In this document: positions 1-64,000 of the stretch, piece by piece
Layout: the number at the start of each line of letters is the position of its first letter
Position numbering within the stretch: position 1 is the stretch's first letter
From: Kiritimatiellia bacterium
Lineage (GTDB): Bacteria > Verrucomicrobiota > Kiritimatiellia > RFP12 > UBA1067
Length of the DNA: 64,000 nucleotides
Assembly: GCA_017406465.1 (NCBI GenBank)
Contig: JAFQYM010000015.1
Span: 64,622-128,621 of the forward strand
Reading direction: 5' to 3'
Notes under the pieces: model-generated
What the model saw: the letters and a program-made list of their open reading frames with translations, nothing else
Databases searched by the model: none
Told to the model about the DNA's origin: nothing
Position numbers and translations under genes: made by a program

Positions 1-2
1 GC

Positions 3-65
3 GGATACTTCATCGAGTTGGACAAGCCGTATCAGGATCAGATCATAAAGAGAGTAGAGCTGTGA
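3..65 (+). CDS. glycyl-radical enzyme, C-terminal fragment (5' end outside window)
   Basis: Frame +3 reads GYFIELDKPYQDQIIKRVEL-stop. This resembles the extreme C-terminus of PFL-family glycyl radical enzymes as I recall it (GY.AYF..L....Q..II.R.E). An activase gene follows. Confidence 0.55.
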   Translation, partial: GYFIELDKPYQDQIIKRVEL

Positions 66-71
66 TTTATA

Positions 72-131
72 GCCTCGCGCCGAGGCGCAGAGACGCAGAG
101 ACTTTCCTCTGTGACTTTGTATCTCTGTGTG
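72..131 (+). repeat. intercistronic composite hairpin (gcagagac x2 followed by partial complements)
   Basis: gcctcg-cgc-cgaggc hairpin, then gcagagacgcagagac followed by ctctgtgac and tctctgtg. Same design as the GTAGAAC hairpins: a unit array followed by an array of its complement. Confidence 0.5.
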
Positions 132-151
132 AAATAAGAATTCGATGGCTA

Positions 152-835
152 ATGATTGGTAGAATATTCGAGATACGCGAGTTTACGCTCCATGACGGGC
201 CTGGCGTGAGGACGACAGTGTTCTTCAAGGGGTGCCCCTTGCGCTGTGCATGGTGCCACAATCCCGAAGGGCAGTCCGCTGAGATTGAGACTATGGTCAG
301 GAAGGGTGGCGAAAAGGTCGTTTGCGGTCGAGACATAAGTGCCACGGAGCTCGCGGACGAGCTTGCGACAAACGCCGACATAATGAACGAGTCGGGCGGC
401 GGCGTCACTTTCTCGGGCGGCGAGCCGCTTGCTCAGGCGCAGTTCCTTCTTGAGGTAATCCCGCTTTTGAAGGCGAGGGGCATCAGGCTTGCGATCGAGA
501 CAAGTGGCTACGCGCCAGCGTCGGAGTATCGTGCCGTCGTGTCGCAACTCGACTTTGTATACCAGGATGTTAAGCTTTTGGATGCTGAGGCGTTCAAACG
601 CTGGACTGGCGGCGATCTTTCGGTCGTACAGGAAAACATCTCCTGGCTTCGCAAGAGCGGGGTGCCGTATTCGTTTCGCGTTCCCCTGATCCCTGGCGTG
701 AACGACGATGCCACGAGTCGCGGCGCATTTGCCGCGTTCGCAGCCGGTAGCAAGATTGAATACTTGCCGTACAACACGGCGGCGGGATCGAAGTATCCAA
801 TGCTGGGGCGCGTGTATTCACTGGAGGGAATCTGA
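152..835 (+). CDS. glycyl-radical enzyme activating protein (radical SAM)
   Basis: MIGRIFEIREFTLHDGPGVRTTVFFKGCPLRCAWCHNPE carries the CxxxCxxC radical-SAM cluster motif and the typical activase N-terminus. Start chosen at the family-typical MIGRIF rather than the GTG at 62. Confidence 0.85.
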   Translation: MIGRIFEIREFTLHDGPGVRTTVFFKGCPLRCAWCHNPEGQSAEIETMVRKGGEKVVCGRDISATELADELATNADIMNESGGGVTFSGGEPLAQAQFLLEVIPLLKARGIRLAIETSGYAPASEYRAVVSQLDFVYQDVKLLDAEAFKRWTGGDLSVVQENISWLRKSGVPYSFRVPLIPGVNDDATSRGAFAAFAAGSKIEYLPYNTAAGSKYPMLGRVYSLEGI

Positions 836-848
836 TATAATATTGGCG

Positions 849-1928
849 ATGAAAGAAACTTCGAAATACAGGCAGATATTCGAGGAGCTGAGGAAGGGCG
901 TTCGTGATGGGCTTTACCCTAGTGGCGTGCCATTGCCCTCCGAAGAGGCGCTTGTCAGGAAGTACAAGGTTTCGCGCATAACGGCAGTGCGCGCGATGGA
1001 CGAGCTGGTGAAGTGCGGACTCGTCTACCGCAAGCGCGGGGCGGGGACGTTTGCCACAAAGACAGCCCAGCGCGAGTCGGGGCGGCTTGGGCTCATAATG
1101 CCGAGTCTTGCCGTGGGCGAGGTGTTCCCGGTTATGTGTCAGGCGTTGATGCGTTGCGCCCAGAAAGACGGCTATTCCCTCGTGCTTGGCGACATTTCCG
1201 CGTCTACCCCCTCGAAGCGAGCAATTGAGGCGGGCAAGGTCGCGCGCTCTTTCGTTAAGCAGCGCGTCGCCGGTGTCGTCCTCCAGCCGCTCGCGTTTCT
1301 CCGCGCGCCCGAACGCGTGACCCGCGAGATTCTTACGCTTTTCGACAATGCAGAGATTCCGGTCGTGCTGATCGACCGCAACATAAGTCTTGGGCAGGAC
1401 CCGGTACTCCATGACTTCGTGGGGATCGACAATTTCTCTGCCGGGCGAGCGCTCGGCGAACACATGATGAAACAGGGCGCGAAGCGAGTGCGCTTTCTGA
1501 TGCGCCCCAACTGCGCGACCGTGATCCGCGACAGACTTGAAGGCGCGGCAAGCGCACTTGGCCTTGGCGGCGACAAGGATTTCAAGATCGTGGCTGAACC
1601 CGATGACCTTGTCGCACTAGGTCCGATCTTCAGGAAGAGGACTCGCCCCGACGCCATAATCTGCGAATCTGACTATGTCGCGGCGGTCTTGAGGAACACG
1701 CTTGACAAGCTGGGGCTCTCGGTCCCGAAGGACGTCCGGCTCGCTGGCTTTGACGACATTCGCTGCGCTGTCACCACTTTTCCGCAGCTTACGACGATCC
1801 ACCAGCCATGCGAGGACATCGCCCTCGTCGCCTACCGTGCGCTTAGGGAGCGCATTCTCAATCCGTCGCTCCCTCCGCGGCAGATACTGCTCCCCGCTCC
1901 GCTCGTCGTCCGCGAGTCGACCAACTGA
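849..1928 (+). CDS. GntR-type HTH / LacI-type periplasmic-binding-fold hybrid transcriptional regulator
   Basis: N-terminus YRQIFEELRKGVRDGLYPSGVPLPSEEALVRKYKVSRITAVRAMDELVKCGLVYRKRGAGTF is a GntR wHTH. The C-terminal ~270 aa look like a sugar-binding PBP fold (AraR-like architecture). TATAAT at 836-841 lies 7 nt before the ATG. Confidence 0.8.
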   Translation: MKETSKYRQIFEELRKGVRDGLYPSGVPLPSEEALVRKYKVSRITAVRAMDELVKCGLVYRKRGAGTFATKTAQRESGRLGLIMPSLAVGEVFPVMCQALMRCAQKDGYSLVLGDISASTPSKRAIEAGKVARSFVKQRVAGVVLQPLAFLRAPERVTREILTLFDNAEIPVVLIDRNISLGQDPVLHDFVGIDNFSAGRALGEHMMKQGAKRVRFLMRPNCATVIRDRLEGAASALGLGGDKDFKIVAEPDDLVALGPIFRKRTRPDAIICESDYVAAVLRNTLDKLGLSVPKDVRLAGFDDIRCAVTTFPQLTTIHQPCEDIALVAYRALRERILNPSLPPRQILLPAPLVVRESTN

Positions 1929-1947
1929 ACTTGACAGAGGTAGTCGC

Positions 1948-4155
1948 ATGAAATTCACATTGGCAGTTTGCTCGATGTTTGCATGCTTGGCAGCTTGCGC
2001 AGACACGGAGTTTGCCGTTGGGAGCTGGAAAGTGGCATTTGCCGACGAAACCGCTCTTCTTACTCTTTCGCACAAGGATGGAAACGCTGAACTTTCCGGC
2101 TCTCTGTCGTTTACGGGCCCTGCCGCAGTCACTGGAGCTGGGATTGGCAAGGACGAGTCTGTTGCGAAGTGGCGCATAACTTCCTCTCGTGATGGCTTCC
2201 CAAATCGGCTCGCGCTCGTTGACATGTGTGACAACGTGGATGGCTACGTCACGTTCCAGGCCGATGGCGAGGGCGTTTCGCTGCTCGTCTACCACCGCAC
2301 GGCGTTCGCATACGCGGGGACGCTCGCGTTTCAAGGCGCAGTCCGCTACCGCGACGATGCGTATCCCTGCTCCGTCACGCCGAAGAAGGGCGACCGCGTT
2401 CTGTCCGTAAAGAGCGGTCCGGCCGTCTCGCTGGGCGACGATGCGCTCTTCTCTCCTTCTGCGGACGAAGCGCTTGCGTTCAAGGGGATGAAGTGGAAAG
2501 TGGAAAGTGGAAAGTTTGCGGTGTCGGCGAAACTGCGGATCGACGATGCGACGGCGAACGCGATTTCCGTCAGGATCGTCAAGGACTGGTACAAGTCGCG
2601 CTGGGTGCCGAACTGGCGCGCGCCCGATCGCCGGCGTTCGCCGCATGCGCCCACGGGCTGGCTAAGCTGGAACACCTACTTCGACCAGGCCGGCTCGAAG
2701 GAGAATCTTGATGAAGCCCGTTTTGCCGCGAAGCGGTTCAAGCCGTTTGGGATGGAGATATGGAACATCGAGTCGTGGCAGGACAACTCTCCTCGGCTTC
2801 CCGTGTCGAATTTCCACAACATGGATCTTGAGACTTACAAGGTGCAGTTCCCAGAGGGCATGAAGTGGCTAGCGGATGAAATCAAGAAGCTCGGCTTCAG
2901 GCCGGGGCTCTGGATGGCGCCTTACGGAACAGGCAACGACAAGTTCTACGCCGAGCACAAAGACTGGTTCCTCCACGACAAGGACGGCAAGCCCATCCGT
3001 TCGTGGAACGGAAAGTACACGCTCGACCCGACTGCGCCCGGTGCGCTGGAGCATCTGACTTCGATATTCGACAAGGCCTCGCACGAATGGGGGTATGAAT
3101 TCTTCAAGATCGACGGAATGTCGGGACGCGGCCCCGGCTACTGCGCACACCTCTACGAGAGGCCCGATATCCGCGCAGTCATGCACGACCCGAATTGCCC
3201 CAATCCGTTCGAGCGCACTGTAGCCGCGTACAGGAAGGGCATTGGCGACGACCGTATTTTTCTCGCCTGCCAGGGGCACTTCACCGGTGCGGAGGCGGGA
3301 TATGCCGACGCCAGCCGGACTGGTGCGGACATCGTGCATCCCAACGAGCCGGTGAAGTGGGAGAACATTCTCCTCCAGGCGCGCTGCACGGTGAACCAGT
3401 TCTTCGCCCACGCGAACGTGTTCTGGTCGGACCCGGACTGCATGCTTGTTTCCCAAGCCGCCCTCGCGCGCGAACAGGCGCAGGTCGAGGCGACGGTAGT
3501 TGCGCTTCCGGGGCAGCAGACCTTCGCGGGCGACAAGCTCGCAGAACTTGCCCCGGACCGCGTAAGGCTGATACAGCAGGCGCTGCCTGTGTGCCCGACG
3601 CGCCCCGGGAAGCTCTATCCGATGTTCGGGCACCTCCCGGTCTGGGATCTCCACGTGTCGCGTCCTTTCGGCGACTGGCACGTTGTGGCGCTCTTCAACT
3701 GGAGCGACGAGGAGAAGGAGGTCTCCGTCGCGTGGGATGAGCTTGGCGAAGATCCCGACCGACGCTTCGTGGCGTGGGAGTTCTGGACGGAAACATACTT
3801 TGGCGAGAAGAAGGGCGGTCTTTCCGCGGCGGTTCCGCCGCGTGGTGTGCGGCTCTTTGCGCTCCAGCCGCTTGCGGACCATCCGCAGTTCCTTACGAGT
3901 GACCGTCATGTAACACAGGGAGCCGTTGGGCTTCTTGACCAGAAGTGGAATGGTTCGCGTCTCGTTGCAAAGGTTGCCGCCGTGGGCGGTTTCCCGCAGG
4001 TCGTGCGGTTTGCGTTGCCGAAGGGATGGAAGGTCAAAAGTGCAACGGCGAATGGCGAGGGTGTGAATGTGAAAGAGGAGCACGATGGAAGGGTGGTTGC
4101 CGTGGAGCTTTCAGTTCCTCGCTCCTGCGTTGTAGACCTTTGCCTAGACTTTTAG
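1948..4155 (+). CDS. secreted glycoside hydrolase, alpha-galactosidase-like (GH36/GH27 clan D-like)
   Basis: Signal/lipoprotein-like N-terminus MKFTLAVCSMFACLAACA. TGWLSWNTYF, FFKIDGMSG and WSDPDCML resemble clan GH-D catalytic motifs. Confidence 0.65.
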   Translation: MKFTLAVCSMFACLAACADTEFAVGSWKVAFADETALLTLSHKDGNAELSGSLSFTGPAAVTGAGIGKDESVAKWRITSSRDGFPNRLALVDMCDNVDGYVTFQADGEGVSLLVYHRTAFAYAGTLAFQGAVRYRDDAYPCSVTPKKGDRVLSVKSGPAVSLGDDALFSPSADEALAFKGMKWKVESGKFAVSAKLRIDDATANAISVRIVKDWYKSRWVPNWRAPDRRRSPHAPTGWLSWNTYFDQAGSKENLDEARFAAKRFKPFGMEIWNIESWQDNSPRLPVSNFHNMDLETYKVQFPEGMKWLADEIKKLGFRPGLWMAPYGTGNDKFYAEHKDWFLHDKDGKPIRSWNGKYTLDPTAPGALEHLTSIFDKASHEWGYEFFKIDGMSGRGPGYCAHLYERPDIRAVMHDPNCPNPFERTVAAYRKGIGDDRIFLACQGHFTGAEAGYADASRTGADIVHPNEPVKWENILLQARCTVNQFFAHANVFWSDPDCMLVSQAALAREQAQVEATVVALPGQQTFAGDKLAELAPDRVRLIQQALPVCPTRPGKLYPMFGHLPVWDLHVSRPFGDWHVVALFNWSDEEKEVSVAWDELGEDPDRRFVAWEFWTETYFGEKKGGLSAAVPPRGVRLFALQPLADHPQFLTSDRHVTQGAVGLLDQKWNGSRLVAKVAAVGGFPQVVRFALPKGWKVKSATANGEGVNVKEEHDGRVVAVELSVPRSCVVDLCLDF

Positions 4156-4162
4156 CTACATG

Positions 4163-4921
4163 TCACTCGATTGGTCTCGCTACCTTGTTTCGGGCGATGA
4201 CAGAACTCTTGTGACCATAGACGAGGGCGTTTCCGTCGATGTCGGTGACGATTCCGCCGGCCTCTTCCACGATCAGCGCGCCTGCAGCATAGTCCCACGG
4301 AGAAAGCGATAGTTCAAAGAACAGCTCTGCACGCCCGGCTGCGACGGAACACATGTCGAGCGCAGCGGATCCTGTTCGCCGGATGTCGATTGATTTCCTG
4401 AAATACGAGTAGGCGAGCTTGAAGGAGCGTTCGCTCAGTTCTTCGTTATAGGGGGAGGTTCCGAAGATGACAAGTCCGTTTTCAAGCGGTTCTGACGAGA
4501 CATGGATTCTCTTGCCGTTGCAAAAGGCACCTTGCCCGCGCATTGCGGTGAACATCTCGTCAAGGTAGGGGTTGTATATTGCGCCAAGTTCCGCTATGCC
4601 GTCGACGATGAGCGCAACCGAGATGCTGCTTGCACGGAAATCCTTTATGAAGTTCGTGGTGCCGTCGATCGGGTCGACGATGAAAAACTTTCCTTTTGAC
4701 GAGAACTCCTGGGTCGTGCCTTCCTCGCCGATGAAATGTGCATCGGGCATTATCGACAGAAGCCCGCTCCTCAATCGATCCTGTACTTTCTTGTCGTAGT
4801 CCGTGACGAAATTGGCGTGACCGGCTTTCGAGTCGATCTGCAGCGTTGCTCTGTCGATGTCCTTTATGGATCTGCCGCATTCGCGCATCAGTTCGCATAT
4901 CGCCTCTATGTCGTGTTTCAT
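4163..4921 (-). CDS. suhB: inositol monophosphatase family protein
   Basis: IVDPIDGTTNF and WDYAAG motifs; 252 aa. Confidence 0.85.
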   Translation of the reverse strand: MKHDIEAICELMRECGRSIKDIDRATLQIDSKAGHANFVTDYDKKVQDRLRSGLLSIMPDAHFIGEEGTTQEFSSKGKFFIVDPIDGTTNFIKDFRASSISVALIVDGIAELGAIYNPYLDEMFTAMRGQGAFCNGKRIHVSSEPLENGLVIFGTSPYNEELSERSFKLAYSYFRKSIDIRRTGSAALDMCSVAAGRAELFFELSLSPWDYAAGALIVEEAGGIVTDIDGNALVYGHKSSVIARNKVARPIE

Positions 4922-5103
4922 CTATTTCCCTCGTGCTTGCCAGTTTTGTTTACCGCAATAGAATACCATATATCGCCACTGCTTGCACCGGATGGGACGC
5001 TCCACCCAAGAAAGTTGACATGTCATTTGCGGCATTTTCTGAAAATAAATGATATAATTATCTCGTCAGGTTGGTAAATAAAAGAGTAGCAGAACTATAT
5101 AGA

Positions 5104-6780
5104 ATGAAAGGAATTTGTACGGAAAAGAAAACGATCATAATCGGGGCAATAGCCGGAATCGTGTCGGCTCTCTGCGCGGCAAGTTGTTTCGCAGATATCA
5201 AGGATGGTGTCGCCGTGACGACGCTCCCCTCGCCAGACGAAACGGGGGCATACGTTTTTGGCAACGCTGACTACACCACCACCTTATTTTACGACGAGAC
5301 CCTTGCCGCCGGGCTGGCCTATCCCGTCTGGAACGAAATCAGCGTCCCTCCCGGCGTGACGGTGAAGTTCGTGGGCGGTGTTGCGCTTTCTTCCCTCCCT
5401 GCTGGTTGCACATTCGACTTTTCCGGTTGCACACATTTGCTTGTCACCGACAATTCCGTATTCGATTCAAGTTTCACGGTTCCCGAATTTACGACACTTC
5501 TCTATCTGAGGTGCAACGTGAGCGTGAACGGCTCCGTTGCGTCGTTCTCGACCCCCGCCGGGGATGCTTCCATAGATAGCCCGCTTGTAATCAACGGGAC
5601 GAATACCGTCGGAAAAGAAAGAGGCAATGTCATTTTCAACGGTGCCGTAACCGGGGCGGATACGGGCTACATGGAACTTAACGGATTCGGCCGTCACGTC
5701 ACATTCAAAGGCGCACTTAACTTCGGCGGAACAATCCGCCTCCGAAACTCCCAGCGCAACCAGCGCGTCATCGTAAATTCAGCCGAGGCGGAATCCAGCA
5801 TTGGCACACTTGAAGGAAACGACTGGGGGAATGACAGGACAAGTGAAACCCGCGGCGCTCCGCAGCAACTCATCTACCTTCCAGCTTCACAGACGCCTTG
5901 CACGATGATTGTAGGTCGCTTCAACCAGAACGAGGTCGGCGGGCTCCTTGAACCTGACCAGGCCGGCAATTTCAGATACCGCCGCTGGGGTGTCCTTCTC
6001 TCCACCTGCTCGAACAACACGGTATGCGTCTCTAACATCGTGAGGCATGGCGCCTATCATCTCATGGCTTGCTCCGACGGCGCCTACACCTTCGGCAACG
6101 AACCGGCCTTCGACCAGGGTTTTGGCAATTTTGAAATCGTCCATCTCGGGAAAAATGCCCAAGGCCACGCGGACCGCTCCCCAAAATTCTATCCATCACC
6201 GAATGTGAACCTTAAGTTTACAGGGCGTTTTACTGGGAATTACCCTAGCACCGCGCCATCCTTTGACTACACGGGAGAGTCGAACGTCGTTAACCGTGGC
6301 ACACTCGACATGTCTGGTGCCGAATCCTACGCGCATGAGCATCAGAGGATTCTCATCACCGGGTACAGCCCGTGGAATTTGCCGCGGTCAATCAAAGTCC
6401 ATCCCAATCTTGCCGCGACCACGACCAACATTGTTACGGATACGCGCTGGCTGATGCCGTTCGACTTCGGCGCGGAGACGAACGAAATCGACGTCGCCCG
6501 GTGCGAGACGGACGCGGTGTTGTCGGTTCCAGCGTCGGGGACGGTCGTCGTCTCCAATGCGACGACAACGGCGGGAGTCCGCCCGATTGCTGGACGATAT
6601 CCGGTGATCACCGGCAATTCCGTTGTCAACTTAGACGGAGTTACCGGAGCGGAGGCGTTCGCAAATTGGACAGTTGAGCCCGTCGGCAGATGGGGAGGCC
6701 ATCTCGTGTTGCTTGAGAAGTCCGACACTGGCCTGTGGATGGTGGTGAAGCAGGCCTGGATGACGATTAGGCTTCGTTGA
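5104..6780 (+). CDS. secreted hypothetical protein (beta-rich, repeat-like)
   Basis: Long ORF with N-terminal hydrophobic segment IIIGAIAGIVSALCAASCFA. No recognisable catalytic motif. Start uncertain (TTG 5071 or ATG 5104). Confidence 0.5.
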   Translation: MKGICTEKKTIIIGAIAGIVSALCAASCFADIKDGVAVTTLPSPDETGAYVFGNADYTTTLFYDETLAAGLAYPVWNEISVPPGVTVKFVGGVALSSLPAGCTFDFSGCTHLLVTDNSVFDSSFTVPEFTTLLYLRCNVSVNGSVASFSTPAGDASIDSPLVINGTNTVGKERGNVIFNGAVTGADTGYMELNGFGRHVTFKGALNFGGTIRLRNSQRNQRVIVNSAEAESSIGTLEGNDWGNDRTSETRGAPQQLIYLPASQTPCTMIVGRFNQNEVGGLLEPDQAGNFRYRRWGVLLSTCSNNTVCVSNIVRHGAYHLMACSDGAYTFGNEPAFDQGFGNFEIVHLGKNAQGHADRSPKFYPSPNVNLKFTGRFTGNYPSTAPSFDYTGESNVVNRGTLDMSGAESYAHEHQRILITGYSPWNLPRSIKVHPNLAATTTNIVTDTRWLMPFDFGAETNEIDVARCETDAVLSVPASGTVVVSNATTTAGVRPIAGRYPVITGNSVVNLDGVTGAEAFANWTVEPVGRWGGHLVLLEKSDTGLWMVVKQAWMTIRLR

Positions 6781-6781
6781 A

Positions 6782-9574
6782 ATGTCCGGTTGCCTCAAAG
6801 CTATGCTCTTCTGCGCCCTGACGGGCGCCGCCGCGTTTCTCGTTTATGGCGGACACCCCGTTGCCGTTATCAGGTTCGAGGAGTGGAACGAAGCGAAGGG
6901 ACAGCCCGCCGTGGAAGACTGGCGATGGGGTTTCTCGCAACGCGGGACGAACGGGTTCGCAGTATGCGAACTCTCCGAGTCCGAACGACATGGCGGACGA
7001 GCGAGCCTTCACCTAAAGGACACGGACAATGGCCGCTTCAACCACACGATGTGGTATCAGTTCACCAAGAACGAGGCGAAGGCGATGGAAGGGACGGTCA
7101 TGCGTGCCTCTGCGTGGATCAAGCAGGTCTCCGCGTCCGACCCACCGTCTGTCGGCATCGCGCTGTTTGCCAAGGGTTCTGACGGGAAGTCGGTCTACGT
7201 CCGAAACGGAGTCGGGACGATTGGCGCATCCGATTGGCTCAGCGTGCAAGTCGCGGCGAGGATGCCTGAGCGGGTCGAGTCCGTGCGGCTCGTCTTCAAC
7301 TGCTCGAACGGCTACGGGAATGTGGGCGAGATGTATGTCGACGATGTGGTCGTTTCTGCAGATTCGGCGGACCATCCAAAGCCTACGCCGCGTTCGCCGT
7401 CTGGCGATGTGGGCTGGGATTTTGAATTGCCAGATCCCGGGGACTCTCCCGAGGAGGCTGCCTACAGGGTTGGATGGCGCGAGCAGCCTCCGGCGGAGGA
7501 GGACGGGAGATCGCGCCCCGCGATAAGGAACGGGACGTGGTACGTCGGCGACCGGCCAGAGTTTTACATGGGCGTATGGCTCTACAACTCGGACATGCAG
7601 TGGGGGCCGAAGGCAAATCCGCTGGGCATCGACCACCCCGCGTACACGACGCCGCCCGGCGCGGAGCTGTTCAGGGAGATGGGCTTCAATTCGTCGCAGA
7701 TATCGGCGGCACATTCGCAAATAGGCGCCGTCCTGCGCGGGTTTCCGCTGCCGCGCGGGAAGAAGGCTCATCACAAGGGCTGGCGAGACGTCGACGCAGA
7801 CATTTCGCGCTTCTTCAAAAGGTTCGGCGACATGCCGATGGTGCTCGACTTCGCGTTCGGATACTCTGGAATGTATTCCGAGGAGGCGAAGCGCCTTCTC
7901 GGACAGCGCAAAGCCGGAAGCGTCTGGCACGAATTCATCCCATTCTGTCCGCATGTCCCGGAGGGATGGAAGTACTACCGCGACTATTTCCTCGGAGGTG
8001 CACGCGCGGCGATGAGAAATGGGTGCAACGTGTTCCTCTACGAGCTTTTCAACGAATCGTCGTGGAACGACATGTGTCGCCCGGCGATTCTTGCGTTCGC
8101 GAAGGAGATGGAAGGGCGCTACGCCACGATAGAGGCGGCAAACGGGACGTGGGGAACATGCTTCGCCAGCTTCGGCGACGTTGCATGCCAGACGGATCTC
8201 AAGCAGTATCCTGGCGTGTGGTATGACTGGTGCCGCTTCTCGTCGAGATGCTACTGCAGGTTGCTTCGCAAGGGGATCGAGACGATTCGCTCGGCAGACA
8301 GGCGCCAGAACGTCTATTTCACCGAGCAGGAATCGGGGACGCCTTCCGTACACCGCGGCATAGACTACCGCGATGTCGCCGATGCGCTCGATGTTCTTGC
8401 GATCGAAGGCGGGTGGCGCTACGGCTTCAACACCGACTACAGGGCGAAGAGCGAGATGGAGGCTGTTGTCGCGACCGAAGGCTCCCGCCATTTCTTCAAC
8501 TGCGATTTCTTCCAGGCGCTGGCGAAAGGAATGAAGCCGGTGGTCAATGACGAACACTACTGCGTGCGCTTGGAGAACGGCAAACGCGTTCCTTCCCATC
8601 GCTCCGACTACATCACTTCGTTGTGGCTCGAGGTAATGCACGGCGTTTCGGGCAGTTTCACGTACGTGTGGGACAAGCGCTACTGGGAGGCGAACACCCA
8701 GGAGAAGGCGTACGCAAACGTGGTAAATCCGTCGTACAAGTCATCGTCGCTTCTAAATCCGTTCAATGTGAAGCCGGAAGATCTCTGCGCTTTCGACATG
8801 TTCATGAAAGAACTCGAACCGTTCAAGGAAAAGATTCTGCCGTTTCCGCGGACGAAACCGGCCACCGTGGCCGTGTTCTATTCAAAGGCGACAAGCATAC
8901 AGCGCGATTCGCTTCCGTCGCTCAAGGAGAGACCCGGCGTCTTGGACTGGTACGCGACCCTCCTTCATGCGAACTTTCCGTGCCGTGTGGTGTTCGACGA
9001 GGACGTCTCCAGCCTCGGGCCCGAGGTGCAGGCGCTTGTGTTTCCGGTCGCGACATGCTGCTCTACGAATGTGATTGACGCTGCCCGCAGGTTCCAGGAG
9101 CGCGGCGGGCTGGTGCTTGCGGACGTAGACGCATTTCAGTTCGACGAGTACATGAAGCCGCTGCCGCCGCTTGAGGTGCCCATTGCGCGCGTGGAGAGCG
9201 CGGCAGAGGCCGTTCGGCGTCTTCTCGCGGCGAATGTCAGGCGCTATTGCGTGCTGGTGCCGGTTGACGGTGGCGGACCGATTGCCGCGGCCGACGCGCA
9301 GGTCATCGACAGGGGCGACTTCAAGCTCGTCTGCTGCGCCGCCATGCAGGAGACTTCGGCGCGGAGGGCGCGGCTCAGGCTTTCCGGCCTGTTGCCCGGC
9401 GCACAGGGGTTCCTTGTTGAGGACCCGGTGTCCAAGAGGGCATATCTGAAGGACGGCCAGAAGACATGGACGGACGCCGACCTTGAAGAGGGCGTGCCTA
9501 TTGAACTCCCACCACAGGAGCGGGTTTTGCTTGTGCTGAAAGACGACAAGGAAAGGCCGCTGGCTTCGCATTGA
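6782..9574 (+). CDS. secreted glycoside hydrolase with N-terminal CBM-like domain (clan GH-A, GH42-like)
   Basis: 930 aa with a signal-anchor N-terminus. GNVGEMYVDDVVV is typical of a CBM4/9/22-type beta-sandwich end. FLYELFNESSW is a clan GH-A acid/base NE motif. Confidence 0.6.
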   Translation: MSGCLKAMLFCALTGAAAFLVYGGHPVAVIRFEEWNEAKGQPAVEDWRWGFSQRGTNGFAVCELSESERHGGRASLHLKDTDNGRFNHTMWYQFTKNEAKAMEGTVMRASAWIKQVSASDPPSVGIALFAKGSDGKSVYVRNGVGTIGASDWLSVQVAARMPERVESVRLVFNCSNGYGNVGEMYVDDVVVSADSADHPKPTPRSPSGDVGWDFELPDPGDSPEEAAYRVGWREQPPAEEDGRSRPAIRNGTWYVGDRPEFYMGVWLYNSDMQWGPKANPLGIDHPAYTTPPGAELFREMGFNSSQISAAHSQIGAVLRGFPLPRGKKAHHKGWRDVDADISRFFKRFGDMPMVLDFAFGYSGMYSEEAKRLLGQRKAGSVWHEFIPFCPHVPEGWKYYRDYFLGGARAAMRNGCNVFLYELFNESSWNDMCRPAILAFAKEMEGRYATIEAANGTWGTCFASFGDVACQTDLKQYPGVWYDWCRFSSRCYCRLLRKGIETIRSADRRQNVYFTEQESGTPSVHRGIDYRDVADALDVLAIEGGWRYGFNTDYRAKSEMEAVVATEGSRHFFNCDFFQALAKGMKPVVNDEHYCVRLENGKRVPSHRSDYITSLWLEVMHGVSGSFTYVWDKRYWEANTQEKAYANVVNPSYKSSSLLNPFNVKPEDLCAFDMFMKELEPFKEKILPFPRTKPATVAVFYSKATSIQRDSLPSLKERPGVLDWYATLLHANFPCRVVFDEDVSSLGPEVQALVFPVATCCSTNVIDAARRFQERGGLVLADVDAFQFDEYMKPLPPLEVPIARVESAAEAVRRLLAANVRRYCVLVPVDGGGPIAAADAQVIDRGDFKLVCCAAMQETSARRARLRLSGLLPGAQGFLVEDPVSKRAYLKDGQKTWTDADLEEGVPIELPPQERVLLVLKDDKERPLASH

Positions 9575-9639
9575 ACACGAACAATTAGCCGAAACGGCAG
9601 TTGCCGAGTGGCAGGTCATAATGGTATAATATCAAACCA

Positions 9640-10122
9640 ATGGCCAAAAAGACCAAAGATCCGCGTCCCAGCTGGGACGAGTACTTTATGGAGATCGCGG
9701 AAGTCGTCTCCAGGCGAAGCAATTGCATGCGCAGAAGCGTCGGCGCTGTCGTGATGAAGGACAACCACATCCTCTCCACCGGCTACAACGGCACTCCGCG
9801 CGGCGTCAAGAACTGCTTTGCCGGCGGCTGCCCGCGCTGCGCGGCAACGACGAAGAGCGGCGCGCATCTCGAAGAATGTCTCTGCACACACGCCGAGCAG
9901 AACGCCATCTGCCAGGCCGCCTACTACGGCAACTCCATCGCCGGTGGCACGATCTACATCACGATTTCGCCGTGCCTCACGTGCGCCAAGCTCATCATCA
10001 ACTCGGGGATAAAGGAGGTCGTCTACGGTGGCGACTATGCCTTCATCGACAAGGTCAAGGAGATGTTCAAGGCGGCGGGGGTGAAGCATAGGAAATTTAA
10101 AGTTGAAAAGTTGAAAGGTTGA
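9640..10122 (+). CDS. deoxycytidylate (dCMP) deaminase
   Basis: SWDEYFMEIA, CTHAEQNAI and PCLTCAKLI zinc-binding cytidine/dCMP deaminase motifs. The C-terminal KFKVEKLKG is encoded by the GTTGAAAG repeat array. Confidence 0.9.
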   Translation: MAKKTKDPRPSWDEYFMEIAEVVSRRSNCMRRSVGAVVMKDNHILSTGYNGTPRGVKNCFAGGCPRCAATTKSGAHLEECLCTHAEQNAICQAAYYGNSIAGGTIYITISPCLTCAKLIINSGIKEVVYGGDYAFIDKVKEMFKAAGVKHRKFKVEKLKG

Positions 10123-10170
10123 AAAGTTGAAAGGTTGAAGAGTTTAAGAGTTTAAGTTTGGAATTTAAAA
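10088..10170 (+). repeat. C-free tandem array of ~8-nt units (A/G)AAGTTGAA
   Basis: 83 nt without a single C in a GC-rich genome: aaagttgaaaagttgaaaggttgaaaagttgaaaggttgaagagtttaagagtttaag. Spans the comEB-like stop and the spacer before tpiA. Confidence 0.9.
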
Positions 10171-10187
10171 CAGGAGTAATAATAAAA

Positions 10188-10946
<759 letters not shown>

Positions 10947-10959
10947 AGATTGTGTTTAG

Positions 10960-11017
10960 CCGTGTAGAACGTGCAGATCGTGCAGAACCTCTACATGTTT
11001 CTACATGTTCTACATGG
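10960..11017 (+). repeat. GTGYAGAAC composite hairpin, copy 1
   Basis: ccgtgtagaacgtgcagatcgtgcagaa - cct - ctacatgtttctacatgttctacatgg. Three 9-mers are followed by their complements. Confidence 0.85.
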
Positions 11018-11025
11018 TTAATAAA

Positions 11026-11634
11026 ATGCGTCGGCAAATGTCCATGCGTCTTGAATTGTTCACAGTTGTTGCGCTTCTCGTGTTTGCGGGATGCTTCGAC
11101 GAGCCAGAGCCCGCGTACAAGTCGGTTCCGGAAGGCGCGCGCGTATATCTCAAGGACCAGGGTCTCGCAGACCTTAAGGGGCAGTCTTTTGACGCCTCTA
11201 AGGTCGACTACCTCAACCTCGACCGCAACGCGCTCACGAACGTCGACGAAGTGGCGTCGCTCACGGGGCTCAAGTGGCTTCGACTCAATTCAAACCAGCT
11301 TTCGGCGCTTCCGTCGCTTGACGCCCTCAAGTCGCTTCGCCGCATTTACCTCAGGGACAACAAGTTCGAAGAGGTGCCCGAGACGCTGAAGGACCTTCCT
11401 TCGCTTACAGACATCGATCTTTCGGGTAATCCCGTTTCGGAAATCCCCGAGTGGCTTGCGAAGAAGGAAGGGCTTGAATTCCTTTCCTTCTCGCGCACGA
11501 AGATAACAAAGCTGCCTGACGATCTTTCCGCATGGAAACGCCTGAAGGCGCTGCAGCTCGGCGATCTCCAGATGACGCCGGACGAAATGGCGCGGATACG
11601 AAAGTCGCTTCCTGATGTCGCTATCGTATTCTGA
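11026..11634 (+). CDS. leucine-rich repeat lipoprotein
   Basis: Lipobox LLVFAGC. Repeated LxxLxLxxNxL units (LNLDRNALTNV, LRLNSNQLSAL, IYLRDNKFEEV, IDLSGNPVSEI). Start uncertain; the ATGs at 11005 and 11014 lie inside the hairpin. Confidence 0.75.
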   Translation: MRRQMSMRLELFTVVALLVFAGCFDEPEPAYKSVPEGARVYLKDQGLADLKGQSFDASKVDYLNLDRNALTNVDEVASLTGLKWLRLNSNQLSALPSLDALKSLRRIYLRDNKFEEVPETLKDLPSLTDIDLSGNPVSEIPEWLAKKEGLEFLSFSRTKITKLPDDLSAWKRLKALQLGDLQMTPDEMARIRKSLPDVAIVF

Positions 11635-13045
11635 GGTTAAAGAGTTGGCGTCCGGTAAGATCGGACGCCTTCTTTTCAGGTATTCGTGGCCCGCGCTGGT
11701 CGCGATGACCTTGAATGCGCTCTACGCCGTGATTGACCGCGCGTTCATAGGCCATGGATGCGGTGTGGACGCGATGGCCGGCATCCAGCTCGCGATGCCA
11801 GCGATGATGCTGCTTACATCGTTCGGGCCGCTCATTGGCGTTGGGCACGCGGCGGTCCTCTCGATCAAGCTTGGCGAAGGCGATCGCGTGACTTGCGAGA
11901 AGCTCGTTGGCGAGACAATCGCGCTCAAGATCCTGCTCTACGTCATCCTCATCCCTCTCCTCTATATCTTTCTCGACCAGGTGCTTTCGCTTTGCGGCGC
12001 TGACAAAGTGACGCCCGGTGCGGCAGCTGCGGCGAAGTCGTATTTGCAAATCGTCCTCTTCTCACATCTCTTCTCCCACCTTGCTTTCGGTCTTTCCGCA
12101 TTGCATCGCGCCGAAGGTGGCGCGATCCGCGCGATGATGTGCATGGTCGTCGGCTTCGGTGCGAACGTGATTCTCGACCCGATACTCATCTTTGGTTTTG
12201 GTCTTGGCGTCGTCGGCGCGGCGTGGGCGACGAATGTCTCTATGTTGCTTTCTTGCGTCTGGGTGTTTTCCTACTATCTTCGTGGAACGAGCGTCGTGCG
12301 TCTTCGGCTGCGTCGTATCTGGATATATCCGTCACTCTTCTGCCGCACTTTCGCAATAGGTCTTGCGCCGTTCCTCCAGCATCTCATGAGCGCGGTGATC
12401 ATCGCCTCGCTTCAGATCGCGTTTGCGAAGTGGATGCCCGACGAGGCGTCGCGCACCGCCGAGATGGCTTCGCTCGGAGTCTTTAACAGTGCGCTTATCC
12501 TCGTTATAATGCCGGTACTCGGCTGCCAGCAGGGGCTTCAGCCGATCTTCGGCTACAACTGGGGTGCGCGGAACTTCCGCCGCGTGCTCGAGGCGCTCAA
12601 GAAGGGATTTCTTGTCACAACGGCGCTGACAGTCTTTGCCTTCGTCATTCAGGTGGTGCCGCCGTTCCCGACGCTTATTGCGCGATTGTTCGTCTCAAGC
12701 GACAGCCCTGATGTCATTCACCTTGCTGCCAGCGACTTGCAGCTCGCGAACTGCATGATATGGACGATTTCGGTCAACGTCGTCGCAACGACTTACTTCC
12801 AGTCGATTGGAAAGCCCGCAGTCGCAATAGGGCTCTCGCTTCTTCGCCAGGGCGTCGTCCTTCTGCCAATCATCTGGTTCCTTCCTCACTTCCTCGAGGA
12901 CAAGGCGTTTGCTATCTGGCTTTCGATGCCGATTTCCGATGTCATCTGCCAGCTTGCAACGGTTCTTCCTGTGCTGCTTCACATCCGCTTTCTATCTCGC
13001 GTCCGTCCACGCAGAAAAATTTTAATAAAAAATTCAATTCCGTAA
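11615..13045 (+). CDS. MATE family efflux transporter
   Basis: 476 aa and about 12 TM segments. N-terminus GKIGRLLFRYSWPALVAMTLNALYAVIDRAFIGHG is typical of MATE/NorM. Confidence 0.85.
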   Translation: MSLSYSEVKELASGKIGRLLFRYSWPALVAMTLNALYAVIDRAFIGHGCGVDAMAGIQLAMPAMMLLTSFGPLIGVGHAAVLSIKLGEGDRVTCEKLVGETIALKILLYVILIPLLYIFLDQVLSLCGADKVTPGAAAAAKSYLQIVLFSHLFSHLAFGLSALHRAEGGAIRAMMCMVVGFGANVILDPILIFGFGLGVVGAAWATNVSMLLSCVWVFSYYLRGTSVVRLRLRRIWIYPSLFCRTFAIGLAPFLQHLMSAVIIASLQIAFAKWMPDEASRTAEMASLGVFNSALILVIMPVLGCQQGLQPIFGYNWGARNFRRVLEALKKGFLVTTALTVFAFVIQVVPPFPTLIARLFVSSDSPDVIHLAASDLQLANCMIWTISVNVVATTYFQSIGKPAVAIGLSLLRQGVVLLPIIWFLPHFLEDKAFAIWLSMPISDVICQLATVLPVLLHIRFLSRVRPRRKILIKNSIP

Positions 13046-13075
13046 TCATTGGATACGAACCGTCCAGGACGATAG

Positions 13076-13084
13076 TGGTATAAT
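13076..13084 (+). promoter_or_regulatory. extended -10 (TGgTATAAT) of the trp operon
   Basis: tggtataat lies 9 nt upstream of the leader-peptide ATG. Confidence 0.6.
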
Positions 13085-13093
13085 TTGCGGCAA

Positions 13094-13153
13094 ATGAACA
13101 AGATTCCTTCCAGCAACTTTTGGTGGTGGCGCTACGTCTGCAAGGCGTGGTGA
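13094..13153 (+). CDS. trpL: trp operon leader peptide MNKIPSSNFWWWRYVCKAW
   Basis: 19 codons, 4 of them Trp including three consecutive TGG (13121-13129). Followed by a terminator hairpin and then trpE. Confidence 0.8.
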   Translation: MNKIPSSNFWWWRYVCKAW

Positions 13154-13178
13154 TCAGGGATTTTGTTCAATCCCCCCT

Positions 13179-13223
13179 GAAGGCGGCCTTGCTTCTTTGT
13201 AAGTAAGGCCGCTTTCTTATTTT
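13179..13223 (+). terminator. trp attenuator (intrinsic terminator)
   Basis: gaaggcggccttgctt / aagtaaggccgcttt stem (~15 bp including G-U pairs) followed by tttcttatttt. Confidence 0.8.
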
Positions 13224-13259
13224 CAAAACTAAAATTCAATTCATCAAGGAGAAATTCAA

Positions 13260-14660
13260 ATGCTCAAGAACCTGACAAAAGAGGAATTCGAAAGGAGGAC
13301 CGCGGGCGGCAAGCGCACGCCGGTGTTCCGCGAATATCTCGCAGATCGCGAGACTCCCGTGTCGGTGTTGACGCGCATCATCGACGAACCGAAAGACCTC
13401 TTTCTTCTCGAAAGCGTCTACAACGGCGAGCGCAAGGGGCGCTATTCGTATCTCGGTCTCGATCCGGTCGAGAAGCCGGACGAAAGGCCGTTTGTCGCTG
13501 CGCCGGAGCTGTCGTCCTTCCAAGGTGGTCGCGTCGGGTACTTTGCCTACGAGTCCGTGTCGGACTTCGAGCCACGCGTCCCCCGCCGCCACGAGGATGG
13601 AACGCCGCCTGAGGCATTCATGACCGTAGACTCGTTCGTCGTGTTCGACTCCGTTCGCGACACAGCGATAGTTGCAAAGGTCGCGGCGAACGACGCACCA
13701 GACGCCTACGAGAGGACGATGCGCGAGATCGAAGAGCTGCGCAACCGCCTCCTTTCCGCTGAGTCCATCGCGCACTACGTCGAAGGGCACACGCCCGCCG
13801 CCGCATCGCGCGAGCCGTCGCTTTCCGAGTTTGTGCCAGAGATGACCGAGGACGAGTTCTGTGCCATCGTCGGTCGCTGCAAGGAGGCGATTCGCGCGGG
13901 AGAGGTGATCCAGATCGTTCCGTCGCAGAAGTTTACCGCAAAGACTGACATCCCGCCGCTCGCGCTCTATCGCGCCCTGCGGCTTGTGAATCCGTCGCCA
14001 TACAATTTCTTCCTCCGCGTCGGACCGAAGACGCTGATTGGTTCGTCGCCCGAGGAACTTGTGCGTCTTGAAAAGGGGATTGGCTCGATCGCTCCGATTG
14101 CCGGCACGCGTCCGCGCGGTGCGACGCCCGAGATGGACCGTGCGCTTGAGGCGGAGCTTCTCGCAGACCCCAAGGAACGCGCAGAGCACATGATGCTTGT
14201 CGATCTCGCTCGAAACGACCTCGGCCGCGTCGCTAAGACTGGCACTGTCGCGGTGCGAGACCTCGCGCACATCGAGCGCTATTCGCACGTGATGCACATC
14301 GTCTCGAACGTCTACGGCGAACTTGATCCCGACAAGGCCGATGCGCAGGGGCTTTTCAAGGCGGCGTTTCCGGCTGGCACGCTCACCGGTGCGCCGAAGA
14401 TCCGCGCTATGGAGCTTCTCGCCGAGTTTGAGAAGTCGCCGCGCGGCGTCTACGGTGGCGCGGCTGGGTACTTCAGCTACACTGGCGACATGGACTTCGC
14501 CATCGTCATACGCACGATGGTCCTCGAGAACGGCACGCTCACGATGCGCGCCGGCGCCGGCATCGTCGCGGACTCCGACCCTGCGAAGGAGTATCAGGAG
14601 ACGATAAACAAGTCAAAGGCAATCTTCCAGGCGGCGCAGTTCGCAAAGGAGCTCGCATGA
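13260..14660 (+). CDS. trpE: anthranilate synthase component I
   Basis: 466 aa chorismate-binding enzyme (LVDLARNDLGRV, GAGIVADSDP). First gene after the Trp leader; SD aaggag upstream. Confidence 0.95.
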   Translation: MLKNLTKEEFERRTAGGKRTPVFREYLADRETPVSVLTRIIDEPKDLFLLESVYNGERKGRYSYLGLDPVEKPDERPFVAAPELSSFQGGRVGYFAYESVSDFEPRVPRRHEDGTPPEAFMTVDSFVVFDSVRDTAIVAKVAANDAPDAYERTMREIEELRNRLLSAESIAHYVEGHTPAAASREPSLSEFVPEMTEDEFCAIVGRCKEAIRAGEVIQIVPSQKFTAKTDIPPLALYRALRLVNPSPYNFFLRVGPKTLIGSSPEELVRLEKGIGSIAPIAGTRPRGATPEMDRALEAELLADPKERAEHMMLVDLARNDLGRVAKTGTVAVRDLAHIERYSHVMHIVSNVYGELDPDKADAQGLFKAAFPAGTLTGAPKIRAMELLAEFEKSPRGVYGGAAGYFSYTGDMDFAIVIRTMVLENGTLTMRAGAGIVADSDPAKEYQETINKSKAIFQAAQFAKELA

Positions 14661-16216
14661 CTATTCTAATAGACAACTACGATTCGTTCACCTACAACCT
14701 CGTCCAGGCAATAGCCGGACTTGGCATCGACATCAAGGTGTTCAGGAACGACAAGATCGACGTTGATGGAATCGCGGCGCTGAAGCCAGACTCCCTCGTC
14801 ATATCCCCCGGCCCCGGCAATCCCGATTCTGCCGGAATCTCGCTCGCTGCGGTAAAGGCGTTCGCGGGTAAGATTCCGATTCTCGGCGTCTGCCTCGGGC
14901 ACCAGACGATTGCACAGGCGTTTGGCGGACGCATCGTCCACGCGAAGTCGCTTATGCACGGCAAGACGAGCCGCATACGCCACGACGGGAAGGGCATCTT
15001 CGAGGGGCTCCCTCAGGGATTCGAGGCGATGCGCTACCATTCGCTCGCCGTTGATCGTGCGACTCTCCCTGACTGCTTCGAAATTTCCGCCGAGACAGAC
15101 GACGGCGAGATAATGGCGCTTCGCCACAGGGCTCTTCCGATAGAGTCGGTGCAGTACCATCCCGAGTCGATAGGCACGCCCGAGGGAATCGGCCAGCTCA
15201 GGAACTTCTTCGGGCTCAAGTCGAGGAGGGAGTCTCCCGCGGAGACCGTCGCCTACCACGAATTCCGCGGCATCCTCCGCGGCGACTACTCGGAGCGCGA
15301 GCTCTTCGCGCTGCTCACCGACAGCCGCGAGCGTCCCGTGACGACTGCGCGTCTCGTGGGCGCGGCGAGGGCCATGCGCGACGCGATGGGCCGCGTCGAT
15401 CTCGGATGCGACGACGCCGTCGATCTCGTGGGAACGGGCGGCGACGGGCGGCACACGATCAACATCTCCACCACTGCGGCGTTTGTCGCGGCAGGTGCTG
15501 GTGTCAAGATCGCGAAGCACGGCAATGTCGCCGCGACTTCAAAGTGCGGCGCGGCCGACGTGCTGCGCGAGCTCGGCGTCGATCTCAGCCTCCCGCCCGA
15601 CGGCGTCCGCAGGTGCTTCGACGAGACGGGGATGGCGTTTCTCTTCGCCCAGCGCTACCACCCGGGCATGCGCTTCGCTGCGAACGTGCGCAGGCAGCTC
15701 GGCTTCAAGACGCTTTTCAACCTGCTCGGGCCGATCACCAACCCCGCGGGCGTGAGCCGCCAGGCGATAGGCGTGTACGATCCAAAGCTCGTGCCGGTGG
15801 TCGCGGAGGCGCTCAAGGAGCTCGGCAGCGTGCGCGCGCTCGTCTTCTCCGGGACGGAGGGAATGGACGAAGTCGCGCCGGTCGGGTTCACCCTCGTGTC
15901 GGAGCTGAAGGACGGCAGCATCTCCACCGGGCTTTTCAACGCGGACGCGCTTGTCCACGGGGAAAATCGCGGAGTCGAGGACCTTGCAGGCGGAGACGCT
16001 GCCGAGAACGCCGCGGTCCTTCGCGGAATTCTTTCCGGCGAAATCGGCGGTGTCAGACGCGATGCCGTTCTCGTCAATGCGGCGGCGGCAATCGTTGCAG
16101 GCGGCAAGGCGGCGACGATGGAAGAAGGTTACAAGCTTGCCTGCGAGTCAATTGACTCGGGGCGTGCGTCGGAAAAGCTAAAGGAGTTCGTGAAATGTAC
16201 TTCAAAGATGCACTGA
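14657..16216 (+). CDS. trpGD: anthranilate synthase component II fused to anthranilate phosphoribosyltransferase
   Basis: N-terminal GATase (ILGVCLGHQ, VQYHPES). C-terminal TrpD (DLVGTGGDGRHTINISTTAAFVAAGAG, KHGN). Confidence 0.9.
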   Translation: MTILIDNYDSFTYNLVQAIAGLGIDIKVFRNDKIDVDGIAALKPDSLVISPGPGNPDSAGISLAAVKAFAGKIPILGVCLGHQTIAQAFGGRIVHAKSLMHGKTSRIRHDGKGIFEGLPQGFEAMRYHSLAVDRATLPDCFEISAETDDGEIMALRHRALPIESVQYHPESIGTPEGIGQLRNFFGLKSRRESPAETVAYHEFRGILRGDYSERELFALLTDSRERPVTTARLVGAARAMRDAMGRVDLGCDDAVDLVGTGGDGRHTINISTTAAFVAAGAGVKIAKHGNVAATSKCGAADVLRELGVDLSLPPDGVRRCFDETGMAFLFAQRYHPGMRFAANVRRQLGFKTLFNLLGPITNPAGVSRQAIGVYDPKLVPVVAEALKELGSVRALVFSGTEGMDEVAPVGFTLVSELKDGSISTGLFNADALVHGENRGVEDLAGGDAAENAAVLRGILSGEIGGVRRDAVLVNAAAAIVAGGKAATMEEGYKLACESIDSGRASEKLKEFVKCTSKMH

Positions 16217-16860
16217 GTAGGGAAGGCGTCAACATCATCGCCGAATTCAAGCGCGCATCGCCGTCGCTTGGAGACATAGACGTCGCGGCCGATCCGGTCG
16301 CAAAGGCGAAGATATACGAATCGGGCGGAGCGGCCGCGATGTCGGTTCTCTGCGACGCCGCGCGGTTCAAGGGGAGCGTCGAGGACTTGCGGCGCGTAGC
16401 CGCGTCGGGTGCGAAGATTCCGCTTCTCGCAAAAGACTTCATCTCGGAGAAGGAGCGTCTTCGCGAGGTGAAGGACGCGGGCGCGAGTGCGGCCCTGCTG
16501 ATCGTGCGCTACCTTGACGACGAGAAGCTTTCAGAGCTTCTTGCCGAGGCGCGCGCCCTCGGGCTTGACGCGCTCGTCGAGACGCACAGCGAGGAGGAAA
16601 TAAATAGGGCAGTCGCAGTCGGTGCTGACATCATCGGCGTCAACTGCCGCGATCTTTCCAACTTCACTGTGGATGTCTCTATATCCGAGCGGCTCTTGAA
16701 AGCGATTCCGGACGGAATCGTCAAGGTCGCGGAGAGCGGCATCAAGACATCTGCCGACATCGCGCGTCTTCGCGCGGCAGGCGCAAACGCGTTCCTTATA
16801 GGAACTGCACTGATGAAGTCTCAGGACCCGGCAAAACTGTTGTCGATTTTAACCATGTAG
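16195..16860 (+). CDS. trpC: indole-3-glycerol phosphate synthase
   Basis: IIAEFKRASPSLG motif. 221 aa (short N-terminus); overlaps the trpGD end. Confidence 0.85.
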   Translation: MYFKDALSREGVNIIAEFKRASPSLGDIDVAADPVAKAKIYESGGAAAMSVLCDAARFKGSVEDLRRVAASGAKIPLLAKDFISEKERLREVKDAGASAALLIVRYLDDEKLSELLAEARALGLDALVETHSEEEINRAVAVGADIIGVNCRDLSNFTVDVSISERLLKAIPDGIVKVAESGIKTSADIARLRAAGANAFLIGTALMKSQDPAKLLSILTM

Positions 16861-16910
16861 AACGTGTAGATCGTGTAGAAATCCTGCATGTTTCTACACG
16901 TTCTACACGG
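16853..16910 (+). repeat. GTGYAGAAC composite hairpin, copy 2 (trpC-trpB spacer)
   Basis: ccatgtagaacgtgtagatcgtgtagaaa - tcctgcatg - tttctacacgttctacacgg. The trpC stop TAG lies inside the first unit. Confidence 0.85.
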
Positions 16911-16974
16911 CCAATCATTTTCGGCAAGAGATTTGTAATTACGACATTATCTGAAAATCAAAACGACCACAACC

Positions 16975-18171
16975 ATGAACACGACGAAACATTATGGACC
17001 ATACGGCGGACAGTACGTCGCCGAAACGCTGATGGGGCCACTTAACGAACTTGCGGCGGCCTACCTCGAGGCGAAGAAAGACCCTGAGTTCCAGCGCGAA
17101 TTCACGGCTCTCCTCAAGGACTATGTCGGGCGCGAGTCGCCGATTACCGTCTGCAATCGACTCTCCGCGAAGCTGGGCGGTGCGACGATAGTCCTGAAGC
17201 GCGAGGACCTCAACCACACCGGCGCCCACAAGGTCAACAACACGATCGGCCAGGCGCTCCTCGCAAAACGTATGGGCAAGAAGCGCCTGATCGCAGAGAC
17301 TGGCGCTGGGATGCACGGCGTAGCGACAGCGACAGTCGCCGCGCTTCTCGGTATGCCCTGCGAGGTCTACATGGGCGCAATCGACGTGAAGCGCCAGTCG
17401 CCTAATGTAGAGCGCATGAAGATGCTCGGCGCGACCGTCCATTCGATTGAAGAGGGCAGTGCGACCTTGAAGGACGCGATGAATGAAGCTCTCCGCGACT
17501 GGGTCACGAACTGCGACGACACTTTCTACGTGATTGGAACGGCGGCAGGCCCCTATCCGTATCCGGAGATGGTGAAGGACTTCCAGTCCGTCATCGGCAA
17601 GGAGGCGCGTCGCCAGTGCCTTGAGAAGTTTGGCCGGCTTCCCGATCAGGCGATTGCGTGCGTCGGCGGCGGTTCCAATGCCATCGGGCTCTTTGCCGGG
17701 TTCATGGACGATGCGGACGTGAAGCTCGTCGGCGTCGAGGCGGCCGGCAAGGGAATCGCGACCGGCGAACACGCTGCGTCGATCAACGGCGGGCGTCTCG
17801 GCGTTCTCCATGGCGCCAAGACGATGCTTCTCCAGACGGCAGACGGCAACGTGATCGACACGTATTCCGTCTCGGCCGGACTTGACTACCCAGGCGTCGG
17901 GCCGGAGCACTGCCATCTCCATGACACGGGTCGCGCCGAATACTCGTCGATTACGGACGACGAGGCGATAGCCGCGTTCGACGACTTGTGCCGCTACGAG
18001 GGCATTATCCCCGCGCTCGAGTCGAGCCACGCGCTCGCAGAGGCGATAAAGCGCGCGCCGTCGCTTCCCAAGGATACGATCCTTCTCGTGTGCCTTTCGG
18101 GGCGCGGCGACAAGGATCTTGAAAACATACTTGCATACAAGAAGAGCCGTTCAACCATTCAGAACATCTAG
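16975..18171 (+). CDS. trpB: tryptophan synthase beta chain
   Basis: [11 protein letters not shown] (PLP lysine) and GGGSNAIG motifs. Confidence 0.95.
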
Positions 18172-18212
18172 AACATGCAGAACGCCTACACGTTTTCTAC
18201 ACGTTCTACACG
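18158..18212 (+). repeat. GTGYAGAAC composite hairpin, copy 3 (trpB-trpA spacer)
   Basis: ttcagaacatctagaacatgcagaacg - cctacacgttttctacacgttctacacgg. Overlaps the trpB stop. Confidence 0.75.
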
Positions 18213-18237
18213 GCTAAAACATACAGGACGAAAAATC

Positions 18238-18978
18238 ATGAAACAGAGAATTACAGACTGCTTTGCAAAGGCCAAGTCCGAAGGGCGCGGCGCATTTGTC
18301 GCGTACATGACGATTGGCTATCCAACGCTCGAGAAAAGCGAGGCTGCCGTCGAGACGCTGATCTCGGAAGGTGCCGACATAATCGAGCTCGGTGTGCCGT
18401 TCTCCGACCCGTTTGCCGACGGCGCGGTGATACGCGCCGCCGCGTACGAGGCGCTCAGGCAGGGAGTGACGCTCCGCGACGTCATCGCGCTTGCGAAACG
18501 CGTCCGCTCGCGCCATCCAGAGACGGGACTTGTCCTCTTCTCGTACTACAATCTTCTCTTCGCCAACGGTCTCGAGAAGTTCGCGGACGAGGCGGCCGAC
18601 GCCGGAATAGACGCGGTGCTCGCGGTGGACCTGCCGCTTGAGGAGCGCGACGAACTTCTGGCGGTATTGAAGCCGCGCGGGATGTCTTACGTTCCGCTGA
18701 TCGCTCCCAACACGCCGATCGAGCGCGTCAAGGCGAGCGCGGAGGGGCTTGAGAACACATTCCTCTATGTCATCACAGTGAAGGGCATTACGGGCGCAAG
18801 GAAGGAGCTCCCGAAGGAGCTTTCCGCGCGGCTCGAGGCAGTCCGCGCTGCGGTGAAGCTTCCGATTGCCGCGGGCTTTGGAATTTCCTCGAAGGAGCAG
18901 GCCGACGAGATATGCCGTCATGCAGACGGATACATCATCGGCTCTGCTCTCGTCAAGCGGTTTGGAGCGAAAGAGTAG
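18238..18978 (+). CDS. trpA: tryptophan synthase alpha chain
   Basis: GRGAFVAYMTIGYP and ELGVPFSDPFADG motifs. The ATG at 18175 was rejected because it lies inside the hairpin. Confidence 0.9.
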   Translation: MKQRITDCFAKAKSEGRGAFVAYMTIGYPTLEKSEAAVETLISEGADIIELGVPFSDPFADGAVIRAAAYEALRQGVTLRDVIALAKRVRSRHPETGLVLFSYYNLLFANGLEKFADEAADAGIDAVLAVDLPLEERDELLAVLKPRGMSYVPLIAPNTPIERVKASAEGLENTFLYVITVKGITGARKELPKELSARLEAVRAAVKLPIAAGFGISSKEQADEICRHADGYIIGSALVKRFGAKE

Positions 18979-19035
18979 CCGTGTAGAACGTGCAGAACAT
19001 GTAGAGACTCTACACGATCTACATGTTCTACATGG
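18979..19035 (+). repeat. GTGYAGAAC composite hairpin, copy 4 (trpA-trpF spacer)
   Basis: ccgtgtagaacgtgcagaacatgtagag - a - ctctacacgatctacatgttctacatgg. Confidence 0.85.
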
Positions 19036-19058
19036 TTAAATAAGAAACTCTGATCAGT

Positions 19059-19613
19059 ATGAAAATTAAAGTATGCGGAACGAACGACGCCATGTTCGCG
19101 GCGGAGGCGGTGCGTCTTGGGGTCGACTACCTCGGCTTCATCTTCGAGCCGTCGTCGCCGCGCTATGTGACGGTCGAGAAAGTGACGGAGATCGTCTCGT
19201 CGCTTGACGCGTCGCTTAGGCGCCGCGTCCGTCTCGTAGGCGTGTTCGTCCGCGAGACACCTGCCGAAATTACCGAGACGATGCGCCGCACGGGGCTTGA
19301 TGTCGTTCAGTTGCACCGCCGTGCAACCAAAGAGGATGTTGCCGCTCTCAAGGCCGCTGGCTACGAGGTGTGGGCGCTTGCCGGCGGCGCGGAAGGCGAC
19401 GGCGTTCTCTTTGATTCGTCGCACGGCGACGGCGATACGGCATTCAGGGACGGCAATTACAAATCAATAATTGCCGGACGCATCGGTGTCGAAAACGTCG
19501 CAGATGCGCTTGCGCTCAAGCCGGACATTATAGACGTGAACAGTTCGCTCGAAACCGCGCCGGGGGTCAAGAGCACAATTCTTCTTTCCGCATTTCTATC
19601 GGCAGTCCGGTAG
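19059..19613 (+). CDS. trpF: phosphoribosylanthranilate isomerase
   Basis: MKIKVCG start, LGFIF, and size about 184 aa in trp operon context. Confidence 0.8.
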   Translation: MKIKVCGTNDAMFAAEAVRLGVDYLGFIFEPSSPRYVTVEKVTEIVSSLDASLRRRVRLVGVFVRETPAEITETMRRTGLDVVQLHRRATKEDVAALKAAGYEVWALAGGAEGDGVLFDSSHGDGDTAFRDGNYKSIIAGRIGVENVADALALKPDIIDVNSSLETAPGVKSTILLSAFLSAVR

Positions 19614-19663
19614 AGAAACTATTTACGCAAACAGCCGACGGGTCATGATATAATACTACACAA

Positions 19664-20812
19664 ATGAAAAACCTTGAACAGACCAGAAGGGAAATCGACA
19701 GAATAGACGAAGGGCTCGTGAAGCTCTTCCTTGAGCGGCTTGCCGTGTCGCGCGATGTCGCGATGGCGAAGCTCGAGACCGGTGGCCCGGTGTCGGACCC
19801 TGCGCGCGAACGCGAAATACTCACCCGCGTCTCAGAGGCCGCAGGCCCCGAGAACGAAAACGCGGCGCGTCTTTTCTTCTCGACGCTTTTTTCGATTTCC
19901 AAGGCGCGGCAGCGCGGCATACTTAAAGGCGACTCTCCGCTCGTCCGCGAGATCAAGAACACGATTGCCGCGCATGCGAGTCCTTTCCCGTCGCGCGCGT
20001 TCGTCGCGTGCTGCGGCACAGAGGGCTCATACGCACAGCAGGCGGCGACGCGTCTCGTGAAGGTGCCGACGATCATGTACTTCAACTCGTTCGAGAAGGT
20101 CTTCGAGGCGGTGGAGAAGGGGCTTTGCGCCTACGGTGTCCTGCCTGTCGAGAATTCGGCGGCGGGCTCTGTCACGGCTGTCTACGACCTGATGCAGAAG
20201 CACAGCTTCCACATCGTGCGCGCCGTGCGGCTAAGGGTCGACCATGTTCTCCTGGCGCCGCCTGGAGTGAAGCTTTCGGACGTCCGCGAAGTCGCGAGCC
20301 ATCCTCACGCGCTTGCGCAGTGCACGGCGTTCTTCAAGGCACATCCCGAGATCAAGGCGGTTCCCGCCGCGAACACGGCGGTGGCGGCGAAGGAAATCGC
20401 ATCTTCCGGCAGACGCGATGTCGCTGTGATCGCCTCTCGGCTCTGCGCCGAGCTGTACGGGCTTCAGGTCGTCGCAGAGAAGATACAGGACACCGTGAGC
20501 AACTATACGCGGTTCATCTGCATTTCCAAGGGGCTCGAGATTTTCCCCGACGCGAGCAAGATCTCGATAATGCTCTCGCTTCCGCACAGGCCCGGCTCGC
20601 TTGCAGAGATAATCTCGAAGTTCGCCGCGATAGACGTGAACCTGACAAAGCTCGAGTCGCGGCCTGTTCCCGGCGTAGATTTCGAGTTTCGCTTCATCTT
20701 CGATTTCGAGGCGTCGCCGTCCGACGGTTCGGTGCTTTCGCTCCTTTCCGAGCTTTCGCTCGATCCGGAGATAGAGCACTTCGCCTTCCTCGGCGCTTAT
20801 GGTGAGAGATAG
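19664..20812 (+). CDS. pheA: bifunctional chorismate mutase / prephenate dehydratase
   Basis: N-terminal CM helix RREIDRIDEGLVKLFLERLAVSRDVA, a PDT domain, and a C-terminal ACT (LTKLESRP). Own TATAAT at 19649-19654, 9 nt before the ATG. Confidence 0.9.
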   Translation: MKNLEQTRREIDRIDEGLVKLFLERLAVSRDVAMAKLETGGPVSDPAREREILTRVSEAAGPENENAARLFFSTLFSISKARQRGILKGDSPLVREIKNTIAAHASPFPSRAFVACCGTEGSYAQQAATRLVKVPTIMYFNSFEKVFEAVEKGLCAYGVLPVENSAAGSVTAVYDLMQKHSFHIVRAVRLRVDHVLLAPPGVKLSDVREVASHPHALAQCTAFFKAHPEIKAVPAANTAVAAKEIASSGRRDVAVIASRLCAELYGLQVVAEKIQDTVSNYTRFICISKGLEIFPDASKISIMLSLPHRPGSLAEIISKFAAIDVNLTKLESRPVPGVDFEFRFIFDFEASPSDGSVLSLLSELSLDPEIEHFAFLGAYGER

Positions 20813-20823
20813 AGTGGAAAATC

Positions 20824-20857
20824 GTGCAAATGGCAAATAGCGCTTTGCCATTTGCAC
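20824..20857. terminator. perfect 14-bp hairpin after pheA
   Basis: gtgcaaatggcaaa-tagcgc-tttgccatttgcac, with a T-run (gtgttttt) 10 nt downstream. The right arm resembles the tttgccattgcgcg block upstream of the other ATPase gene. Confidence 0.6.
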
Positions 20858-20911
20858 GGCACGCGGTGTTTTTGGTATAATATGCCGCGAAGGAGGGGAA
20901 TATTTCGCAAT

Positions 20912-22063
20912 ATGATCCGAAGAAAGATTGCTGATTATGTGGACAAGGTGGCGAAATGCTACCCCGTTGTCACCATAATGGGTCCGCGTCAGAGTGGAAA
21001 GACGACTCTTGCCCAAGCGCAATTTCCCATGCATCAATACCGCAATCTGGAGGCGGATGACGTTGTGTCGGCGGCAAAGGCCGATCCTCGCAGATTCTTG
21101 ATGAATGGTGGCGCAAACATGGTCATAGATGAAGTTCAGCGCTTCCCTTCGCTCCTTACATATATTCAGGAAATGGTGGACGCGAATCGCATCAAGGGGC
21201 AGTTCGTCCTGACAGGCTCTCATCAACCAGAACTGGGTGCGGCTGTAAGCGAGTCTCTTGCCGGACGCACTGGCATCTGCACGCTTATGCCGTTGAGCAT
21301 CGAGGAGCTGAAGGAAGAAGGCATTGCCGTCGATGACCGCGATGGCTTAATGTGGCGGGGATTCATGCCGCGCATGTATGACGATGCCATCGAGCCGGGA
21401 ATGCTCTATCGCGACTATTTTCAGACGTATGTGCAGAGGGATGTCCGCAGACTCGTCAATATTCAGGACATTGATGCGTTTACGGTGTTCATGCGTCTGT
21501 TGGCGGGTCGCGTTGGGCAACTGCTCAACAAGGATTCGTTGGCGCGCGACGTCGGCATTTCCACTCCCACCGTCATGAAATGGCTAAGCGTGCTCGAAGC
21601 ATCGTTCATCATCTACAGACTGCGGCCATACCACGGTAATTTCGGGAAACGCCAGACGAAAGCCCAGAAGATATATTTCACCGAGCCAGGACTGGCCGCG
21701 TATCTGCTCGGCATCAGGGAAAAGGAACAGTTGTTCACGCATCCACTTGTCGGAAGTCTGTTCGAGAACATGGTAGTGATGGAGGCCGTAAAGTTCCGTC
21801 TGAACCGGGGCGGAGAACCAGACCTGTGGTTCTACCGCAATTCGTCTGGAACGGTGGAGGTGGATTTGCTGATGGAGAATGGATCGAATCTTTGTCCGCG
21901 GGAGATCAAGAGTTCGTCTACGTATTCGCTGCATATGGGGGATGGCCTTTCCAGGTTCCTTAAGTTGTCGCCAACTGCCGTTGATCCGCGAGTGGTGTAT
22001 GCAGGCGAAACATTTGACGGCGTGGCGGTCAATTTCGCGGATGTTTCGCGTTGGTGCTTGTAG
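20912..22063 (+). CDS. AAA ATPase with C-terminal DUF4143 / PD-(D/E)xK-like domain
   Basis: Walker A GPRQSGKTTL and Walker B MVIDEVQ. C-terminus GSLFENMVV ... VEVDLLM ... PREIKSS fits an E...D...ExK nuclease-fold pattern. Confidence 0.8.
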   Translation: MIRRKIADYVDKVAKCYPVVTIMGPRQSGKTTLAQAQFPMHQYRNLEADDVVSAAKADPRRFLMNGGANMVIDEVQRFPSLLTYIQEMVDANRIKGQFVLTGSHQPELGAAVSESLAGRTGICTLMPLSIEELKEEGIAVDDRDGLMWRGFMPRMYDDAIEPGMLYRDYFQTYVQRDVRRLVNIQDIDAFTVFMRLLAGRVGQLLNKDSLARDVGISTPTVMKWLSVLEASFIIYRLRPYHGNFGKRQTKAQKIYFTEPGLAAYLLGIREKEQLFTHPLVGSLFENMVVMEAVKFRLNRGGEPDLWFYRNSSGTVEVDLLMENGSNLCPREIKSSSTYSLHMGDGLSRFLKLSPTAVDPRVVYAGETFDGVAVNFADVSRWCL

Positions 22064-22094
22064 GCAGAGTGCTCACACTTTAGAAAGGAAAATC

Positions 22095-24815
22095 ATGAAA
22101 ACACTAAAGACAGCATTGATGGCCTTCGCCGTGCTTGGCATGGCGCACGCCTTTTCCGCAATCCCTCTTCCCGAGCATCCGCGTCCCGACTGGGAGCGCT
22201 CCGAATGGGTCAACCTGAACGGCGAATGGGACTTCGCCTTCGAGGCGAAGGGCACGCCAGTCGACGCGCCGGCGCGTCCGGCGCAGTTCGACCAGAAGAT
22301 CGTCGTGCCGTTCGGATGGGCCGCGCCGCTTTCGGGAGTGAAGGGCGAGGGGGACAGCGCGTGGTACAGGCGCGAGGTGGAGATTCCGGCGGACTGGAAG
22401 TCGCCGCGCTTCTTCCTCGTTGTCGGCGCGTGCGACTGGCAGACAGACGTCTTCGTGAACGGGAAGTTCGTCGACAGGCATCAGGGCGGCTACGTTCCGT
22501 TCGAGGTCGAGCTGACTCCATTCGCGAAGAAGGGCGAAAAGGCGACGGTCGAACTGCGCGTGTGGGACGCTCCGTCGTCCGTGGCCAACAAGGACTGGCG
22601 GCTCTACGGCAAGCAGGGCTACGGCAACGCGCGCGGCATCTGGCAGACGGTCTATCTCGAAGGACGCGGCGACAGCTATATCGAGTCCGTGCGCTTCGAG
22701 CCCTATTTCGCGACGAGCCTCTGCGAAGACCACGTCTTTGTCAGCGTCACGCTGGGCGCGCCTGCGAAAGCGCCGCTCGATGTCACGATCGCCTTCAAAC
22801 CGGAGGACGGCGGCGCGAAGGGCGTTGTATCCTTCGGCGTCGGGGAAATGTATAAGGAGCTCGACATACCGATCAAGGACGTGAAGGTCTGGGATCTCGA
22901 CAATCCCTATCTCTACGAGGTGACGGTGAAGGCGGGCGACGACGAGGTGTCCACGTATTTCGGTTTCCGCGAAATCGACGTCGATAATAATCCGAACGGG
23001 CACCCCTACGTGACGCTCAACGGCAAGCCCGTCTATCTCCAGCTCACGCTCGACCAGAGCTACCATCCGGAGGGATTCTACACCTTCCCGACGGACGAGT
23101 TCATGAAGAACGAGATACTTATTTCCAAGAAGCTCGGGCTGACCGGCAACCGCGTCCACATCAAGGCGGAGATTCCGCGCAAGCTGTACTGGGCCGACAA
23201 GCTCGGGCTTCTCATCATGGCCGACGTGCCGAACTGGTGGGGAAATGCAAGCGAGACGGCGTTCCGCGAGCACTGGGCGTGCTTCGAGGGTATGCTCAAG
23301 CGCGACTTCAACCATCCGTCCGTCTTCGCGTGGGTGCTGTTCAACGAGACGTGGGGGCTCTTCTCCGAAGGGCACGTCTACTCGGACGCAACGAAGCGCC
23401 GTGTGGCGGACGTGTGGCGCAGGGCGAAAGATGCAGATCCGACGCGCATAATCGAGGACAATTCTCCGTGCAACAACGACCATGTCGTAACCGACATCAA
23501 CACATGGCACTCCTATCTTCCCGGCTGGAAGTGGGAGTCGACGCTCGACGAATTCTGCTCGAAGACGTTCCCTGGTTCAAACTGGAACTACAAGGGCGGT
23601 TTCGTGCAAAGGAACTGGGAGCCGATGATGAACTCCGAGTGCGGCAACGTCTGGGGTTACGATGGTTCGACGGGAGACTGCGATCTCACGTGGGACTACC
23701 ACATGATGATCAACGCCTTCCGCCGCCACATGAAATGCGCGGGATGGCTCTACACCGAGCATCACGACGTCATCAACGAATGGAACGGCTACGTCCGCTT
23801 CGACCGCACCGAGAAGGAGTTCGGCATCGAGGAGCTCTTCCCTGGGATGACATTCCGCGACTTCCATGCCGACGCGTACATGCCGCTCGACACGGAGCTT
23901 TGCCGCGAATTCAAGGCGGGCGAGACATACATTGTTCCTGTCGACATCTCGCTGACGACCGACCGCTATGCTGGCAAGAAGCTCTCGCTCGGGTATTCGC
24001 TCAGATACATCGACGGAGAGGGCCGGGTTGTCCAGGATGACGGCGCCCCGACCCGTCGCATTCGGTACGACGAGCCCGCCTCCGCGTGGCAGGAGAAGGG
24101 GGGCGTACGCTCCTTCGCCGCGCGGCTCCCCGACTGCGACGCGTGCGGAACCGTGAATGTCACGCTCTACGCGGACGACGAGCCGATCGCCCGCAACTTC
24201 ACTTGCTTTGTGACGCGGAAGGGCGAAGTGTCCGACGTGCGGCCGGTTCGCGGCGAATGGTCGCTCAAGCAGTGGGACGTCATGGACGGCAAGAAGTTCT
24301 GCGGCGCGGGGACGGGCTACTTTGAATATGAGTTCGACGCGCCGAAGGGCGAGTGCGTGTTTCGTGCGGAGGTGTCGTCCAAGCGGCTCAATGCAAAGGA
24401 TTTCAAGAAGGATGTATCCTCAAGCTCTGATATTGACTACATGCTCGGCGGGCTTGCGAGCCGTTCGCAGAACCCGAACAGCTATCCGCAGACGAGCGCT
24501 GTGCACAAGTTCCCCGGGACGGTCAAGGTCTACGCGAACGGAACGCTTGTCGCGACTGTAGATCTGCCCGACGATCCAGCCGACCATCGTGGAATCCTCT
24601 CGTGGTTTTCGCAGGAGCGCGCGAAGGACGGCAAGGACAGACTCTGCGAGGCCGGCAGCTACGGCTATCTCGTCGAGGCGAAGATACCGGCCGAAGTCGC
24701 CGCCGCGTCGAAGGACGGGAAGATGACGATCCGCCTCGCCGCCGAAAAGACAGGGCTTGCAGTGTACGGCCCGCGTTTCGGCCGCATGCCTTTTGCGCCT
24801 CATCTCAGATTCTGA
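22095..24815 (+). CDS. secreted glycoside hydrolase family 2-like
   Basis: Signal peptide MKTLKTALMAFAVLGMAHA. NHPSVFAWVLFNETWG (acid/base NE) and MNSECGNVWG (nucleophile E) are typical of GH2. Confidence 0.8.
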   Translation: MKTLKTALMAFAVLGMAHAFSAIPLPEHPRPDWERSEWVNLNGEWDFAFEAKGTPVDAPARPAQFDQKIVVPFGWAAPLSGVKGEGDSAWYRREVEIPADWKSPRFFLVVGACDWQTDVFVNGKFVDRHQGGYVPFEVELTPFAKKGEKATVELRVWDAPSSVANKDWRLYGKQGYGNARGIWQTVYLEGRGDSYIESVRFEPYFATSLCEDHVFVSVTLGAPAKAPLDVTIAFKPEDGGAKGVVSFGVGEMYKELDIPIKDVKVWDLDNPYLYEVTVKAGDDEVSTYFGFREIDVDNNPNGHPYVTLNGKPVYLQLTLDQSYHPEGFYTFPTDEFMKNEILISKKLGLTGNRVHIKAEIPRKLYWADKLGLLIMADVPNWWGNASETAFREHWACFEGMLKRDFNHPSVFAWVLFNETWGLFSEGHVYSDATKRRVADVWRRAKDADPTRIIEDNSPCNNDHVVTDINTWHSYLPGWKWESTLDEFCSKTFPGSNWNYKGGFVQRNWEPMMNSECGNVWGYDGSTGDCDLTWDYHMMINAFRRHMKCAGWLYTEHHDVINEWNGYVRFDRTEKEFGIEELFPGMTFRDFHADAYMPLDTELCREFKAGETYIVPVDISLTTDRYAGKKLSLGYSLRYIDGEGRVVQDDGAPTRRIRYDEPASAWQEKGGVRSFAARLPDCDACGTVNVTLYADDEPIARNFTCFVTRKGEVSDVRPVRGEWSLKQWDVMDGKKFCGAGTGYFEYEFDAPKGECVFRAEVSSKRLNAKDFKKDVSSSSDIDYMLGGLASRSQNPNSYPQTSAVHKFPGTVKVYANGTLVATVDLPDDPADHRGILSWFSQERAKDGKDRLCEAGSYGYLVEAKIPAEVAAASKDGKMTIRLAAEKTGLAVYGPRFGRMPFAPHLRF

Positions 24816-25425
24816 CAAGCTGCTTGCGCACGGCCGTTGCGACGGCCTCGGTTCGGTTTGCCGCCCCGAGCTTGGCAAGGATGGCAATTACGTGTTCGTT
24901 TACGCCGTCGGTCCTTATGCTGAACATCTTCGCGATGTCCTTGTTTGTGAGCCCACGCGACATCGCCTGCAGGATTTCGAGCTGCCGCGATGTCAACTTC
25001 GGCGCGGGCGGGTCTGCCGCAAGCAGTTTCCTGACGGCCGGGGATATCGCTCGCGCGCCAGAGGCGACGGACCTTATCGTCGACACAAGCTCGCGGTCGT
25101 CGGCCGATTTCATAAGAGCGCCGGTGGCCCCTGCGTCGATCGCGCGTGCAATCTTGTCTGAAGTTCCGAACGAAGTGAGTATGACGATTTTCGAGTCCGG
25201 GACGGCTGCGTGTATCGCCGCTGTCGCCTCTACGCCGTCCTTGCGCGGCATGACGATGTCCATGACTACGACGTCCGGGGCGAGCTGCTTTGCAAACGCG
25301 ACCGCCTCGTTGCCGTCCTTTGCCTCTCCGACGACTTCTATTCCGCGTTCTGTGCCGAGAAGGGCGCAGAGACCGTGCCGGACTATCGCATGGTCGTCCG
25401 CGATTAGCACTCTTATGTTCTTCAT
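24805..25425 (-). CDS. NarL/LuxR-family response regulator
   Basis: Receiver domain VLIADDHAIVRHGL ... VVVMDIVMP, and LuxR HTH LTSRQLEILQAMSRGLTNKDIA. Confidence 0.9.
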   Translation of the reverse strand: MKNIRVLIADDHAIVRHGLCALLGTERGIEVVGEAKDGNEAVAFAKQLAPDVVVMDIVMPRKDGVEATAAIHAAVPDSKIVILTSFGTSDKIARAIDAGATGALMKSADDRELVSTIRSVASGARAISPAVRKLLAADPPAPKLTSRQLEILQAMSRGLTNKDIAKMFSIRTDGVNEHVIAILAKLGAANRTEAVATAVRKQLVRI

Positions 25426-27221
25426 TCTGGATTGTCCTCCTCCTCGCCTTCAATTGCGACTGTCACGTCAACGCGCGTGCCGTGTCCGGGCGAGCTGTCG
25501 ATGGAAATCGATCCGCCGAACGTGTCGACGCGTTCGCGGATTCCCTGAAGCCCGAAGTGGCCCTGGTCGATGCTCGGCGCGGACTCAGGGTCGAATCCGC
25601 AGCCATCGTCCGAGACGGAGAATTTGAGAAGGTCGCCGTCGATGCATCCTGCGATCCTGATCGTCTTTGCGCCGCCGTGCCGAATGGCGTTAATGGTGAG
25701 TTCGCGGACGATTCTGAGCGTCGCGTGCGCGAGAGCGTCCGAAAGCCGCGCGCGCGGAACGCGGAACCTGATCGCGACCGACGTGTCGCCGACGTGGGGC
25801 CTGATGGAGAATTCGACCGCCTTCTCCATGTCCGGCTGGTCCAGCGCCTCTCCGCGAAGGTCCCAGAGGCAGTTTCTCAGTTCGTCGCGGCTTGAGGCGA
25901 TTGCGTTCGACGCGAATTCGAGATGCTGCATGGCCGCCGGCGGAGCGCTCTCTGGGAGAAGTCGCTGCGCCGCGCTTATCTCCATCGAGACGCCGGTGAG
26001 GTTCTGTGCAAGCGTGTCGTGAAGCTCCGCCGCGAGCCGCGTGCGCTCGCTGACCTTGAGAGTCGACTTGATCTGGCTGAGTTGCGCACGCAGAAGCGCG
26101 CGACCGCGCTTTTCGGCGAGAACTCTGAGCGAACGGTTCCAGATGAGAATCGCGGCGACGGCTGCGAGGAGGATCGCGATGACGGCGAAGAGTCGCCCGC
26201 TTGTCCACCACGGCGGGCGCGCGACTACGCGTAGTCCGCCTGCCCCGCAGACGACGAAGAATCCCCTGATCTGCGGGAACGCGGCGTTCGGACGCCAGTT
26301 CTCCACGTCGAGAACGCAGACGCCCGTTGCCTCCACCACGCTTCCGGGTTCTATGTCCGGGGGCGCCCCCGATGTGACGACCGGCACGACGAAGGATCCG
26401 TCTTCGATGTTCAGTGTGTCGCCGTTGCGGTTTCTCAGGGTGCCGCGCAGAACGATGGTTTTGCCGAGGAACTGCGGCTTGACCTGAACCTGTCCGTTGT
26501 CGCCCAGCATGATCTCCCGTGCGGTGACGTTGGTTGCGGAGCCGGCGGCGAAGTCGTAGGGTTCTGCCGGACGCCACCTTGCGCGTTCGAGGTTGACGCG
26601 GTAGACGTCCGACACGGGGCGCCCGGCGACTTCGGCGAATGATCCGCTCTTCGGAGCCGGACGGCTTGCGAACGAGACGCGCACGAGTCTTCCGGAGGGC
26701 GTTTCGAGAAGCGATTCCGTGCCAGACCACGACGCGAGGATCCTGCCGGCGGTCCGGCGGTGGTCGAGGCGCGATATCTCGGCCGGCGTCATCAGTTTTG
26801 TGTCGCCGAGTTCCGGCACGTCGAAGGGGTCGCTTGGCGCGGGCCGCAGAACCTCGATGTCGTTCAGACCTGCGATGAAAAGCTGCCGGCCAAGCTGGCG
26901 CCTCGGCTCCGGTACGTATGAGTCGCAGACTCCAGTCGCGCGGATTCTCGCTCCGACAAGCCGTTCGACGGAGGACATGTTGTCGTTGCCGCATTTCACC
27001 GGCGCGTAGATCGTCTCTTCCTCCTTCTCGAGGACGAGAAACACGTATCGCGGGTCTGTCTCGTCGTTCAGTGCGTCGGAGACATCGGCCACGATCTCGA
27101 CGCGCAGTCCATCGACCGACCCGCCGAGGAACTCCGCGGCTGACACGGCGCGCGGCGCATCCGCCGCGCACAACTGCGCGGCGAATGCGGCGAGTGTGAA
27201 GAGTGACAGCAACTTCAACAT
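25422..27221 (-). CDS. sensor histidine kinase (HisKA_3 / NarX-type) with large periplasmic domain
   Basis: ELHDTLAQNLTG H-box and HATPase_c (DDGCGFD, GLQGIRERV). Start MLKLLSLF at 27221 lies 6 nt after tggtacaat on the minus strand. Confidence 0.85.
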   Translation of the reverse strand: MLKLLSLFTLAAFAAQLCAADAPRAVSAAEFLGGSVDGLRVEIVADVSDALNDETDPRYVFLVLEKEEETIYAPVKCGNDNMSSVERLVGARIRATGVCDSYVPEPRRQLGRQLFIAGLNDIEVLRPAPSDPFDVPELGDTKLMTPAEISRLDHRRTAGRILASWSGTESLLETPSGRLVRVSFASRPAPKSGSFAEVAGRPVSDVYRVNLERARWRPAEPYDFAAGSATNVTAREIMLGDNGQVQVKPQFLGKTIVLRGTLRNRNGDTLNIEDGSFVVPVVTSGAPPDIEPGSVVEATGVCVLDVENWRPNAAFPQIRGFFVVCGAGGLRVVARPPWWTSGRLFAVIAILLAAVAAILIWNRSLRVLAEKRGRALLRAQLSQIKSTLKVSERTRLAAELHDTLAQNLTGVSMEISAAQRLLPESAPPAAMQHLEFASNAIASSRDELRNCLWDLRGEALDQPDMEKAVEFSIRPHVGDTSVAIRFRVPRARLSDALAHATLRIVRELTINAIRHGGAKTIRIAGCIDGDLLKFSVSDDGCGFDPESAPSIDQGHFGLQGIRERVDTFGGSISIDSSPGHGTRVDVTVAIEGEEEDNPE

Positions 27222-27258
27222 GTCCCTATTGTACCATAAAGGACTCGTCTTCGCCCAT

Positions 27259-27276
27259 CCCCCTAATTTAGTGGGG
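27259..27276 (+). promoter_or_regulatory. CCCC-TAATTTRRY-GGGG hairpin motif, copy a
   Basis: ccccctaatttagtgggg. The T of TAATTT is exactly 36 nt before the tagaat -10 (27300-27305). Confidence 0.7.
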
Positions 27277-27312
27277 TGTGAAACTCGGGGGCCCTTTGAT
27301 AGAATACGCACC

Positions 27313-28467
27313 ATGAAAAAGATAATATGCATAGCGACCATGCTTGCGGCGCTCGTTTCGCCCGCGGACATGCAGTCGGAGTGCCAGAAGCTCATTGACG
27401 ACGCGGTTGCGCGGGGCGAACAGTGCGGGGTGCAGTTCTGCGCCTACAGCCACGGAAAGAAGATCGTCGACGTCTTCGCTGGGACTCTTTCGACGCGCGA
27501 AGGAGCCGCCGCTGTCAGGGGCGATTCGCTTTTTCCGATCTTCTCGACCGAGAAGCCGCTTCTCGCGACGGCCGTGCACCGGGTGGTCGAGAAGGGGCTT
27601 ATGGACTACGACAAGCCGCTCTGCACCTGGTGGCCGGAGCTGAAGGGCGACGGCAAGGAGAAGCTGACCCTTCGGGAGACGTTGGGCTACAGGACGGGGC
27701 TCCCGGGAGGATGTCCGACGCGGCTTTCCACCCACGACCTCGTCGACTGGGATCTTGTTGTCAGGGAGGCGGCCGCTGACAAGCCGGAGAAGACTCCCGG
27801 CACCGTCCAGCGCTACATGCCGTATGCCTACGCGTGGATGCTCGGGCATCCGCTTGAAGTCGCCTGCGGCAAGCCGCTCAAGGAAGTTCTCGACGAAGAG
27901 GTTCTGATTCCATCCGGAATCGAGCGCGAATTCTACTTCGTCGTCCCGCGCTCGGAATATCCGCGCGTCGCAAAGTTCTACAGAAGCATCTTCTGCGAAG
28001 TGATGAACGAGGACTGGGCGCGCGAGGCGTGTCTGCCGAGCGCGTGGGCCGTGTCGAGCGCTCGGGCGCTTTGCCGGTTCTACACGCGCCTGTGCGGATA
28101 CGACGGAAAACAGCCGCTCATCCGCCGCGAGACGCTTGACGCCGCGCTCAAGCCGTGCAGGCACGAGAGCGATCCACTGCCGTCCCCGCAGGAACTTAAG
28201 GACGACTGGCACATGATCTTCGGAATGGGCTACGGGCTCTGGGGCGAGGCAGAGAGGATGGACCGCGTGTTCGGACACGGCGGCGCAGGCGGCTCTGAGG
28301 CGCTTGTCGACCGCGACAACGAACTTGTCGTCGCCTACACCTGCAACTTCAGCCAGAACCACGACAAGCTCCGCGAGGCGCTTTACGAAGTCGTCGGAAT
28401 GCGCTGGCGGTACTGGAAAGACAAGAAGAGTCTTCAGGACCTGCAGATGAAAACTGCCGGCAAGTGA
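27313..28467 (+). CDS. serine hydrolase, beta-lactamase/esterase (class C-like) family
   Basis: SxxK motif in IFSTEKPL. 384 aa with a signal-like N-terminus. Confidence 0.75.
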   Translation: MKKIICIATMLAALVSPADMQSECQKLIDDAVARGEQCGVQFCAYSHGKKIVDVFAGTLSTREGAAAVRGDSLFPIFSTEKPLLATAVHRVVEKGLMDYDKPLCTWWPELKGDGKEKLTLRETLGYRTGLPGGCPTRLSTHDLVDWDLVVREAAADKPEKTPGTVQRYMPYAYAWMLGHPLEVACGKPLKEVLDEEVLIPSGIEREFYFVVPRSEYPRVAKFYRSIFCEVMNEDWAREACLPSAWAVSSARALCRFYTRLCGYDGKQPLIRRETLDAALKPCRHESDPLPSPQELKDDWHMIFGMGYGLWGEAERMDRVFGHGGAGGSEALVDRDNELVVAYTCNFSQNHDKLREALYEVVGMRWRYWKDKKSLQDLQMKTAGK

Positions 28468-28471
28468 CAAT

Positions 28472-28490
28472 CCCCCCTAATTTAGCGGGG
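28472..28490 (+). promoter_or_regulatory. CCCC-TAATTTRRY-GGGG hairpin motif, copy b
   Basis: cccccctaatttagcgggg, 4 nt after the upstream stop. The T of TAATTT is 36 nt before tacaat (28514-28519). Confidence 0.7.
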
Positions 28491-28525
28491 TTCAACTCAA
28501 TTAAACCATTTGGTACAATAGCGAC

Positions 28526-30241
28526 ATGAAAAACACAGCAAGACTGTTCGGAACGGCGATTGCCGCCATCATTGCATCTGAAGCCATAGCCGAATCGACT
28601 GTCGGCAGGCACTACGTGGACGACTCGCTTGTCGTCGACCTGAGCGCCACGCCGGTGAAGGACCAGCGCCAGTCGACAACGGCTCCCGACCTCGGCTACG
28701 CCGGCTGTCTCACCGAGGGCTACGGTGACTGCGCATGGTTCTACAACCCGGCGCGCGACAAGACGACGTGGAAGCTCTTCGAGGAGGCCGGCGCGCACGT
28801 CCTCAAGCAGTGGGACTCCGTGATGACCTGGCAGCGCGGACGCCATGAGTCAAAAGACGGCAATCCGAATCCGAAATGGTACTTTGACTTCTGGAAGAAG
28901 CACGGCGTGAAGGTTCTCCTCACGCTCGAGCACCACAAGGTATATGAGGACTCGGGCTGCGCGAAGAAGACCGATGACCTCGAAGCGGTCAAGAAGACGA
29001 TTCTCGACTACGTGCGCTGGATAGTCAAGAACGGCTACAAGGACGTTGTCGGCGGTTTCGAACTCGGCAACGAACCATACTGGGGAAGCGATCCCGAGGG
29101 CTACGCCGCGCGCTGGGTGGCGATCGTTCCCGAGATCAAGAAGATATTCCCCGAGGCGAAGATCGGCATTCCGCTCGCCGAATACCGGCCGAATGATCCA
29201 GACATCGCCTCGGTCCGCGCCCGCGCGACTGGGCTCGAATGGGTGCAGGGCGGCGGCGAGTTCTCGTTTTCGAAGCTCAACCAGTGGTCAGGCCGCTTCA
29301 TCGTCGCGATGAAGCCGGTGATGGACGACATCTCGCACGTTATCTACCACTTCTACGGCGCAGACCGCGCCTACGGATGCAGCCAGTCGGGATTCAACCG
29401 CATCCACAACTTCGCCAAGGTGTTTCCCGAAGTCGCCGACAAGCGCGTGTGGATCACCGAATGGCGCGAGCGTGCCGACGAGGACCTGCGCTGCCACCAG
29501 CGATTCTTTTCGACGCTCTGGAAAGGGCACTACATGCTGGGCGTCCTCATGCAGCCGGAGATCGACGGCATCTCGCTCCACAACCTCGCGACGCTCGCCG
29601 GCGGACTCTACGTCACGACAGCCAAGAATGCGACGTGGTGCGTGCAGCGCGACGAGAACAACCGCGAGTACCCTTATGTCGGCAACTCGTCCACCCCTGT
29701 CGCGGAGGTCGGTCCGGCTGGCCCCGTCTTCCGCCTGTACACTGAGGCGCTCATGTCGCATCCGCTCATCATCGAGCATGCCGTGCCGACGGCGGAGGGC
29801 ACTGTCGCCCACGGCAAGGGCAAGAGCGGACAGTGGCACGGCATCTGGGGCGGGACGCTTTTTTACGAAACTGGAATGCGCGCGCAGAAGGCGGCGGAGT
29901 CTGGCACGCCGCCGGACCAGTGGCCCGAGATTTCGTCCATGTGGGAGTCCGTCGTCGCCTTGAGCGCGAAGCGCGATTCGGTTGCGCTTCTCATGGTCAA
30001 TACGCATCCGCACGAGGACGTCATTCCCGTGAAGCTCGTGAACGGCAAGGCGTTCGTTGGCGAGGCGGTGATTACGTCGGCATCCATCGAGAAGGCCCGT
30101 CTGTTCGAGTGCCAGGTTCCGGGCACGCCGCGCCTCTGGACCGAATCGGTCAAGAAGGAGAAGGTCGCGGGGAAACAGTCTTTCACCGTCAAACTCCCCG
30201 CGTACAGCATCCAGACCGTTGTCGTGGGCGTGAAGAAGTAA
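28526..30241 (+). CDS. secreted glycoside hydrolase, clan GH-A-like, family unclear (paralog 1)
   Basis: Signal peptide. GFELGNEPYW (acid/base) and VWITEWRE (nucleophile) motifs. Confidence 0.6.
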   Translation: MKNTARLFGTAIAAIIASEAIAESTVGRHYVDDSLVVDLSATPVKDQRQSTTAPDLGYAGCLTEGYGDCAWFYNPARDKTTWKLFEEAGAHVLKQWDSVMTWQRGRHESKDGNPNPKWYFDFWKKHGVKVLLTLEHHKVYEDSGCAKKTDDLEAVKKTILDYVRWIVKNGYKDVVGGFELGNEPYWGSDPEGYAARWVAIVPEIKKIFPEAKIGIPLAEYRPNDPDIASVRARATGLEWVQGGGEFSFSKLNQWSGRFIVAMKPVMDDISHVIYHFYGADRAYGCSQSGFNRIHNFAKVFPEVADKRVWITEWRERADEDLRCHQRFFSTLWKGHYMLGVLMQPEIDGISLHNLATLAGGLYVTTAKNATWCVQRDENNREYPYVGNSSTPVAEVGPAGPVFRLYTEALMSHPLIIEHAVPTAEGTVAHGKGKSGQWHGIWGGTLFYETGMRAQKAAESGTPPDQWPEISSMWESVVALSAKRDSVALLMVNTHPHEDVIPVKLVNGKAFVGEAVITSASIEKARLFECQVPGTPRLWTESVKKEKVAGKQSFTVKLPAYSIQTVVVGVKK

Positions 30242-30282
30242 AGTTGAAAGGTTGAAAAGTTGAAAGGATGAAAATGGTTAAA
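30230..30282 (+). repeat. C-free GTTGAAAG array
   Basis: gtgaagaagtaaagttgaaaggttgaaaagttgaaaggatgaaaatggttaa: 53 nt with no C, spanning the junction of the two GH paralogs. Confidence 0.85.
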
Positions 30283-32049
30283 CAATCTATGAAAGCAGGC
30301 ATTGGAATTCATCTCGCGGCAGTTCTTTGCTGTGCGGCTTCTGTCGCGGCAAGAGCTGACTTCGCAATTGACGTAGACATGTCCGCGGACACGATCAAGG
30401 ACGTCCGCACGTCGACATGCGGGCCGGAGGTCGGCTACGCCGGGTGCAACTTCCCCATCGACGGACCGAACGAGCCGGCCGACACATACTGGTTCAAGAC
30501 GCGCGCGGCCGACACCTCCCGCGCGATGCGCGAGGCGGGCGCGTGGTTCCAGCGCATGTGGAACGGCGGCGACTGGTTCGCCCACCGTCTCCCGCCGGAG
30601 GAGTACCGCAGGAAGTGGAACATCGACGACGAGACGTGGAAGAAGAAATTCCGCCGGTACGAGCGGACCGACCCCGCCGCCGCGTTTGCGTTCTGGAAGG
30701 CGAACGGCTTCAAGGTGCTCTTCACGCTCGAAGCCTGGGGCGCCGAGAGGTCGAAGAAGGAAATCATCGAGCTTGTCGACTACATCGTCGCCAACCACTA
30801 CGAGGACGTTGTCGCCGGCTTTGAGCTCGGCAACGAAAGCTACTACTCGAAGGACTACGCCTCGCTCGCGCCCGTCTGGTGCGAAATAATCCCCGAGATC
30901 AAGAAGCGCATGCCGAAGGTGAATCTCGGCATCAACCTCGCCGAGCTCTTCGAGCTCAATCCCGACATCACGCAGGTACGAAACCGCATGCTCGCCGCTG
31001 GCGAGATCAAGCGCGACACATACTTCGCCGCAGGTGACTTCAACCGCTATTCGGCGCAGTTCGTGACGGCGATGTCGAATTGCATCAACCAGATCACACA
31101 CGTCATCTACCATGCCTATGGCGCGGAGACGCCCTACAGCTGCTCCTACTACGGGTTCCAGCGCTTCCGCAATTTTCTTCAGGCGTTCCCCGAACTCAAG
31201 GGGAAGAAGATGTGGCTCAGCGAGGTTCGTCCGCGCTCCGACGAGGACAACTACTGCCAGCGCATCTTCCGCGAGGCGCTTATAATGGCGCACTACTCGA
31301 TGATGGCGATCTGCCAGCCGGACATGGACGGCTTCAACCATCATCAGATCTATGCTATTTCCGGCGGCATCTACCAGTCCGACGGAAAGAACTGGCGCAT
31401 CCAGTGGCGCGACGCAGGGCGCGAATACGTCGACTGGCGCGCGCCGATGGGCGAGCCGCGGCTTGAGGTCGGCGCGTGCGGCGTCATGTACCGCATCCTC
31501 GCGGAGGCGATCAAGGAGCATCCGCTCGTCCTGCGTCACGGCACTTCGAAGGAGGCCGACACCGAAGATGCGTTCTTCACCTCGGCGCGCGTGACGGACC
31601 AGATCTACGCCCGCCGCCGCGCGCTCAAGGAGGGCAAGTCCGGGTGGAGCGTCCCGAAGGTCGAAGGCGAGGTCGAGTGGGTCGCGCTTGCCGACGTGCA
31701 CCGCAACGAGCTGTGCCTGCTGATGGTGAACACCAAGTCCGAGCCGGTCAAGGTGAAGCTGACGGCGCGCGGCAAGGTCAAGAACGAAGTCAAGGCCAAG
31801 GAGTTCGCCGCGCCGACCTACCGCACGCTGAGCTGCCCGGAGAAGTTCCTCGACTGCCGCGCCGTGCCGGGCGAGGGACACCCCTGGACGCAGATGAGCT
31901 GGGAGGACACGCAGGCGGGCTACGCCGCGATTCCGATGGCGGCCTACGAGGGCATGAAGCCCGCCGCATCCGTGCTTACGGTCGAAATCGCCCCGCATAC
32001 GGTGCAGTCCGTGACCGTCCTCCTGCGCAACGCGCCCGACGGCAAGTAA
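30268..32049 (+). CDS. secreted glycoside hydrolase, clan GH-A-like, family unclear (paralog 2)
   Basis: GFELGNESYY and MWLSEVRP sit at positions equivalent to paralog 1. Signal peptide present. Confidence 0.6.
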   Translation: MKMVKQSMKAGIGIHLAAVLCCAASVAARADFAIDVDMSADTIKDVRTSTCGPEVGYAGCNFPIDGPNEPADTYWFKTRAADTSRAMREAGAWFQRMWNGGDWFAHRLPPEEYRRKWNIDDETWKKKFRRYERTDPAAAFAFWKANGFKVLFTLEAWGAERSKKEIIELVDYIVANHYEDVVAGFELGNESYYSKDYASLAPVWCEIIPEIKKRMPKVNLGINLAELFELNPDITQVRNRMLAAGEIKRDTYFAAGDFNRYSAQFVTAMSNCINQITHVIYHAYGAETPYSCSYYGFQRFRNFLQAFPELKGKKMWLSEVRPRSDEDNYCQRIFREALIMAHYSMMAICQPDMDGFNHHQIYAISGGIYQSDGKNWRIQWRDAGREYVDWRAPMGEPRLEVGACGVMYRILAEAIKEHPLVLRHGTSKEADTEDAFFTSARVTDQIYARRRALKEGKSGWSVPKVEGEVEWVALADVHRNELCLLMVNTKSEPVKVKLTARGKVKNEVKAKEFAAPTYRTLSCPEKFLDCRAVPGEGHPWTQMSWEDTQAGYAAIPMAAYEGMKPAASVLTVEIAPHTVQSVTVLLRNAPDGK

Positions 32050-32102
32050 GTAATGCGATTGGCGTGGATGCTGCCGCGGTACAAGACGGGCGGCGAGACA
32101 GG

Positions 32103-32143
32103 AAATGTCGGCTATTTGGCAGTCTTGGAAATAGCCGACATTT
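32103..32143. terminator. AATGTCGGCTAT hairpin H1 (T-tailed, palindromic, bidirectional terminator-like)
   Basis: aaatgtcggctatt-tggcagtcttgga-aatagccgacattt followed by t. Confidence 0.65.
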
Positions 32144-32210
32144 TGCCATTGCGCGTCAGCACCCATTTTTCAGCTTCTACCGATCAAGCCCTCGTTCGAG
32201 CGCCGAATTT

Positions 32211-32477
32211 AACTCCGATCAGCAGGGCTCTCGCTACCGCTCCGCAGAATTACGTTTGCTTCGCATCCTTCATTCGCGTCTCGCTGAGCGACGTATGTAG
32301 GCTTTGAGCTGGAGGAGGTCTCCTCCAGGCCTCCTCTGGCGTGCATGGATTGGCTGTCATGTCTTCTAACCCTGCCGAAGGCAGCTCAAGAAGACAATTC
32401 GACGCACTGAATTGCCGTTGAGACATCGCGAAGCTGCGGAGCGGTAGCGGGAGCCCTAACGCTCGGAGTTTCTTTTT
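32211..32477 (+). ncRNA. candidate structured RNA or MITE-like element bounded by a 37-nt imperfect inverted repeat
   Basis: IR-L 32211-32247 and IR-R 32434-32470 pair over 8+6+1(G-U)+16 bp. Internal perfect hairpins are ctggagga-ggtc-tcctccag (32309-32328) and tgtcttct...ctgcc-gaa-ggcag...agaagaca (32360-32396). A T-run tttcttttt follows. No credible ORF. Confidence 0.5.
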
Positions 32478-32588
32478 GCAGGAGAAAAATGCCCATTCCA
32501 CTTGCGAAAGCGCACATCACCCCTTATTCATCGAGGTGAGATGCACTTTGGCGGTCAAAAAATGGGTAAACTCCAGTAGGGCAGGGGA

Positions 32589-32618
32589 TTGACAATAGTC
32601 CGCCTGTGGGCGTATAAT
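32589..32618 (+). promoter_or_regulatory. near-consensus sigma70-type promoter
   Basis: TTGACA (32589-32594), an 18-nt spacer, then TATAAT (32613-32618). The ATG is 8 nt downstream and there is no SD. Confidence 0.7.
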
Positions 32619-32626
32619 ATGCGCCG

Positions 32627-33304
32627 ATGAAGCGGATTCTCTATCATGGGTCGAAGGACAGGATTGTAAAGCCGTTGTTCGGGGCGGGGCGCCTCAACAA
32701 CGACTATGGGCGTGGTTTCTACTGCACTGAGAGCGAGGATCTTGCAAAAGAGTGGGCCGTTGCCAACGATCACGACGGATGGGCGAATGTCTATTCACTT
32801 AATGACGACGGTTTGAAAGTTCTCAACTTGAATTCGAATAAATACTGTCTTCTTCACTGGCTCGCAGTTCTGCTGGAGAACCGCCAGTTTGAAACAGAGT
32901 ATGGACTGCCTTTGGAGGCCAAGGCGTACCTGACAACGCGATTTGCCGTCCCGTACAAAGAAGCGGACGCCATCATCGGCTATAGAGCGGACGACAGCTA
33001 CTTTACCTTTGCCCAGGACTTCATATCGGGAGCGATTTCCTATTCGCAGCTCGCGTCCGCAATGCGTCTTGGTCATCTCGGAGACCAATATGTCCTCAAA
33101 AGCCGGAAGGCTTTCGGCAGAATTAGGCATATCGAATCGCGGCCTGCGCTGCGCTCCGAATGGCTTGAGCGCAAGAGCGCCCGTGACCATGCCGCGCGTC
33201 AGGAGTACCTGAGCGCATTGAGGCATCAGAGAGTGCCAGGAGATTTGCGCATCGACCGCATAATCGACGAGGAGATAGGACCTGATGACGAACGCCTACG
33301 ATAG
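32627..33304 (+). CDS. DUF3990-like protein with PARP/ADP-ribosyltransferase-like motifs (putative toxin)
   Basis: MKRILYHGSKDRIVKPLFGAGRLNNDYGRGFYCTE ... DAIIGYRADDSYF. The HGS ... GxGFY arrangement parallels the PARP H-Y-E fold motifs. Family name is from memory. Confidence 0.6.
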   Translation: MKRILYHGSKDRIVKPLFGAGRLNNDYGRGFYCTESEDLAKEWAVANDHDGWANVYSLNDDGLKVLNLNSNKYCLLHWLAVLLENRQFETEYGLPLEAKAYLTTRFAVPYKEADAIIGYRADDSYFTFAQDFISGAISYSQLASAMRLGHLGDQYVLKSRKAFGRIRHIESRPALRSEWLERKSARDHAARQEYLSALRHQRVPGDLRIDRIIDEEIGPDDERLR

Positions 33305-33932
33305 AGCGTATCTTCTGCATGCCCGGCAGTCGCTCGGACGTATGCTGGATTTCTCCTGCCATGTCTTAGGATATTCTGCAAGAGGTTTTTGGGATTTGTT
33401 TCTTGCCTCGGGCGTTGCCGCGTCATTCGGGAAAGGGGACGCGCATTTCATTGCCGGCATGAGCGGGTATGAACTCGCCTACGAGGTCCTTGAACGCTGT
33501 GGGGTGAAGTTTAGTCGCGTCGTCGATCCTTCGCCTCCAGACGGAAAGTCCCCGGAGTTCTGGGCGGCATGGTCCGTCGCCCATTATCAATGGTTCAGGG
33601 GGCTGTCCTTCGCACGCATAGACGCGTTCGCCCCGATAGACGACATCGTGGCGATGTATCATCCATATCACGAGATGGACATCTCGCGGTTCTGCGACGA
33701 GATGGACAGGCTTTACCGGCTGAAGTATCCCGAACGGAATCTGCAGCGCATCCGGCGTAGCATCAACTTGAGCCAACGCGACCTTTCCGAACGCTCCGGC
33801 GTGTCGATAAGGACGATACAGGAGCTTGAGCAGGGTCGAAAGGACATCAACCGTGCGGGTATAGACACGCTTATGCCGCTTGCCGCCGCGCTTTCCGTTG
33901 ACGTTGAGTCCCTTGTTGAGCGAGTTGTATGA
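33285..33932 (+). CDS. DUF3791-like domain fused to a C-terminal XRE-type HTH (putative antitoxin/regulator)
   Basis: Overlaps the upstream gene by 20 nt. C-terminus NLQRIRRSINLSQRDLSERSGVSIRTIQELEQGRKDIN is an XRE HTH. The N-terminal domain is homologous to ORF 40242-40655. Confidence 0.6.
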   Translation: MTNAYDRAYLLHARQSLGRMLDFSCHVLGYSARGFWDLFLASGVAASFGKGDAHFIAGMSGYELAYEVLERCGVKFSRVVDPSPPDGKSPEFWAAWSVAHYQWFRGLSFARIDAFAPIDDIVAMYHPYHEMDISRFCDEMDRLYRLKYPERNLQRIRRSINLSQRDLSERSGVSIRTIQELEQGRKDINRAGIDTLMPLAAALSVDVESLVERVV

Positions 33933-33975
33933 CCCTTGTCTGGAAGTGGTGAAAGGCATCCGCCTGTTTCAGTAG

Positions 33976-33996
33976 CCCCCCCCTAATTTGATGGGG
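33976..33996 (+). promoter_or_regulatory. CCCC-TAATTTRRY-GGGG hairpin motif, copy c
   Basis: cccccccctaatttgatgggg. The T of TAATTT is 36 nt before tagaat (34020-34025). Confidence 0.7.
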
Positions 33997-34053
33997 TGGG
34001 CGGTTCGGGCGGATTGTGGTAGAATATTCCCAAAATCGTAAAAGGATTCTGCC

Positions 34054-35283
34054 ATGATGACTTCGAAAAACAACAGGTCTTTAGTGTGTCTTCGCGCTGT
34101 AGCGCTTCTTTTCGGCACGTTTTTCCTTGCGGTATTACCCGTGCGCGCCGAAAACAACTGGACCTACTACGCCGCCGGCGCTGACGGCAATCCGACGGAC
34201 GCCGCCTGCGTTGTCCACGGCGAGTGGATCATCAAGACCAATGCCTCTGGCACGAACCCCGCAAATGGAGTACTTTGGCTTGACCTGATCGTTTCCGCAC
34301 CGGCGGACGGGATTCTCGACTTGCGCGACGTCGTTCTCGTCGGGACTAACGGCAAAACCGTACTCGACAATGTCCCTGTGACGAGTATGAGACTTCCCAG
34401 CAACAATAGCAAGGGCTGGGATTCCGCCAATATTGTTGAAGTCTATGCGAACAACCTTGCCGACTACGGTGAACCGTTCGGACGCAGCGGCGCGGCCAAC
34501 ACCCGTCTCATGCATCTTGCCAGCAAAACGATGACGGCAGTCACCGGCCGCTTCTGCAATCTCACGAACCTCGTCCTGAACATGCCGAATGCGACGGCCT
34601 GGAGTCCTGGCGGTTTCCACAACTGCTCGCTCACGAATGACATCGCCGAAATCGTCCATCCCTGGCTGCGGACGATTGGGAACAACATGAGCTCACTTGG
34701 CGCGGGCGTGACCGGGACGCTTGTCCTCACGAATGTGTATGACTGCGGAAACCAGGGTTTGTTTCCGGCCGGGGTTTCCGCGGGGCGCTTCGTGTTCAAC
34801 GGTACCGACTTCCAGTCGCAGCCCTTCCGCGGCGCGACGGGGCTGAGGGACTTCGAGCTTGTCGCGCCCGTCTGCACCAACTTCTACCTCGGCTACAACA
34901 GCAGCAACGTAACCAACATAGTTCTCGACGCGCCGCTCGTCATATCTACGCACAACAAGACGCAGCTGCCGCTGGTTCCGGCGGCGAAGTCGTCCGTCTG
35001 GTTCAAGAACGCCGCGCTCGGCATTGACGTGGTGCGGGCGATGGTTTCGGGCGTGACGGCCGTCGCCGCGAGCAAGAACCAGGACAAGAACTGCACGATC
35101 TACTGCTCGAAGAGGATGGGGTGGAAGGAGCTCGCCTCGCCGCTTGAGGGCGACTATGAGAGTGAGCTTGCGCCGGAAGGTTGCTTTGGCGTTCTCGTCG
35201 ATGCTAGCGGCAACCGCCGCGCATGGATGGTCCACCGTGCATCCCCGTATGACAAGAGCGGGCTGATGATTTTCGTGCGGTGA
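34054..35283 (+). CDS. secreted hypothetical protein, possibly BspA-type leucine-rich repeats
   Basis: Signal peptide LRAVALLFGTFFLAVLPVRA. Repeated N-rich segments (NLTNLVLNMPNATAW, NCSLTNDIAEI). C-terminus ends SGLMIFVR. Confidence 0.45.
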   Translation: MMTSKNNRSLVCLRAVALLFGTFFLAVLPVRAENNWTYYAAGADGNPTDAACVVHGEWIIKTNASGTNPANGVLWLDLIVSAPADGILDLRDVVLVGTNGKTVLDNVPVTSMRLPSNNSKGWDSANIVEVYANNLADYGEPFGRSGAANTRLMHLASKTMTAVTGRFCNLTNLVLNMPNATAWSPGGFHNCSLTNDIAEIVHPWLRTIGNNMSSLGAGVTGTLVLTNVYDCGNQGLFPAGVSAGRFVFNGTDFQSQPFRGATGLRDFELVAPVCTNFYLGYNSSNVTNIVLDAPLVISTHNKTQLPLVPAAKSSVWFKNAALGIDVVRAMVSGVTAVAASKNQDKNCTIYCSKRMGWKELASPLEGDYESELAPEGCFGVLVDASGNRRAWMVHRASPYDKSGLMIFVR

Positions 35284-35323
35284 TGCGGTAGGCGGACAGC
35301 ATGAGAATGGCGTTGTTGCCTAT

Positions 35324-35362
35324 AATGTCGGCTATCATTGATTTTCCCGCATAGCCGACATT
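35324..35362. repeat. AATGTCGGCTAT hairpin H2
   Basis: aatgtcggctat-cattgattttcccgc-atagccgacatt followed by tt. Confidence 0.65.
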
Positions 35363-35376
35363 TTGTAGCCCATGAT

Positions 35377-35419
35377 AAAATGTCGGCTATTCTGTGATTT
35401 GCGGAATAGCCGACATTTT
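35377..35419. repeat. AATGTCGGCTAT hairpin H3
   Basis: aaaatgtcggctatt-ctgtgatttgcgg-aatagccgacatttt. Its right arm starts a 31-nt block (35405-35435) identical to 32130-32160. Confidence 0.65.
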
Positions 35420-35458
35420 GCCATTGCGCGTCAGCGCGAAATATGATATAGTGCACGT

Positions 35459-36904
35459 ATGAAATTCATTGGAAGAAGCGAGTATCTTGATAAACTCTCC
35501 GCCTTGTGGGAAAAGAAGCGGAGCTCCTTCGCCGTCGTGTCCGGACGCCGCCGAATCGGGAAGTCGACTCTGGTCGAGGAGTTCGCACGACGCTCGGCCT
35601 GTGATTTCATAGAGATTGTCGGGTTGCCGCCGGATAAGACCATGACTAACCAGCGTCAGATAGATAACTTCTGCGAGCGGCTTGCAAGGGCGGCCAAGAA
35701 GCCGGAAGCCAAGGCCGACTGCTGGCCAAAGGCGTTCGATGCGCTCCATGAAGCGATTCATCCCCGGCGTAAGACAATTGTGTTTCTCGATGAAATATCA
35801 TGGATGGGGCGCTACGACGGAGCCTTTGCCGGATTCCTCAAGACGGCATGGGATACGCAGCTGTCGCTGCACGACAATCTGATACTTGTCGTCGCCGGGA
35901 GCGTCTCGGCCTGGATCCAGGCAAATGTCCAGCGTTCAAAGGCGTATGTCGGAAGGATCTCCCTTGACATAACGCTGCCCGAACTTTCTCTGTCCGAATG
36001 CCGCGCGTTTTGGGGCAGAAAGGCGGATCGGACGGCGACGCGCGAGATACTTGACGTGCTGTCGGTGACGGGAGGCGTTCCGAAATACCTTGCCGAAGTC
36101 AATCCGTCGCTGTCTGCCGACGAGAACATCCGGCGGCTATGCTTCGATCCGGATGGATATCTGTTCAAAGACTTCAATCGCATATTCGACGACGTGTTCG
36201 ATGAGAGCGTCGCCGCCAAGAAGCGAATCGTCACGGCGCTTGCCGACGGCCCGGCGAGCATTGCGGAGCTTGCGGAGCGGATCGGCGTGCAGTCAAGCGG
36301 ACATATTTCATCGGATGTCTCCGATCTCGTGCAGGCGGGTTTTGTCGCCGGTGCACGGGGGAAGAACCCTGGCACAGGACGCGATGTAAGAGAGGTAAGA
36401 TACAGGTTAAGGGACAATTACACGCGTTTTTACCTTAAATACATCCAGCCGAAATCCGAAGCCGTCAGAGAAGGCATGTTCCGCTACGTGTCGCTGGAGC
36501 GTCTTCCGAACTGGAACTCCATAATGGGTCTCCAGTTCGAGAACCTTGTCCTGAACAATTTCCATACACTCGCCAGACGCATCGGACTCGTAGGCAAGAG
36601 CGTGGAATCCGTTGCGCCATACTTCAGGCGTGGACGCAAGGCCGGCGACGGAGTGCAGATAGACATGCTTGTCCAGCTCCCGAAAAGCGCTTATTTGGTG
36701 GAAGTGAAGCGAATGAACACCATCCCCGTTGCCGTGGAGCAAGAGGTGCAAAGGAAAATCGACCGCCTCCCGTTGAAAAAAGGGATGTCCGTAAGAACGG
36801 TGTTGGTCTACGACGGGGAACTTGCGCCCGAGCTCGAGGAGGACGGTTTTTTCGATCATCTCGTTGGTATGGACGAACTCCTTCGTCAGAGCTGCCCCCC
36901 CTAA
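35459..36904 (+). CDS. AAA/STAND-like ATPase (archaeal-ATPase type) - wHTH - PD-(D/E)xK-like domain
   Basis: FIGRSEYLDKL ... VVSGRRRIGKSTLV (Walker A) and VFLDEISW (Walker B). wHTH IVTALADGPASIAELAERIG. C-terminus GLQFENLVL ... VQIDMLV ... LVEVKRM. TATAGT lies 6 nt before the ATG. Confidence 0.75.
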   Translation: MKFIGRSEYLDKLSALWEKKRSSFAVVSGRRRIGKSTLVEEFARRSACDFIEIVGLPPDKTMTNQRQIDNFCERLARAAKKPEAKADCWPKAFDALHEAIHPRRKTIVFLDEISWMGRYDGAFAGFLKTAWDTQLSLHDNLILVVAGSVSAWIQANVQRSKAYVGRISLDITLPELSLSECRAFWGRKADRTATREILDVLSVTGGVPKYLAEVNPSLSADENIRRLCFDPDGYLFKDFNRIFDDVFDESVAAKKRIVTALADGPASIAELAERIGVQSSGHISSDVSDLVQAGFVAGARGKNPGTGRDVREVRYRLRDNYTRFYLKYIQPKSEAVREGMFRYVSLERLPNWNSIMGLQFENLVLNNFHTLARRIGLVGKSVESVAPYFRRGRKAGDGVQIDMLVQLPKSAYLVEVKRMNTIPVAVEQEVQRKIDRLPLKKGMSVRTVLVYDGELAPELEEDGFFDHLVGMDELLRQSCPP

Positions 36905-36913
36905 TTTGATGGG
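36895..36913 (+). promoter_or_regulatory. CCCC-TAATTTRRY-GGGG hairpin motif, copy d
   Basis: ccccccctaatttgatggg. It contains the ATPase stop codon TAA (36902-36904). The T of TAATTT is 36 nt before tataat (36938-36943). Confidence 0.7.
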
Positions 36914-36949
36914 ATATGAAATCAACGTGTCAACTGATATAATAACAAT

Positions 36950-37954
36950 ATGAAAATGAAATTCGCTATGTCTGCCGCGGCGCTCGCTGCCGCGTTTGTT
37001 GCGCCCTCTGCGGGAGGTGCCGCCAAGGCAAAGGACGTTCCGCTTCTGCTCGCTACCGATGCAGGGAAGGTTGTGTCCAATGCGCAGAAGGGGGCGGACG
37101 AGATCGTCCTCTGCGACCAGCTTAAACAGACAATTGACATCTACAGCGCAGAAGGTTTGAACGTCTGGCGCTGGTGCGCGAAGGACGATCCTGGCATTGC
37201 CGGCGGGGACAAGGGCGGTTTCATGAACAATGTCGCGGAATCGAAGCCGTTCGCGGGCGGGTCGAAGATCGGCATGGTGTCGTGCGGCGGACGCTGGGCG
37301 GTGATCGACCGGGCTGCACACAAGGTCACCGCGTGGGGCAGGTGCAACGGCTGGGCGCACTCCATCGAGATGGTCGGGCCGGACGTCGTGGCCGTCGTCT
37401 CGACCGGCGGTACAGGCGGCAATTCGCTGTTTCTTTTCGACATCCGTGGCGACATGGCGATGAATCCGTACAGGCAGAAGAAGTCCACTCTCCAGTTCGA
37501 CTCTCCGCACGGACTCCACTACGACGGCAAAAACCTCTGGCTCGTCGACACTCTCGGACTCCACCGCTGCTCGATCTCGCGCGATGCGGAAGGCGTCCCT
37601 GTCGCGAAAGTCGAGAAGACGTGGCCGTTCTCGGAACTCGGTGTCACACACGGACATGACCTTCGCCCAGTGCCGTGCACAAACCTGCTCGCCATGACGA
37701 CGCACGAGAAGGTGCTGTTCTTCGACATGAAGACGGAGAGCTGGCGGGAGGATATGTTCATTGAAAGGCAGGACGTCAAGGCGTTCGACCCGGCGCCTGA
37801 CGGGAAGTCGTTCCTTGTGACGACGGCGAAGACGAAGTGGTGGACCGATTCGCTTGAAATCTGCACTTTCGGGGGCAAGGGCGTAAAGACGACGTTCGCG
37901 CCGTCTCTCGTCATCCTCGGAGCGAAGATATATAAAGCCCGTTGGGTGAAGTGA
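36950..37954 (+). CDS. secreted hypothetical protein (beta-propeller-like)
   Basis: Signal peptide MKMKFAMSAAALAAAFVAPSAGGAAKA. Ends KIYKARWVK. No catalytic motif recognised. Confidence 0.45.
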   Translation: MKMKFAMSAAALAAAFVAPSAGGAAKAKDVPLLLATDAGKVVSNAQKGADEIVLCDQLKQTIDIYSAEGLNVWRWCAKDDPGIAGGDKGGFMNNVAESKPFAGGSKIGMVSCGGRWAVIDRAAHKVTAWGRCNGWAHSIEMVGPDVVAVVSTGGTGGNSLFLFDIRGDMAMNPYRQKKSTLQFDSPHGLHYDGKNLWLVDTLGLHRCSISRDAEGVPVAKVEKTWPFSELGVTHGHDLRPVPCTNLLAMTTHEKVLFFDMKTESWREDMFIERQDVKAFDPAPDGKSFLVTTAKTKWWTDSLEICTFGGKGVKTTFAPSLVILGAKIYKARWVK

Positions 37955-37982
37955 TGCCGCCATTATTCGCTCAGTTTCGACA

Positions 37983-38000
37983 CCCCGCAATTTGACGGGG
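37983..38000 (+). repeat. CCCC-TAATTTRRY-GGGG hairpin motif, degenerate copy e
   Basis: ccccgcaatttgacgggg, 28 nt after the upstream stop. Not at the fixed distance from a -10 box. Confidence 0.55.
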
Positions 38001-38035
38001 TTTGCCCATCAGGATTCTTTTCGGCAGACTGCGTG

Positions 38036-38065
38036 TTGACGGAGTCATCTTGAATGCGCTATAAT
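38036..38065 (+). promoter_or_regulatory. sigma70-type promoter
   Basis: TTGACG (38036-38041), an 18-nt spacer, then TATAAT (38060-38065). Followed by a 50-nt 5' UTR containing agcaacc ... ggttgct and a cgtggtt direct repeat. Confidence 0.6.
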
Positions 38066-38115
38066 ATAGCAACCGTGGTTACAGTAATCGTGGTTGCTAA
38101 ATAAGGGTTTGAACA

Positions 38116-39435
38116 ATGAGGTTTTTCGACAGGGCATCCGAACTCGCCGATTTAAGGGAGATTCGCAAGCGCAGCGAAGACGTTGCGCAGTTCACCGTTG
38201 TGACTGGTCGCAGGCGGGTAGGCAAGACGTCGCTGGTGATGAAGTCGATGGAGGGCGAGACGTACGTCTATCTCTTCGTTGAGAGAAAAAGCGAGAAGGA
38301 CCTTTGCGAGACGTTCGCGAGGGAGATCAACGAGAAACTTGGCGACGTGATGCTGGGCGTGCCGGAGAGATTCGAGGACATATTCGGCGCGCTTATGAAG
38401 CTTGCCGCCACTCGCCATCTGAATGTCGTGATCGACGAGTTCCAGGAATTCCGCAAGATAAGTGTCGGCATTTTCTCGTCGATCCAGAAGCTATGGGACC
38501 TTCACAAGGGGAAGGCGCGCATGAACCTGATCGTGACGGGCAGCGTGAATACGCTTATGGTCAGACTTTTCCGAAACCGTCGCGCGGCGCTGTATGGAAG
38601 GGAGACGGCCTTCATGGTTGTAGAGCCGTTTGCCACCGATGTATTGAAAGAGATAATGGAGGCCTACCATCCTGGCTACAGGCCGGAGGACTTGCTGGCT
38701 CTGTGGACGTTTACCGGCGGCGTCGCCAAGTACGTTGAGCTGCTGGTCGACTCCAAAAGCTGGACGCGCGAGTCCATGATAAAAGAGATCGTCCGGGCGA
38801 ACTCGCTTTTTCTCGACGAGGGGCGTGCGGTTCTTGTCGAGGAGTTTGACAAGGAATACGGCGTCTACTTCTCGATTCTATGTGCCATCGCACGCGGCAA
38901 GACGTCGAGAAACGAGATAGAGCAGACGGTCGGCCGCCAGGTAGGTGGATATCTCGCGCGCCTCGAGAACGACTATGCCCTTATCCGCAGGCATCAGCCG
39001 ATTTTCGCCCGGGCCGCCGCGAAGACGACAAGGTACGAGCTCAACGACCGGTTTCTCGTTTTCTGGTTTCGTTTCATGTACCGCTACAGCTACATACTCG
39101 AACTCAAGGGCTATGAGCAGCTGCGCGAAATAATAAGGAGGGACTATCCCGTCTTCAGTGGCCATGCGCTGGAAGAGTACTTCAGGCGCAAGTTCGCAGA
39201 GTCGGGGCAATGGACGCGCATCGGCTCGTGGTGGGATCGAAAGGGCGAGAACGAGCTGGACATGGTTGCCGAGAACGAGCTGACTGGAGAATACGCAATT
39301 TGCGAAGTAAAGAGACAGGGTGGGAAAATTGACCTCGGTTGCGTTGCAGACAAGTTTGCGGTTTTCCAACGGGCGACAGGCAAATGGCATAGGGTCAAAC
39401 CCAAGTTCCTTGCGTTGTCCCTTGCCGATATGTAA
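38116..39435 (+). CDS. AAA ATPase (archaeal-ATPase type) with C-terminal DUF234 / PD-(D/E)xK-like domain
   Basis: FFDRASELADL ... VVTGRRRVGKTSLV and VVIDEFQE. NDRFLVFWFRFMYRY is typical of DUF234 proteins. C-terminus ALEEYF ... ELDMVA ... ICEVKRQ. Confidence 0.8.
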   Translation: MRFFDRASELADLREIRKRSEDVAQFTVVTGRRRVGKTSLVMKSMEGETYVYLFVERKSEKDLCETFAREINEKLGDVMLGVPERFEDIFGALMKLAATRHLNVVIDEFQEFRKISVGIFSSIQKLWDLHKGKARMNLIVTGSVNTLMVRLFRNRRAALYGRETAFMVVEPFATDVLKEIMEAYHPGYRPEDLLALWTFTGGVAKYVELLVDSKSWTRESMIKEIVRANSLFLDEGRAVLVEEFDKEYGVYFSILCAIARGKTSRNEIEQTVGRQVGGYLARLENDYALIRRHQPIFARAAAKTTRYELNDRFLVFWFRFMYRYSYILELKGYEQLREIIRRDYPVFSGHALEEYFRRKFAESGQWTRIGSWWDRKGENELDMVAENELTGEYAICEVKRQGGKIDLGCVADKFAVFQRATGKWHRVKPKFLALSLADM

Positions 39436-39449
39436 AACGATTGGAGTAT

Positions 39450-39466
39450 CCCCTAATTTGACGGCG
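39450..39466 (+). repeat. CCCC-TAATTTRRY-GGGG hairpin motif, degenerate copy f
   Basis: cccctaatttgacggcg, 14 nt after the upstream stop. Confidence 0.55.
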
Positions 39467-39612
39467 TGGCATAGGGCTACTAAACGGCAAAATGTCGATT
39501 AGCGGCCCAAAACGCCGGCGGGATGTGGTATACTATCCACATGGAAAGGTTGTTCAACATCGCTGGGCCGTGCAGTCCGGCCAATCGATAGATATACGGA
39601 ATCTTAGGCGTT

Positions 39613-40251
39613 ATGCGGCTTTACCATGGGTCTAAATCGGGTTTGTCGGGAGCGATCGCCCCCGTGAGCCGCGATGTTTGCGATTTCGGGCGGGGCTTCT
39701 ACATGGGCACGGAAACCACACAGCCGATGACGCTCATTTGCCATGGTAAATCTCCGAAGTTCTATGATGTCGACTTCAACCTTGATGGATTGCGCGTCTA
39801 CCGATTTGGGCCAGATGTTGACTGGGCGATGTTTGTTGCATGGAACAGGCGGGTGATCCCAGATCGCTTCAGACCTTATTACGACGACAAGTTCCTGCCG
39901 ATAGTGCAGTCAAGTGACGTGATTGCCGGCAAGATTGCTAATGACCGCATGGTTGTGGTGTTGGATTGGTTTTTCAATGGCTTTGTATCTGATGTCGGCC
40001 TAATTATGTCGCTTCAGGCGCTTGGACTTGGCGACCAGTATTGCGCACGGACGGCAAAGGCGTGCGAACATGTGAAGATTGCAAGCGAGCGCGCACTCTC
40101 GCCCGATGAATGTGCGGCGTTGCGCATGCGCTCGGAAAGCCAGCGAACCGCAGCGGTGAAGATGGTTGACCGCATACGGCTTGAACATCGCCGTGACGGC
40201 ATGTTCTTCTCGGAGATAATCGAGAAGGCCACGGGGAGGACATGGCTGTGA
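39613..40251 (+). CDS. DUF3990-like protein with PARP/ADP-ribosyltransferase-like motifs (second copy)
   Basis: MRLYHGSKSGLSGAIAPVSRDVCDFGRGFYMGTE ... DVIAGKIANDRM. Same motif order as ORF 32627-33304. Confidence 0.6.
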   Translation: MRLYHGSKSGLSGAIAPVSRDVCDFGRGFYMGTETTQPMTLICHGKSPKFYDVDFNLDGLRVYRFGPDVDWAMFVAWNRRVIPDRFRPYYDDKFLPIVQSSDVIAGKIANDRMVVVLDWFFNGFVSDVGLIMSLQALGLGDQYCARTAKACEHVKIASERALSPDECAALRMRSESQRTAAVKMVDRIRLEHRRDGMFFSEIIEKATGRTWL

Positions 40252-40655
40252 CGCTCGATGTCTTTCAGATGCAGCAATGCGAAAACCAAGGACGTCTATT
40301 CGAGAGCCTTGACAGGCGGGATATCGATGCCAAGGCGTTCATCAAGGCGTTCATGAATTCGCGGGCGGCGGCCGGGCTTGATTCGACGTTCGACCATTTC
40401 CAGTGGGCTGGCAACGAATACATCTACGAAGATGTCGTGGAGGAATTCGGTCTAAAGCCGATGCCGAACCCGCCGCGCTACAATACTGAAGCGCTTTACT
40501 ACGCCGGCTATATTACGCGTTATTGGCACTACCTTACAGGAGAGACCTCGAAGCAAATCTATGCCCAATGCGACGAAACTCGGCTTTTGCAGTGCTACGG
40601 CTTCCATTCCGAGTCAAATGAGATGGCCATCGCGGACATCAGGGCCGGTAGATAG
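40242..40655 (+). CDS. DUF3791-like protein (second copy, no HTH)
   Basis: Overlaps the upstream gene by 10 nt. The shared pattern W.G..Y ... Y..W ... G.S ... Y..HE aligns with the N-terminal domain of ORF 33285-33932. Confidence 0.55.
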   Translation: MAVTLDVFQMQQCENQGRLFESLDRRDIDAKAFIKAFMNSRAAAGLDSTFDHFQWAGNEYIYEDVVEEFGLKPMPNPPRYNTEALYYAGYITRYWHYLTGETSKQIYAQCDETRLLQCYGFHSESNEMAIADIRAGR

Positions 40656-40674
40656 CCCCTCCTAATTTGAGGGG
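40656..40674 (+). promoter_or_regulatory. CCCC-TAATTTRRY-GGGG hairpin motif, copy g
   Basis: cccctcctaatttgagggg, 1 nt after the upstream stop and 32 nt before gagaat (40695-40700). Confidence 0.55.
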
Positions 40675-40705
40675 TTGTCAAGCAAACGAAGTAAGGAGAA
40701 TGGGA

Positions 40706-41776
40706 ATGACACGCAAGGACTTCATTGGCGGGGTGGCAGCTTTTGCCGCGGCGGGTGCATTCGGCGCGAAGGGCGCGACGGATTCGCCGCAGCTCGCCGC
40801 GACGAAGAAGTGGTTCAAGGAGGCGCAGTTCGGAATGATGGCGCACTGGGGGCTTTACACGCTTCCCGGCGGCGAGTGGAACGGAAAGCCAGGCCGCCGC
40901 GCCTACGCGGAGTGGCTGCAGTGGGGCGAACGGATACCGTTGAAGGAGTATGCCGCGCTCGCCAAGGCGTTCAATCCCGTCCTCTTCGACCCGAAAGACT
41001 GGATGAAACGCGCTCGCGACGCCGGCATGAAGTATTTTGTCATCACCTCGAAGCACCACGACGGTTTCGCAATGTTTCGCTCGAAGGCGTCGAAGTACAA
41101 TGTCGTCGACGCGACGCCGTTTGGGCGCGATCCGCTCGAGGAGATCGCAGAGGCGTGTCGCGACACCGGCATCCGGCTCGGGCTCTACTACTCGCAGGAC
41201 CTCGACTGGAGCGACCCGGACGGCGGCGGCAAGAAGAACGAGGCGGGGCTCAAGAACTGGGGCAACGAGGACTGGCGCAACACGTGGGATTGGCCGGCGG
41301 ACCGCGACTATGACTTCTCGCGCTACTTCGAGCGCAAGTGCAAGCCGCAGGTAAAGGAGATATTGACGCAGTACGGCGACTTGTGCCTCATCTGGTTCGA
41401 CGTGCCGTCGACGATCCTTCCCGCGCAGTGCCAGGAGCTCAAGGACATGGTACGCGCCTACCAGCCAGGATGCCTCATCAACGGCCGGCTTGGCTACGGG
41501 CTCGGCGACTACTCTACGCCCGGCGACAACTGCATCGCGGAGAAGACCGAGGAGGGTGCGCTCTACGAGACGGTCGGCACGATGAACGACTCGTGGGGTT
41601 ACCGCCCGACCGACACGCACTATAAGAGCGTAGACGAAATCCTGGCGATAAAGGCGAAGTGCGCGTCGATCGGCTCCAACTACATGCTGAATGTCGGGCC
41701 CGATCCGCTCGGGCGAATTCCCGTCGCCGGCATCGAGATACTCAACGGCCTTGCCGCTGCCGCAAGGCGTTCGTAG
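40706..41776 (+). CDS. alpha-L-fucosidase (GH29)
   Basis: AQFGMMAHWGLYTLPGGEW and KYFVITSKHHDGFAMFRS are typical GH29 motifs. TRKDFIGG is a Tat-like (R-K) signal. Start is 40700 or 40706. Confidence 0.85.
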   Translation: MTRKDFIGGVAAFAAAGAFGAKGATDSPQLAATKKWFKEAQFGMMAHWGLYTLPGGEWNGKPGRRAYAEWLQWGERIPLKEYAALAKAFNPVLFDPKDWMKRARDAGMKYFVITSKHHDGFAMFRSKASKYNVVDATPFGRDPLEEIAEACRDTGIRLGLYYSQDLDWSDPDGGGKKNEAGLKNWGNEDWRNTWDWPADRDYDFSRYFERKCKPQVKEILTQYGDLCLIWFDVPSTILPAQCQELKDMVRAYQPGCLINGRLGYGLGDYSTPGDNCIAEKTEEGALYETVGTMNDSWGYRPTDTHYKSVDEILAIKAKCASIGSNYMLNVGPDPLGRIPVAGIEILNGLAAAARRS

Positions 41777-41828
41777 GCCATGTGGGGTTTTGTGCGCGGG
41801 CGCCGCCGATTTGGTATAATATACCCCC

Positions 41829-42842
41829 ATGAAACAGTATTCAGTAGGTTTAGTGGGCGTCGGTGCCGTCGGCACCGAGATGATCAAGGTCCTCAAGGAG
41901 CGGAACTTCCCGCTCAAGGGGGCGGTGCAGGTGTTTGCGTCGCGCGAACGCGACGAACAGATACTCGGTGAGACATATCATGTCAAGAAGGCCGACGAAA
42001 ATTCGTTCAACGGTCTCGACATTGTCCTCTTCGCTGGCAAGACGGACGTTGCTATTCAGCTCAAGGACGCCGTCGTCAGGGCCGGTGCGAAGATGATCGA
42101 CAACTCCCGCGCGTTCCGCCAGGACCCGGAAGTCCCGCTCGTCGTCCCCCAGGTCAACGCCGAGGACCTCGACTGGAACAAGGGCGTCATCGCCAACCCC
42201 AACTGCACGACCGCGATCATGCTCGAGGCCGTCGCGCCGCTCCACAAGGCGAAGGGGCTGAAGCGCGTCGTCGCGGCGACCTACCAGGCGGCGTCTGGCG
42301 CAGGCCAGCCGGGGCTCAACGAGCTCGAGGACCAGATCCGCGCATATGCGAAGGGCGAGCCGCTCGAGGTCAAGGCGTTCCAGCACCAGCTGATGTACAA
42401 CCTCATTCCCCACATCGACAAGTTCAACGAGGAGAACTGGTACACGCTCGAGGAGCTCAAGATGCTCAACGAGTCGCGCAAGATGCTTCACCATCCTACG
42501 CTGAAGCTTTCGTGCACCTGCGTGCGCGTACCGATTGCGCGCGCCCACTCCGAGTCGCTGAACCTCGAGTTCGAGAACGACATCACGCCCGCCGAGGCGC
42601 GCGAGATCCTCTCGAAGTGCGAAGGCGTCAGGGTCGTTGACGACCCGCTCAACGGCGGCTATCCGATGCCGCTCGACGCGACGGCGAAGTACGACGTGCT
42701 CGCGGGGCGCATCCGCCAGGACATTTCGCGCGACGACAAGAAGGGGCTCGAGATGTTCGTCTCGGGCGACCAGCTTCTTCGCGGTGCGGCGCTCAATGCC
42801 GTCGAGATCGCGGAACATCTCGTCAAACGCGGGCTAGTCTGA
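41829..42842 (+). CDS. asd: aspartate-semialdehyde dehydrogenase
   Basis: GLVGVGAVG NAD-binding site, NPNCTT active-site Cys, YQAASGAG. Confidence 0.9.
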   Translation: MKQYSVGLVGVGAVGTEMIKVLKERNFPLKGAVQVFASRERDEQILGETYHVKKADENSFNGLDIVLFAGKTDVAIQLKDAVVRAGAKMIDNSRAFRQDPEVPLVVPQVNAEDLDWNKGVIANPNCTTAIMLEAVAPLHKAKGLKRVVAATYQAASGAGQPGLNELEDQIRAYAKGEPLEVKAFQHQLMYNLIPHIDKFNEENWYTLEELKMLNESRKMLHHPTLKLSCTCVRVPIARAHSESLNLEFENDITPAEAREILSKCEGVRVVDDPLNGGYPMPLDATAKYDVLAGRIRQDISRDDKKGLEMFVSGDQLLRGAALNAVEIAEHLVKRGLV

Positions 42843-42846
42843 TCGC

Positions 42847-44088
42847 ATGGGCCGCTGGTACAAGTGGGCCGTCGTCGCGCTGCTGGGTGGTGCGTACTTC
42901 TTCCACCAGGCCGACCGCGCGATCTTCGGCGTACTTGTGCCGTACATCCAGTCCGATCTCTCGCTCACCGAGCGCCAGCTTGGGCACGTCAACACGGTCC
43001 TGTTCCTCACGATTGCCGTCGTCACGTTCATCGCGGGCTTTCTCGGCGACCGCTTCGACCGCAAGCGCATAATCACCTGTTCGCTCATCTTCTGGTCGCT
43101 TAGTACGATGGGGCTCGGCTTCGCCTCGTCGTTTCTCGCAGTCGTGATGCTGCGCTCCGTCGCGACAGGCGGCGGCGAGAGCTTCTACGGGCCGAGCGCA
43201 ATGTCGCTTCTCGCCTCGCACCACCGCGAGACGCGTTCGCTCGCGTTTTCGATACACCAGGCGGCGCTATACCTCGGGCTTATGCTGAGCGGTGTCCTGG
43301 CGCTTCGTGTCCTCGATTTGCTCGGGACGTGGCGCCGCGTCTTCGTCGCATTTGGCGCGGCAGGGCTCTTGCTTGGCGTCGTGTTCGTGTTCTTCCTGCA
43401 CGACGGCATGCGGAACGCCCGGCCTGACGACGCGCAAGAGAAGGAGGGCGCACGGCTTTCCGAGTCGTTCAAGGCGTTCTTCTGCTGTCCGTCGGCGCTC
43501 TGCGCGACCGCTGGCTTTATCGCCATTTGCTGCGTCAACAACACCTACATAACGTGGGCGCCAAAGATGTTCCACGAGAGGTTCGGGATGGACGGTGCAA
43601 CAGCCGGGGCGCATGCGATGTTCTACCACCACCTCGTCGCGTTCGCGGCGATTCTCGCTGGCGGCTGGGTGACGGACCGCTTTGTGTCGCGCTTCCCGCG
43701 CTTCCGGCTTGGCTTTCAGATATGCGCTCTGCTCCTTGGCGCGCCGGCGATTTTGCTTATCGGGCGGTGCGGCACATTTGCCGCGGCGATGGCGATGACG
43801 GCCGCGTACGGGCTTTTCCGCGGACTTTTCGAGGTGAATACCCATGCGTCTGTCTTCGACGTGGTGCCAGCCCGCCACCGCGCGTCAGTCGTCGGGTTCA
43901 TGCTGCTTCTCGCGATGGGGATCGGCGCTTTCTTCTCCGGCGAGCTGATGGGCTGGGTGTTCGAGACTTTCGGGGAGCGTTCCTATTCCCTCGCGTTCGC
44001 CCTCATGGCCGGGACATACGCGCTTGCCGCGCTTTTGATGTCTATCTCGTTCTTCTTCACCTTCGCCCGCGACCGCATCGCGGAATAA
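42847..44088 (+). CDS. MFS transporter
   Basis: 413 aa and about 12 TM segments. GFLGDRFDRKR is an MFS loop 2-3 signature. Confidence 0.8.
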   Translation: MGRWYKWAVVALLGGAYFFHQADRAIFGVLVPYIQSDLSLTERQLGHVNTVLFLTIAVVTFIAGFLGDRFDRKRIITCSLIFWSLSTMGLGFASSFLAVVMLRSVATGGGESFYGPSAMSLLASHHRETRSLAFSIHQAALYLGLMLSGVLALRVLDLLGTWRRVFVAFGAAGLLLGVVFVFFLHDGMRNARPDDAQEKEGARLSESFKAFFCCPSALCATAGFIAICCVNNTYITWAPKMFHERFGMDGATAGAHAMFYHHLVAFAAILAGGWVTDRFVSRFPRFRLGFQICALLLGAPAILLIGRCGTFAAAMAMTAAYGLFRGLFEVNTHASVFDVVPARHRASVVGFMLLLAMGIGAFFSGELMGWVFETFGERSYSLAFALMAGTYALAALLMSISFFFTFARDRIAE

Positions 44089-44147
44089 ACATTCTGCCTG
44101 GGTTATCGCCCCGTTCGGCGTGATTATGGTATAATACTCCAAAATTA

Positions 44148-44224
44148 GGTCCTGTAGCTCATCTGGACAGAGCAGCTGCCTTCTAAGCAGCGGGTAGTGG
44201 GTTCGAGTCCCGCCAGGACCGCCA
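44148..44224 (+). tRNA. tRNA-Arg (anticodon UCU), CCA encoded
   Basis: Manual cloverleaf: acceptor ggtcctg/caggacc, D arm gctc...gagc, anticodon stem gctgc/gcagc with loop cTTCTaa, T arm gtggg-ttcgagt-cccgc, discriminator g plus cca. tggtataat promoter ends 12 nt upstream. Confidence 0.9.
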
Positions 44225-44240
44225 TTGAAAGAGAAGAAAA

Positions 44241-45485
44241 ATGAAATTGCTTGACGAACTTAGGGCGCGCGGACTCGTGGAGGCCATGACCGACCCGGAA
44301 ATCGAAAAGGCCCTTGAGAAGCCCATGACCGTCTACTGCGGGTTTGACCCGTCTGCCCGCTCTTTGCAGGCAGGAAACCTCGTCTCCATCGTCGTCCTTC
44401 GCCGTCTCCAGCTTGCCGGCCACAAGGTGATCGCGCTTGTCGGCGGCGCGACAGGACTCATTGGCGACCCGAGCGGCAAGTCCGCCGAGAGGAACATGCT
44501 CACGGTCGAACAGGTCGAAGAGAACAAGAAGGGCATACGCGAGAACCTTTCGAGAATACTCGACTTCGACGGGCCCAATGCCGCCGTCATGGTAGACAAC
44601 TACGACTGGTACAAGGGCACGAGCGCAATTGAGTTCCTGCGCGACATCGCGATCAACTTCCGCGTGCCGCAGATGCTTGCGAAGGAGTCGGTCAAGAAGC
44701 GCCTCGAGGCGAGCGAGGGGGCTCTCACGTTCACCGAGTTCAGCTATCAGATTCTCCAGGGAAACGACTTCCTGCACCTCTACGACAACTACGGCTGCCA
44801 GATGGAAGTCGGCGGCGCGGACCAGTGGGGCAACATCACCGCCGGCACCGACCTCGTCCGCAAGATGCGCGGCAAGTCGACCTACGGTCTCACGTTCCCG
44901 CTTCTCCTCGACTCGTCGGGCAAGAAGTTTGGCAAGAGCGAGGGCAACGCGCTTTTCATGGACGGCGAGATGACGCCTGTGTTCGACTGGTACCAGTATT
45001 TCCTCAGGACGCCCGATGCCGATGTCATTCGCTATCTCAAGGTCTTCTCGATGAAGTCGCTTGACGAGATCGCTGCGCTCGAGGTCGAGATGAAATCTCA
45101 CCCTGAGGCCCGCATCCCGCAGAAGGCGCTCGCGGAAGAGCTAACACGGCTCGTCCACGGCGAGGCAGGGCTCAAGAAGGCCCAGGAGGCGACTGAGGCA
45201 CTCTATGCGAAGAAGAGCGCTGCCGATGTCGCGAAGGCAGAAAATGTGCCGAGCGCGGCAGTCTCGCTCGCCGACTGCGTCGGGAAGCCCGTTTTCGCCG
45301 TCGCGGCCGCTGCGGGGATGTTCAAGTCCAACGGCGAGGCGAGGCGCATGGCGGCGCAGGGAGGTCTCTCCCTCAACGACGCGAAGATTGACGCGAACCG
45401 CCTCTTTGCCGCTGACGACGTGAAAGACGGCGTCGCCGTTCTCCGCTCTGGAAAGAAGAACTACTTCGTGCTGAAGTTCTCGTGA
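44241..45485 (+). CDS. tyrS: tyrosyl-tRNA synthetase (non-canonical HIGH motif)
   Basis: YCGFDPSARSLQAGNL ... GGATGLIGDPSGK ... KFGKS (KMSKS) and a C-terminal S4-like domain. The HIGH position reads QAGN. Confidence 0.9.
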   Translation: MKLLDELRARGLVEAMTDPEIEKALEKPMTVYCGFDPSARSLQAGNLVSIVVLRRLQLAGHKVIALVGGATGLIGDPSGKSAERNMLTVEQVEENKKGIRENLSRILDFDGPNAAVMVDNYDWYKGTSAIEFLRDIAINFRVPQMLAKESVKKRLEASEGALTFTEFSYQILQGNDFLHLYDNYGCQMEVGGADQWGNITAGTDLVRKMRGKSTYGLTFPLLLDSSGKKFGKSEGNALFMDGEMTPVFDWYQYFLRTPDADVIRYLKVFSMKSLDEIAALEVEMKSHPEARIPQKALAEELTRLVHGEAGLKKAQEATEALYAKKSAADVAKAENVPSAAVSLADCVGKPVFAVAAAAGMFKSNGEARRMAAQGGLSLNDAKIDANRLFAADDVKDGVAVLRSGKKNYFVLKFS

Positions 45486-46597
45486 AGACAATAGAGAGAT
45501 ACGTATTTGGATCTTTCCTCTCGAGCTTCCTGCTCGCGTTTCTCGTCTTGTCGTTCGTCATAACGATCGGGCTGATGGTGCAGATTGTCGGGTTCATCCT
45601 CGACGGCGTCTCGCCCTCGCTCATCGGCCAGTTCGCGCTAGTGAGCTTCCCCGAGACGATGCAGTGGACGATGCCGCTTGCGCTTCTCGTGGCGAGCGTC
45701 CTCGTCTTCTCGCGCATGAGCGCCGACAGCGAGATTGCCGCGATGCGCGCTTGCGGCGTTAACCTGCTGTCGATCATGAAGTGGCCCATCGCGTTTTCGC
45801 TTCTTTGCGTGGCGCTCGGGTTCTATATCAACAACGAAGTAGTGCCGCGCGGGCATGAGGTCCGCAGGAGTCTCAAGACGAAGGTCTCGGTCAGCACCGG
45901 CATAGATCTCCTCGAGCCGGGGCACGTGATCGACGACTTCCCGAAGATGAAGTTCTATTTCGGCGCGAAGGAGGGCAACTGGCTCTACGACATCGTCGTC
46001 ATGGACTATTCGCAGAAGGTTGACCGCATGATAACCGCCTCGAAGGCGCTCGTGACGAGCGAGGGGACGGATCTCCATCTCGACCTCTACCAGATGACCG
46101 TCGATCCGCTCGACGAGGATCACCCGACGATGGCACGTGCAACGCGTTTCCCCTACGTCGTAAAGGACGCGATAAAGGAAGTCAAGTACAACAAGAAGGA
46201 CAAGGACCTCGACTTCGGGGAGATTCTTGCGAAGATGAAGCTCCAGCAGAAGCTCGTCGACGCCGCACAGGGCAGGAGCAAGACCGCTGGCACCGAGAAG
46301 AACCTGCGAAAGCGCGACCTCTCGAAGACGCGGACGGAGTTCTCGAAGCGACTCGTCTTCGCGATGGCCTCGTTTTGCTTCGTCCTCGTAGGCATCCCGC
46401 TCGGCATCAAGGCCCAGCGAAAGGAGAGTTCGATCGGCATGGCGATATCGCTTGCCGTCTCGCTCGGCTATTACATAGTCGTGATACTCATGCTCTCGGC
46501 CCAGAAGAACTTTGCGATGCGCCCGGACATCCTCATTTGGCTTCCAGTTCCCGCGTGCTTCGCGATAGCGTCTTATCTCATGCCGAAGAACCTATAG
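45482..46597 (+). CDS. LptF/LptG family LPS export permease
   Basis: IERYVFGSFLSSFLLAFLVLSFV is a typical YjgP/YjgQ N-terminus. 6 TM segments with a large periplasmic loop. GTG start overlaps the tyrS stop. Confidence 0.8.
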   Translation: MKTIERYVFGSFLSSFLLAFLVLSFVITIGLMVQIVGFILDGVSPSLIGQFALVSFPETMQWTMPLALLVASVLVFSRMSADSEIAAMRACGVNLLSIMKWPIAFSLLCVALGFYINNEVVPRGHEVRRSLKTKVSVSTGIDLLEPGHVIDDFPKMKFYFGAKEGNWLYDIVVMDYSQKVDRMITASKALVTSEGTDLHLDLYQMTVDPLDEDHPTMARATRFPYVVKDAIKEVKYNKKDKDLDFGEILAKMKLQQKLVDAAQGRSKTAGTEKNLRKRDLSKTRTEFSKRLVFAMASFCFVLVGIPLGIKAQRKESSIGMAISLAVSLGYYIVVILMLSAQKNFAMRPDILIWLPVPACFAIASYLMPKNL

Positions 46598-46640
46598 GAA
46601 AGTTAAAAGTTTAACGGTTAAAAATTGAAAGGTTGAAAAG
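46598..46640 (+). repeat. C-depleted GTTGAAAG-type array
   Basis: gaaagttaaaagtttaacggttaaaaattgaaaggttgaaaag, with a single C. Confidence 0.75.
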
Positions 46641-46645
46641 CTGCC

Positions 46646-47422
46646 ATGAAAATTCATCCTACTGCAATAGTCGAAGACGGAGCACAGCTCGGCGCCGACG
46701 TGGAGGTCGGCCCCTACGCCCACATAGGCAAAGACGTCAAGTTGGGTGACGGCACCGTCGTCAAGCAGGGCGCGATAATCGACGGCCACACGACGATCGG
46801 CTCGAAGTGCCAGATATTCCCCTACGCCTGCATCGGCATGAAGACGCAGGACCTCAAATACAAGGATGGCTCCGTCTCGTACGTCGAGATCGGCGACCGC
46901 ACCGTGATCCGCGAGTTCGCGACCATCCACCTTGGAACGGCCGACGGCGAGAAGACGATCATCGGCTCAGACTGTCTCTTCATGTGCTACTGCCATGCAG
47001 CGCACGGTGTCATTCTCGGCAACCACTGCATTTGCTCGAACTCCGTGCAGCTTGCGGGCGATGTCCATCTTCAGGACTGGGCGATCGTCGGCGGATGTGC
47101 TGCGGCGCACCAGTTCTGCACCGTCGGCGAACACGCGATGATCGGCGGCATGACGAAGATACGCCAGGACGCGCCGCCGTTCATGCTTACGGACATGTTC
47201 GAGGGGTCGATGAAGGTCATTGGCGTCAATGTCGTCGGTCTTACGCGCCGCGGCTTTTCGCGCGAGGCGATTCAGGCGCTCAAGGAGGCCCACCGCTTCC
47301 TCTACCGCGACGGCCTCAACCGCTCGCAGGCGCTCGACCGCGTGGAGCACGACGTCGAGCAGACGCCGGAGGTGCAGCGCCTCGTAGCGTTCTACCGCAA
47401 GTCGCAGCGCGGCGTCGCCTGA
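46646..47422 (+). CDS. lpxA: acyl-ACP--UDP-N-acetylglucosamine O-acyltransferase
   Basis: MKIHPTAIVEDGAQLGADVEVGPYAHIG hexapeptide repeats; 258 aa with a C-terminal helical domain. Confidence 0.9.
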   Translation: MKIHPTAIVEDGAQLGADVEVGPYAHIGKDVKLGDGTVVKQGAIIDGHTTIGSKCQIFPYACIGMKTQDLKYKDGSVSYVEIGDRTVIREFATIHLGTADGEKTIIGSDCLFMCYCHAAHGVILGNHCICSNSVQLAGDVHLQDWAIVGGCAAAHQFCTVGEHAMIGGMTKIRQDAPPFMLTDMFEGSMKVIGVNVVGLTRRGFSREAIQALKEAHRFLYRDGLNRSQALDRVEHDVEQTPEVQRLVAFYRKSQRGVA

Positions 47423-47464
47423 TTCCATTGGCAGCATCGGCTTTCTTTTGCTATACTATTGGCG

Positions 47465-47809
47465 ATGAACATCAACGACATTGTAAAGACGCTTGACGGC
47501 ACGCTTGTTGCCGGCGGAGATTCCGACCGCACGGTCGGCACGGTCGTCGCGAACGACCTCATGAGTGACGTCCTCCTCAACGACGGGGACGACATCCTGC
47601 TTCTCACCTCGCTCGCCTCTGACCAGGCGATCAGGACGGCGAATATCGTCGGCGCCATGTGCGTCGTCGTGCACAACGCGAAGCCGCTGCCGCAGACGAT
47701 GTGCCAGGTCGCCGACACGCTCGGCATCCCGCTCGTGAGCTCGCCTCTCTCCAAGTACGAGAGCTGCGTGCGCATCCACGACTTCCTCAAGGCCGAAGCC
47801 GGGGCATGA
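47465..47809 (+). CDS. DRTGG domain protein
   Basis: DLMSDVL ... ILLLTSL ... AIRTANIVGAMCVVV pattern. TATACT lies 7 nt upstream. Confidence 0.6.
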   Translation: MNINDIVKTLDGTLVAGGDSDRTVGTVVANDLMSDVLLNDGDDILLLTSLASDQAIRTANIVGAMCVVVHNAKPLPQTMCQVADTLGIPLVSSPLSKYESCVRIHDFLKAEAGA

Positions 47810-48858
47810 TGGAGTACAAGCCGACGATCCTGAGCGGCGGCGAAAGCCGCAGCGACGACCAGATCATGGCCGCGCACGAGCGCAAGCACGTTCGCCGCGT
47901 CTCGGGGCCTGGGCTCCCCGGCTCCGACGGGCAGGGCGAGCCGCTCGTCATAATGGAGCTTTTGCAGCGCCTGCGCGTCAAGGACGTGATGCGCGACCAC
48001 GACATAATCTCCGTCGTCCGCACCGACACGATGCACTTCGCGCAGAACCTGATGAAGCGCAACCACATCTCGGGAGTGCCCGTGGTGGAGGGGAAGCGGC
48101 TCTTTGGCATCGTCTCTATCAACGACATCATCATGGCGCTTGAGGGCGGCTGGATCAGCGACCCATGCCAGAAGCACATGGCGACGAACCTCGTCGTTCT
48201 TGAGGAAGACATGCCTCTCGCCTTTGCGCTCAAGTATTTCGAGAACTATATATTCGGGCGCTTCCCGGTGCTCAACAAGGAGCGCGACTTAGTTGGCATC
48301 GTCTCGCAGCGCGATGTCACGCGCGTCATGATGCGCGAGCTCACAAAGGAGCTGACGCGGCTTGAGGGCGGGGCAGGACATGCCGCCCCTGAAGGTGCGT
48401 CTACCGAGAAGTCGGAAGGGGCGCTTCCCTACTACTCGATGCGCCAGTTTGTCGTTGTCCGCAACGATCTCCAGAACGCCGGCAAGGCGGCGAACGAGAT
48501 AAAGAAGATGCTTGGTGATGCGGGCGTCGAGAAGAAGATCATAAGGCGCGTCGCAGTTGCCGCCTACGAACTTGAGATAAACATCTGCATCCACTCCCTT
48601 GGCGGCTCGATAACTTTCATTCTCGACGGCCACAAGGCGACGGTAATTGCGAAGGACAAGGGCCCTGGCATAAAGGACGTCGAATGGGCTCTTCGCGACG
48701 GCACGTCCACTGCGAACGACTGGATTCGCTCGATGGGCTTCGGCGCGGGGATGGGGCTTTCCAACTCCAAGCGCGTCGCTGATTTCTTCGACATCAAGTC
48801 GACCGTTCCGACAGGAACGACCGTCCTCTGCGAATTCAATCTCCCCGAGAAGAAGTAG
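47806..48858 (+). CDS. CBS-pair domain protein fused to a GHKL (anti-sigma/serine kinase-like) ATPase domain
   Basis: Two CBS motifs (ISGVPVVEGKRLFGIVSINDI; FGRFPVLNKERDLVGIVSQRDV). C-terminal ELEINICIHS ... DKGPGI ... GFGAGMGL. ATGA overlap with the DRTGG gene. Confidence 0.7.
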   Translation: MMEYKPTILSGGESRSDDQIMAAHERKHVRRVSGPGLPGSDGQGEPLVIMELLQRLRVKDVMRDHDIISVVRTDTMHFAQNLMKRNHISGVPVVEGKRLFGIVSINDIIMALEGGWISDPCQKHMATNLVVLEEDMPLAFALKYFENYIFGRFPVLNKERDLVGIVSQRDVTRVMMRELTKELTRLEGGAGHAAPEGASTEKSEGALPYYSMRQFVVVRNDLQNAGKAANEIKKMLGDAGVEKKIIRRVAVAAYELEINICIHSLGGSITFILDGHKATVIAKDKGPGIKDVEWALRDGTSTANDWIRSMGFGAGMGLSNSKRVADFFDIKSTVPTGTTVLCEFNLPEKK

Positions 48859-48861
48859 CGC

Positions 48862-49887
48862 TCAGCCGCCGATGCGGCGGAGGCGAAGCTGGCCGCAGGC
48901 GGCGTCGGCGTCTTTGCCGCGCGAGCGGCGGAGCATCGTCTGCACGTGGTTCTTCATCAGGACGTCGAGGAACATCAGCATCGTCCTCTCGTCGGGCGTC
49001 TTGAAGTCGGGGCGGTGCGAGACGGGTGAAAGTGGAATGAGGTTCACTTTCGCCATCGGGACGCGCTTCACCTGCCGCGCAAGCTCCTCGGCGCATTCGC
49101 GCGAGTCGTTCACGCCCTTGATTACCGTGTACTCGAAGGTGATGATTCTCTTCGTCGCCTTTGTGTAGGCGGCACAAGCGGCGAGTAGTTCGTCGATCGG
49201 CCACTTCTTGTTTACCGGCATCAGTTCGTTGCGCAGTGCGTCGTTTGGCGCGTGGAGCGAGACGGAAAGCTCGAACTGTATTCCCTCGGCGGCGAGCTTC
49301 GCAAAGCCCGGGACTACGCCGCAGGTCGAGAGCGTTATGTGCCGTGCGCCGAGGTTGGGGCCGCGCCCCGCGTTGATGAGCTTGAGAGCCCGCATCGTCT
49401 CGTCGTAGTTTGCGAACGGCTCGCCCATTCCCATCACTACGATGTTCGTGATCTCGCCGAGCGCGCGGCCCGCAATGTATTCCGCGACAATCTCGTCGGC
49501 GGCGAGCGAACGCACTACGCCTCTCGCGCCAGACGCGCAGAACGCGCAGCCCATGCCGCAGCCGACCTGTGTCGAAATGCACTGCGTGAAGCGGCCTGTC
49601 GCAGGGATAAGCACCGTCTCCACGGACTCGCCGTCTTCGAGGCCGATGAGCAGCTTCTGCGTTCCGTCCGACGACTTTGAGACTTCGAGCGTCTTCGTCT
49701 TCGTGATCGGGAACTCGACTTTCAGCTGTTCGCGGAAGTCCTTTGGAAGCGTCGTCGCCTGGTCCCAGTCGGTGATGTAGTCGCGATAAAGGGCCTGGAG
49801 GATCTGGTCGGCGCGGAACGCGCGCATGCCGCGCTCCTTCAGGATCGGCTTCCATTCGTTCGGCAGTATGCTCCACGCCTTTTTCAT
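48862..49887 (-). CDS. rlmN: 23S rRNA/tRNA (adenine-C2)-methyltransferase, radical SAM
   Basis: FRADQILQALY ... CISTQVGCGMGCAFCASG. 341 aa. Confidence 0.9.
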   Translation of the reverse strand: MKKAWSILPNEWKPILKERGMRAFRADQILQALYRDYITDWDQATTLPKDFREQLKVEFPITKTKTLEVSKSSDGTQKLLIGLEDGESVETVLIPATGRFTQCISTQVGCGMGCAFCASGARGVVRSLAADEIVAEYIAGRALGEITNIVVMGMGEPFANYDETMRALKLINAGRGPNLGARHITLSTCGVVPGFAKLAAEGIQFELSVSLHAPNDALRNELMPVNKKWPIDELLAACAAYTKATKRIITFEYTVIKGVNDSRECAEELARQVKRVPMAKVNLIPLSPVSHRPDFKTPDERTMLMFLDVLMKNHVQTMLRRSRGKDADAACGQLRLRRIGG

Positions 49888-49920
49888 CGCCGCATATTAT
49901 ACCAATTTTCTTCCAATGGC

Positions 49921-49965
49921 TGTTGTAGGTAACTTGTAGATATCCGTTAGACACCTGTAGACATC
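49921..49965. promoter_or_regulatory. four phased direct repeats TGTAG(R)NNAYC in the rlmN-dnaB divergent region
   Basis: ttgtaggtaac / ttgtagatatc / cgttagacacc / tgtagacatc. The G of TAG falls at 49928, 49939, 49950 and 49960 (11, 11, 10 nt spacing). Confidence 0.55.
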
Positions 49966-50007
49966 GGCGGCGATTCGGCGGCTCGCCCATTTGCTATAAT
50001 TGCCCTC

Positions 50008-51495
50008 ATGAACGACATGAAGACGCCGCCGAACAATATCGACGCCGAGCGGGCAGTGCTCGGGTCGATACTGCTTGACACGACGGGGCGCGACGAGCGC
50101 GTTATGGACGTCTGCCAGTCGGCGGGCGTCGTTCCCGAGACTTTCTTCGATCCGCGCAACAGGGCGATATACGGGGAGATGATGGCAATGGCGCGTGCAT
50201 CGAGGCCGCTCGACGCGCTGACGCTCACCGAGGAGCTTTCGAGCTCTGGGCGTCTTGAGGCCGTTGGCGGTGCCGCGTACATCCAGTCGCTTATCGACCA
50301 GACGCCTACGACCGCCCACGCCGAATACTATATCGGCATAATCATCGCAAAGCAGCTGAGGCGCACGATGATCGACCGCGCGACGGCGACGATCGAGAAG
50401 TGCTACGACGAGAGCGAGTATCCTGATGCGCAGGCCGTACTTGGCGACGCCGAGAAGTCGTTTATCGAAATCGGGCTAAGACGCGACTCGACGATGCCCT
50501 GGGCGTCTGCCATCGACGAGAGCTACAGGCATATCGACGCGATGTTCGACTCGAACGGAAGGACGCTCGACGGCCTTGCGACGGGCTTGACGCACCTCGA
50601 CGAGAAACTTCAGGGGCTCAAGAAATCTGAAATGATAGTAATTGCCGCGCGTCCGTCGGTCGGCAAGACGTCGCTTGCGATGAACATCGCCGAAAGCTGC
50701 GCCCTCGGGATGGACATGAACAACGTGCCGGTCAGGTCCGACGACGGCAAGCGCCATCCCGTTATGATCTTCTCGCTCGAAATGCCGATAGAGGCGCTGA
50801 CACGGAGAATGATCGCGGGCCGCGCTCACGTTAACATGTGGCGGCTCAACCGCGGCCTCTGCGCGAAGAGCGAGAAGCAAATGCTTATCTCCAACCTCTC
50901 GATTGCCGCCGAGGAGCTGAAGGGCGCTCCGATCTACGTTGACGACACGGCTGCGCTTGACGTCATGGATCTCCGTGCCCGCGCGAGGCGCGCGAAGAAG
51001 CAGCATGGCATAGAGCTTGTCGTCATAGACTACTTGCAACTCTGTACGTGCCGTGAGGCCGCTCGCATGGGAAGCCGCCAGATAGAGGTCTCGATGATCT
51101 CCCAGCAGATAAAGGCGATGGCGAAGGAGCTAAAGATTCCGGTGATCGTCCTTTCCCAGCTTTCCCGTGCGAACGAGCAGCGCGGCGACAAGGAAGAGAA
51201 GCCAAAGCTTTCCGACCTTCGCGACTCTGGCGCGATCGAACAGGATGCGGACGTCGTGTTTCTCCTTCGCCGCCCTTCGCGCACTGCGACATCGAAGGAA
51301 GCAAACGACGAGCAGCTCGCGATAATTGATGTCGCGAAGAACCGCAACGGCGAGACCGGGGAGGTGAAGGTCAACTTCTATCGCGAGTTCACGCGTTTTG
51401 GCGACCGCGAGATAGAGCGTACTGGCACCGACAACTTCACTACTTCCGAGCCGCCGCCAGAGCAGGGCGAGTTCGCCCCCGACCCCACGATGTAG
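50008..51495 (+). CDS. dnaB: replicative DNA helicase
   Basis: PPNNIDAERAVLGSILLD, Walker A ARPSVGKTS, VVIDYLQL, LSQLSR. Confidence 0.95.
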   Translation: MNDMKTPPNNIDAERAVLGSILLDTTGRDERVMDVCQSAGVVPETFFDPRNRAIYGEMMAMARASRPLDALTLTEELSSSGRLEAVGGAAYIQSLIDQTPTTAHAEYYIGIIIAKQLRRTMIDRATATIEKCYDESEYPDAQAVLGDAEKSFIEIGLRRDSTMPWASAIDESYRHIDAMFDSNGRTLDGLATGLTHLDEKLQGLKKSEMIVIAARPSVGKTSLAMNIAESCALGMDMNNVPVRSDDGKRHPVMIFSLEMPIEALTRRMIAGRAHVNMWRLNRGLCAKSEKQMLISNLSIAAEELKGAPIYVDDTAALDVMDLRARARRAKKQHGIELVVIDYLQLCTCREAARMGSRQIEVSMISQQIKAMAKELKIPVIVLSQLSRANEQRGDKEEKPKLSDLRDSGAIEQDADVVFLLRRPSRTATSKEANDEQLAIIDVAKNRNGETGEVKVNFYREFTRFGDREIERTGTDNFTTSEPPPEQGEFAPDPTM

Positions 51496-51835
51496 TTGTT
51501 CTGCGGCGGCGCGGACGCGGTGGGGCGAGTTTCGGCTTAGGGCTGAAAATCGCCGCGCCGCCCGATGGCTCGCGGGGCTCTCGTTCGGCTCCAGGGTCGC
51601 GACGGCTATCGCACATCAGACAATGAACCGAGTTTAGCCTGCCGTGCCTCGGCGTCTATCACTGGCTGCGTACGCAAGTCATTCTTACGCCTGCGACCTT
51701 CCGCCTACCTCACCCGCGACCATCGGCTCGGCTTGGCGATAGCGGATTCGCCAAGTTGTTGATTTCGGTGTGGCAGTTTCGCTATAATATGTCACACAGC
51801 CGTTGGAAATAAGGATAGTGACGGGAAACAACGAA

Positions 51836-52225
51836 ATGGGCGATAAAAAGAGCAATCCAGAAGGGGTGTTTTACCATGTGATCCGTGTGATCATTATGGG
51901 GATTTTGTTCATGGCAACAGCTTTTTGTGTCATGATGGCGGCGGTTATTGTATTGGAACGTCCCGGCATGCGGAAGTATGATCGGCTTTGCGCGTATCCG
52001 AACAAAGACGCTCTCTTTGCCGCAGAGCCAGACGAGGTGAAGAAAGTGATCGACTTTAGTCAGAACGGAACAAACTACACGGCGGTCGTTCTTTCATGGA
52101 TTGGATTCCTGCCGTCCGGCCCTGCTGTCTTCATTTATGATGAGGGCGGAAAGATGGTAGATCATTGTTCGGATTCTGGTGAATGTGACAGCTTTCTCAG
52201 GCGTTGGCACTACGCCAAATGGTAG
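51836..52225 (+). CDS. small membrane-anchored hypothetical protein
   Basis: One TM segment VIRVIIMGILFMATAFCVMMAAVIVL. Start uncertain. Confidence 0.4.
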   Translation: MGDKKSNPEGVFYHVIRVIIMGILFMATAFCVMMAAVIVLERPGMRKYDRLCAYPNKDALFAAEPDEVKKVIDFSQNGTNYTAVVLSWIGFLPSGPAVFIYDEGGKMVDHCSDSGECDSFLRRWHYAKW

Positions 52226-52332
52226 GTGCAATCAGTGGAACAGCCTGGGACAGTCCCCGCGGAACCATTGTAAAAGCCATATTTGCGCGGCAGGGTCACT
52301 GGCGACGCGATTTTTGATATAATACTCTTTCA

Positions 52333-53226
52333 ATGAAGTGTGAATTGTGCCATCAGAAGGACGCGGAGACTGCGATCCAGTTGGAAAAGGACAGCGAAGA
52401 GCAGGAGCTCTACGTCTGCCGCGAATGCGCGAACCGCGAGAGGGTGCGCCGGCAGAAGAAGAGCCAGCGTACGCGCAAGGGCGCGGACGGATTGCCGCCC
52501 GGTGTGTCCATTTCCGTTTCGGGCGTGTCGTCTGGCGACGAACCGCCGCCGCCAATCGTTGCCGCTATCATGAATGCCATGAGCGGGCTCGTCGAAGGTC
52601 TTGAGCAGGCGGCAGAAGAGGTCAGCAAGTCGAAGAAGGCGCCGGAACTCGTCGATTTCCCATGCGAACGCGCCGAGGCGACTTACCGCATAGGCGACCG
52701 TCTGCATCTCGAGGGATTGCATCTCATTGGCGAACTCGAGCCAGTGCATCGCGCGATGCGGGCGCTCAAGCTCCAGCTTACTGGCGTAGACGCTGACGGT
52801 GTTCGCGATGCAGGACATGTGTACCGGCTTCGCTACTCTGGCTCTGCCGAGCTTGCAAAGCGCGTCGCAGAAGACATTCTCCGCGAGGAGCGCAACGCGC
52901 GCGTCCGGCTTTTCGAGGAAATGCCCCGCGTGTTCGGCGACTCTCTCTGCCGTGCGCTTGCCATCCTCAAGAACTGCCGGCTGCTGAGCCCTGGCGAGCT
53001 TTTCGACCTGCTGTCGCCGCTTCGGCTTGCTGCGATAGAGAAGATGCTCGACGGAATAGGACTGAAGGAAATAGAGTCGATGCTCGCCTCGATCGACCTG
53101 TCGTCTAAGGAGGACGGCGAGACGCAGCAGGAACGCGACCGTCAGGACGCGGAACGCGCCGACGAGATGAACAAGCGCTTCGAGGACGTCGTCCTAAACG
53201 AGCGAGCCGAGGAGAAGTTCCTGTGA
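52333..53226 (+). CDS. zinc-ribbon protein upstream of clpC (possible ClpC adaptor/regulator)
   Basis: MKCELCHQ ... YVCRECANRE forms a CxxC...CxxC ribbon, then an acidic helical protein. The stop overlaps the clpC start. TATAAT lies 9 nt before the ATG. Confidence 0.5.
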   Translation: MKCELCHQKDAETAIQLEKDSEEQELYVCRECANRERVRRQKKSQRTRKGADGLPPGVSISVSGVSSGDEPPPPIVAAIMNAMSGLVEGLEQAAEEVSKSKKAPELVDFPCERAEATYRIGDRLHLEGLHLIGELEPVHRAMRALKLQLTGVDADGVRDAGHVYRLRYSGSAELAKRVAEDILREERNARVRLFEEMPRVFGDSLCRALAILKNCRLLSPGELFDLLSPLRLAAIEKMLDGIGLKEIESMLASIDLSSKEDGETQQERDRQDAERADEMNKRFEDVVLNERAEEKFL

Positions 53227-55676
53227 GCATGATGTTTACGAAGAACGCGATAGACGCGCTGAACGCCGCGGCGAGCTGCGCGCGCCAGCTCGGACACGAC
53301 CATATCGGCGCGGAGCACATCCTGCTTTCGATTCTCGCCATTCCGAAATGCCAGGCGTGCCTCCGTCTTGAACGGCTCGGGCTTGCACTTTCCGACCTCA
53401 CGGAGTCGATGAGGAACATGATTTCGGGCTCTTCCGAGCCGGTCATGCAGCGCGGACAGCTTCCGATTTCGGCACGGACGAAGAAGGTGCTTGACATCGC
53501 GGGGCTCGAGGCGGGTGGGCCGGGCAAGCCGGTTAGCACCGTTCATCTCGTCACTGCGATGATGCGCGAGGGCGAGAACGCTGCCGCGCAACTTCTCTTC
53601 AACGCGGGAGTCACCGTCGAGAAGTTTCTCGCCGCCGGTACGCAGGGCGGCAATGGAGACGGAAAGAAAGGCGATGCGTCCGGGCAGGGCGACGCCGGCG
53701 AATCGCCTTCGCAGAAGGGCGAGAACGGCAAGCAGCAGAAGACGCCGACAATAAACACTTTCGGGCGCGACCTCACCGACCTTGCGCGGCAGGGGAAGCT
53801 CGATCCCGTGATTGGGCGCGAGAAGGAGCTTAAGCGCATAATCCAGATCCTCTCGCGCAGGACTAAGAACAACGCCGTCCTCATCGGCGAGGCGGGCGTA
53901 GGCAAGACGGCCGTTGTCGAAGGGCTTGCCCAGGCGATCCACCGCGGCGAAGTTCCCGAGAAGATGCAGTCGAAGCGCGTAGTCGCGATAGACATGGCTC
54001 GAATGGTCGCGGGAACGCAGTACCGCGGACAGTTCGAGGAGCGCCTTAAAAAACTTATCGACGAGACTAAGCGCGCAGGAAATGTCGTTCTCTTCCTCGA
54101 CGAGATCCACACGATGGTGGGCGCTGGCGGTGCCGAGGGCGCGATGGATGCGGCGAACATCCTCAAGCCCGCGCTTGCGCGAGGCGAGCTTCAGTGCGTC
54201 GGCGCGACTACGCTCAAGGAATACCACAAGTCCATCGAGAAAGACGCCGCGCTCGAGCGCCGCTTCCAGTCGGTGCAGGTCGACGAGCCGACAGTCGCAG
54301 ACACGGTACAGATTTTGAAGGGCATCGCCCCGAAGTATGAAGAGCACCACTCCGTCAAGTTCGGTGACGCCGCGCTTCGTGCAGCAGTCGAGCTCACGTC
54401 GCGCTATCTCCCCGCGAGGCAGCTTCCAGACAAGGCGATTGACGCTATGGACGAGACGGGCGCGCGTCTCAGGATGGGCGCGTCTGCGAGGCCTAAGTCG
54501 CTCACGTCGCGCCAAGAGGCGATTGACGTTCTTAAGGGCAAAAAGGACGCTGCTGTGAAAGCGGGCGACTTTGATTCGGCGGCGCGATATCGCGAGTCGA
54601 TAAAGCTTGCATCCGCCGAGTTCCAGGAAGCGCTCAAAAAGTGGAAAGAGACTCACGCCGAGGAGGTCATCGAGGCAACGGAAGAGGATGTTGCTGAAAC
54701 CGTCTCGTCGATGAGCGGCGTTCCTGTCGAGAAGATGAACGCTACAACGGCGGAGAAGCTTCTCGGCATGGAGAAGGCGCTTGGCGAAGTCGTTGTCGGC
54801 CAGACTCCAGCGATAAAGGCGATTGCGCGTGCGCTTCGCCGCAGTCGCGCGCTTATGGCCGACCCCAAGCGCCCGATCGGTTCGTTCCTCTTCCTCGGCT
54901 CCACTGGCGTCGGTAAGACGCATCTCGCTAAGATGCTCGCAGAGAAAGTGTACGGCGACGAGAAGGCGCTTATCACGCTCGACATGTCGGAGTTTCAGGA
55001 GAAGTATTCCTCTTCGCGTCTCGTCGGCGCGCCGCCGGGATATGTCGGCTATGACGAGGGTGGACAGCTTACCGAGAAGGTGCGCCGCAGGCCTTACTCC
55101 GTCGTTCTCTTCGACGAATTCGAAAAGGCGAATTCAGACGTGATGAACATGCTACTGCAGATTCTCGACGACGGGCGTCTCACCGACGGCCAGGGTCGCG
55201 TGATCGACTTCCGCAACACGATAATCATCTGCACCGCGAACCTCGGCTTCGACTTTGCTCGCGAGGGCCATACTCTTGGCTTTGCGACCGAGACGGCGGA
55301 GACGAGCTTCGATCTTCTCAAGGAGAAACTTCTCTCCGAGGCGAAGCGCACTTTCCGCCCAGAACTCTTGAACCGCTTTGACGAAACTGTAGTCTTCCGC
55401 AAGCTCGAGAAGGGCGACATGGAGTCGATACTTAAGCTTGAGCTTGCAAAGCTGCAGGCGCGGCTCAAGGATTCGCACATTTCGCTTTCGCTCGACAAGA
55501 AGGCGACGGCGTTTCTCGTCGAGAAGGGTTACGATTCTGCGCTTGGCGCGCGGCCGCTTCGCCGCGTCGTGCAGGACTATGTCGAAGATCCGCTTGCAGA
55601 CCTTGTCCTCGCCGGCAAGTCAAAGCCGCGTATGCGCGGCAAACTCGCCAAGGACGGCAAGTCTATCAAGTTCTGA
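53223..55676 (+). CDS. clpC: ATP-dependent Clp protease ATP-binding subunit ClpC-type (class I AAA+)
   Basis: Clp_N repeats, two Walker A sites (GEAGVGKT, GSTGVGKT), a UVR-like middle domain (GDFDSAARYRE), GARPLRR. Confidence 0.9.
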   Translation: MSMMFTKNAIDALNAAASCARQLGHDHIGAEHILLSILAIPKCQACLRLERLGLALSDLTESMRNMISGSSEPVMQRGQLPISARTKKVLDIAGLEAGGPGKPVSTVHLVTAMMREGENAAAQLLFNAGVTVEKFLAAGTQGGNGDGKKGDASGQGDAGESPSQKGENGKQQKTPTINTFGRDLTDLARQGKLDPVIGREKELKRIIQILSRRTKNNAVLIGEAGVGKTAVVEGLAQAIHRGEVPEKMQSKRVVAIDMARMVAGTQYRGQFEERLKKLIDETKRAGNVVLFLDEIHTMVGAGGAEGAMDAANILKPALARGELQCVGATTLKEYHKSIEKDAALERRFQSVQVDEPTVADTVQILKGIAPKYEEHHSVKFGDAALRAAVELTSRYLPARQLPDKAIDAMDETGARLRMGASARPKSLTSRQEAIDVLKGKKDAAVKAGDFDSAARYRESIKLASAEFQEALKKWKETHAEEVIEATEEDVAETVSSMSGVPVEKMNATTAEKLLGMEKALGEVVVGQTPAIKAIARALRRSRALMADPKRPIGSFLFLGSTGVGKTHLAKMLAEKVYGDEKALITLDMSEFQEKYSSSRLVGAPPGYVGYDEGGQLTEKVRRRPYSVVLFDEFEKANSDVMNMLLQILDDGRLTDGQGRVIDFRNTIIICTANLGFDFAREGHTLGFATETAETSFDLLKEKLLSEAKRTFRPELLNRFDETVVFRKLEKGDMESILKLELAKLQARLKDSHISLSLDKKATAFLVEKGYDSALGARPLRRVVQDYVEDPLADLVLAGKSKPRMRGKLAKDGKSIKF

Positions 55677-55687
55677 TCGCCGACTAT

Positions 55688-57586
55688 TCAGTCTTGCTTG
55701 CCGTTGTAGCGCCGCCTGTACATCTTTGCGGCGACATCTCGCGAGGCCTCTACTAGCTCTGGATACGGCATGTCCGCCACGTTGAGGAACCCGATCTGGT
55801 AGTTTTCGCCGTCTGGACGGCCCGTGAGCGCCTGGTCCTGCCACTGGAACCAGTGCGTTCCGACGAAACGCGGATGGTCGAGACAGGCGTAGACGAAGTT
55901 GCGGTAGCACTGTGCGCGTTCGTTCTGGTCTTGCGTCGCGACGAGCCCGGTGTGGAACATGCCGCGGTCAAGCGCGCCGAAGTGGAACTCGCCGTTGATC
56001 ATCGGCTTGTCCTCCGCGTCTGAAGGAAGGTCCTTGGCGGGCTTGCGGTTGTAGATGTTCACGCTTACGACGTCACAGTGCCTCGCGGCCGCTCGAAAGA
56101 CCGTATCCGAACCCCACGCGATGCGGCAGCCGAGATAGAGGTGATTCGGCAGCTCTTCGCGCAACACGCGTCGGACGGTGCTGAAATATTTCTCCGCCAC
56201 GTCCTTCATCCGCTCTTCGTTGTTCCACGAGAGTTCGTTATCGACGAATACGCCTATGCACCACGGGTCGTCGCGCATCGTCTTTGCGCTGGCCTTGGCG
56301 CGCTCGCGTAGCGTCTTTTCGAACTCCGGATTGAATGGATCGGGAAGGGCGCCCCACCAGCCCTTCGAGTCCTTCAGACGCGGCGTGCCATGCGTGCCGA
56401 GGCAGAGCGTGTAAGGCGTGCGGTCGCGCGAATATATCTCCGACCAGCTCCAGTTCGCGATAGTGTTGAGCCCCCAGGCGCGCAGGCGGCGATGGGCGCG
56501 GTCGATGTATTCGGCTTTCCATCCCTCGCCGTACTTGCGGCGGAGGTTGGCGTTTGCGAAGGTGAACGTGTCATAGGGAAGATGTTCCTTCTCCTTGTAG
56601 AAGCCGTGCGCGGCTGGCCACGAGTTGCGTCCCCAGAAGCATCCGAACACGGGGTCGTCCTTCGCGGGCAGCCAAGAGAAGTAGTTTTCGCGGAAGCCGA
56701 TGCCCGTAGTGCCGTTTCCGATGCCGACGCAGTCGACGCCATGAGAGAAGAAAAGTCGGCCGTTGGGATCGACGAGCCACCATTTGCCGTTCACTTTCTC
56801 CGTCCTGAAAAAGCCAGTCGCCTTGAGCTGCGGACCGCCCGCCCAGCCGCCGAAGCGGTCAGCCTCGGGGATGGGCGTTGCTCCGTTCTTGGCAAGCCAG
56901 GCGTCCTCGTCGGTCTTCGTGCGCGCGAGCTCCACCTCGTCGTGCACCTTTCCCGGCCAGTCGTCGTGTATGAACTGCCCGAAGCGGTCCACGAACGGAA
57001 GAAACGACTTCGCGGGCAGGATCTTCTGGTTCGCCGTGCCGACACCGTCGGCTGTGACGCTGAGCACGCAGAAGCCCCCTGTCGTGCCGTCCTTGCAGAG
57101 AAAGATATGGAACGACGTTGCGTGATGGATATCGAAGCCGCCGCCTGAGCTGCCGTGCGCCGAGGGGCATCCGTTCATGCCAACGAGCTTTAGCGGCGCA
57201 TCGAGAGCCCAAGGCATGACGTGCATGACGGAAATGATAGTGCCGATCGCGTGCGGCTTTAGTTCGACGGACCCGCCAGGCCCCTGTCCCTGTACGTTGC
57301 GCCCCTTTACGCTGAGATGCACGGTGCGCGTCTCGTGCGTCGTATTGCTTACCGTCACGACGAAGCGCCCGAAGCGCGAGAGATCTGCTTCTCCCTTGAC
57401 GAAGTCCATGCGGACGCCAGGCCAGCTTGCCTCGGTTCCGGTCGTTACTGCGACGGAACCGTCTTCGAGCATGACAATCGAAGAGTCGCGCTGTGCGCGC
57501 ATCACGGTATCGGGGCCGGGCCAGAGTGTTTCGGCGGTGGCCGCAGTCACGGCGACCATAAAGATAACAGACATGCAGATTTTCAT
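55688..57586 (-). CDS. secreted glycoside hydrolase, TIM-barrel clan GH-A-like (family unclear)
   Basis: Signal peptide MKICMSVIFMVAVTAATA. GVFVDNELSW (NE acid/base) and INGEFHFGA (candidate nucleophile E). Confidence 0.6.
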   Translation of the reverse strand: MKICMSVIFMVAVTAATAETLWPGPDTVMRAQRDSSIVMLEDGSVAVTTGTEASWPGVRMDFVKGEADLSRFGRFVVTVSNTTHETRTVHLSVKGRNVQGQGPGGSVELKPHAIGTIISVMHVMPWALDAPLKLVGMNGCPSAHGSSGGGFDIHHATSFHIFLCKDGTTGGFCVLSVTADGVGTANQKILPAKSFLPFVDRFGQFIHDDWPGKVHDEVELARTKTDEDAWLAKNGATPIPEADRFGGWAGGPQLKATGFFRTEKVNGKWWLVDPNGRLFFSHGVDCVGIGNGTTGIGFRENYFSWLPAKDDPVFGCFWGRNSWPAAHGFYKEKEHLPYDTFTFANANLRRKYGEGWKAEYIDRAHRRLRAWGLNTIANWSWSEIYSRDRTPYTLCLGTHGTPRLKDSKGWWGALPDPFNPEFEKTLRERAKASAKTMRDDPWCIGVFVDNELSWNNEERMKDVAEKYFSTVRRVLREELPNHLYLGCRIAWGSDTVFRAAARHCDVVSVNIYNRKPAKDLPSDAEDKPMINGEFHFGALDRGMFHTGLVATQDQNERAQCYRNFVYACLDHPRFVGTHWFQWQDQALTGRPDGENYQIGFLNVADMPYPELVEASRDVAAKMYRRRYNGKQD

Positions 57587-57592
57587 GCTGGT

Positions 57593-57621
57593 ATTATGCA
57601 GAATCCTCCTGTATTTGTCAA
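57593..57621 (-). promoter_or_regulatory. sigma70-type promoter of the GH gene
   Basis: On the minus strand: TTGACA, a 17-nt spacer, CATAAT, then 6 nt and the ATG. Confidence 0.65.
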
Positions 57622-57705
57622 TACTGCGGTCAACAAGCCGCCTGCGCGACGGCGGCTAATTTTTCGCCCAAAGCCGAAGCGGATTATGATATACTATACA
57701 TTTCA

Positions 57706-58566
57706 ATGAGCGCAATGGATACAGCAGTGGCGAAAGCGGCGGTTTTGACCGAGGCTTTGCCGTATATTCGTGATTTTCACGGTTCGGTCGTGCTTGTGAA
57801 GCTCGGCGGCTCCGTGATGGAGTCAGAGGCGAATCTCGATTCGCTTATGGACGACATTGCGTTCATGCGCGTCGTGGGCATGAAGGTCGTCATCGTCCAT
57901 GGCGGCGGCAAGGCGATTTCCAAGGCGTTAAAGGAGTCGGGCCACGAGCCGAAGTTCGTAGATGGCCTTAGGGTTACCGACGAAGCGACGATGGAGATTG
58001 TCCGTCGCACCCTCAACAACGTCGTCAACCCCGATCTCGTGCGCCGGCTTCAGACGCGCGGCGCGAATGCACGCCCGATCCACGGGAACTGGGTTTTCGG
58101 CGCGCGCAAGATAGAGACTCCCGACCGCGGCTACGTGGGCGAAGTGGTTTCGGCCGATACGCGCGCCGTCTGCGAGATGCTCGACGCCGGTATCATTCCC
58201 GTGGTGACGCCGCTTGGCACTGGAGTCGAAGACAGCCATCTTTACAACATCAACGCCGATTTTGCCGCCGCCGCGCTTGCGAAGGCGCTCAAGGTCCGCA
58301 AGTTCGCGCTCGTCTCGGATGTCCCCGGCATCCTCAAGGATCCTGCCGACCCGTCGACTCTCTTCTCCACCTTGCATCTCGCGGACCTCGCGACGCTCAG
58401 GGAGGAAGGGGTGATTTCGGGCGGCATGCTCCCGAAGGTCGAGAGCTGCGCGGACGCGATTAAGTCGGGCGTAAAGAAAGTGCACCTCGTCGACGGACGC
58501 ATGGCGCATTCGCTGCTTTTGGAAATATTCACGCGTGAAGGCGTGGGAACGGAGATAACGGAATGA
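57706..58566 (+). CDS. argB: acetylglutamate kinase
   Basis: LPYIRDFHGSVVLVKLGGS ... VVIVHGGG. Confidence 0.9.
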   Translation: MSAMDTAVAKAAVLTEALPYIRDFHGSVVLVKLGGSVMESEANLDSLMDDIAFMRVVGMKVVIVHGGGKAISKALKESGHEPKFVDGLRVTDEATMEIVRRTLNNVVNPDLVRRLQTRGANARPIHGNWVFGARKIETPDRGYVGEVVSADTRAVCEMLDAGIIPVVTPLGTGVEDSHLYNINADFAAAALAKALKVRKFALVSDVPGILKDPADPSTLFSTLHLADLATLREEGVISGGMLPKVESCADAIKSGVKKVHLVDGRMAHSLLLEIFTREGVGTEITE

Positions 58567-59762
58567 GCAACAAGACACAGGAAATCCTCGACATCTACAA
58601 GGCGTCTCTGATGCCGACATACTCGCCTTCGGTCGTCCTCGCGAGCGGCAAGGGCGTTACCGTCAGGGATGTGGACAATCGTCCTTTCTACGACTTCACG
58701 AGCGGTATTGGCGTCCAGTCGGTCGGCTATTCTAACCCCAAGGTCGTTAAGGCGATTCAGGAACAGGCCGCCGTGATGACGCACTGTTCCAACCTCTTCG
58801 CAAACGAGCCCGCTACGCGTCTTGCGGCGAAACTTGTCGAGCTCTCTGGACTCGGCGGCAAGGTGTTCTTCTGCAACTCGGGCGCCGAGGCGAACGAGGC
58901 GGCGATCAAGCTCGCCCGCAAGTGGGGTTCCGCCAACGGCGGCCGCTACGAGGTCGTCACGTTCAGGCAGGGCTTCCACGGCCGTACGCTCGCGACCGTC
59001 GCCGCGACCGCGCAGGCGTGGTGCCAGGAGGGCTTCGACCCGCTGCCAGTCGGCTTCGCGTACGCAGACTACAACGACCTTGAGTCCGTCAAGGCCGCGA
59101 TCAACGACAAGACGGTCGCCGTGATGCTCGAGGCCGTCCAGGGCGAGGGTGGCGTCACTCCCGCGACCGAGGAATTCATCAAGGGAGTCCGCGCTCTCTG
59201 CGACGAGAAGAACCTTGTCATGATCGTCGACGAAGTGCAGGCCGGCATGGGCCGCACGGGGACTTGGTTTGCGTGGCAGGGCTATGATGTCAAGCCCGAT
59301 CTTTTCACTTGCGCCAAGGCGCTTGCCGGCGGCCTTCCGATGGGCGCGCTCGTCTCGAACGCAAAGTTTGCAGATGTCCTCGTTGCGCCGAGCCACGCGT
59401 CCACTTTCGGCGGCAATCCCGTTGCGGCCGCGGCTGCGCTCGCCGTTATCGACGTGATCGAGAGCGAGGGTCTTCTCGCGAAGGCAACCGAAATGGGGAC
59501 GCTTCTCCGCGAGGCGCTGCAGGGCTTCGTGGACAAGTACGACAAGATTCTCGAGGTGCGCGGCAAGGGGCTTATGCTCGGCCTCGTCGTCGACGCCGAC
59601 GCGAAGGAAGTTGTCGAGGCATTGCAGGCGCAGGGCATTCTCGCCCTTACCGCCGGCCCCCACGTCGTCAGGTTCCTCCCGCCGCTCGTCCTCAAGGAGG
59701 CCGATCTCGAAGAGGCGGTGGACATGATTTCCGACGCTCTCGACTGCACGTTCGGCGAGTAA
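58563..59762 (+). CDS. argD: acetylornithine aminotransferase
   Basis: Class III aminotransferase: FFCNSGAEANEAAIKLAR, DEVQAGMGRTG, and TCAKALAGG (PLP Lys). Confidence 0.9.
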   Translation: MSNKTQEILDIYKASLMPTYSPSVVLASGKGVTVRDVDNRPFYDFTSGIGVQSVGYSNPKVVKAIQEQAAVMTHCSNLFANEPATRLAAKLVELSGLGGKVFFCNSGAEANEAAIKLARKWGSANGGRYEVVTFRQGFHGRTLATVAATAQAWCQEGFDPLPVGFAYADYNDLESVKAAINDKTVAVMLEAVQGEGGVTPATEEFIKGVRALCDEKNLVMIVDEVQAGMGRTGTWFAWQGYDVKPDLFTCAKALAGGLPMGALVSNAKFADVLVAPSHASTFGGNPVAAAAALAVIDVIESEGLLAKATEMGTLLREALQGFVDKYDKILEVRGKGLMLGLVVDADAKEVVEALQAQGILALTAGPHVVRFLPPLVLKEADLEEAVDMISDALDCTFGE

Positions 59763-59765
59763 TTA

Positions 59766-59800
59766 GGGGTCAGGAGTCAGGGGTCAGTACAGAGGGGTCA
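59766..59800 (+). repeat. G-rich tandem GGGGTCAG-type repeats
   Basis: ggggtcag gagtcag gggtcag tacaga ggggtca in the argD-lysS spacer. Confidence 0.7.
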
Positions 59801-59823
59801 ATAAGAGGAGTTGGCGGGAAAGT

Positions 59824-61272
59824 ATGGAGACTAACGAGTATCGCGAGCAGCGCCTCGCCTCGATGCAGGCGCTGAAGGAAATGGGCTACGAGCCCTACGG
59901 CTGCAAGTACGACCACATCGACCTCAAGGTCGCGCGCGAAACTTTCGAGGAGGGGAAGCCGGTCCGCGTCGCTGGCCGTCTTCTCATGATCCGCCGCATG
60001 GGCAAGATGAACTTCTGCACCATGAACGACGGCACCGACCGCTTCCAGCTCATCTTCAAGCGCGACGAGCTTTCCGAGACGGCGTTCTCCGCTTTCAAGC
60101 AGCTCAACCTCGGCGACATAATCGGCGCTGAAGGCGTCTTCTTCACGACGCAGAAGGGCGAGAAGTCCGTCGTCGTCAAGGAGTGGACGATGCTCGCAAA
60201 GGCGCTCGAGCAGCCGCCGGAGAAGTTCCACGGTCTTGCCGACCAGGAGGAATGCTATCGTCGCCGCTATGTCGATCTCATGACGAACGACGAGTCGCGC
60301 CAGCGCTTCTTCACGCGTTCCAAGCTCATCATGGAGATTAGGAAGTACCTCTGGGACAAGGGCTTCGTCGAGGTCGAGACTCCGATTCTCCAGGATCAGG
60401 CGGGCGGCGCTGCGGCAAAGCCGTTCTTTTCCCACTTCAACGCGCTCGACAAGGACTGCGTGATGCGCATCGCGCCCGAGCTCTACCTCAAGCGGCTCCT
60501 CGTCGGCGGCATGAACAAGGTGTTCGAGCTCGGCAAGGACTTCCGCAACGAAGGCATCGACCGCACGCACAACCCCGAGTTCACCGTCTGCGAGATATAC
60601 GAGGCGTATGGCGACCGCACATCGATGGAGGCGATAATGGAAGGGCTCCTTCCGCACCTCTGCGACACCGTGATCGGAAAGCGCGAGATCGAGTACGGCG
60701 AGTCGAAGACGGTCATCGACTTCAATCCGCCTTACCGCCGCGTGGCTTACAGGGATCTCGTGAAAGAGCTCATGGGCGCGGACTGGTTCGACCTCAACTT
60801 CGCGACGCAGCTGGAGAAGGCCAAGGCGAAGGGCCGCGAGACTGACACCAATCTCGAGCTCGACGGCGTCACGACCGAGCTGATGCTCACGCACGAGGTC
60901 TACGACAAGCTCATCGAGCGCAACCTCATGCAGCCGACTTTCGTTACCCGCATCCCCCACGAGTTTGTTCCGCTCGCCAAGGCGTGCAAGGACGATCCGT
61001 CGCTCGTGGATGTCTTCGAGTTCGTCGTCGCCGGTCGCGAGCTCTGCCCGGGATACACCGAGCAGAACGACCCTCTGGAGCAGCGCAAGGCGCTCGAGAA
61101 CCAGGCGGGCGAGGACACGGAGAAGATCGACGAGGACTTTATCTCGGCCCTGGAGTGTGGCATGCCCCCGACTGGCGGACTCGGCTTCGGCGTCGACCGT
61201 CTCGTAATGTTCCTCACGGGAACAGACTCGATCCGCGACGTCGTTCTCTTCCCCCAGATGAAGAAGGCGTAA
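59824..61272 (+). CDS. lysS: lysyl-tRNA synthetase, class II
   Basis: OB-fold N-terminus. Motif 2 FRNEGID.THNPEFT and motif 3 [12 protein letters not shown]. Confidence 0.95.
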
Positions 61273-61340
61273 CCCCCCCCCCTGATTTTGCTTTCGTGCT
61301 TCTATTGCCGCGCCGTTGGAATTTTGATATAATTTACGGC

Positions 61341-62069
61341 GTGAAGAAATCTTCTTGCAAAGTCAAGTATCGCCGGATTCTCCTGAAGCTGTCTGGCGAG
61401 GTGCTCGGCAACAAGTCTACGGGCGAGTGCATCGACCCGAAGAATCTTGCCTTTATGGCCGAACGCATCAAGAAAATCCACGCTATGGGTGTCGAAGTCG
61501 GCATTGTCCTCGGCGGCGGCAACATCTTCCGTGGGCTTACTGGCGCGGGGAAGGGCGTGAACCGCGTTACGGGCGACTCGATGGGCATGCTCGCGACGAT
61601 CATCAACGCACTCGCGATGATGAACGCGCTCGAGTCGATTGGCGTGCCGACGCGTGTGATGACTGCAATCGAAATGCCGAAGCTCGCCGAGCCGTTTATC
61701 CAGCGCCGTGCGCTCAGGCACTTCGAGAAGGGGCGTGTCGTCATTTTCGGCGGTGGCACTGGCAATCCGTATTTCTCGACCGACTCCGCAGCAGCGCTCA
61801 AGGCGAGCGAGATTGGCGCCGACGCGCTTCTCAAGGCGACGAAGGTCGACGGCATCTACACCGCAGACCCGAAGAAGGACCCGACCGCCAAGAAGTACGG
61901 CACGCTCAAGTACGAGACGGCGCTTGAGAAGCGCCTCAAGGTGATGGATTCGGCCGCATTCGCGCTTTGCATGGACAACAACATCCCGATTGTCGTGTTC
62001 GACTTCTTCGACCCCAAGGCGCTCGAGGGCGTCGTACGCGGGAAGACGATAGGCACGGTGGTGAATTAA
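61341..62069 (+). CDS. pyrH: UMP kinase
   Basis: [14 protein letters not shown] ... [12 protein letters not shown]. The only in-frame start near the family N-terminus is GTG 61341, 7 nt after TATAAT (61328-61333). Confidence 0.85.
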
Positions 62070-62115
62070 AAGTGTAAAGTTGAAAGTGCAAAGTTGAAAG
62101 TTTAAAGTAGAAAAA
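62067..62115 (+). repeat. C-depleted GTTGAAAG-type array
   Basis: taaaagtgtaaagttgaaagtgcaaagttgaaagtttaaagtagaaaaa in the pyrH-frr spacer. Confidence 0.75.
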
Positions 62116-62131
62116 GACTGGAGTAAAAAAG

Positions 62132-62695
62132 ATGGAAACGGTACAGGAAGTTTTGAATGACGCGACGACGAAGATCGGCAAGAGCTTCGATACTCTTAAG
62201 TCGCAGTTCGCCGGGCTCAGGACTGGCAAGGCCAGCCCCGCGATGGTCGACCAGATCAAGGTCGACTACTACGGCTGCCCGACGCCGATCAAGAACCTCG
62301 GCACTATCTCTACGCCCGAGCCGCGCCAGATCAAGATCGCCCCGTTCGACCCGACGGTGCTCGATGCGATGAACAAGGCGATTCTCGCCGCCAACATCGG
62401 CGTCACGCCGCAGACCGACGGCAAGGTCCTCAGAATTACCGTTCCCGAGCTCAATGAAGAGCGCCGCAAGGAAATCGTCAAGGTCGCGAAGACCCAGGCC
62501 GAGGCCCAGAAGGTCGCGATGCGCAACGTCCGCCGCGATGCGAACGACGCCGTCAAGAAGCTTGAGAAGGACAAGAAGATTTCCGAAGACGACATGAAGC
62601 AGGGGCTCGACAAGATCCAGAAGGCGACCGACGACGGCATCGCCAAGATCGACGCCGAGCTCAAGGCCAAAGAAGCCGAAGTGATGGCAGTTTGA
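62132..62695 (+). CDS. frr: ribosome recycling factor
   Basis: FAGLRTGKASPAMVDQIKVDYYG ... ITVPELNEERRKE. Confidence 0.95.
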   Translation: METVQEVLNDATTKIGKSFDTLKSQFAGLRTGKASPAMVDQIKVDYYGCPTPIKNLGTISTPEPRQIKIAPFDPTVLDAMNKAILAANIGVTPQTDGKVLRITVPELNEERRKEIVKVAKTQAEAQKVAMRNVRRDANDAVKKLEKDKKISEDDMKQGLDKIQKATDDGIAKIDAELKAKEAEVMAV

Positions 62696-62711
62696 CATTT
62701 AGGAGGTTAAA

Positions 62712-63632
62712 ATGGCAGACGACAACATGAAGCCAGTAGCAGGTTCGGTGCCGCCGCCCGCGAATCCAATCGCGAAGCCGCGCGCGTCCACGCTCAAGCT
62801 CAAGCCGGTCATAAGGAAGCCCACCATTGGCGGCGCTACGGGACTCCCCAAGCCCGCCATTCGTCCTGGCATGAAGCTCCCGACGCAGCCGCCTCCTGCA
62901 GCGCCGAGCGCGCCTGCGGCCGCGCCGAGCGCCGCTGAGCAACCAGGTGCGCTGGAGCAGCTCAAGACTGTTACCCAGAAGCTCAAGGGCGTCACGCAGG
63001 AGATTCCCCAACAGGCGATTCTCCACAAGACCGGCATCATCGCCGACCAGGATCTAACCGAGGCCCAGAAGCAGGCGTCCAAGTCGAGGACTGCCCGCAT
63101 TTCGCTCTCCGACGCGCTTGGTGTAGCGCCGGTGCAGAACGAGGCCGCTCCGATCAAGACGATCCGCATCAAGCGCCCTGACGCTATTGCGAAGCCGTCG
63201 GCGGCCGCTCCCGCGGCGCCTGCTCCTGCGGACGAGAATCCTGCAGAGCCAGCTTCCGCTTCTGCTCCTACGATTACACAGCGCAAGACGCTCAAGATCG
63301 CCCGCCCTGGCGCCGTGCGTCCTTCTGGCAAGTTTGGAATCAAGAAGCCCGGCGCTGCGGCTCCCGCCGCTCCTGCCGCTTATGCTGCGTCCGCAGAAGG
63401 CGGAGATGTGGCAGATATTCCAGACATTCCGGAAATGCCAGCGGCCGCCACCATCGCCCCTGCTGCGGCGCCAATGCCGGCGAACGCCGTTCCCTCGCTT
63501 TCCAAGGGCGCGACGATTACGGGAATAATCTTCCAGATCGCCGCATGCGTCGTCGTAGGCGCACTTGCGTATTTCCTCTACCTTGACGCGCAGCTGCCTC
63601 TCTTCTGCGGCGGTTGCGGCTGGGGTCAGTGA
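62712..63632 (+). CDS. Pro/Ala-rich low-complexity protein with C-terminal TM anchor
   Basis: Four basic motifs (TLKLKPVIRKP, KTIRIKRPDA, KTLKIARPGAVRP, KFGIKKPGA), a C-terminal TM IIFQIAACVVVGALAYFLYL and a CGGCGWGQ tail. Confidence 0.5.
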   Translation: MADDNMKPVAGSVPPPANPIAKPRASTLKLKPVIRKPTIGGATGLPKPAIRPGMKLPTQPPPAAPSAPAAAPSAAEQPGALEQLKTVTQKLKGVTQEIPQQAILHKTGIIADQDLTEAQKQASKSRTARISLSDALGVAPVQNEAAPIKTIRIKRPDAIAKPSAAAPAAPAPADENPAEPASASAPTITQRKTLKIARPGAVRPSGKFGIKKPGAAAPAAPAAYAASAEGGDVADIPDIPEMPAAATIAPAAAPMPANAVPSLSKGATITGIIFQIAACVVVGALAYFLYLDAQLPLFCGGCGWGQ

Positions 63633-64000
63633 GACGCTTCACGGCGATAGCAAAGACGACGGCTCTCGAAATTCTCGCAGAGCCGTTGTCGCTTCTCGTG
63701 CTTTCCGCGTCGCTTGCGCTTGCCGTATTCGCGCCCGCATTCCACTACCACCAGTTCGGCGAACCGTCGCGCATGGCGCGTGATGCAGGACTTTCCACGC
63801 TCTTCGTCGGCGGCATGCTGTTCGCAATCGTCGGCGCGGTGCGGTCGGTGCGTCGTGAATTCGAGAGCGGGACGGCCGCGGTCGCGCTTTCGCATCCCGT
63901 CACGCGCGTACAGTTCCTTGTCGCGAAGGCATGCGGCGCATACGCCGCGTTCTTGTTTTTTGCGTTCGTCATAGGCGCGGCCACGGCGGTAATGGTGAAT
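63629..64000 (+). CDS. ABC-2 type transporter permease, N-terminal fragment (runs off window)
   Basis: Open frame from GTG 63629 (GTGA overlap with the upstream stop): VRRFTAIAKTTALEILAEPLSLLVL ... VRREFESGTAAVALSHPVTR. RE.ESGT...L..P..R is typical of ABC-2 permeases. Not in the supplied ORF track because it has no stop in the window. Confidence 0.6.
   Translation, partial: MRRFTAIAKTTALEILAEPLSLLVLSASLALAVFAPAFHYHQFGEPSRMARDAGLSTLFVGGMLFAIVGAVRSVRREFESGTAAVALSHPVTRVQFLVAKACGAYAAFLFFAFVIGAATAVMVN

Follow-up and report, generated by a model that had tools for sequence, protein, structure and literature searches.

A probable strain-variable recombination hot spot carrying candidate toxin-antitoxin and defence modules in a glycan-degradation cluster of ruminant-gut Kiritimatiellia

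Introduction

The DUF3990 family belongs to the ART clan of Pfam (PMC7955679) and has been described as the toxin domain at the C-terminus of an Rhs effector of the T6SS, which has an immunity gene downstream (PMC4524185). Candidate defence systems are collected in the PDC entries of PADLOC, which are guilt-by-association candidates and include PDC-S27, in which an ATPase is joined to a PD-(D/E)xK domain (PMC12988326). Both kinds of protein are encoded in an 8.6 kb block within the window analysed here, a 64 kb stretch of DNA from a Kiritimatiellia bacterium.

This block is a mosaic of separately acquired modules, not one island. It is probably a strain-variable recombination hot spot in a chromosomal glycan-degradation cluster (GH-GH-...-GH29) of ruminant-gut Kiritimatiellia, with four self-promoted modules interleaved in it; for two of them we infer an ART-toxin/partner mechanism. 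The accessory modules, independently acquired, are two pairs of DUF3990 and DUF3791-superfamily genes and two single-gene ATPase_2-wHTH-DUF234 proteins. All four are candidate toxin-antitoxin or phage-defence systems from families already catalogued as defence candidates. The block also holds a left-truncated MITE and a leftover hairpin/promoter end of the cassette of one ATPase.

Results and Discussion

Table 1. Features of the block and their positions in the window.
Feature	Position	Strand	Details
GH 3' flank with H1, then TTTTGCCATTGCGCGTCAGC	32050..32165	+	truncated copy of ATPase1-cassette 5' end (hairpin and -35 region)
MITE copy	32166..32587	+	family consensus ~427 nt; right terminal repeat AAAAAATGGGTAAACTCCAG intact
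Promoter of pair 1	32589..32618	+	TTGACA-18-TATAAT; 12/12 consensus match
DUF3990a, ART-fold candidate toxin	32627..33304	+	Pfam DUF3990 1.6e-41; PADLOC PDC-M42A 9.4e-41
Pair 1 partner, candidate antitoxin/autorepressor	33285..33932	+	all-alpha DUF3791-superfamily N-domain and XRE-type HTH
Best CCCC-TAATTTGA-GGGG copy	33976..33996	+	21 nt upstream of extended -10 (TGGTAGAAT)
Secreted 409-aa protein, family-less	34054..35283	+	signal-peptide-like N-terminus; GC3 0.761
ATPase1 cassette	35291..37000	+	H2, H3, promoter, gene 35459-36904, motif copy at 36895
Secreted DUF6528 protein	36950..37954	+	Pfam DUF6528 1.6e-12; GC3 0.773
Third segment extra relative to L012	37955..40744	+	ATPase2, pair 2, three motif copies; 53 nt in L012
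CCCC-TAATTTGA-GGGG copies in third extra segment	37984, 39450, 40659	+	
ATPase2	38116..39435	+	ATPase_2 5.7e-16; DUF234 4e-10; PDC-S27 2.2e-44; ELDM...CEVKR motif
16-codon mini-ORF	39541-39591	+	ORF present
DUF3990b	39613..40251	+	Pfam DUF3990 2.1e-25; PADLOC PDC-M13B 1.5e-17
137-aa DUF3791-related partner of pair 2	40242..40655	+	family matches to DUF3791

Structural variation and composition of the block

The preliminary description had placed an accessory block between two CAZyme genes, and synteny bears this out, since the GH directly adjoins GH29 in the more distant relatives L001, L004 and L018. The closest relative, L012 (~93% nucleotide identity), has the order GHb-pair 1-secreted protein-DUF6528-GH29, tightly packed without spacers, and is devoid of window segments 32049-32583, 35296-37014 and 37955-40744; deletion could have produced this compact state. 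Further structural variants are found in L225, L227/L346, L347 and L348. The relatives hold different subsets of the block, with pair 1 and the host genes in L012, pair 1 and ATPase1 in L227, and ATPase1 only, beside the GH, in L347, which implies at least four separate gains. The arrangement of the window itself recurs in 13 contigs from several samples at 99.8-100% identity. Since every relative is represented by a MAG or metagenome contig, chimeric assembly could account for some of the junctions.

The lower GC content that had been noticed by eye was confirmed by computation (0.558 in the block vs 0.600 in the rest of the window). The six DUF3990, partner and ATPase genes have a low GC3 of 0.62-0.73, compared with 0.76-0.87 in host genes; flanking genes range from 0.81 to 0.86, and the two secreted-protein genes are host-like (0.76-0.77). 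The original proposal, in which one genomic or defence island was gained en bloc at a site between GH and GH29 and is bounded by repeat hairpins, accommodates the reduced GC of the whole block and the co-orientation of all units between two CAZyme genes that are neighbours in distant relatives. Nevertheless, it is very improbable, because L012, L227 and L347 carry subsets of the block, two of the genes inside it have a GC3 like that of host genes and form an operon with GH29 in L012, the hairpins are part of the ATPase1 cassette alone, and the CCCC-TAATTTGA-GGGG repeat is also present outside the block. In agreement with the earlier reading, an integrase or transposase was sought in the annotated parts of the window and none was found. 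The separately acquired modules would move between strains and phyla, and within the locus recombination, not a resident integrase, would reshuffle them.

The two DUF3990 pairs

All plus-strand ORFs listed previously were recovered at their coordinates, including the overlaps of 20 nt in pair 1 (33285-33304) and 10 nt in pair 2 (40242-40251), and the pairs show the toxin-antitoxin-like anatomy ascribed to them. The Pfam searches likewise upheld the DUF3990, XRE-HTH and ATPase_2/DUF234 assignments, and identified the propeller-like gene as DUF6528. The motifs H-G-S, G-x-G-F-Y and A-x-D are invariant, also between the two DUF3990 paralogues of the window. The AF2 model of DUF3990a (GC3 0.624) has a pLDDT of 92, and almost all of its top PDB matches have ART folds, including PARP1, diphtheria toxin and the toxin-antitoxin toxins MbcT and ParT; these matches are weak (E 0.03-1, TM 0.3-0.5), and the catalytic acid was not assignable.

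The partner proteins had been called DUF3791-like, a label that holds through homologue and profile matches but not through direct search, as neither window protein matches Pfam DUF3791. For pair 1, the profile of the N-domain of the partner (215 aa) aligns with the DUF3791-related family A2 (hhalign, 95% probability, E 1.7e-8), and for pair 2, Pfam DUF3791 is matched by 13 of the partner's 22 homologues (best 5.8e-7; the partner itself has 137 aa); matches of both partners to PDC-M42B are marginal (6e-4 and 1.3e-4). The 215-aa protein also matches Pfam HTH_3 (6.5e-8), and in its model (pLDDT 90) the C-terminus resembles the HTHs of C.AhdI, SinR, DdrO and HipB, while the N-domain has no match in the PDB.

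The two pairs are only 25% identical to each other and the two ATPases 22%; accordingly, they are not duplicated modules, contrary to what had been supposed. The consensus promoter of pair 1, conserved in L012 and L227, ends 8 nt 5' of the ATG, which would yield a near-leaderless mRNA, and the XRE HTH of the partner would repress this promoter. The 16-codon mini-ORF upstream of pair 2 does exist, but is without support and is missing from one pair-2-type module elsewhere, where the upstream gap is just 77 nt.

A full-length DUF3990 gene lies immediately 5' of the partner gene in 73 of 80 related genome loci, spanning Kiritimatiellia, Lachnospiraceae, Oscillospiraceae, Spirochaetales, Desulfovibrionaceae and others, and in 21 of 23 loci from IMG/VR. 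The overlapping genes for DUF3990 and its partner thus make up a module that is conserved across phyla and is found on viral contigs as well. Five loci (L228, L268, L273, L284 and L285) retain an intact partner but have lost the DUF3990 gene wholly or in part. Each DUF3990 protein would be an ART-fold, NAD+-using toxin, and the translationally coupled all-alpha partner would bind it directly and keep it inactive. If the partner were lost or titrated, as might happen when a phage infects the cell or the locus is lost, the toxin would be released, producing toxin-antitoxin or abortive-infection behaviour.

The ATPases

ATPase1 combines a Walker A/B ATPase, a wHTH and a PD-(D/E)xK-like C-terminus with an IDML...VEVKR motif, read from the translation. 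It matches PADLOC PDC-S27 (4.5e-80) and Pfam ATPase_2 (8.5e-11), with weak matches to HTH_20, MarR_2 and DUF234, and its GC3 is 0.672. Its promoter (TTGCCA-18-TATGAT, 10/12 consensus match) overlaps the tail of H3. The 1.7 kb cassette occurs in three contexts: L227 and L346 carry it at 96-98% identity in surroundings unlike those of the window, and in L347 ATPase1 comes after a divergent GH. ATPase2, with a promoter matching the consensus at 11 of 12 positions, lies in the third extra segment, whose genes have a GC3 of 0.63-0.73. Both ATPases keep the Walker A/B and D...ExK motifs. They would be DNA-binding proteins that are driven by ATP and end in a PD-(D/E)xK nuclease, and they would serve as stand-alone sensors or cleavers of nucleic acids. 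A third ATPase of this kind (PDC-S01) is located 11 kb upstream, with trp/phe and GH genes around it.

Genomic contexts and candidate functions

The PADLOC search supports the suggestion of candidate defence families, with matches in the block to PDC-M42A/B, PDC-M13 and PDC-S27 (twice). The block has no validated defence gene, and all of these assignments are computational candidates; a toxin-antitoxin or defence role of the modules is plausible. Elsewhere, the contexts of the pairs vary, including sugar genes, a transposase, ComEC, and thiamine and histidine genes, among which pair-2-type modules sit without an ATPase. In L214 the pair adjoins AraC, GH10 and beta-helix genes, and one homologous pair adjoins a strain-variable McrBC/HEPN/ADP-ribosylglycohydrolase island.

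These contexts bear on two further interpretations. The pairs and ATPases might be purely selfish modules, of the addiction or 'junk' type, or else decaying ones, persisting by post-segregational killing or drift without protecting against phage. Their frequent isolation among housekeeping or sugar genes, the toxin-truncated copies, the position of the PDC-S01 ATPase and the reported poor association of PDC systems with other defence loci (PMC13356809) are consistent with this possibility. However, we consider it unlikely, given the pair beside the McrBC/HEPN island, the presence of pairs on (pro)viral contigs, like many defence 'morons', and the window copies, in which every ORF and catalytic-type motif is intact. 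Alternatively, the XRE fusion and the wHTH-ATPases could regulate nearby glycan genes, with DUF3990 as a regulatory ADP-ribosyltransferase, forming a metabolic control unit. The HTH domains in both protein types and the location of modules within CAZyme clusters here, in L214 and in L227 would suit such a role. It is nonetheless highly doubtful, since the varied neighbourhoods and viral contigs in other phyla offer no constant metabolic partner, ATPase1, ATPase2 and pair 2 are all missing from L012, which runs the GH29 operon, and the GC3 of the modules is foreign-like.

Host genes of the glycan locus

Unlike the candidate toxin-antitoxin or defence modules, the 409-aa protein and DUF6528 belong to the normal complement of the glycan-degradation cluster, DUF6528 being linked to GH29. 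Although they had been counted within a defence island, their host-like GC3 and their packed operon with GH29 in L012 assign them to the CAZyme locus. The 409-aa protein has no Pfam family, and the 'LRR-like' label was dropped after no LRR match appeared even at E<=5. It shares 55% amino acid identity with its L012 orthologue, the ends being conserved, and is replaced in L227 by GH28-like and metallophosphatase genes. The DUF6528 gene, whose promoter matches the consensus at 10 of 12 positions plus TG, lies immediately 5' of GH29 in L012 and L006. The gene starting at 40706 matches Pfam Alpha_L_fucos. For the gene at 30268-32049, the call as a GH paralog comes from an 'ELGNE' motif resembling that of clan GH-A, recognised by eye, with no Pfam or NCBIfam match. 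A promoter for nearly every unit had been proposed; consensus-like sites precede pair 1, ATPase1, DUF6528 and ATPase2.

Hairpins, MITE and repeat motif

Hairpins H1 (32103-32143), H2 (35321-35365) and H3 (35376-35420) are indeed real, forming one repeat family (3 matches vs 0.01 expected) with strong folds (z -4.9 to -8.2; H1, -6.3). In the GH flank that carries H1, 58 nt are 84% identical to 35378-35435; this segment is missing from L012, L225 and L227. In L347, the GH flank, H1 and an H3-type hairpin lead straight into the ATPase1 promoter and gene.

The structured element described as bounded by inverted repeats does contain a 37-nt inverted repeat (32211-32247/32434-32470) and folds (z -6.9), but it is a MITE, matching no Rfam family. 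Alignment of the family revealed 20-nt terminal repeats and 8-9-bp target duplications, with a canonical length of 426-427 nt in seven copies; the left terminal repeat of the window copy is without its outer 9 nt. A 24-mer from the arms matches 41 stretches, all from Kiritimatiellia, Kiritimatiellaeota or 'Lentisphaerae' MAGs or unlabelled rumen RUG MAGs.

The view that repeat families separate the units conflated the H hairpins with the unrelated CCCC-TAATTTGA-GGGG motif. The latter has seven plus-strand copies between 27259 and 40675 (7 matches vs 0.04 expected) and none elsewhere in the window; the copies at 27259 and 28472 fall outside the block. It forms a weak hairpin or none (z -2.5 and +0.4). 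Rather than marking the boundary of an element, the motif is a promoter-proximal feature of the host locus, and other Kiritimatiellia (L020, L021) also have it upstream of their GH29 genes.

Gene Content and Genomic Setting

The components of the block between GHb, the second of two paralogous GH-A-like genes (GHa and GHb), and the GH29 fucosidase gene are new members of catalogued candidate defence families, together with a MITE. The eight forward-strand ORFs, the three hairpins (H1–H3) and the gene overlaps (20 nt in pair 1, 10 nt in pair 2) reported in the preliminary description are all present, and Pfam assigns DUF3990 twice, ATPase_2 with DUF234 twice, HTH_3, DUF6528 and Alpha_L_fucos. 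No support was found for the LRR-like character once given to the 409-aa secreted protein, and comparative support for the proposed mini-ORF was absent. An NCBIfam search returned generic HTH matches only, and when DUF3990a, ATPase2 and the 409-aa and DUF6528 proteins were compared by sequence with the PDB, no meaningful match came back. The lower GC content suspected for the block is real (0.558, against 0.600 for the remainder of the window). By GC3, its genes fall into two classes: both DUF3990 genes, their partners and both ATPase genes (0.62–0.73), and the genes for the 409-aa and DUF6528 proteins (0.76–0.77), with flanking genes at 0.81–0.86.

The surroundings consist of ordinary chromosomal genes. 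On the GH29-distal side lie the trp operon, a PDC-S01-type ATPase gene, a GH2 gene, a two-component system, a beta-lactamase-fold gene, GHa and GHb; after GH29 come asd, an MFS transporter gene, tRNA-Arg, tyrS, lptF/G, lpxA, dnaB and clpB. The best relatives of the GH29 gene occur in Kiritimatiellia MAGs from ruminant guts, and metagenome scaffolds from several samples are identical to the window. No integrase, transposase or other recombinase was seen in the annotated window. A tRNA-Glu(CTC) called by ARAGORN was considered as an integration target and rejected; the call lies inside a HisKA_3 kinase ORF, Rfam at the gathering threshold is silent there, and it is probably a false positive. Located 11 kb upstream of the block, with a chorismate mutase/prephenate dehydratase gene on one side and the GH2 gene on the other, the PDC-S01-type gene encodes an AAA_14 and DUF4143 protein (PADLOC match 1.1e-88) and is a third ATPase-type defence candidate.

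Features of the locus and of related loci (positions refer to the window unless a locus is named)
Feature	Position	Remark
PDC-S01-type gene	20912-22063 (+)	outside the block
GH2 gene	22095-24815	upstream of the cluster
tRNA-Glu(CTC) call	26273-26345 (-)	ARAGORN
CCCC-TAATTTGA-GGGG motif	27259-40675 (+)	seven copies, all within this range
GHb	ends 32049	
Segment extra to L012	32049-32583	non-coding
H1	32103-32143	hairpin
MITE	about 32166-32587	
Structured element	32211-32477	core of the MITE
DUF3990a	32627-33304	pair 1
XRE-HTH partner	33285-33932	pair 1, 215 aa
Motif copy	33976	before host gene
409-aa secreted protein	34054-35283	
Segment extra to L012	35296-37014	H2, H3, ATPase1
H2	35321-35365	hairpin
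H3	35376-35420	hairpin
ATPase1	35459-36904	
Motif copy	36895	before host gene
DUF6528 gene	36950-37954	
Segment extra to L012	37955-40744	ATPase2 and pair 2
ATPase2	38116-39435	
DUF3990b	39613-40251	pair 2
Partner 2	40242-40655	pair 2, 137 aa
GH29	from 40706	
409-aa protein homologue	L012 7765-8962	
DUF6528 remnant	L225 10690-10795	27 codons
Signal-peptide swaps and gene remnants	L227 9180-9240 and 10900-11000	
MITE TIRs with IS110-family gene inside	L323 154-2238	JAZOAC010000074.1
Partly deleted MITE	L348 3440-3480	compared with 32235-32446
Orphan partner with DUF3990 fragment	L228 9646-10648	
Pair with variable upstream region	L221-L223, L224, pair at 7340-8648	
Pair-1-type and pair-2-type modules together	L292 5977-7273 and 15355-16372; L241 8736-8969	

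Comparison with Related Strains

In three relatives (L001, L004 and L018), with GH29 72–86% identical, a GHb-type gene directly adjoins GH29, so at that depth all that separates the two genes counts as accessory. The closest relative, RUG14632 (L012, ~93% nucleotide identity), has the order GHa, GHb, DUF3990a (99% amino acid identity), its partner (98%), a homologue of the 409-aa protein (55%), DUF6528 (93%) and GH29 (96%), the last three genes packed head to tail, and the window holds three segments in addition. Further arrangements were found elsewhere. L225 carries pair 1, the DUF6528 remnant and then the GH2 gene that in the window lies upstream of the cluster. The same GH2 gene is involved in L227 and L346. 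There, pair 1 is followed by GH28-like and metallophosphatase genes, then by a remnant of the DUF6528 3′ end and by the ATPase1 cassette (96–98% identical); next comes a fusion in which DUF6528 supplies the start codon and signal peptide and GH2 the mature part. A divergent GHb precedes H1, an H3-type hairpin and ATPase1 in L347, and H1, a partly deleted MITE, pair 1 and remnants in L348.

The relatives carry different subsets, which makes the region a mosaic hot spot rather than a single island. The preliminary description is mostly right as an observation. Its single toxin-antitoxin (TA) or defence island is right only in part: the accessory status and the candidate defence families stand, whereas synteny, suggested there as a check, speaks clearly against unity, with two host genes among the modules. 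The ATPase1 gene was found in three contexts and behaves as a cassette of 1.7 kb. With only 25% identity between DUF3990a and DUF3990b and 22% between ATPase1 and ATPase2, the two DUF3990 genes and the two ATPase genes represent separate acquisitions and not duplications. Movement within the locus would proceed by recombination between strains, with no resident recombinase. The locus illustrates, in a poorly studied phylum, candidate defence genes and MITEs invading Kiritimatiellia operons without such enzymes.

In-frame signal-peptide swaps and gene remnants occur in the relatives L225, L227 and L346. The 409-aa protein stands apart in the comparison with L012, its 55% identity contrasting with 93–99% for neighbouring genes; the first 176 nt are 96% and the 3′ end 78% conserved, with a middle part that is ~73% identical or unalignable. 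To judge from this sequence pattern, this may be a surface protein that diversifies or recombines.

The Repeated Motif and a Possible Role in Insertion

The motif CCCC-TAATTTGA-GGGG forms no stable hairpin on folding. Copies also precede the beta-lactamase-fold gene and GHa, the two tabulated copies before host genes lie 21 nt upstream of extended −10 boxes, and the motif recurs upstream of GH29 in two other loci (L020 and L021). In our reading, it belongs to the glycan locus as a regulatory or promoter-region motif.

A bolder reading assigns it a part in insertion. Each inserted segment in the window is followed by a fresh motif copy before the next host gene, L012 has a single copy ahead of its packed operon of the 409-aa homologue, DUF6528 and GH29, and where segments join in L225 and L227, the site is the motif or a signal peptide. 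This pattern is consistent with, and suggestive of, a possible role of the glycan locus as an integrase-free cassette slot, in which the motif and signal-peptide starts would form a recurrent recombination joint and the cassettes would carry a 3′ motif or promoter that re-drives the downstream host gene. We hold this to be improbable; if true, it would amount to a “promoter-out” design that spares an operon polar damage when selfish modules insert into it.

Integron cassette arrays offer another parallel, as they share co-oriented, unrelated small units, intervening repeats and strain-variable content with the window. The resemblance ends there and an integron-like array was rejected: the annotated window has neither IntI or another recombinase nor attC-like sites, its units are self-promoted whereas integron cassettes are promoterless, and its repeats, unlike attC, are either an upstream promoter-region motif or confined to one cassette.

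The MITE and the Hairpins

The inverted-repeat-bounded structured element, earlier listed as a unit of its own, forms the central part of a MITE. With a 24-mer taken from the inverted-repeat arms, 41 matching stretches were found, up to about a dozen per MAG, all in MAGs labelled Kiritimatiellia, Kiritimatiellaeota or “Lentisphaerae” or in unlabelled rumen RUG MAGs. Aligned copies define a ~427-nt unit (426–427 nt in 7 copies) with 20-nt terminal repeats (TIRs), CTGGAGTTTACCCATTTTTT and AAAAAATGGGTAAACTCCAG, and 8–9-bp target-site duplications (TSDs), read in L309, L314, L325, L326 and L334. The family thus shows all the marks of MITEs, being short and non-coding, with TIRs, TSDs and many dispersed copies per genome, and is ordinary, though apparently undescribed. 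A retron (msr-msd) or other ncRNA had been a competing explanation for the structured core; it was dropped because of the multicopy terminal repeats and target duplications, and Rfam, run over the whole window at the gathering threshold and over 31950-32700 in E-value mode, gave no family for the element or the hairpins.

No autonomous parent of the MITE was identified. In L323, MITE TIRs 2085 nt apart enclose an IS110-family transposase (DEDD_Tnp_IS110 and Transposase_20), which was considered for this role. IS110-family elements are not known to carry such TIRs and TSDs, so a secondary insertion into a MITE is more likely. The copy in L348 lacks exactly the ~210 nt between the internal 37-nt inverted-repeat arms, apparently through a deletion that spanned the long internal stem.

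In the window copy, the right end is intact and directly adjoins the −35 box of the pair 1 promoter. At the left end, the outer 9 nt of the TIR are missing, and the copy meets there a truncated 5′ end of the ATPase1 cassette (H1 and TTTTGCCATTGCGCGTCAGC). A simple reading of this junction is a deletion of an ATPase1-type gene that would once have stood directly after GHb, as in L347. H1–H3 are strong hairpins (folding z −4.9 to −8.2), found at the ATPase1 cassette end only, and the tail of H3 overlaps the −35 box of the ATPase1 promoter; they may be terminators or insulators, or an operator. A hairpin 15-mer scanned against genome contigs gave single chance matches in unrelated taxa, whereas a 26-mer was informative in the metagenome collection.

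Candidate Defence Families and the ATPases

Four matches to PADLOC phage-defence candidates (PDC) lie within the 8.6 kb, with the PDC-S01 gene as a further one upstream and two host genes interleaved; no validated defence system was found in the block. ATPase1 matches PDC-S27 at 4.5e-80 (model positions 3–449 of 474) and ATPase2 at 2.2e-44, near full length. Both have the PDC-S27 layout of a single protein with an ATPase and a PD-(D/E)xK part (Pfam ATPase_2 and DUF234), with Walker A/B and D...ExK motifs present. As a candidate system, PDC-S27 abounds in archaea and in MAGs from the rumen (PMC13356809, PMC12988326). Nothing notable sets the window copies apart at the family level; each is self-promoted, and ATPase1 travels with a pair of 15–19-bp hairpins. 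Both are predicted to act as stand-alone ATP-dependent DNA-binding nucleases. Exact-protein look-ups of the two ATPases returned the same strain and locus only and are therefore uninformative on mobility; relatives of ATPase2 (53% identity) also occur on viral contigs.

The DUF3990 proteins match two further candidates. For DUF3990a, the match to PDC-M42A spans the full length (9.4e-41), and the pair 1 partner matches PDC-M42B marginally (6e-4); pair 2 gives 2e-5 for PDC-M42A and a marginal 1.3e-4 for PDC-M42B, and DUF3990b also matches PDC-M13B/A (1.5e-17 and 3.4e-14). The PDC-M42 values are matches to models and not to PADLOC system rules. The two-gene organisation is shared with PDC-M42 and PDC-M13, both of which are computational candidates, but the pair 1 partner differs in its fused XRE HTH, the PDC-M42B model being 138 aa long. 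Current views are not overturned, as these families are already listed as defence candidates.

The DUF3990 Pairs as Putative Toxin-Antitoxin Modules

DUF3990 is a member of the Pfam ART clan (PMC7955679). The Foldseek matches of the AF2 model of DUF3990a (pLDDT 92) are nearly all ART folds, the TA toxins MbcT and ParT among them, and are weak (E 0.03–1, TM 0.3–0.5); the H-G-S, G-x-G-F-Y and A-x-D motifs are invariant. The partners, described earlier as DUF3791-like, merit that name at the profile level only: PF12668 is matched by 13 of 22 homologues of partner 2 (best 5.8e-7), and the N-domain of partner 1 is homologous to the partner 2 family (hhalign 95%, E 1.7e-8). The window partners themselves have no match to Pfam DUF3791 (PF12668) at E ≤ 1, nor does any of 31 partner 1 homologues. 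The partner 1 family combines a conserved all-alpha N-domain with an XRE HTH, and a DNA-binding domain is present in pair 1 only (HTH_3 6.5e-8, XRE-type structural matches); Pfam and homologue searches found none in the pair 2 partner.

The pairs have the anatomy of type II TA modules, being adjacent, co-oriented, overlapping and inherited together. A full-length DUF3990 gene stands immediately upstream of the partner in 73 of the 80 genome loci found with the partner profile, spread over Kiritimatiellia, several Firmicutes families, Spirochaetales, Desulfovibrionaceae and others, and directly upstream in 21 of 23 IMG/VR loci. As the sole indirect hint of a toxic product that its neighbour neutralises, five loci keep a full-length partner-HTH gene beside a truncated or missing DUF3990 gene, reduced to residues 105–207 in L228 and to scraps of 28–30 residues in L268 and L284, and absent in L273 and L285. 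The DUF3990 protein, a putative ART fold, would be a toxin neutralised by its coupled DUF3791-like partner, and in pair 1 the fused HTH would repress the consensus, near-leaderless promoter; release of the toxin could then lead to TA or abortive-infection behaviour.

Among known systems, DarTG, ParST and MbcTA appear comparable, each having a small ART-fold protein encoded beside a neutralising partner, a role that is putative here, and the structures that the DUF3990a model matches best include MbcT and ParT. The pairs differ from them in Pfam family (DUF3990, not DarT/DUF4433, RES or ParT), in a partner with an all-alpha DUF3791-like domain instead of a macrodomain, ParS or MbcA, and in having the toxin gene first; membership in DarTG is further opposed by a partner model without a macrodomain match. 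DUF3990 also forms the tip of Rhs5-CT, a T6SS effector toxin of Serratia marcescens with a downstream immunity gene, in a paper in which the domain was noted and not assayed (PMC4524185). The shared features are the Pfam domain and the small cognate gene that follows; DUF3990 is here a free-standing cytoplasmic protein with no Rhs or T6SS delivery part.

More than 8000 DUF3990 relatives were scored, and for the partner N-domain 1114 relatives, some fused to an HTH and others not, are found among 50%-identity cluster representatives. DUF3990 and its DUF3791-like partner make up a very large family of gene pairs, with a candidate function, in gut bacteria and the phages that infect them. The locus offers two intact, divergent pairs, mapped promoters and natural with/without strain comparisons, which makes it a convenient start for testing the idea of a new ART-type TA or abortive-infection system, and a good experimental entry point to the pair, if unsurprising to a specialist.

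Elsewhere, pairs neighbour sugar genes, a transposase with a PhdYeFM antitoxin, or a strain-variable McrBC/ADP-ribosylglycohydrolase/HEPN island, and pair-2-type modules occur among thiamine or histidine genes with no ATPase. Pair-1-type and pair-2-type DUF3990 modules, or their partners, lie 1–9 kb apart in Lachnospiraceae and Pseudoflavonifractor genomes, as they co-occur in the window. Upstream of one homologous pair (L221–L223 compared with L224), some strains carry McrBC, ADP-ribosylglycohydrolase and HEPN_Apea genes and others unrelated genes; the proximity of an ADP-ribosylglycohydrolase gene to an ART-like gene may merit attention.

Follow-up and report, generated by a model that had tools for sequence, protein, structure and literature searches.

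Both DUF3990-type gene pairs in the window, i.e. the 64,000-nt stretch of the genome of a gut/rumen Kiritimatiellia bacterium analysed here (contig JAFQYM010000015.1), probably represent toxin–antitoxin (TA) or defence modules of the ADP-ribosyltransferase (ART) type, each combining a predicted H-Y-D enzyme with a helical partner that would bind it, and the first pair appears to be self-repressing. The original prediction had read the pairs as an ART-fold toxin with a cognate autoregulating antitoxin, and this reading is supported by the ART clan membership of DUF3990, ART-only structural matches, invariant H, Y and D residues, the pairing of the genes and, for pair 1, a co-varying putative operator and accessory presence or absence among strains. 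The features are (positions within the window):

32050–33978, no strand assigned: strain-variable segment comprising a dispersed repeat, the promoter, T1 and A1p, absent from other strains
32589–32618, forward strand: sigma-70-type promoter of pair 1 (TTGACA, 18 nt, TATAAT; consensus match 12/12)
32598–32615, no strand assigned: putative pair-1 operator, imperfect palindrome gTCCGCC-tgtg-GGCGTAt
32627–33304, forward strand: T1, DUF3990 protein of 225 aa, predicted ART-fold toxin (PADLOC PDC-M42A type)
33285–33932, forward strand: A1p, the partner of T1, 215 aa, predicted antitoxin and autorepressor
39526–39534, forward strand: extended -10-like element TGgTATACT upstream of pair 2
39613–40251, forward strand: T2, DUF3990 protein of 212 aa (PADLOC PDC-M13 type)
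40242–40655, forward strand: A2p, the partner of T2, 135–137 aa, DUF3791-like, without a helix-turn-helix (HTH) domain

Re-checking the ORFs confirmed the predicted positions of both pairs as well as the 20 nt overlap at 33285, where the ATG of A1p is preceded by AGGAG at 10 nt, within the T1 coding sequence. The overlap at 40242, given as 10 nt by the ORF list, is probably one of 4 nt, since GTG 40248 is the likelier start of A2p, as judged from the resulting GTGA start/stop overlap, a GGAGGA located 6 nt upstream and homologs that start with MTLDV. The pairs had also been described as two copies, and both toxins indeed belong to DUF3990; however, T1 and T2 are only 25 % identical and therefore represent separate subfamilies, not a recent duplication.

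DUF3990 proteins and the ART fold

T1 (141.9 bits, E 1.6e-41, model positions 2–150 of 152) and T2 (89.6 bits, E 2.1e-25, positions 1–151 of 152) both exceed the gathering threshold of Pfam DUF3990 (PF13151), i.e. 32.2 bits. Clustered at 50 % identity, the family falls into about 4,800 groups; it is placed in the Pfam ART clan (PMC7955679), as the original prediction had stated. DUF3990 also makes up the C-terminal end of Rhs effectors of the T6SS, as their toxin tip (PMC4524185, PMC10763514), which gives indirect support to a toxin role. NCBIfam and PHROGs gave no match for T1, T2 or A2p, and a profile search with the DUF3990 alignment against PDB sequences gave no relevant relative.

The motifs predicted for both proteins are present in the order described, i.e. 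ILYHGS (residues 4–9), GRGFYC (28–33) and DAIIGYRADD (114–123) in T1, and RLYHGS, GRGFYM and DVIAGKIAND in T2, and the PARP1 motifs with which they had been compared are correct (LLWHGS, GKGIYFAD and YNEYIVY in PDB chain 8u4w_A). H7-G8-S9, Y32 and D114 (T1 numbering) are invariant in DUF3990 proteins that are 24–29 % identical, and T2 shares the H, Y and D; the accepted triad of diphtheria-toxin-type ARTs is H-Y-[E,D,Q] (PMC11618068). When DUF3990 was aligned to PARP1 with hhalign, H7 was placed opposite H862 and Y32 opposite Y896, at a probability of 28.5 %. Because this alignment stops short of the third motif, the choice of D114 as the third catalytic residue rests on its invariance and its position before strand 115–119. 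H7, Y32 and D114 are named here as candidate catalytic residues of T1, with D123 as an alternative for the third.

The original prediction had proposed a structure search against ART proteins. Using the AF2 model of T1 (pLDDT 91.3), which carries a C-terminal helical extension at about residues 170–225, the top 36 Foldseek matches in the PDB all belonged to the ART superfamily (MbcT, ParT, VPA0770, PARPs and diphtheria toxin), and the three leading ones were the TA toxins MbcT (6fkg_B, prob 0.98), ParT and VPA0770; the scores were weak, with a best E of 0.018, TM values of 0.3–0.48 and none at E≤0.001. In BFVD, the best named matches were phage PolyVal ADP-ribosyltransferases (E 1e-4 to 1e-2), and weak Pfam matches to ART-PolyVal (PF18760) were found in 21 of 39 DUF3990 family members. 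Taken from sequence and model, an ART fold is well supported for the products of the first genes. These would act as NAD+-using enzymes with an H-Y-D active site (H7, Y32 and D114 in T1), and the free toxin would cause growth arrest by ADP-ribosylating an essential macromolecule, destruction of NAD+ being less likely.

Partner proteins and gene pairing

The C-terminal XRE-type HTH predicted for the first partner was recovered in A1p (HTH_3, E 6.5e-8, residues 153–208; domain approximately 151–213), and NCBIfam gave weak HTH-level matches to the MqsA and Y4mF/HipB antitoxin families. The N-terminal domain of A1p (residues 1 to about 148) is all-helical and DUF3791-like; in comparison with the PDB, the AF2 model (pLDDT 92.9) matched at the HTH only, and the N-terminal domain had no solved structural relative. 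The description of both partners as DUF3791-like holds as a remote homology that becomes visible through their homologs, but not as a direct match: neither A1p nor A2p matches Pfam DUF3791 (PF12668; gathering threshold 25 bits), even at E≤10, while 20 of 35 members of the A2p family do so at E≤1, the best at 5.8e-7. The A2p and A1p families align to each other with an hhalign probability of 96.8 %, and the alignments of the window partner families to true DUF3791 proteins are weak (17–38 %). By sequence, A1p and A2p are thus remote DUF3791 relatives at best. Pfam matches at two positions had suggested that the 137-aa partner might be a tandem DUF3791 pair, which was rejected as its halves are unrelated (hhalign probability <1 %); when it was compared with either small protein encoded in the canonical three-gene cassette, the result was ambiguous (38–48 %).

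Co-occurrence across genomes had been proposed as a check on the pairing, which turned out to be near-obligate in both directions. The partner lies directly downstream of the DUF3990 gene in 75 of 80 genome loci, with an overlap of exactly 20 nt in 46, and DUF3990 lies directly upstream in 62 of 69 A2p-related loci and likewise in 4/4 individual look-ups. Both pairs therefore show the small, adjacent, co-directional and overlapping genes, nearly always found together, that are typical of type II TA systems. The second gene would be translated from the same mRNA through the short overlap, and the all-helical partner would neutralise the enzyme by direct binding, a step proposed by analogy since its N-terminal domain has no known fold relative. 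Single-ORF fusions of DUF3990, partner and HTH also occur; these may be assembly or frameshift artefacts and, if real, would fit awkwardly with a labile antitoxin. In some loci (L131, P0540), the HTH is placed on the toxin rather than on the partner.

The family is spread over at least five phyla, with identities of up to 69 %, and members are found on plasmids and a few phage contigs, a set of 2.9 million viral contigs yielding only 14 loci. Distant homologs mostly have housekeeping or metabolic genes as neighbours, with no consistent defence context.

Promoters, operator covariation and accessory status

Upstream of T1 lies the promoter with a full consensus match, and among the toxin-upstream promoters of 78 related loci, 23 score 12/12 and 28 score 11/12. 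Between the end of the -10 box and the T1 start codon there are just 8 nt, which would leave the T1 mRNA with little or no leader. With a nearly leaderless toxin cistron and a good Shine–Dalgarno sequence for the partner, an excess of partner over toxin would be favoured in pair 1.

The palindrome sits between the -35 and -10 boxes and covers the first 3 nt of the latter, and its register is fixed in 67 loci. Inner arm positions are Watson–Crick paired in 89.6 % of cases vs 62.6 % in shuffles, and a second covariation check gave 93.4 vs 81.7 % paired positions and 38 vs 8 double-sided changes (0 of 500 shuffles). Six operator classes can be distinguished, each with its own HTH recognition helix in the partner, although this correlation is partly phylogenetic because related loci have classes in common. 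Arm covariation together with the tracking of operator class by the HTH helix therefore favours autorepression of pair 1, and gives comparative evidence for the autoregulating antitoxin layout of the original prediction. We propose that the palindrome is the binding site of an A1p HTH dimer, which would repress the pair's own sigma-70 promoter over the -10 box. The near-consensus promoter and the palindrome over the -10 box at pair-1-type loci are new here.

A DNA-binding antitoxin combined with a promoter operator, as in type II TA systems, is seen by comparison in pair 1 only, pair 2 having no HTH. Cross-regulation of pair 2 by A1p was considered and dropped, as the exact operator site occurs once in the window. 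Pair 2 belongs to another subfamily, in which the partner lacks a DNA-binding domain, and no regulator could be identified for it. An ATGTGG-N8-CCACAT palindrome (39523–39542) was rejected as its operator since relatives keep only the TATACTAT -10-like motif, i.e. the core of the element listed above, which is found upstream of 4/5 pair-2-type loci.

DNA contigs of other strains join 32039 to 33979 and 32049 to 33979, leaving an empty site, and pair 1 is therefore an accessory insertion, in line with the accessory, mobile distribution of type II TA systems. The conserved module extends from 32584 to 33936, with homology breaks at both ends; an RNA-run contig joins 32048 to 32584 and thus carries the module without the repeat. 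Contigs with an identical T1 share one context throughout, and RNA-run contigs span both pair-1 genes as well as the T2/A2p junction.

The 32.2–32.6 kb element is a dispersed repeat, since DNA runs give the same 10–70x excess depth with many different flanks. This equal depth in DNA runs, along with the lack of an Rfam match, also excluded an abundant ncRNA, and an integration site at a tRNA or tmRNA was discarded as neither was matched in the element. A CCCC-TAATTTGA-GGGG hairpin does not form part of the module either: it is host-specific, has further copies at 27259 and 28472, and was seen in none of 75 distant loci.

Known systems and alternative explanations

We found no experimental work on DUF3990 or DUF3791 proteins in the literature, in agreement with the original prediction, which knew of no characterisation as a TA or defence module. 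The pairing itself, however, is already catalogued: the PADLOC candidate defence systems PDC-M42, PDC-M13 and PDC-M10 (Payne et al. 2024 preprint) consist of the same protein families and are bioinformatic candidates for which no mechanism was proposed. Adjacent genes of the window match both component HMMs, strongly for the toxins (T1, PDC-M42A, 9.4e-41; T2, PDC-M13B, 1.5e-17) and weakly for the partners (PDC-M42B; A1p, 6e-4; A2p, 1.3e-4).

Among the comparisons made in the original prediction, that with ParT-ParS and RES-Xre holds at the level of the fold only. As predicted for the window pairs, ParST and MbcTA consist of a small NAD+-using ART toxin and a helical antitoxin that binds it directly, with an Xre-type HTH on the antitoxin side. 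They differ in gene order, the window pairs having the toxin first and RES-Xre systems the antitoxin upstream, and none of 39 DUF3990 members scanned matched the RES family of Pfam at E≤1; ParT has a Pfam family of its own. Moreover, the presumed toxin-binding domain of the window partners is DUF3791-like, lies N-terminal to the HTH in pair 1 and has no structural relative, and the conserved residues of the toxins are H, Y and D, with no PDB relative by sequence profile. The likeness to DarT-DarG failed, because the partner is all-helical and has no macrodomain. DarTG and CmdTAC are abortive-infection defence systems whose ART toxins carry the H-Y-[E,D,Q] triad and modify nucleic acids (PMC11618068), and they share the toxin-first order. 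However, the DarG antitoxin reverses the modification enzymatically by means of a macrodomain, and no Pfam macrodomain was matched in A1p or A2p and the A1p model matches the PDB only at its HTH; CmdTAC requires a SecB-like chaperone, of which there is none at the window pairs, and the PADLOC models of both systems gave no match to them.

In MqsRA and HigBA the toxin gene comes first, and the antitoxin binds the toxin through its N-terminal part, while an XRE HTH at its C-terminus binds palindromes in its own promoter. The layout of pair 1 is closer to theirs than to DarT-DarG, but their toxins are RNases without an ART fold, and homology is limited to the HTH. ART-PolyVal is the nearest related family both by sequence, with matches that span the H and Y motifs, and by structure among the viral models, although its score on DUF3990 (15.9 bits) is below the Pfam threshold (31.2 bits); these domains are parts of the polyvalent proteins of phages and conjugative elements, which are very large, contain many domains and are injected by the element, and they have no dedicated partner gene. 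The canonical short cassettes, for example those of Clostridium tetani plasmids and Segatella copri, have the same toxin domain with its invariant residues and overlapping small partner genes. They comprise three genes, however, i.e. DUF3791 (about 75 aa), DUF3990 (about 160 aa) and a small protein X (about 75 aa), with no HTH and a toxin that lacks the C-terminal extension of about 55 aa, while the window pairs have a single larger partner downstream.

The role of the modules would most likely lie in the stabilisation of accessory DNA and/or in abortive-infection defence against phages. The narrower reading as a dedicated anti-phage system, in which infection removes or titrates the partner and the ART then acts on nucleic acids or proteins of phage or host, as in DarTG or CmdTAC, is an appreciable possibility short of being probable; it overlaps with the TA or defence module that we favour and differs mainly in biological role. 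Phage defence by known ART toxins (PMC11618068) is consistent with it, as are the accessory status of pair 1, two PDC-S27 candidate ATPase genes between the pairs, and the matches of T1, T2 and their partners to PDC-M42, M13 and M10, candidates that stem from genes located inside BREX, DISARM or type I RM loci; in rumen MAGs, PDC-M13 is also one of the commonest candidate systems and occurs 3,324 times (PMC13356809). Against this, PDC systems are candidates only, no known defence genes besides them were seen in the window region, and distant homologs have the mostly housekeeping or metabolic neighbours described above. As for chemistry, the best PDB structural match of T1 (6fkg_B) is an NAD+ phosphorylase toxin (PMC6436930), and the enzyme might degrade NAD+ by phosphorolysis or hydrolysis like MbcT instead of transferring ADP-ribose to a macromolecule. 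This seems unlikely to us given the missing RES match of DUF3990, the invariant H, Y and D as in diphtheria-toxin/PARP-type transferases, and PolyVal ARTs as nearest relatives by sequence and viral structure.

Arr, which confers rifamycin resistance, is a small ART with an H-Y-D triad, and DUF3990 proteins could similarly be harmless small-molecule enzymes accompanied by a ligand-sensing XRE transcription factor. By its sequence the pair-1 partner clearly looks like a promoter-binding regulator, and its large N-terminal domain has no assigned role. Yet a DNA-binding domain is lacking in partners of the pair-2 type and in canonical DUF3791 partners, which are coupled to DUF3990 equally tightly, so that the conserved function of the partner domain would not be transcription. 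With the HTH sometimes placed on the toxin, DUF3990 serving as an Rhs toxin tip and no Arr structure in the top 50 PDB matches, we regard the absence of a toxin as very improbable. A reversal of roles, with DUF3990 as a dead ART-like scaffold or antitoxin and the helical partner as effector, would suit the DUF3990-first order, which is rarer in type II TA systems, and pseudo-ARTs do exist, the TASOR pseudo-PARP being among the weak matches. Both motifs of the NAD site, H-G-S and G-x-G-F-Y, as well as D114 are nevertheless invariant across deep divergence, which would be unexpected in a dead enzyme; the HTH-bearing protein is typically the antitoxin, and the DUF3791 gene comes first in the canonical short systems. 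We give this reversal hardly any credence.

For the ART-type module that we favour, the candidate residues H7/Y32/D114, together with the partner, the putative operator and the classes in which helix and operator correspond, supply a testable model, and natural strains with and without the pair-1 module have been identified. Each of the ART-fold toxins DarT, ParT, MbcT and CmdT brought to light a target or chemistry that was new, and a function in persistence or in defence against phages. It is conceivable, albeit somewhat unlikely, that DUF3990/DUF3791 proteins form a very large and previously uncharacterised family of ART toxin systems that are common in anaerobes of gut and rumen, perhaps with a novel target or chemistry and a new antitoxin fold. 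If so, their HTH–operator pairs would provide six or more naturally occurring repressor/operator specificities that are orthogonal to one another.

Gene identity and toxin fold

The original prediction had proposed two overlapping gene pairs, each comprising a DUF3990-like toxin with an ADP-ribosyltransferase (ART) fold and a DUF3791-like antitoxin. All four ORFs were confirmed, with overlaps of 20 nt (T1/A1p) and 10 nt (T2/A2p):

32627-33304, + strand: T1, predicted toxin of pair 1, 225 aa, DUF3990 (Pfam E 1.6e-41)
33285-33932, + strand: A1p, partner of T1, 215 aa, with the predicted C-terminal XRE-type HTH at residues 153-208
39613-40251, + strand: T2, predicted toxin of pair 2, 212 aa, DUF3990 (Pfam E 2.1e-25)
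40242-40655, + strand: A2p, partner of T2, 137 aa

The DUF3990 assignment is unambiguous and the predicted motifs are present in both toxins, which share only 25% identity and so represent two separate subfamilies, not a recent duplication. The family is large, i.e. 4,824 clusters at 50% identity (E<=1e-3). Among the papers searched, four mention DUF3990 and one DUF3791, without characterisation of either; the mentions include DUF3990 as C-terminal domain of T6SS Rhs effectors of Serratia and Enterobacter (PMC4524185, PMC10763514), a use that supports a predicted toxic activity.

DUF3990 is named among the families of Pfam's ART clan (PMC7955679), as the prediction had proposed. The AlphaFold2 model of T1, built on an alignment of 39 sequences, was confident (pLDDT 91.3, pTM 0.87), and its top 36 Foldseek matches in the PDB were all ART-superfamily proteins, with the toxin-antitoxin toxins MbcT (prob 0.98), ParT and VPA0770 foremost, followed by PARP1, PARP4, an insecticidal ART, diphtheria toxin and tankyrases; the scores were weak (best E 0.018, TM 0.3-0.48). 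In a search of predicted viral structures, the highest-scoring named hits were phage 'PolyVal ADP-ribosyltransferase' domains, at E 1e-4 to 1e-2, in agreement with weak ART-PolyVal Pfam matches in 21 of 39 family members. The DUF3990 sequence profile found no relative in the PDB. The PARP1 motifs used for comparison in the prediction were correct when verified against PDB chain 8u4w_A, and a diverse DUF3990 profile placed H7 opposite H862 and Y32 opposite Y896 of PARP1, at a low probability of 28.5%. The residues that do not vary among 13 DUF3990 proteins (24-29% identity) are H7, G8, S9, D26, G28, G30, F31, Y32, Y56, W78, R86, D114, G118, A121, D123 and Q154. D114 immediately precedes strand 115-119 in the model, where ARTs with an H-Y-[E,D,Q] triad (PMC11618068) have their catalytic acid, and would by this position fill that role. 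Taken together, T1 and T2 are supported as members of a large uncharacterised family of ART-fold toxins with predicted enzymatic activity.

Partner proteins and pairing across genomes

The label 'DUF3791-like' holds solely as remote homology: neither partner matches Pfam DUF3791 directly (searched to E<=10), but 20 of 35 A2p homologs do (best E 5.8e-7), and hhalign matches the A2p family to the first 150 residues of the A1p family (prob 96.8%, E 2.4e-10). Since A2p homologs start with MTLDV, the real A2p start is probably GTG 40248, which forms a GTGA start/stop overlap with T2 and has GGAGGA 6 nt upstream. A1p is modelled with confidence (pLDDT 92.9) as an all-helical protein; among solved structures its C-terminal HTH alone finds matches (DdrO, C.AhdI, SinR, CapH, HipB), while the N-terminal domain has no structural relative and is not a macrodomain. 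This excludes a DarG-like enzymatic antitoxin, and with it the predicted analogy to DarT-DarG.

Co-occurrence was examined in both directions. A partner-family gene lies directly downstream of the toxin in 75 of 80 loci from species-representative genomes, 73 of these 75 partners carrying the HTH, and in 46 loci the two genes overlap by exactly 20 nt. These loci span Clostridia, Negativicutes, Treponema and other spirochaetes, Victivallales, Bacteroidales and Coriobacteriia (identity up to 69%). Conversely, a DUF3990 gene directly precedes pair-2-type partners in 62 of the 69 loci with sufficient upstream sequence, and in 4/4 individual look-ups.

Other architectures occur as well. In two independent cases (locus L131, 990-1850; protein P0540) it is the toxin, not the partner, that carries the fused HTH, at its N-terminus, and in proteins P0583 and P0480 toxin, partner and HTH share one ORF, which may be either genuine fusions or frameshift artefacts. 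Canonical short DUF3990 systems, found on a C. tetani plasmid (L097, 2774-3715) and in Segatella copri (L099, 2780-3698), are cassettes of three overlapping genes. Their order is DUF3791 (~75 aa), DUF3990 (~160 aa), then a small protein X of ~75 aa, which is conserved between the two species (hhalign prob 97.9%) and apparently previously undescribed. The C-terminal extension of ~55 residues seen in T1 and T2 is missing from the toxins of these cassettes.

Promoter and putative operator of pair 1

Upstream of T1 lies a perfect sigma-70 promoter (TTGACA-18-TATAAT, 32589-32618), which ends 8 nt before the ATG. Nearly all related loci have such a promoter (51/78 score >=11/12), with an inverted repeat between the hexamers, typically ATACTCC-N4-GGAGTAT, in fixed register and reaching into the -10 box. 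At the inner four arm positions of this putative operator, 89.6% of cells across 67 loci form Watson-Crick pairs, compared with 62.6% in shuffles (maximum 67.9% in 2,000), and all four pair types occur at two arm positions. A standard pair-counting tool, applied to 54 sequences with 500 shuffles, likewise gave 93.4% paired against 81.7%, 38 cells changed on both sides against 8.0, and a covariation score of 0.353 against 0.141; 0/500 shuffles attained the observed values, and slid-register controls collapsed. The operator class moreover parallels the recognition helix of the partner's HTH in six matched classes, a correlation inflated by kinship among loci.

Operator classes and recognition helices of the partner (matching/readable loci)
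ACTCC/GGAGT: RTIQQYEQ, 32/33
ATCGC/G(C/A)GAT: RQIQLFEQ, 8/8
ATCGT/ACGAT: RMIQLYEQ, 2/2
ACACC/GGTGT: RMIQ(N/H)YEQ, 3/3
ACAAC/GT(A/G)GT: R(I/V)IQSYEQ, 3/3
(A/C)CGCC/GGCGT (the window's clade): RTIQE(L/F)EQ, in the window, L083, L086 and L087

Despite this kinship, six matched classes at one fixed place in the promoter are most naturally read as autorepression through predicted binding of the partner, and this proposed regulation of pair-1-type loci is new in this analysis. The T1 mRNA would be leaderless or near-leaderless, both here and in the related locus L083. A1p has AGGAG 10 nt upstream of its start, within the conserved 'DEE' codons of the toxin, and this difference would be a plausible means of keeping the partner in excess. 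Upstream of pair 2, solely a -10-like TGgTATACT element was found, and no conserved operator was detected there or upstream of its relatives.

Accessory status, surroundings and overall reading

The host is a Kiritimatiellia-like MAG of gut or rumen origin. Gut and rumen metatranscriptome contigs match the window only from 32584 to 33936, i.e. from the promoter through the partner stop of pair 1, and then run into unrelated sequence. One such contig joins 32048 to 32584, with the module present and a 535-nt intergenic repeat absent, while in DNA contigs from a further two runs 33979 follows straight on 32039 or 32049; these are empty sites without the repeat and without pair 1. This evidence covers pair 1, coverage of pair 2 being too sparse. 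Some plasmids carry members of the family, and viral contigs do so rarely, with 14 loci in IMG/VR and 5 in INPHARED.

An element in the gap upstream of T1 (32152-32580) is highly structured (fold z = -7.8 and -9.2), with a ~35-bp long-range stem around several hairpins, and has no Rfam, tRNA or tmRNA match. RNA and DNA runs alike cover this element 10-70 times more deeply than its flanks and show it beside many different sequences, which identifies it as a dispersed MITE/REP-like repeat within the population, missing here in some strains.

The empty-site joint falls on a hairpin copy at 33979. This small G/C-stemmed hairpin with conserved loop, CCCC-(C)TAATTT(G/A)-GGGG, occurs on the + strand at 27259, 28472, 33976, 36895, 39451 and 40656, usually 55-80 nt before the next gene start; its exact 11-mer occurs 4 times in the window (0.3 expected). 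It is host-specific, missing from distant relatives' loci, and is a candidate terminator, promoter element or recombination site. A 58-nt hairpin-containing repeat, AAATGTCGGCTAT...ATAGCCGACATTTTGCCATTGCGCGTCAGC (32103-32160, 35321-35365, 35378-35435; copies 84% identical), follows a glycoside-hydrolase-like gene and a 409-aa secreted-protein gene, thereby bracketing a segment in which the latter gene lies together with pair 1 and the dispersed repeat. Elsewhere, short tandem 8-mer arrays (AAGTTGAAA / GGTTGAAA) lie directly upstream of genes (10077-10141, 30218-30274, 46591-46639, 62060-62108), one varying in copy number (GTTGAAAG inserted at 30258 in one metatranscriptome contig), and a 68-nt repeat with internal dyad symmetry, rich in GTGTAGAAC / GTGCAGA motifs, has three copies (10955-11022, 16848-16915, 18974-19041). 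The sole Rfam match at gathering threshold in the window is a tRNA gene (44148-44221).

PADLOC v2 strongly assigned T1 to PDC-M42A (9.4e-41) and T2 to PDC-M13B (1.5e-17), while both partners matched PDC-M42B weakly. These models are bioinformatic 'phage defence candidates' that came from within BREX, DISARM or RM loci; PDC-M13 is among the commonest candidate systems in rumen MAGs (PMC13356809). Between the pairs lie two ATPase_2 + DUF234 paralogs matching PDC-S27 (35459-36904, E 4.5e-80; 38116-39435, E 2.2e-44). They alternate with genes for two predicted secreted proteins, one at 34054-35283 and one with DUF6528 at 36950-37954. At 0.54-0.58, the GC content there is below the value of about 0.60 used for comparison. 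Possibly the region represents a small island of candidate defence genes.

Overall, the reading as ART-fold toxin with cognate partner is supported computationally by the toxin fold, the dedicated helical partner and the pairing. In gene layout the pairs resemble MqsRA/HigBA, and they belong to neither the RES-Xre nor the DarTG family. Their mode of action would be like that of ParST and MbcTA, in which a protein binds and neutralises a toxin of the ART superfamily, and for pair 1 the predicted autoregulatory circuit and the accessory status are comparatively well supported.
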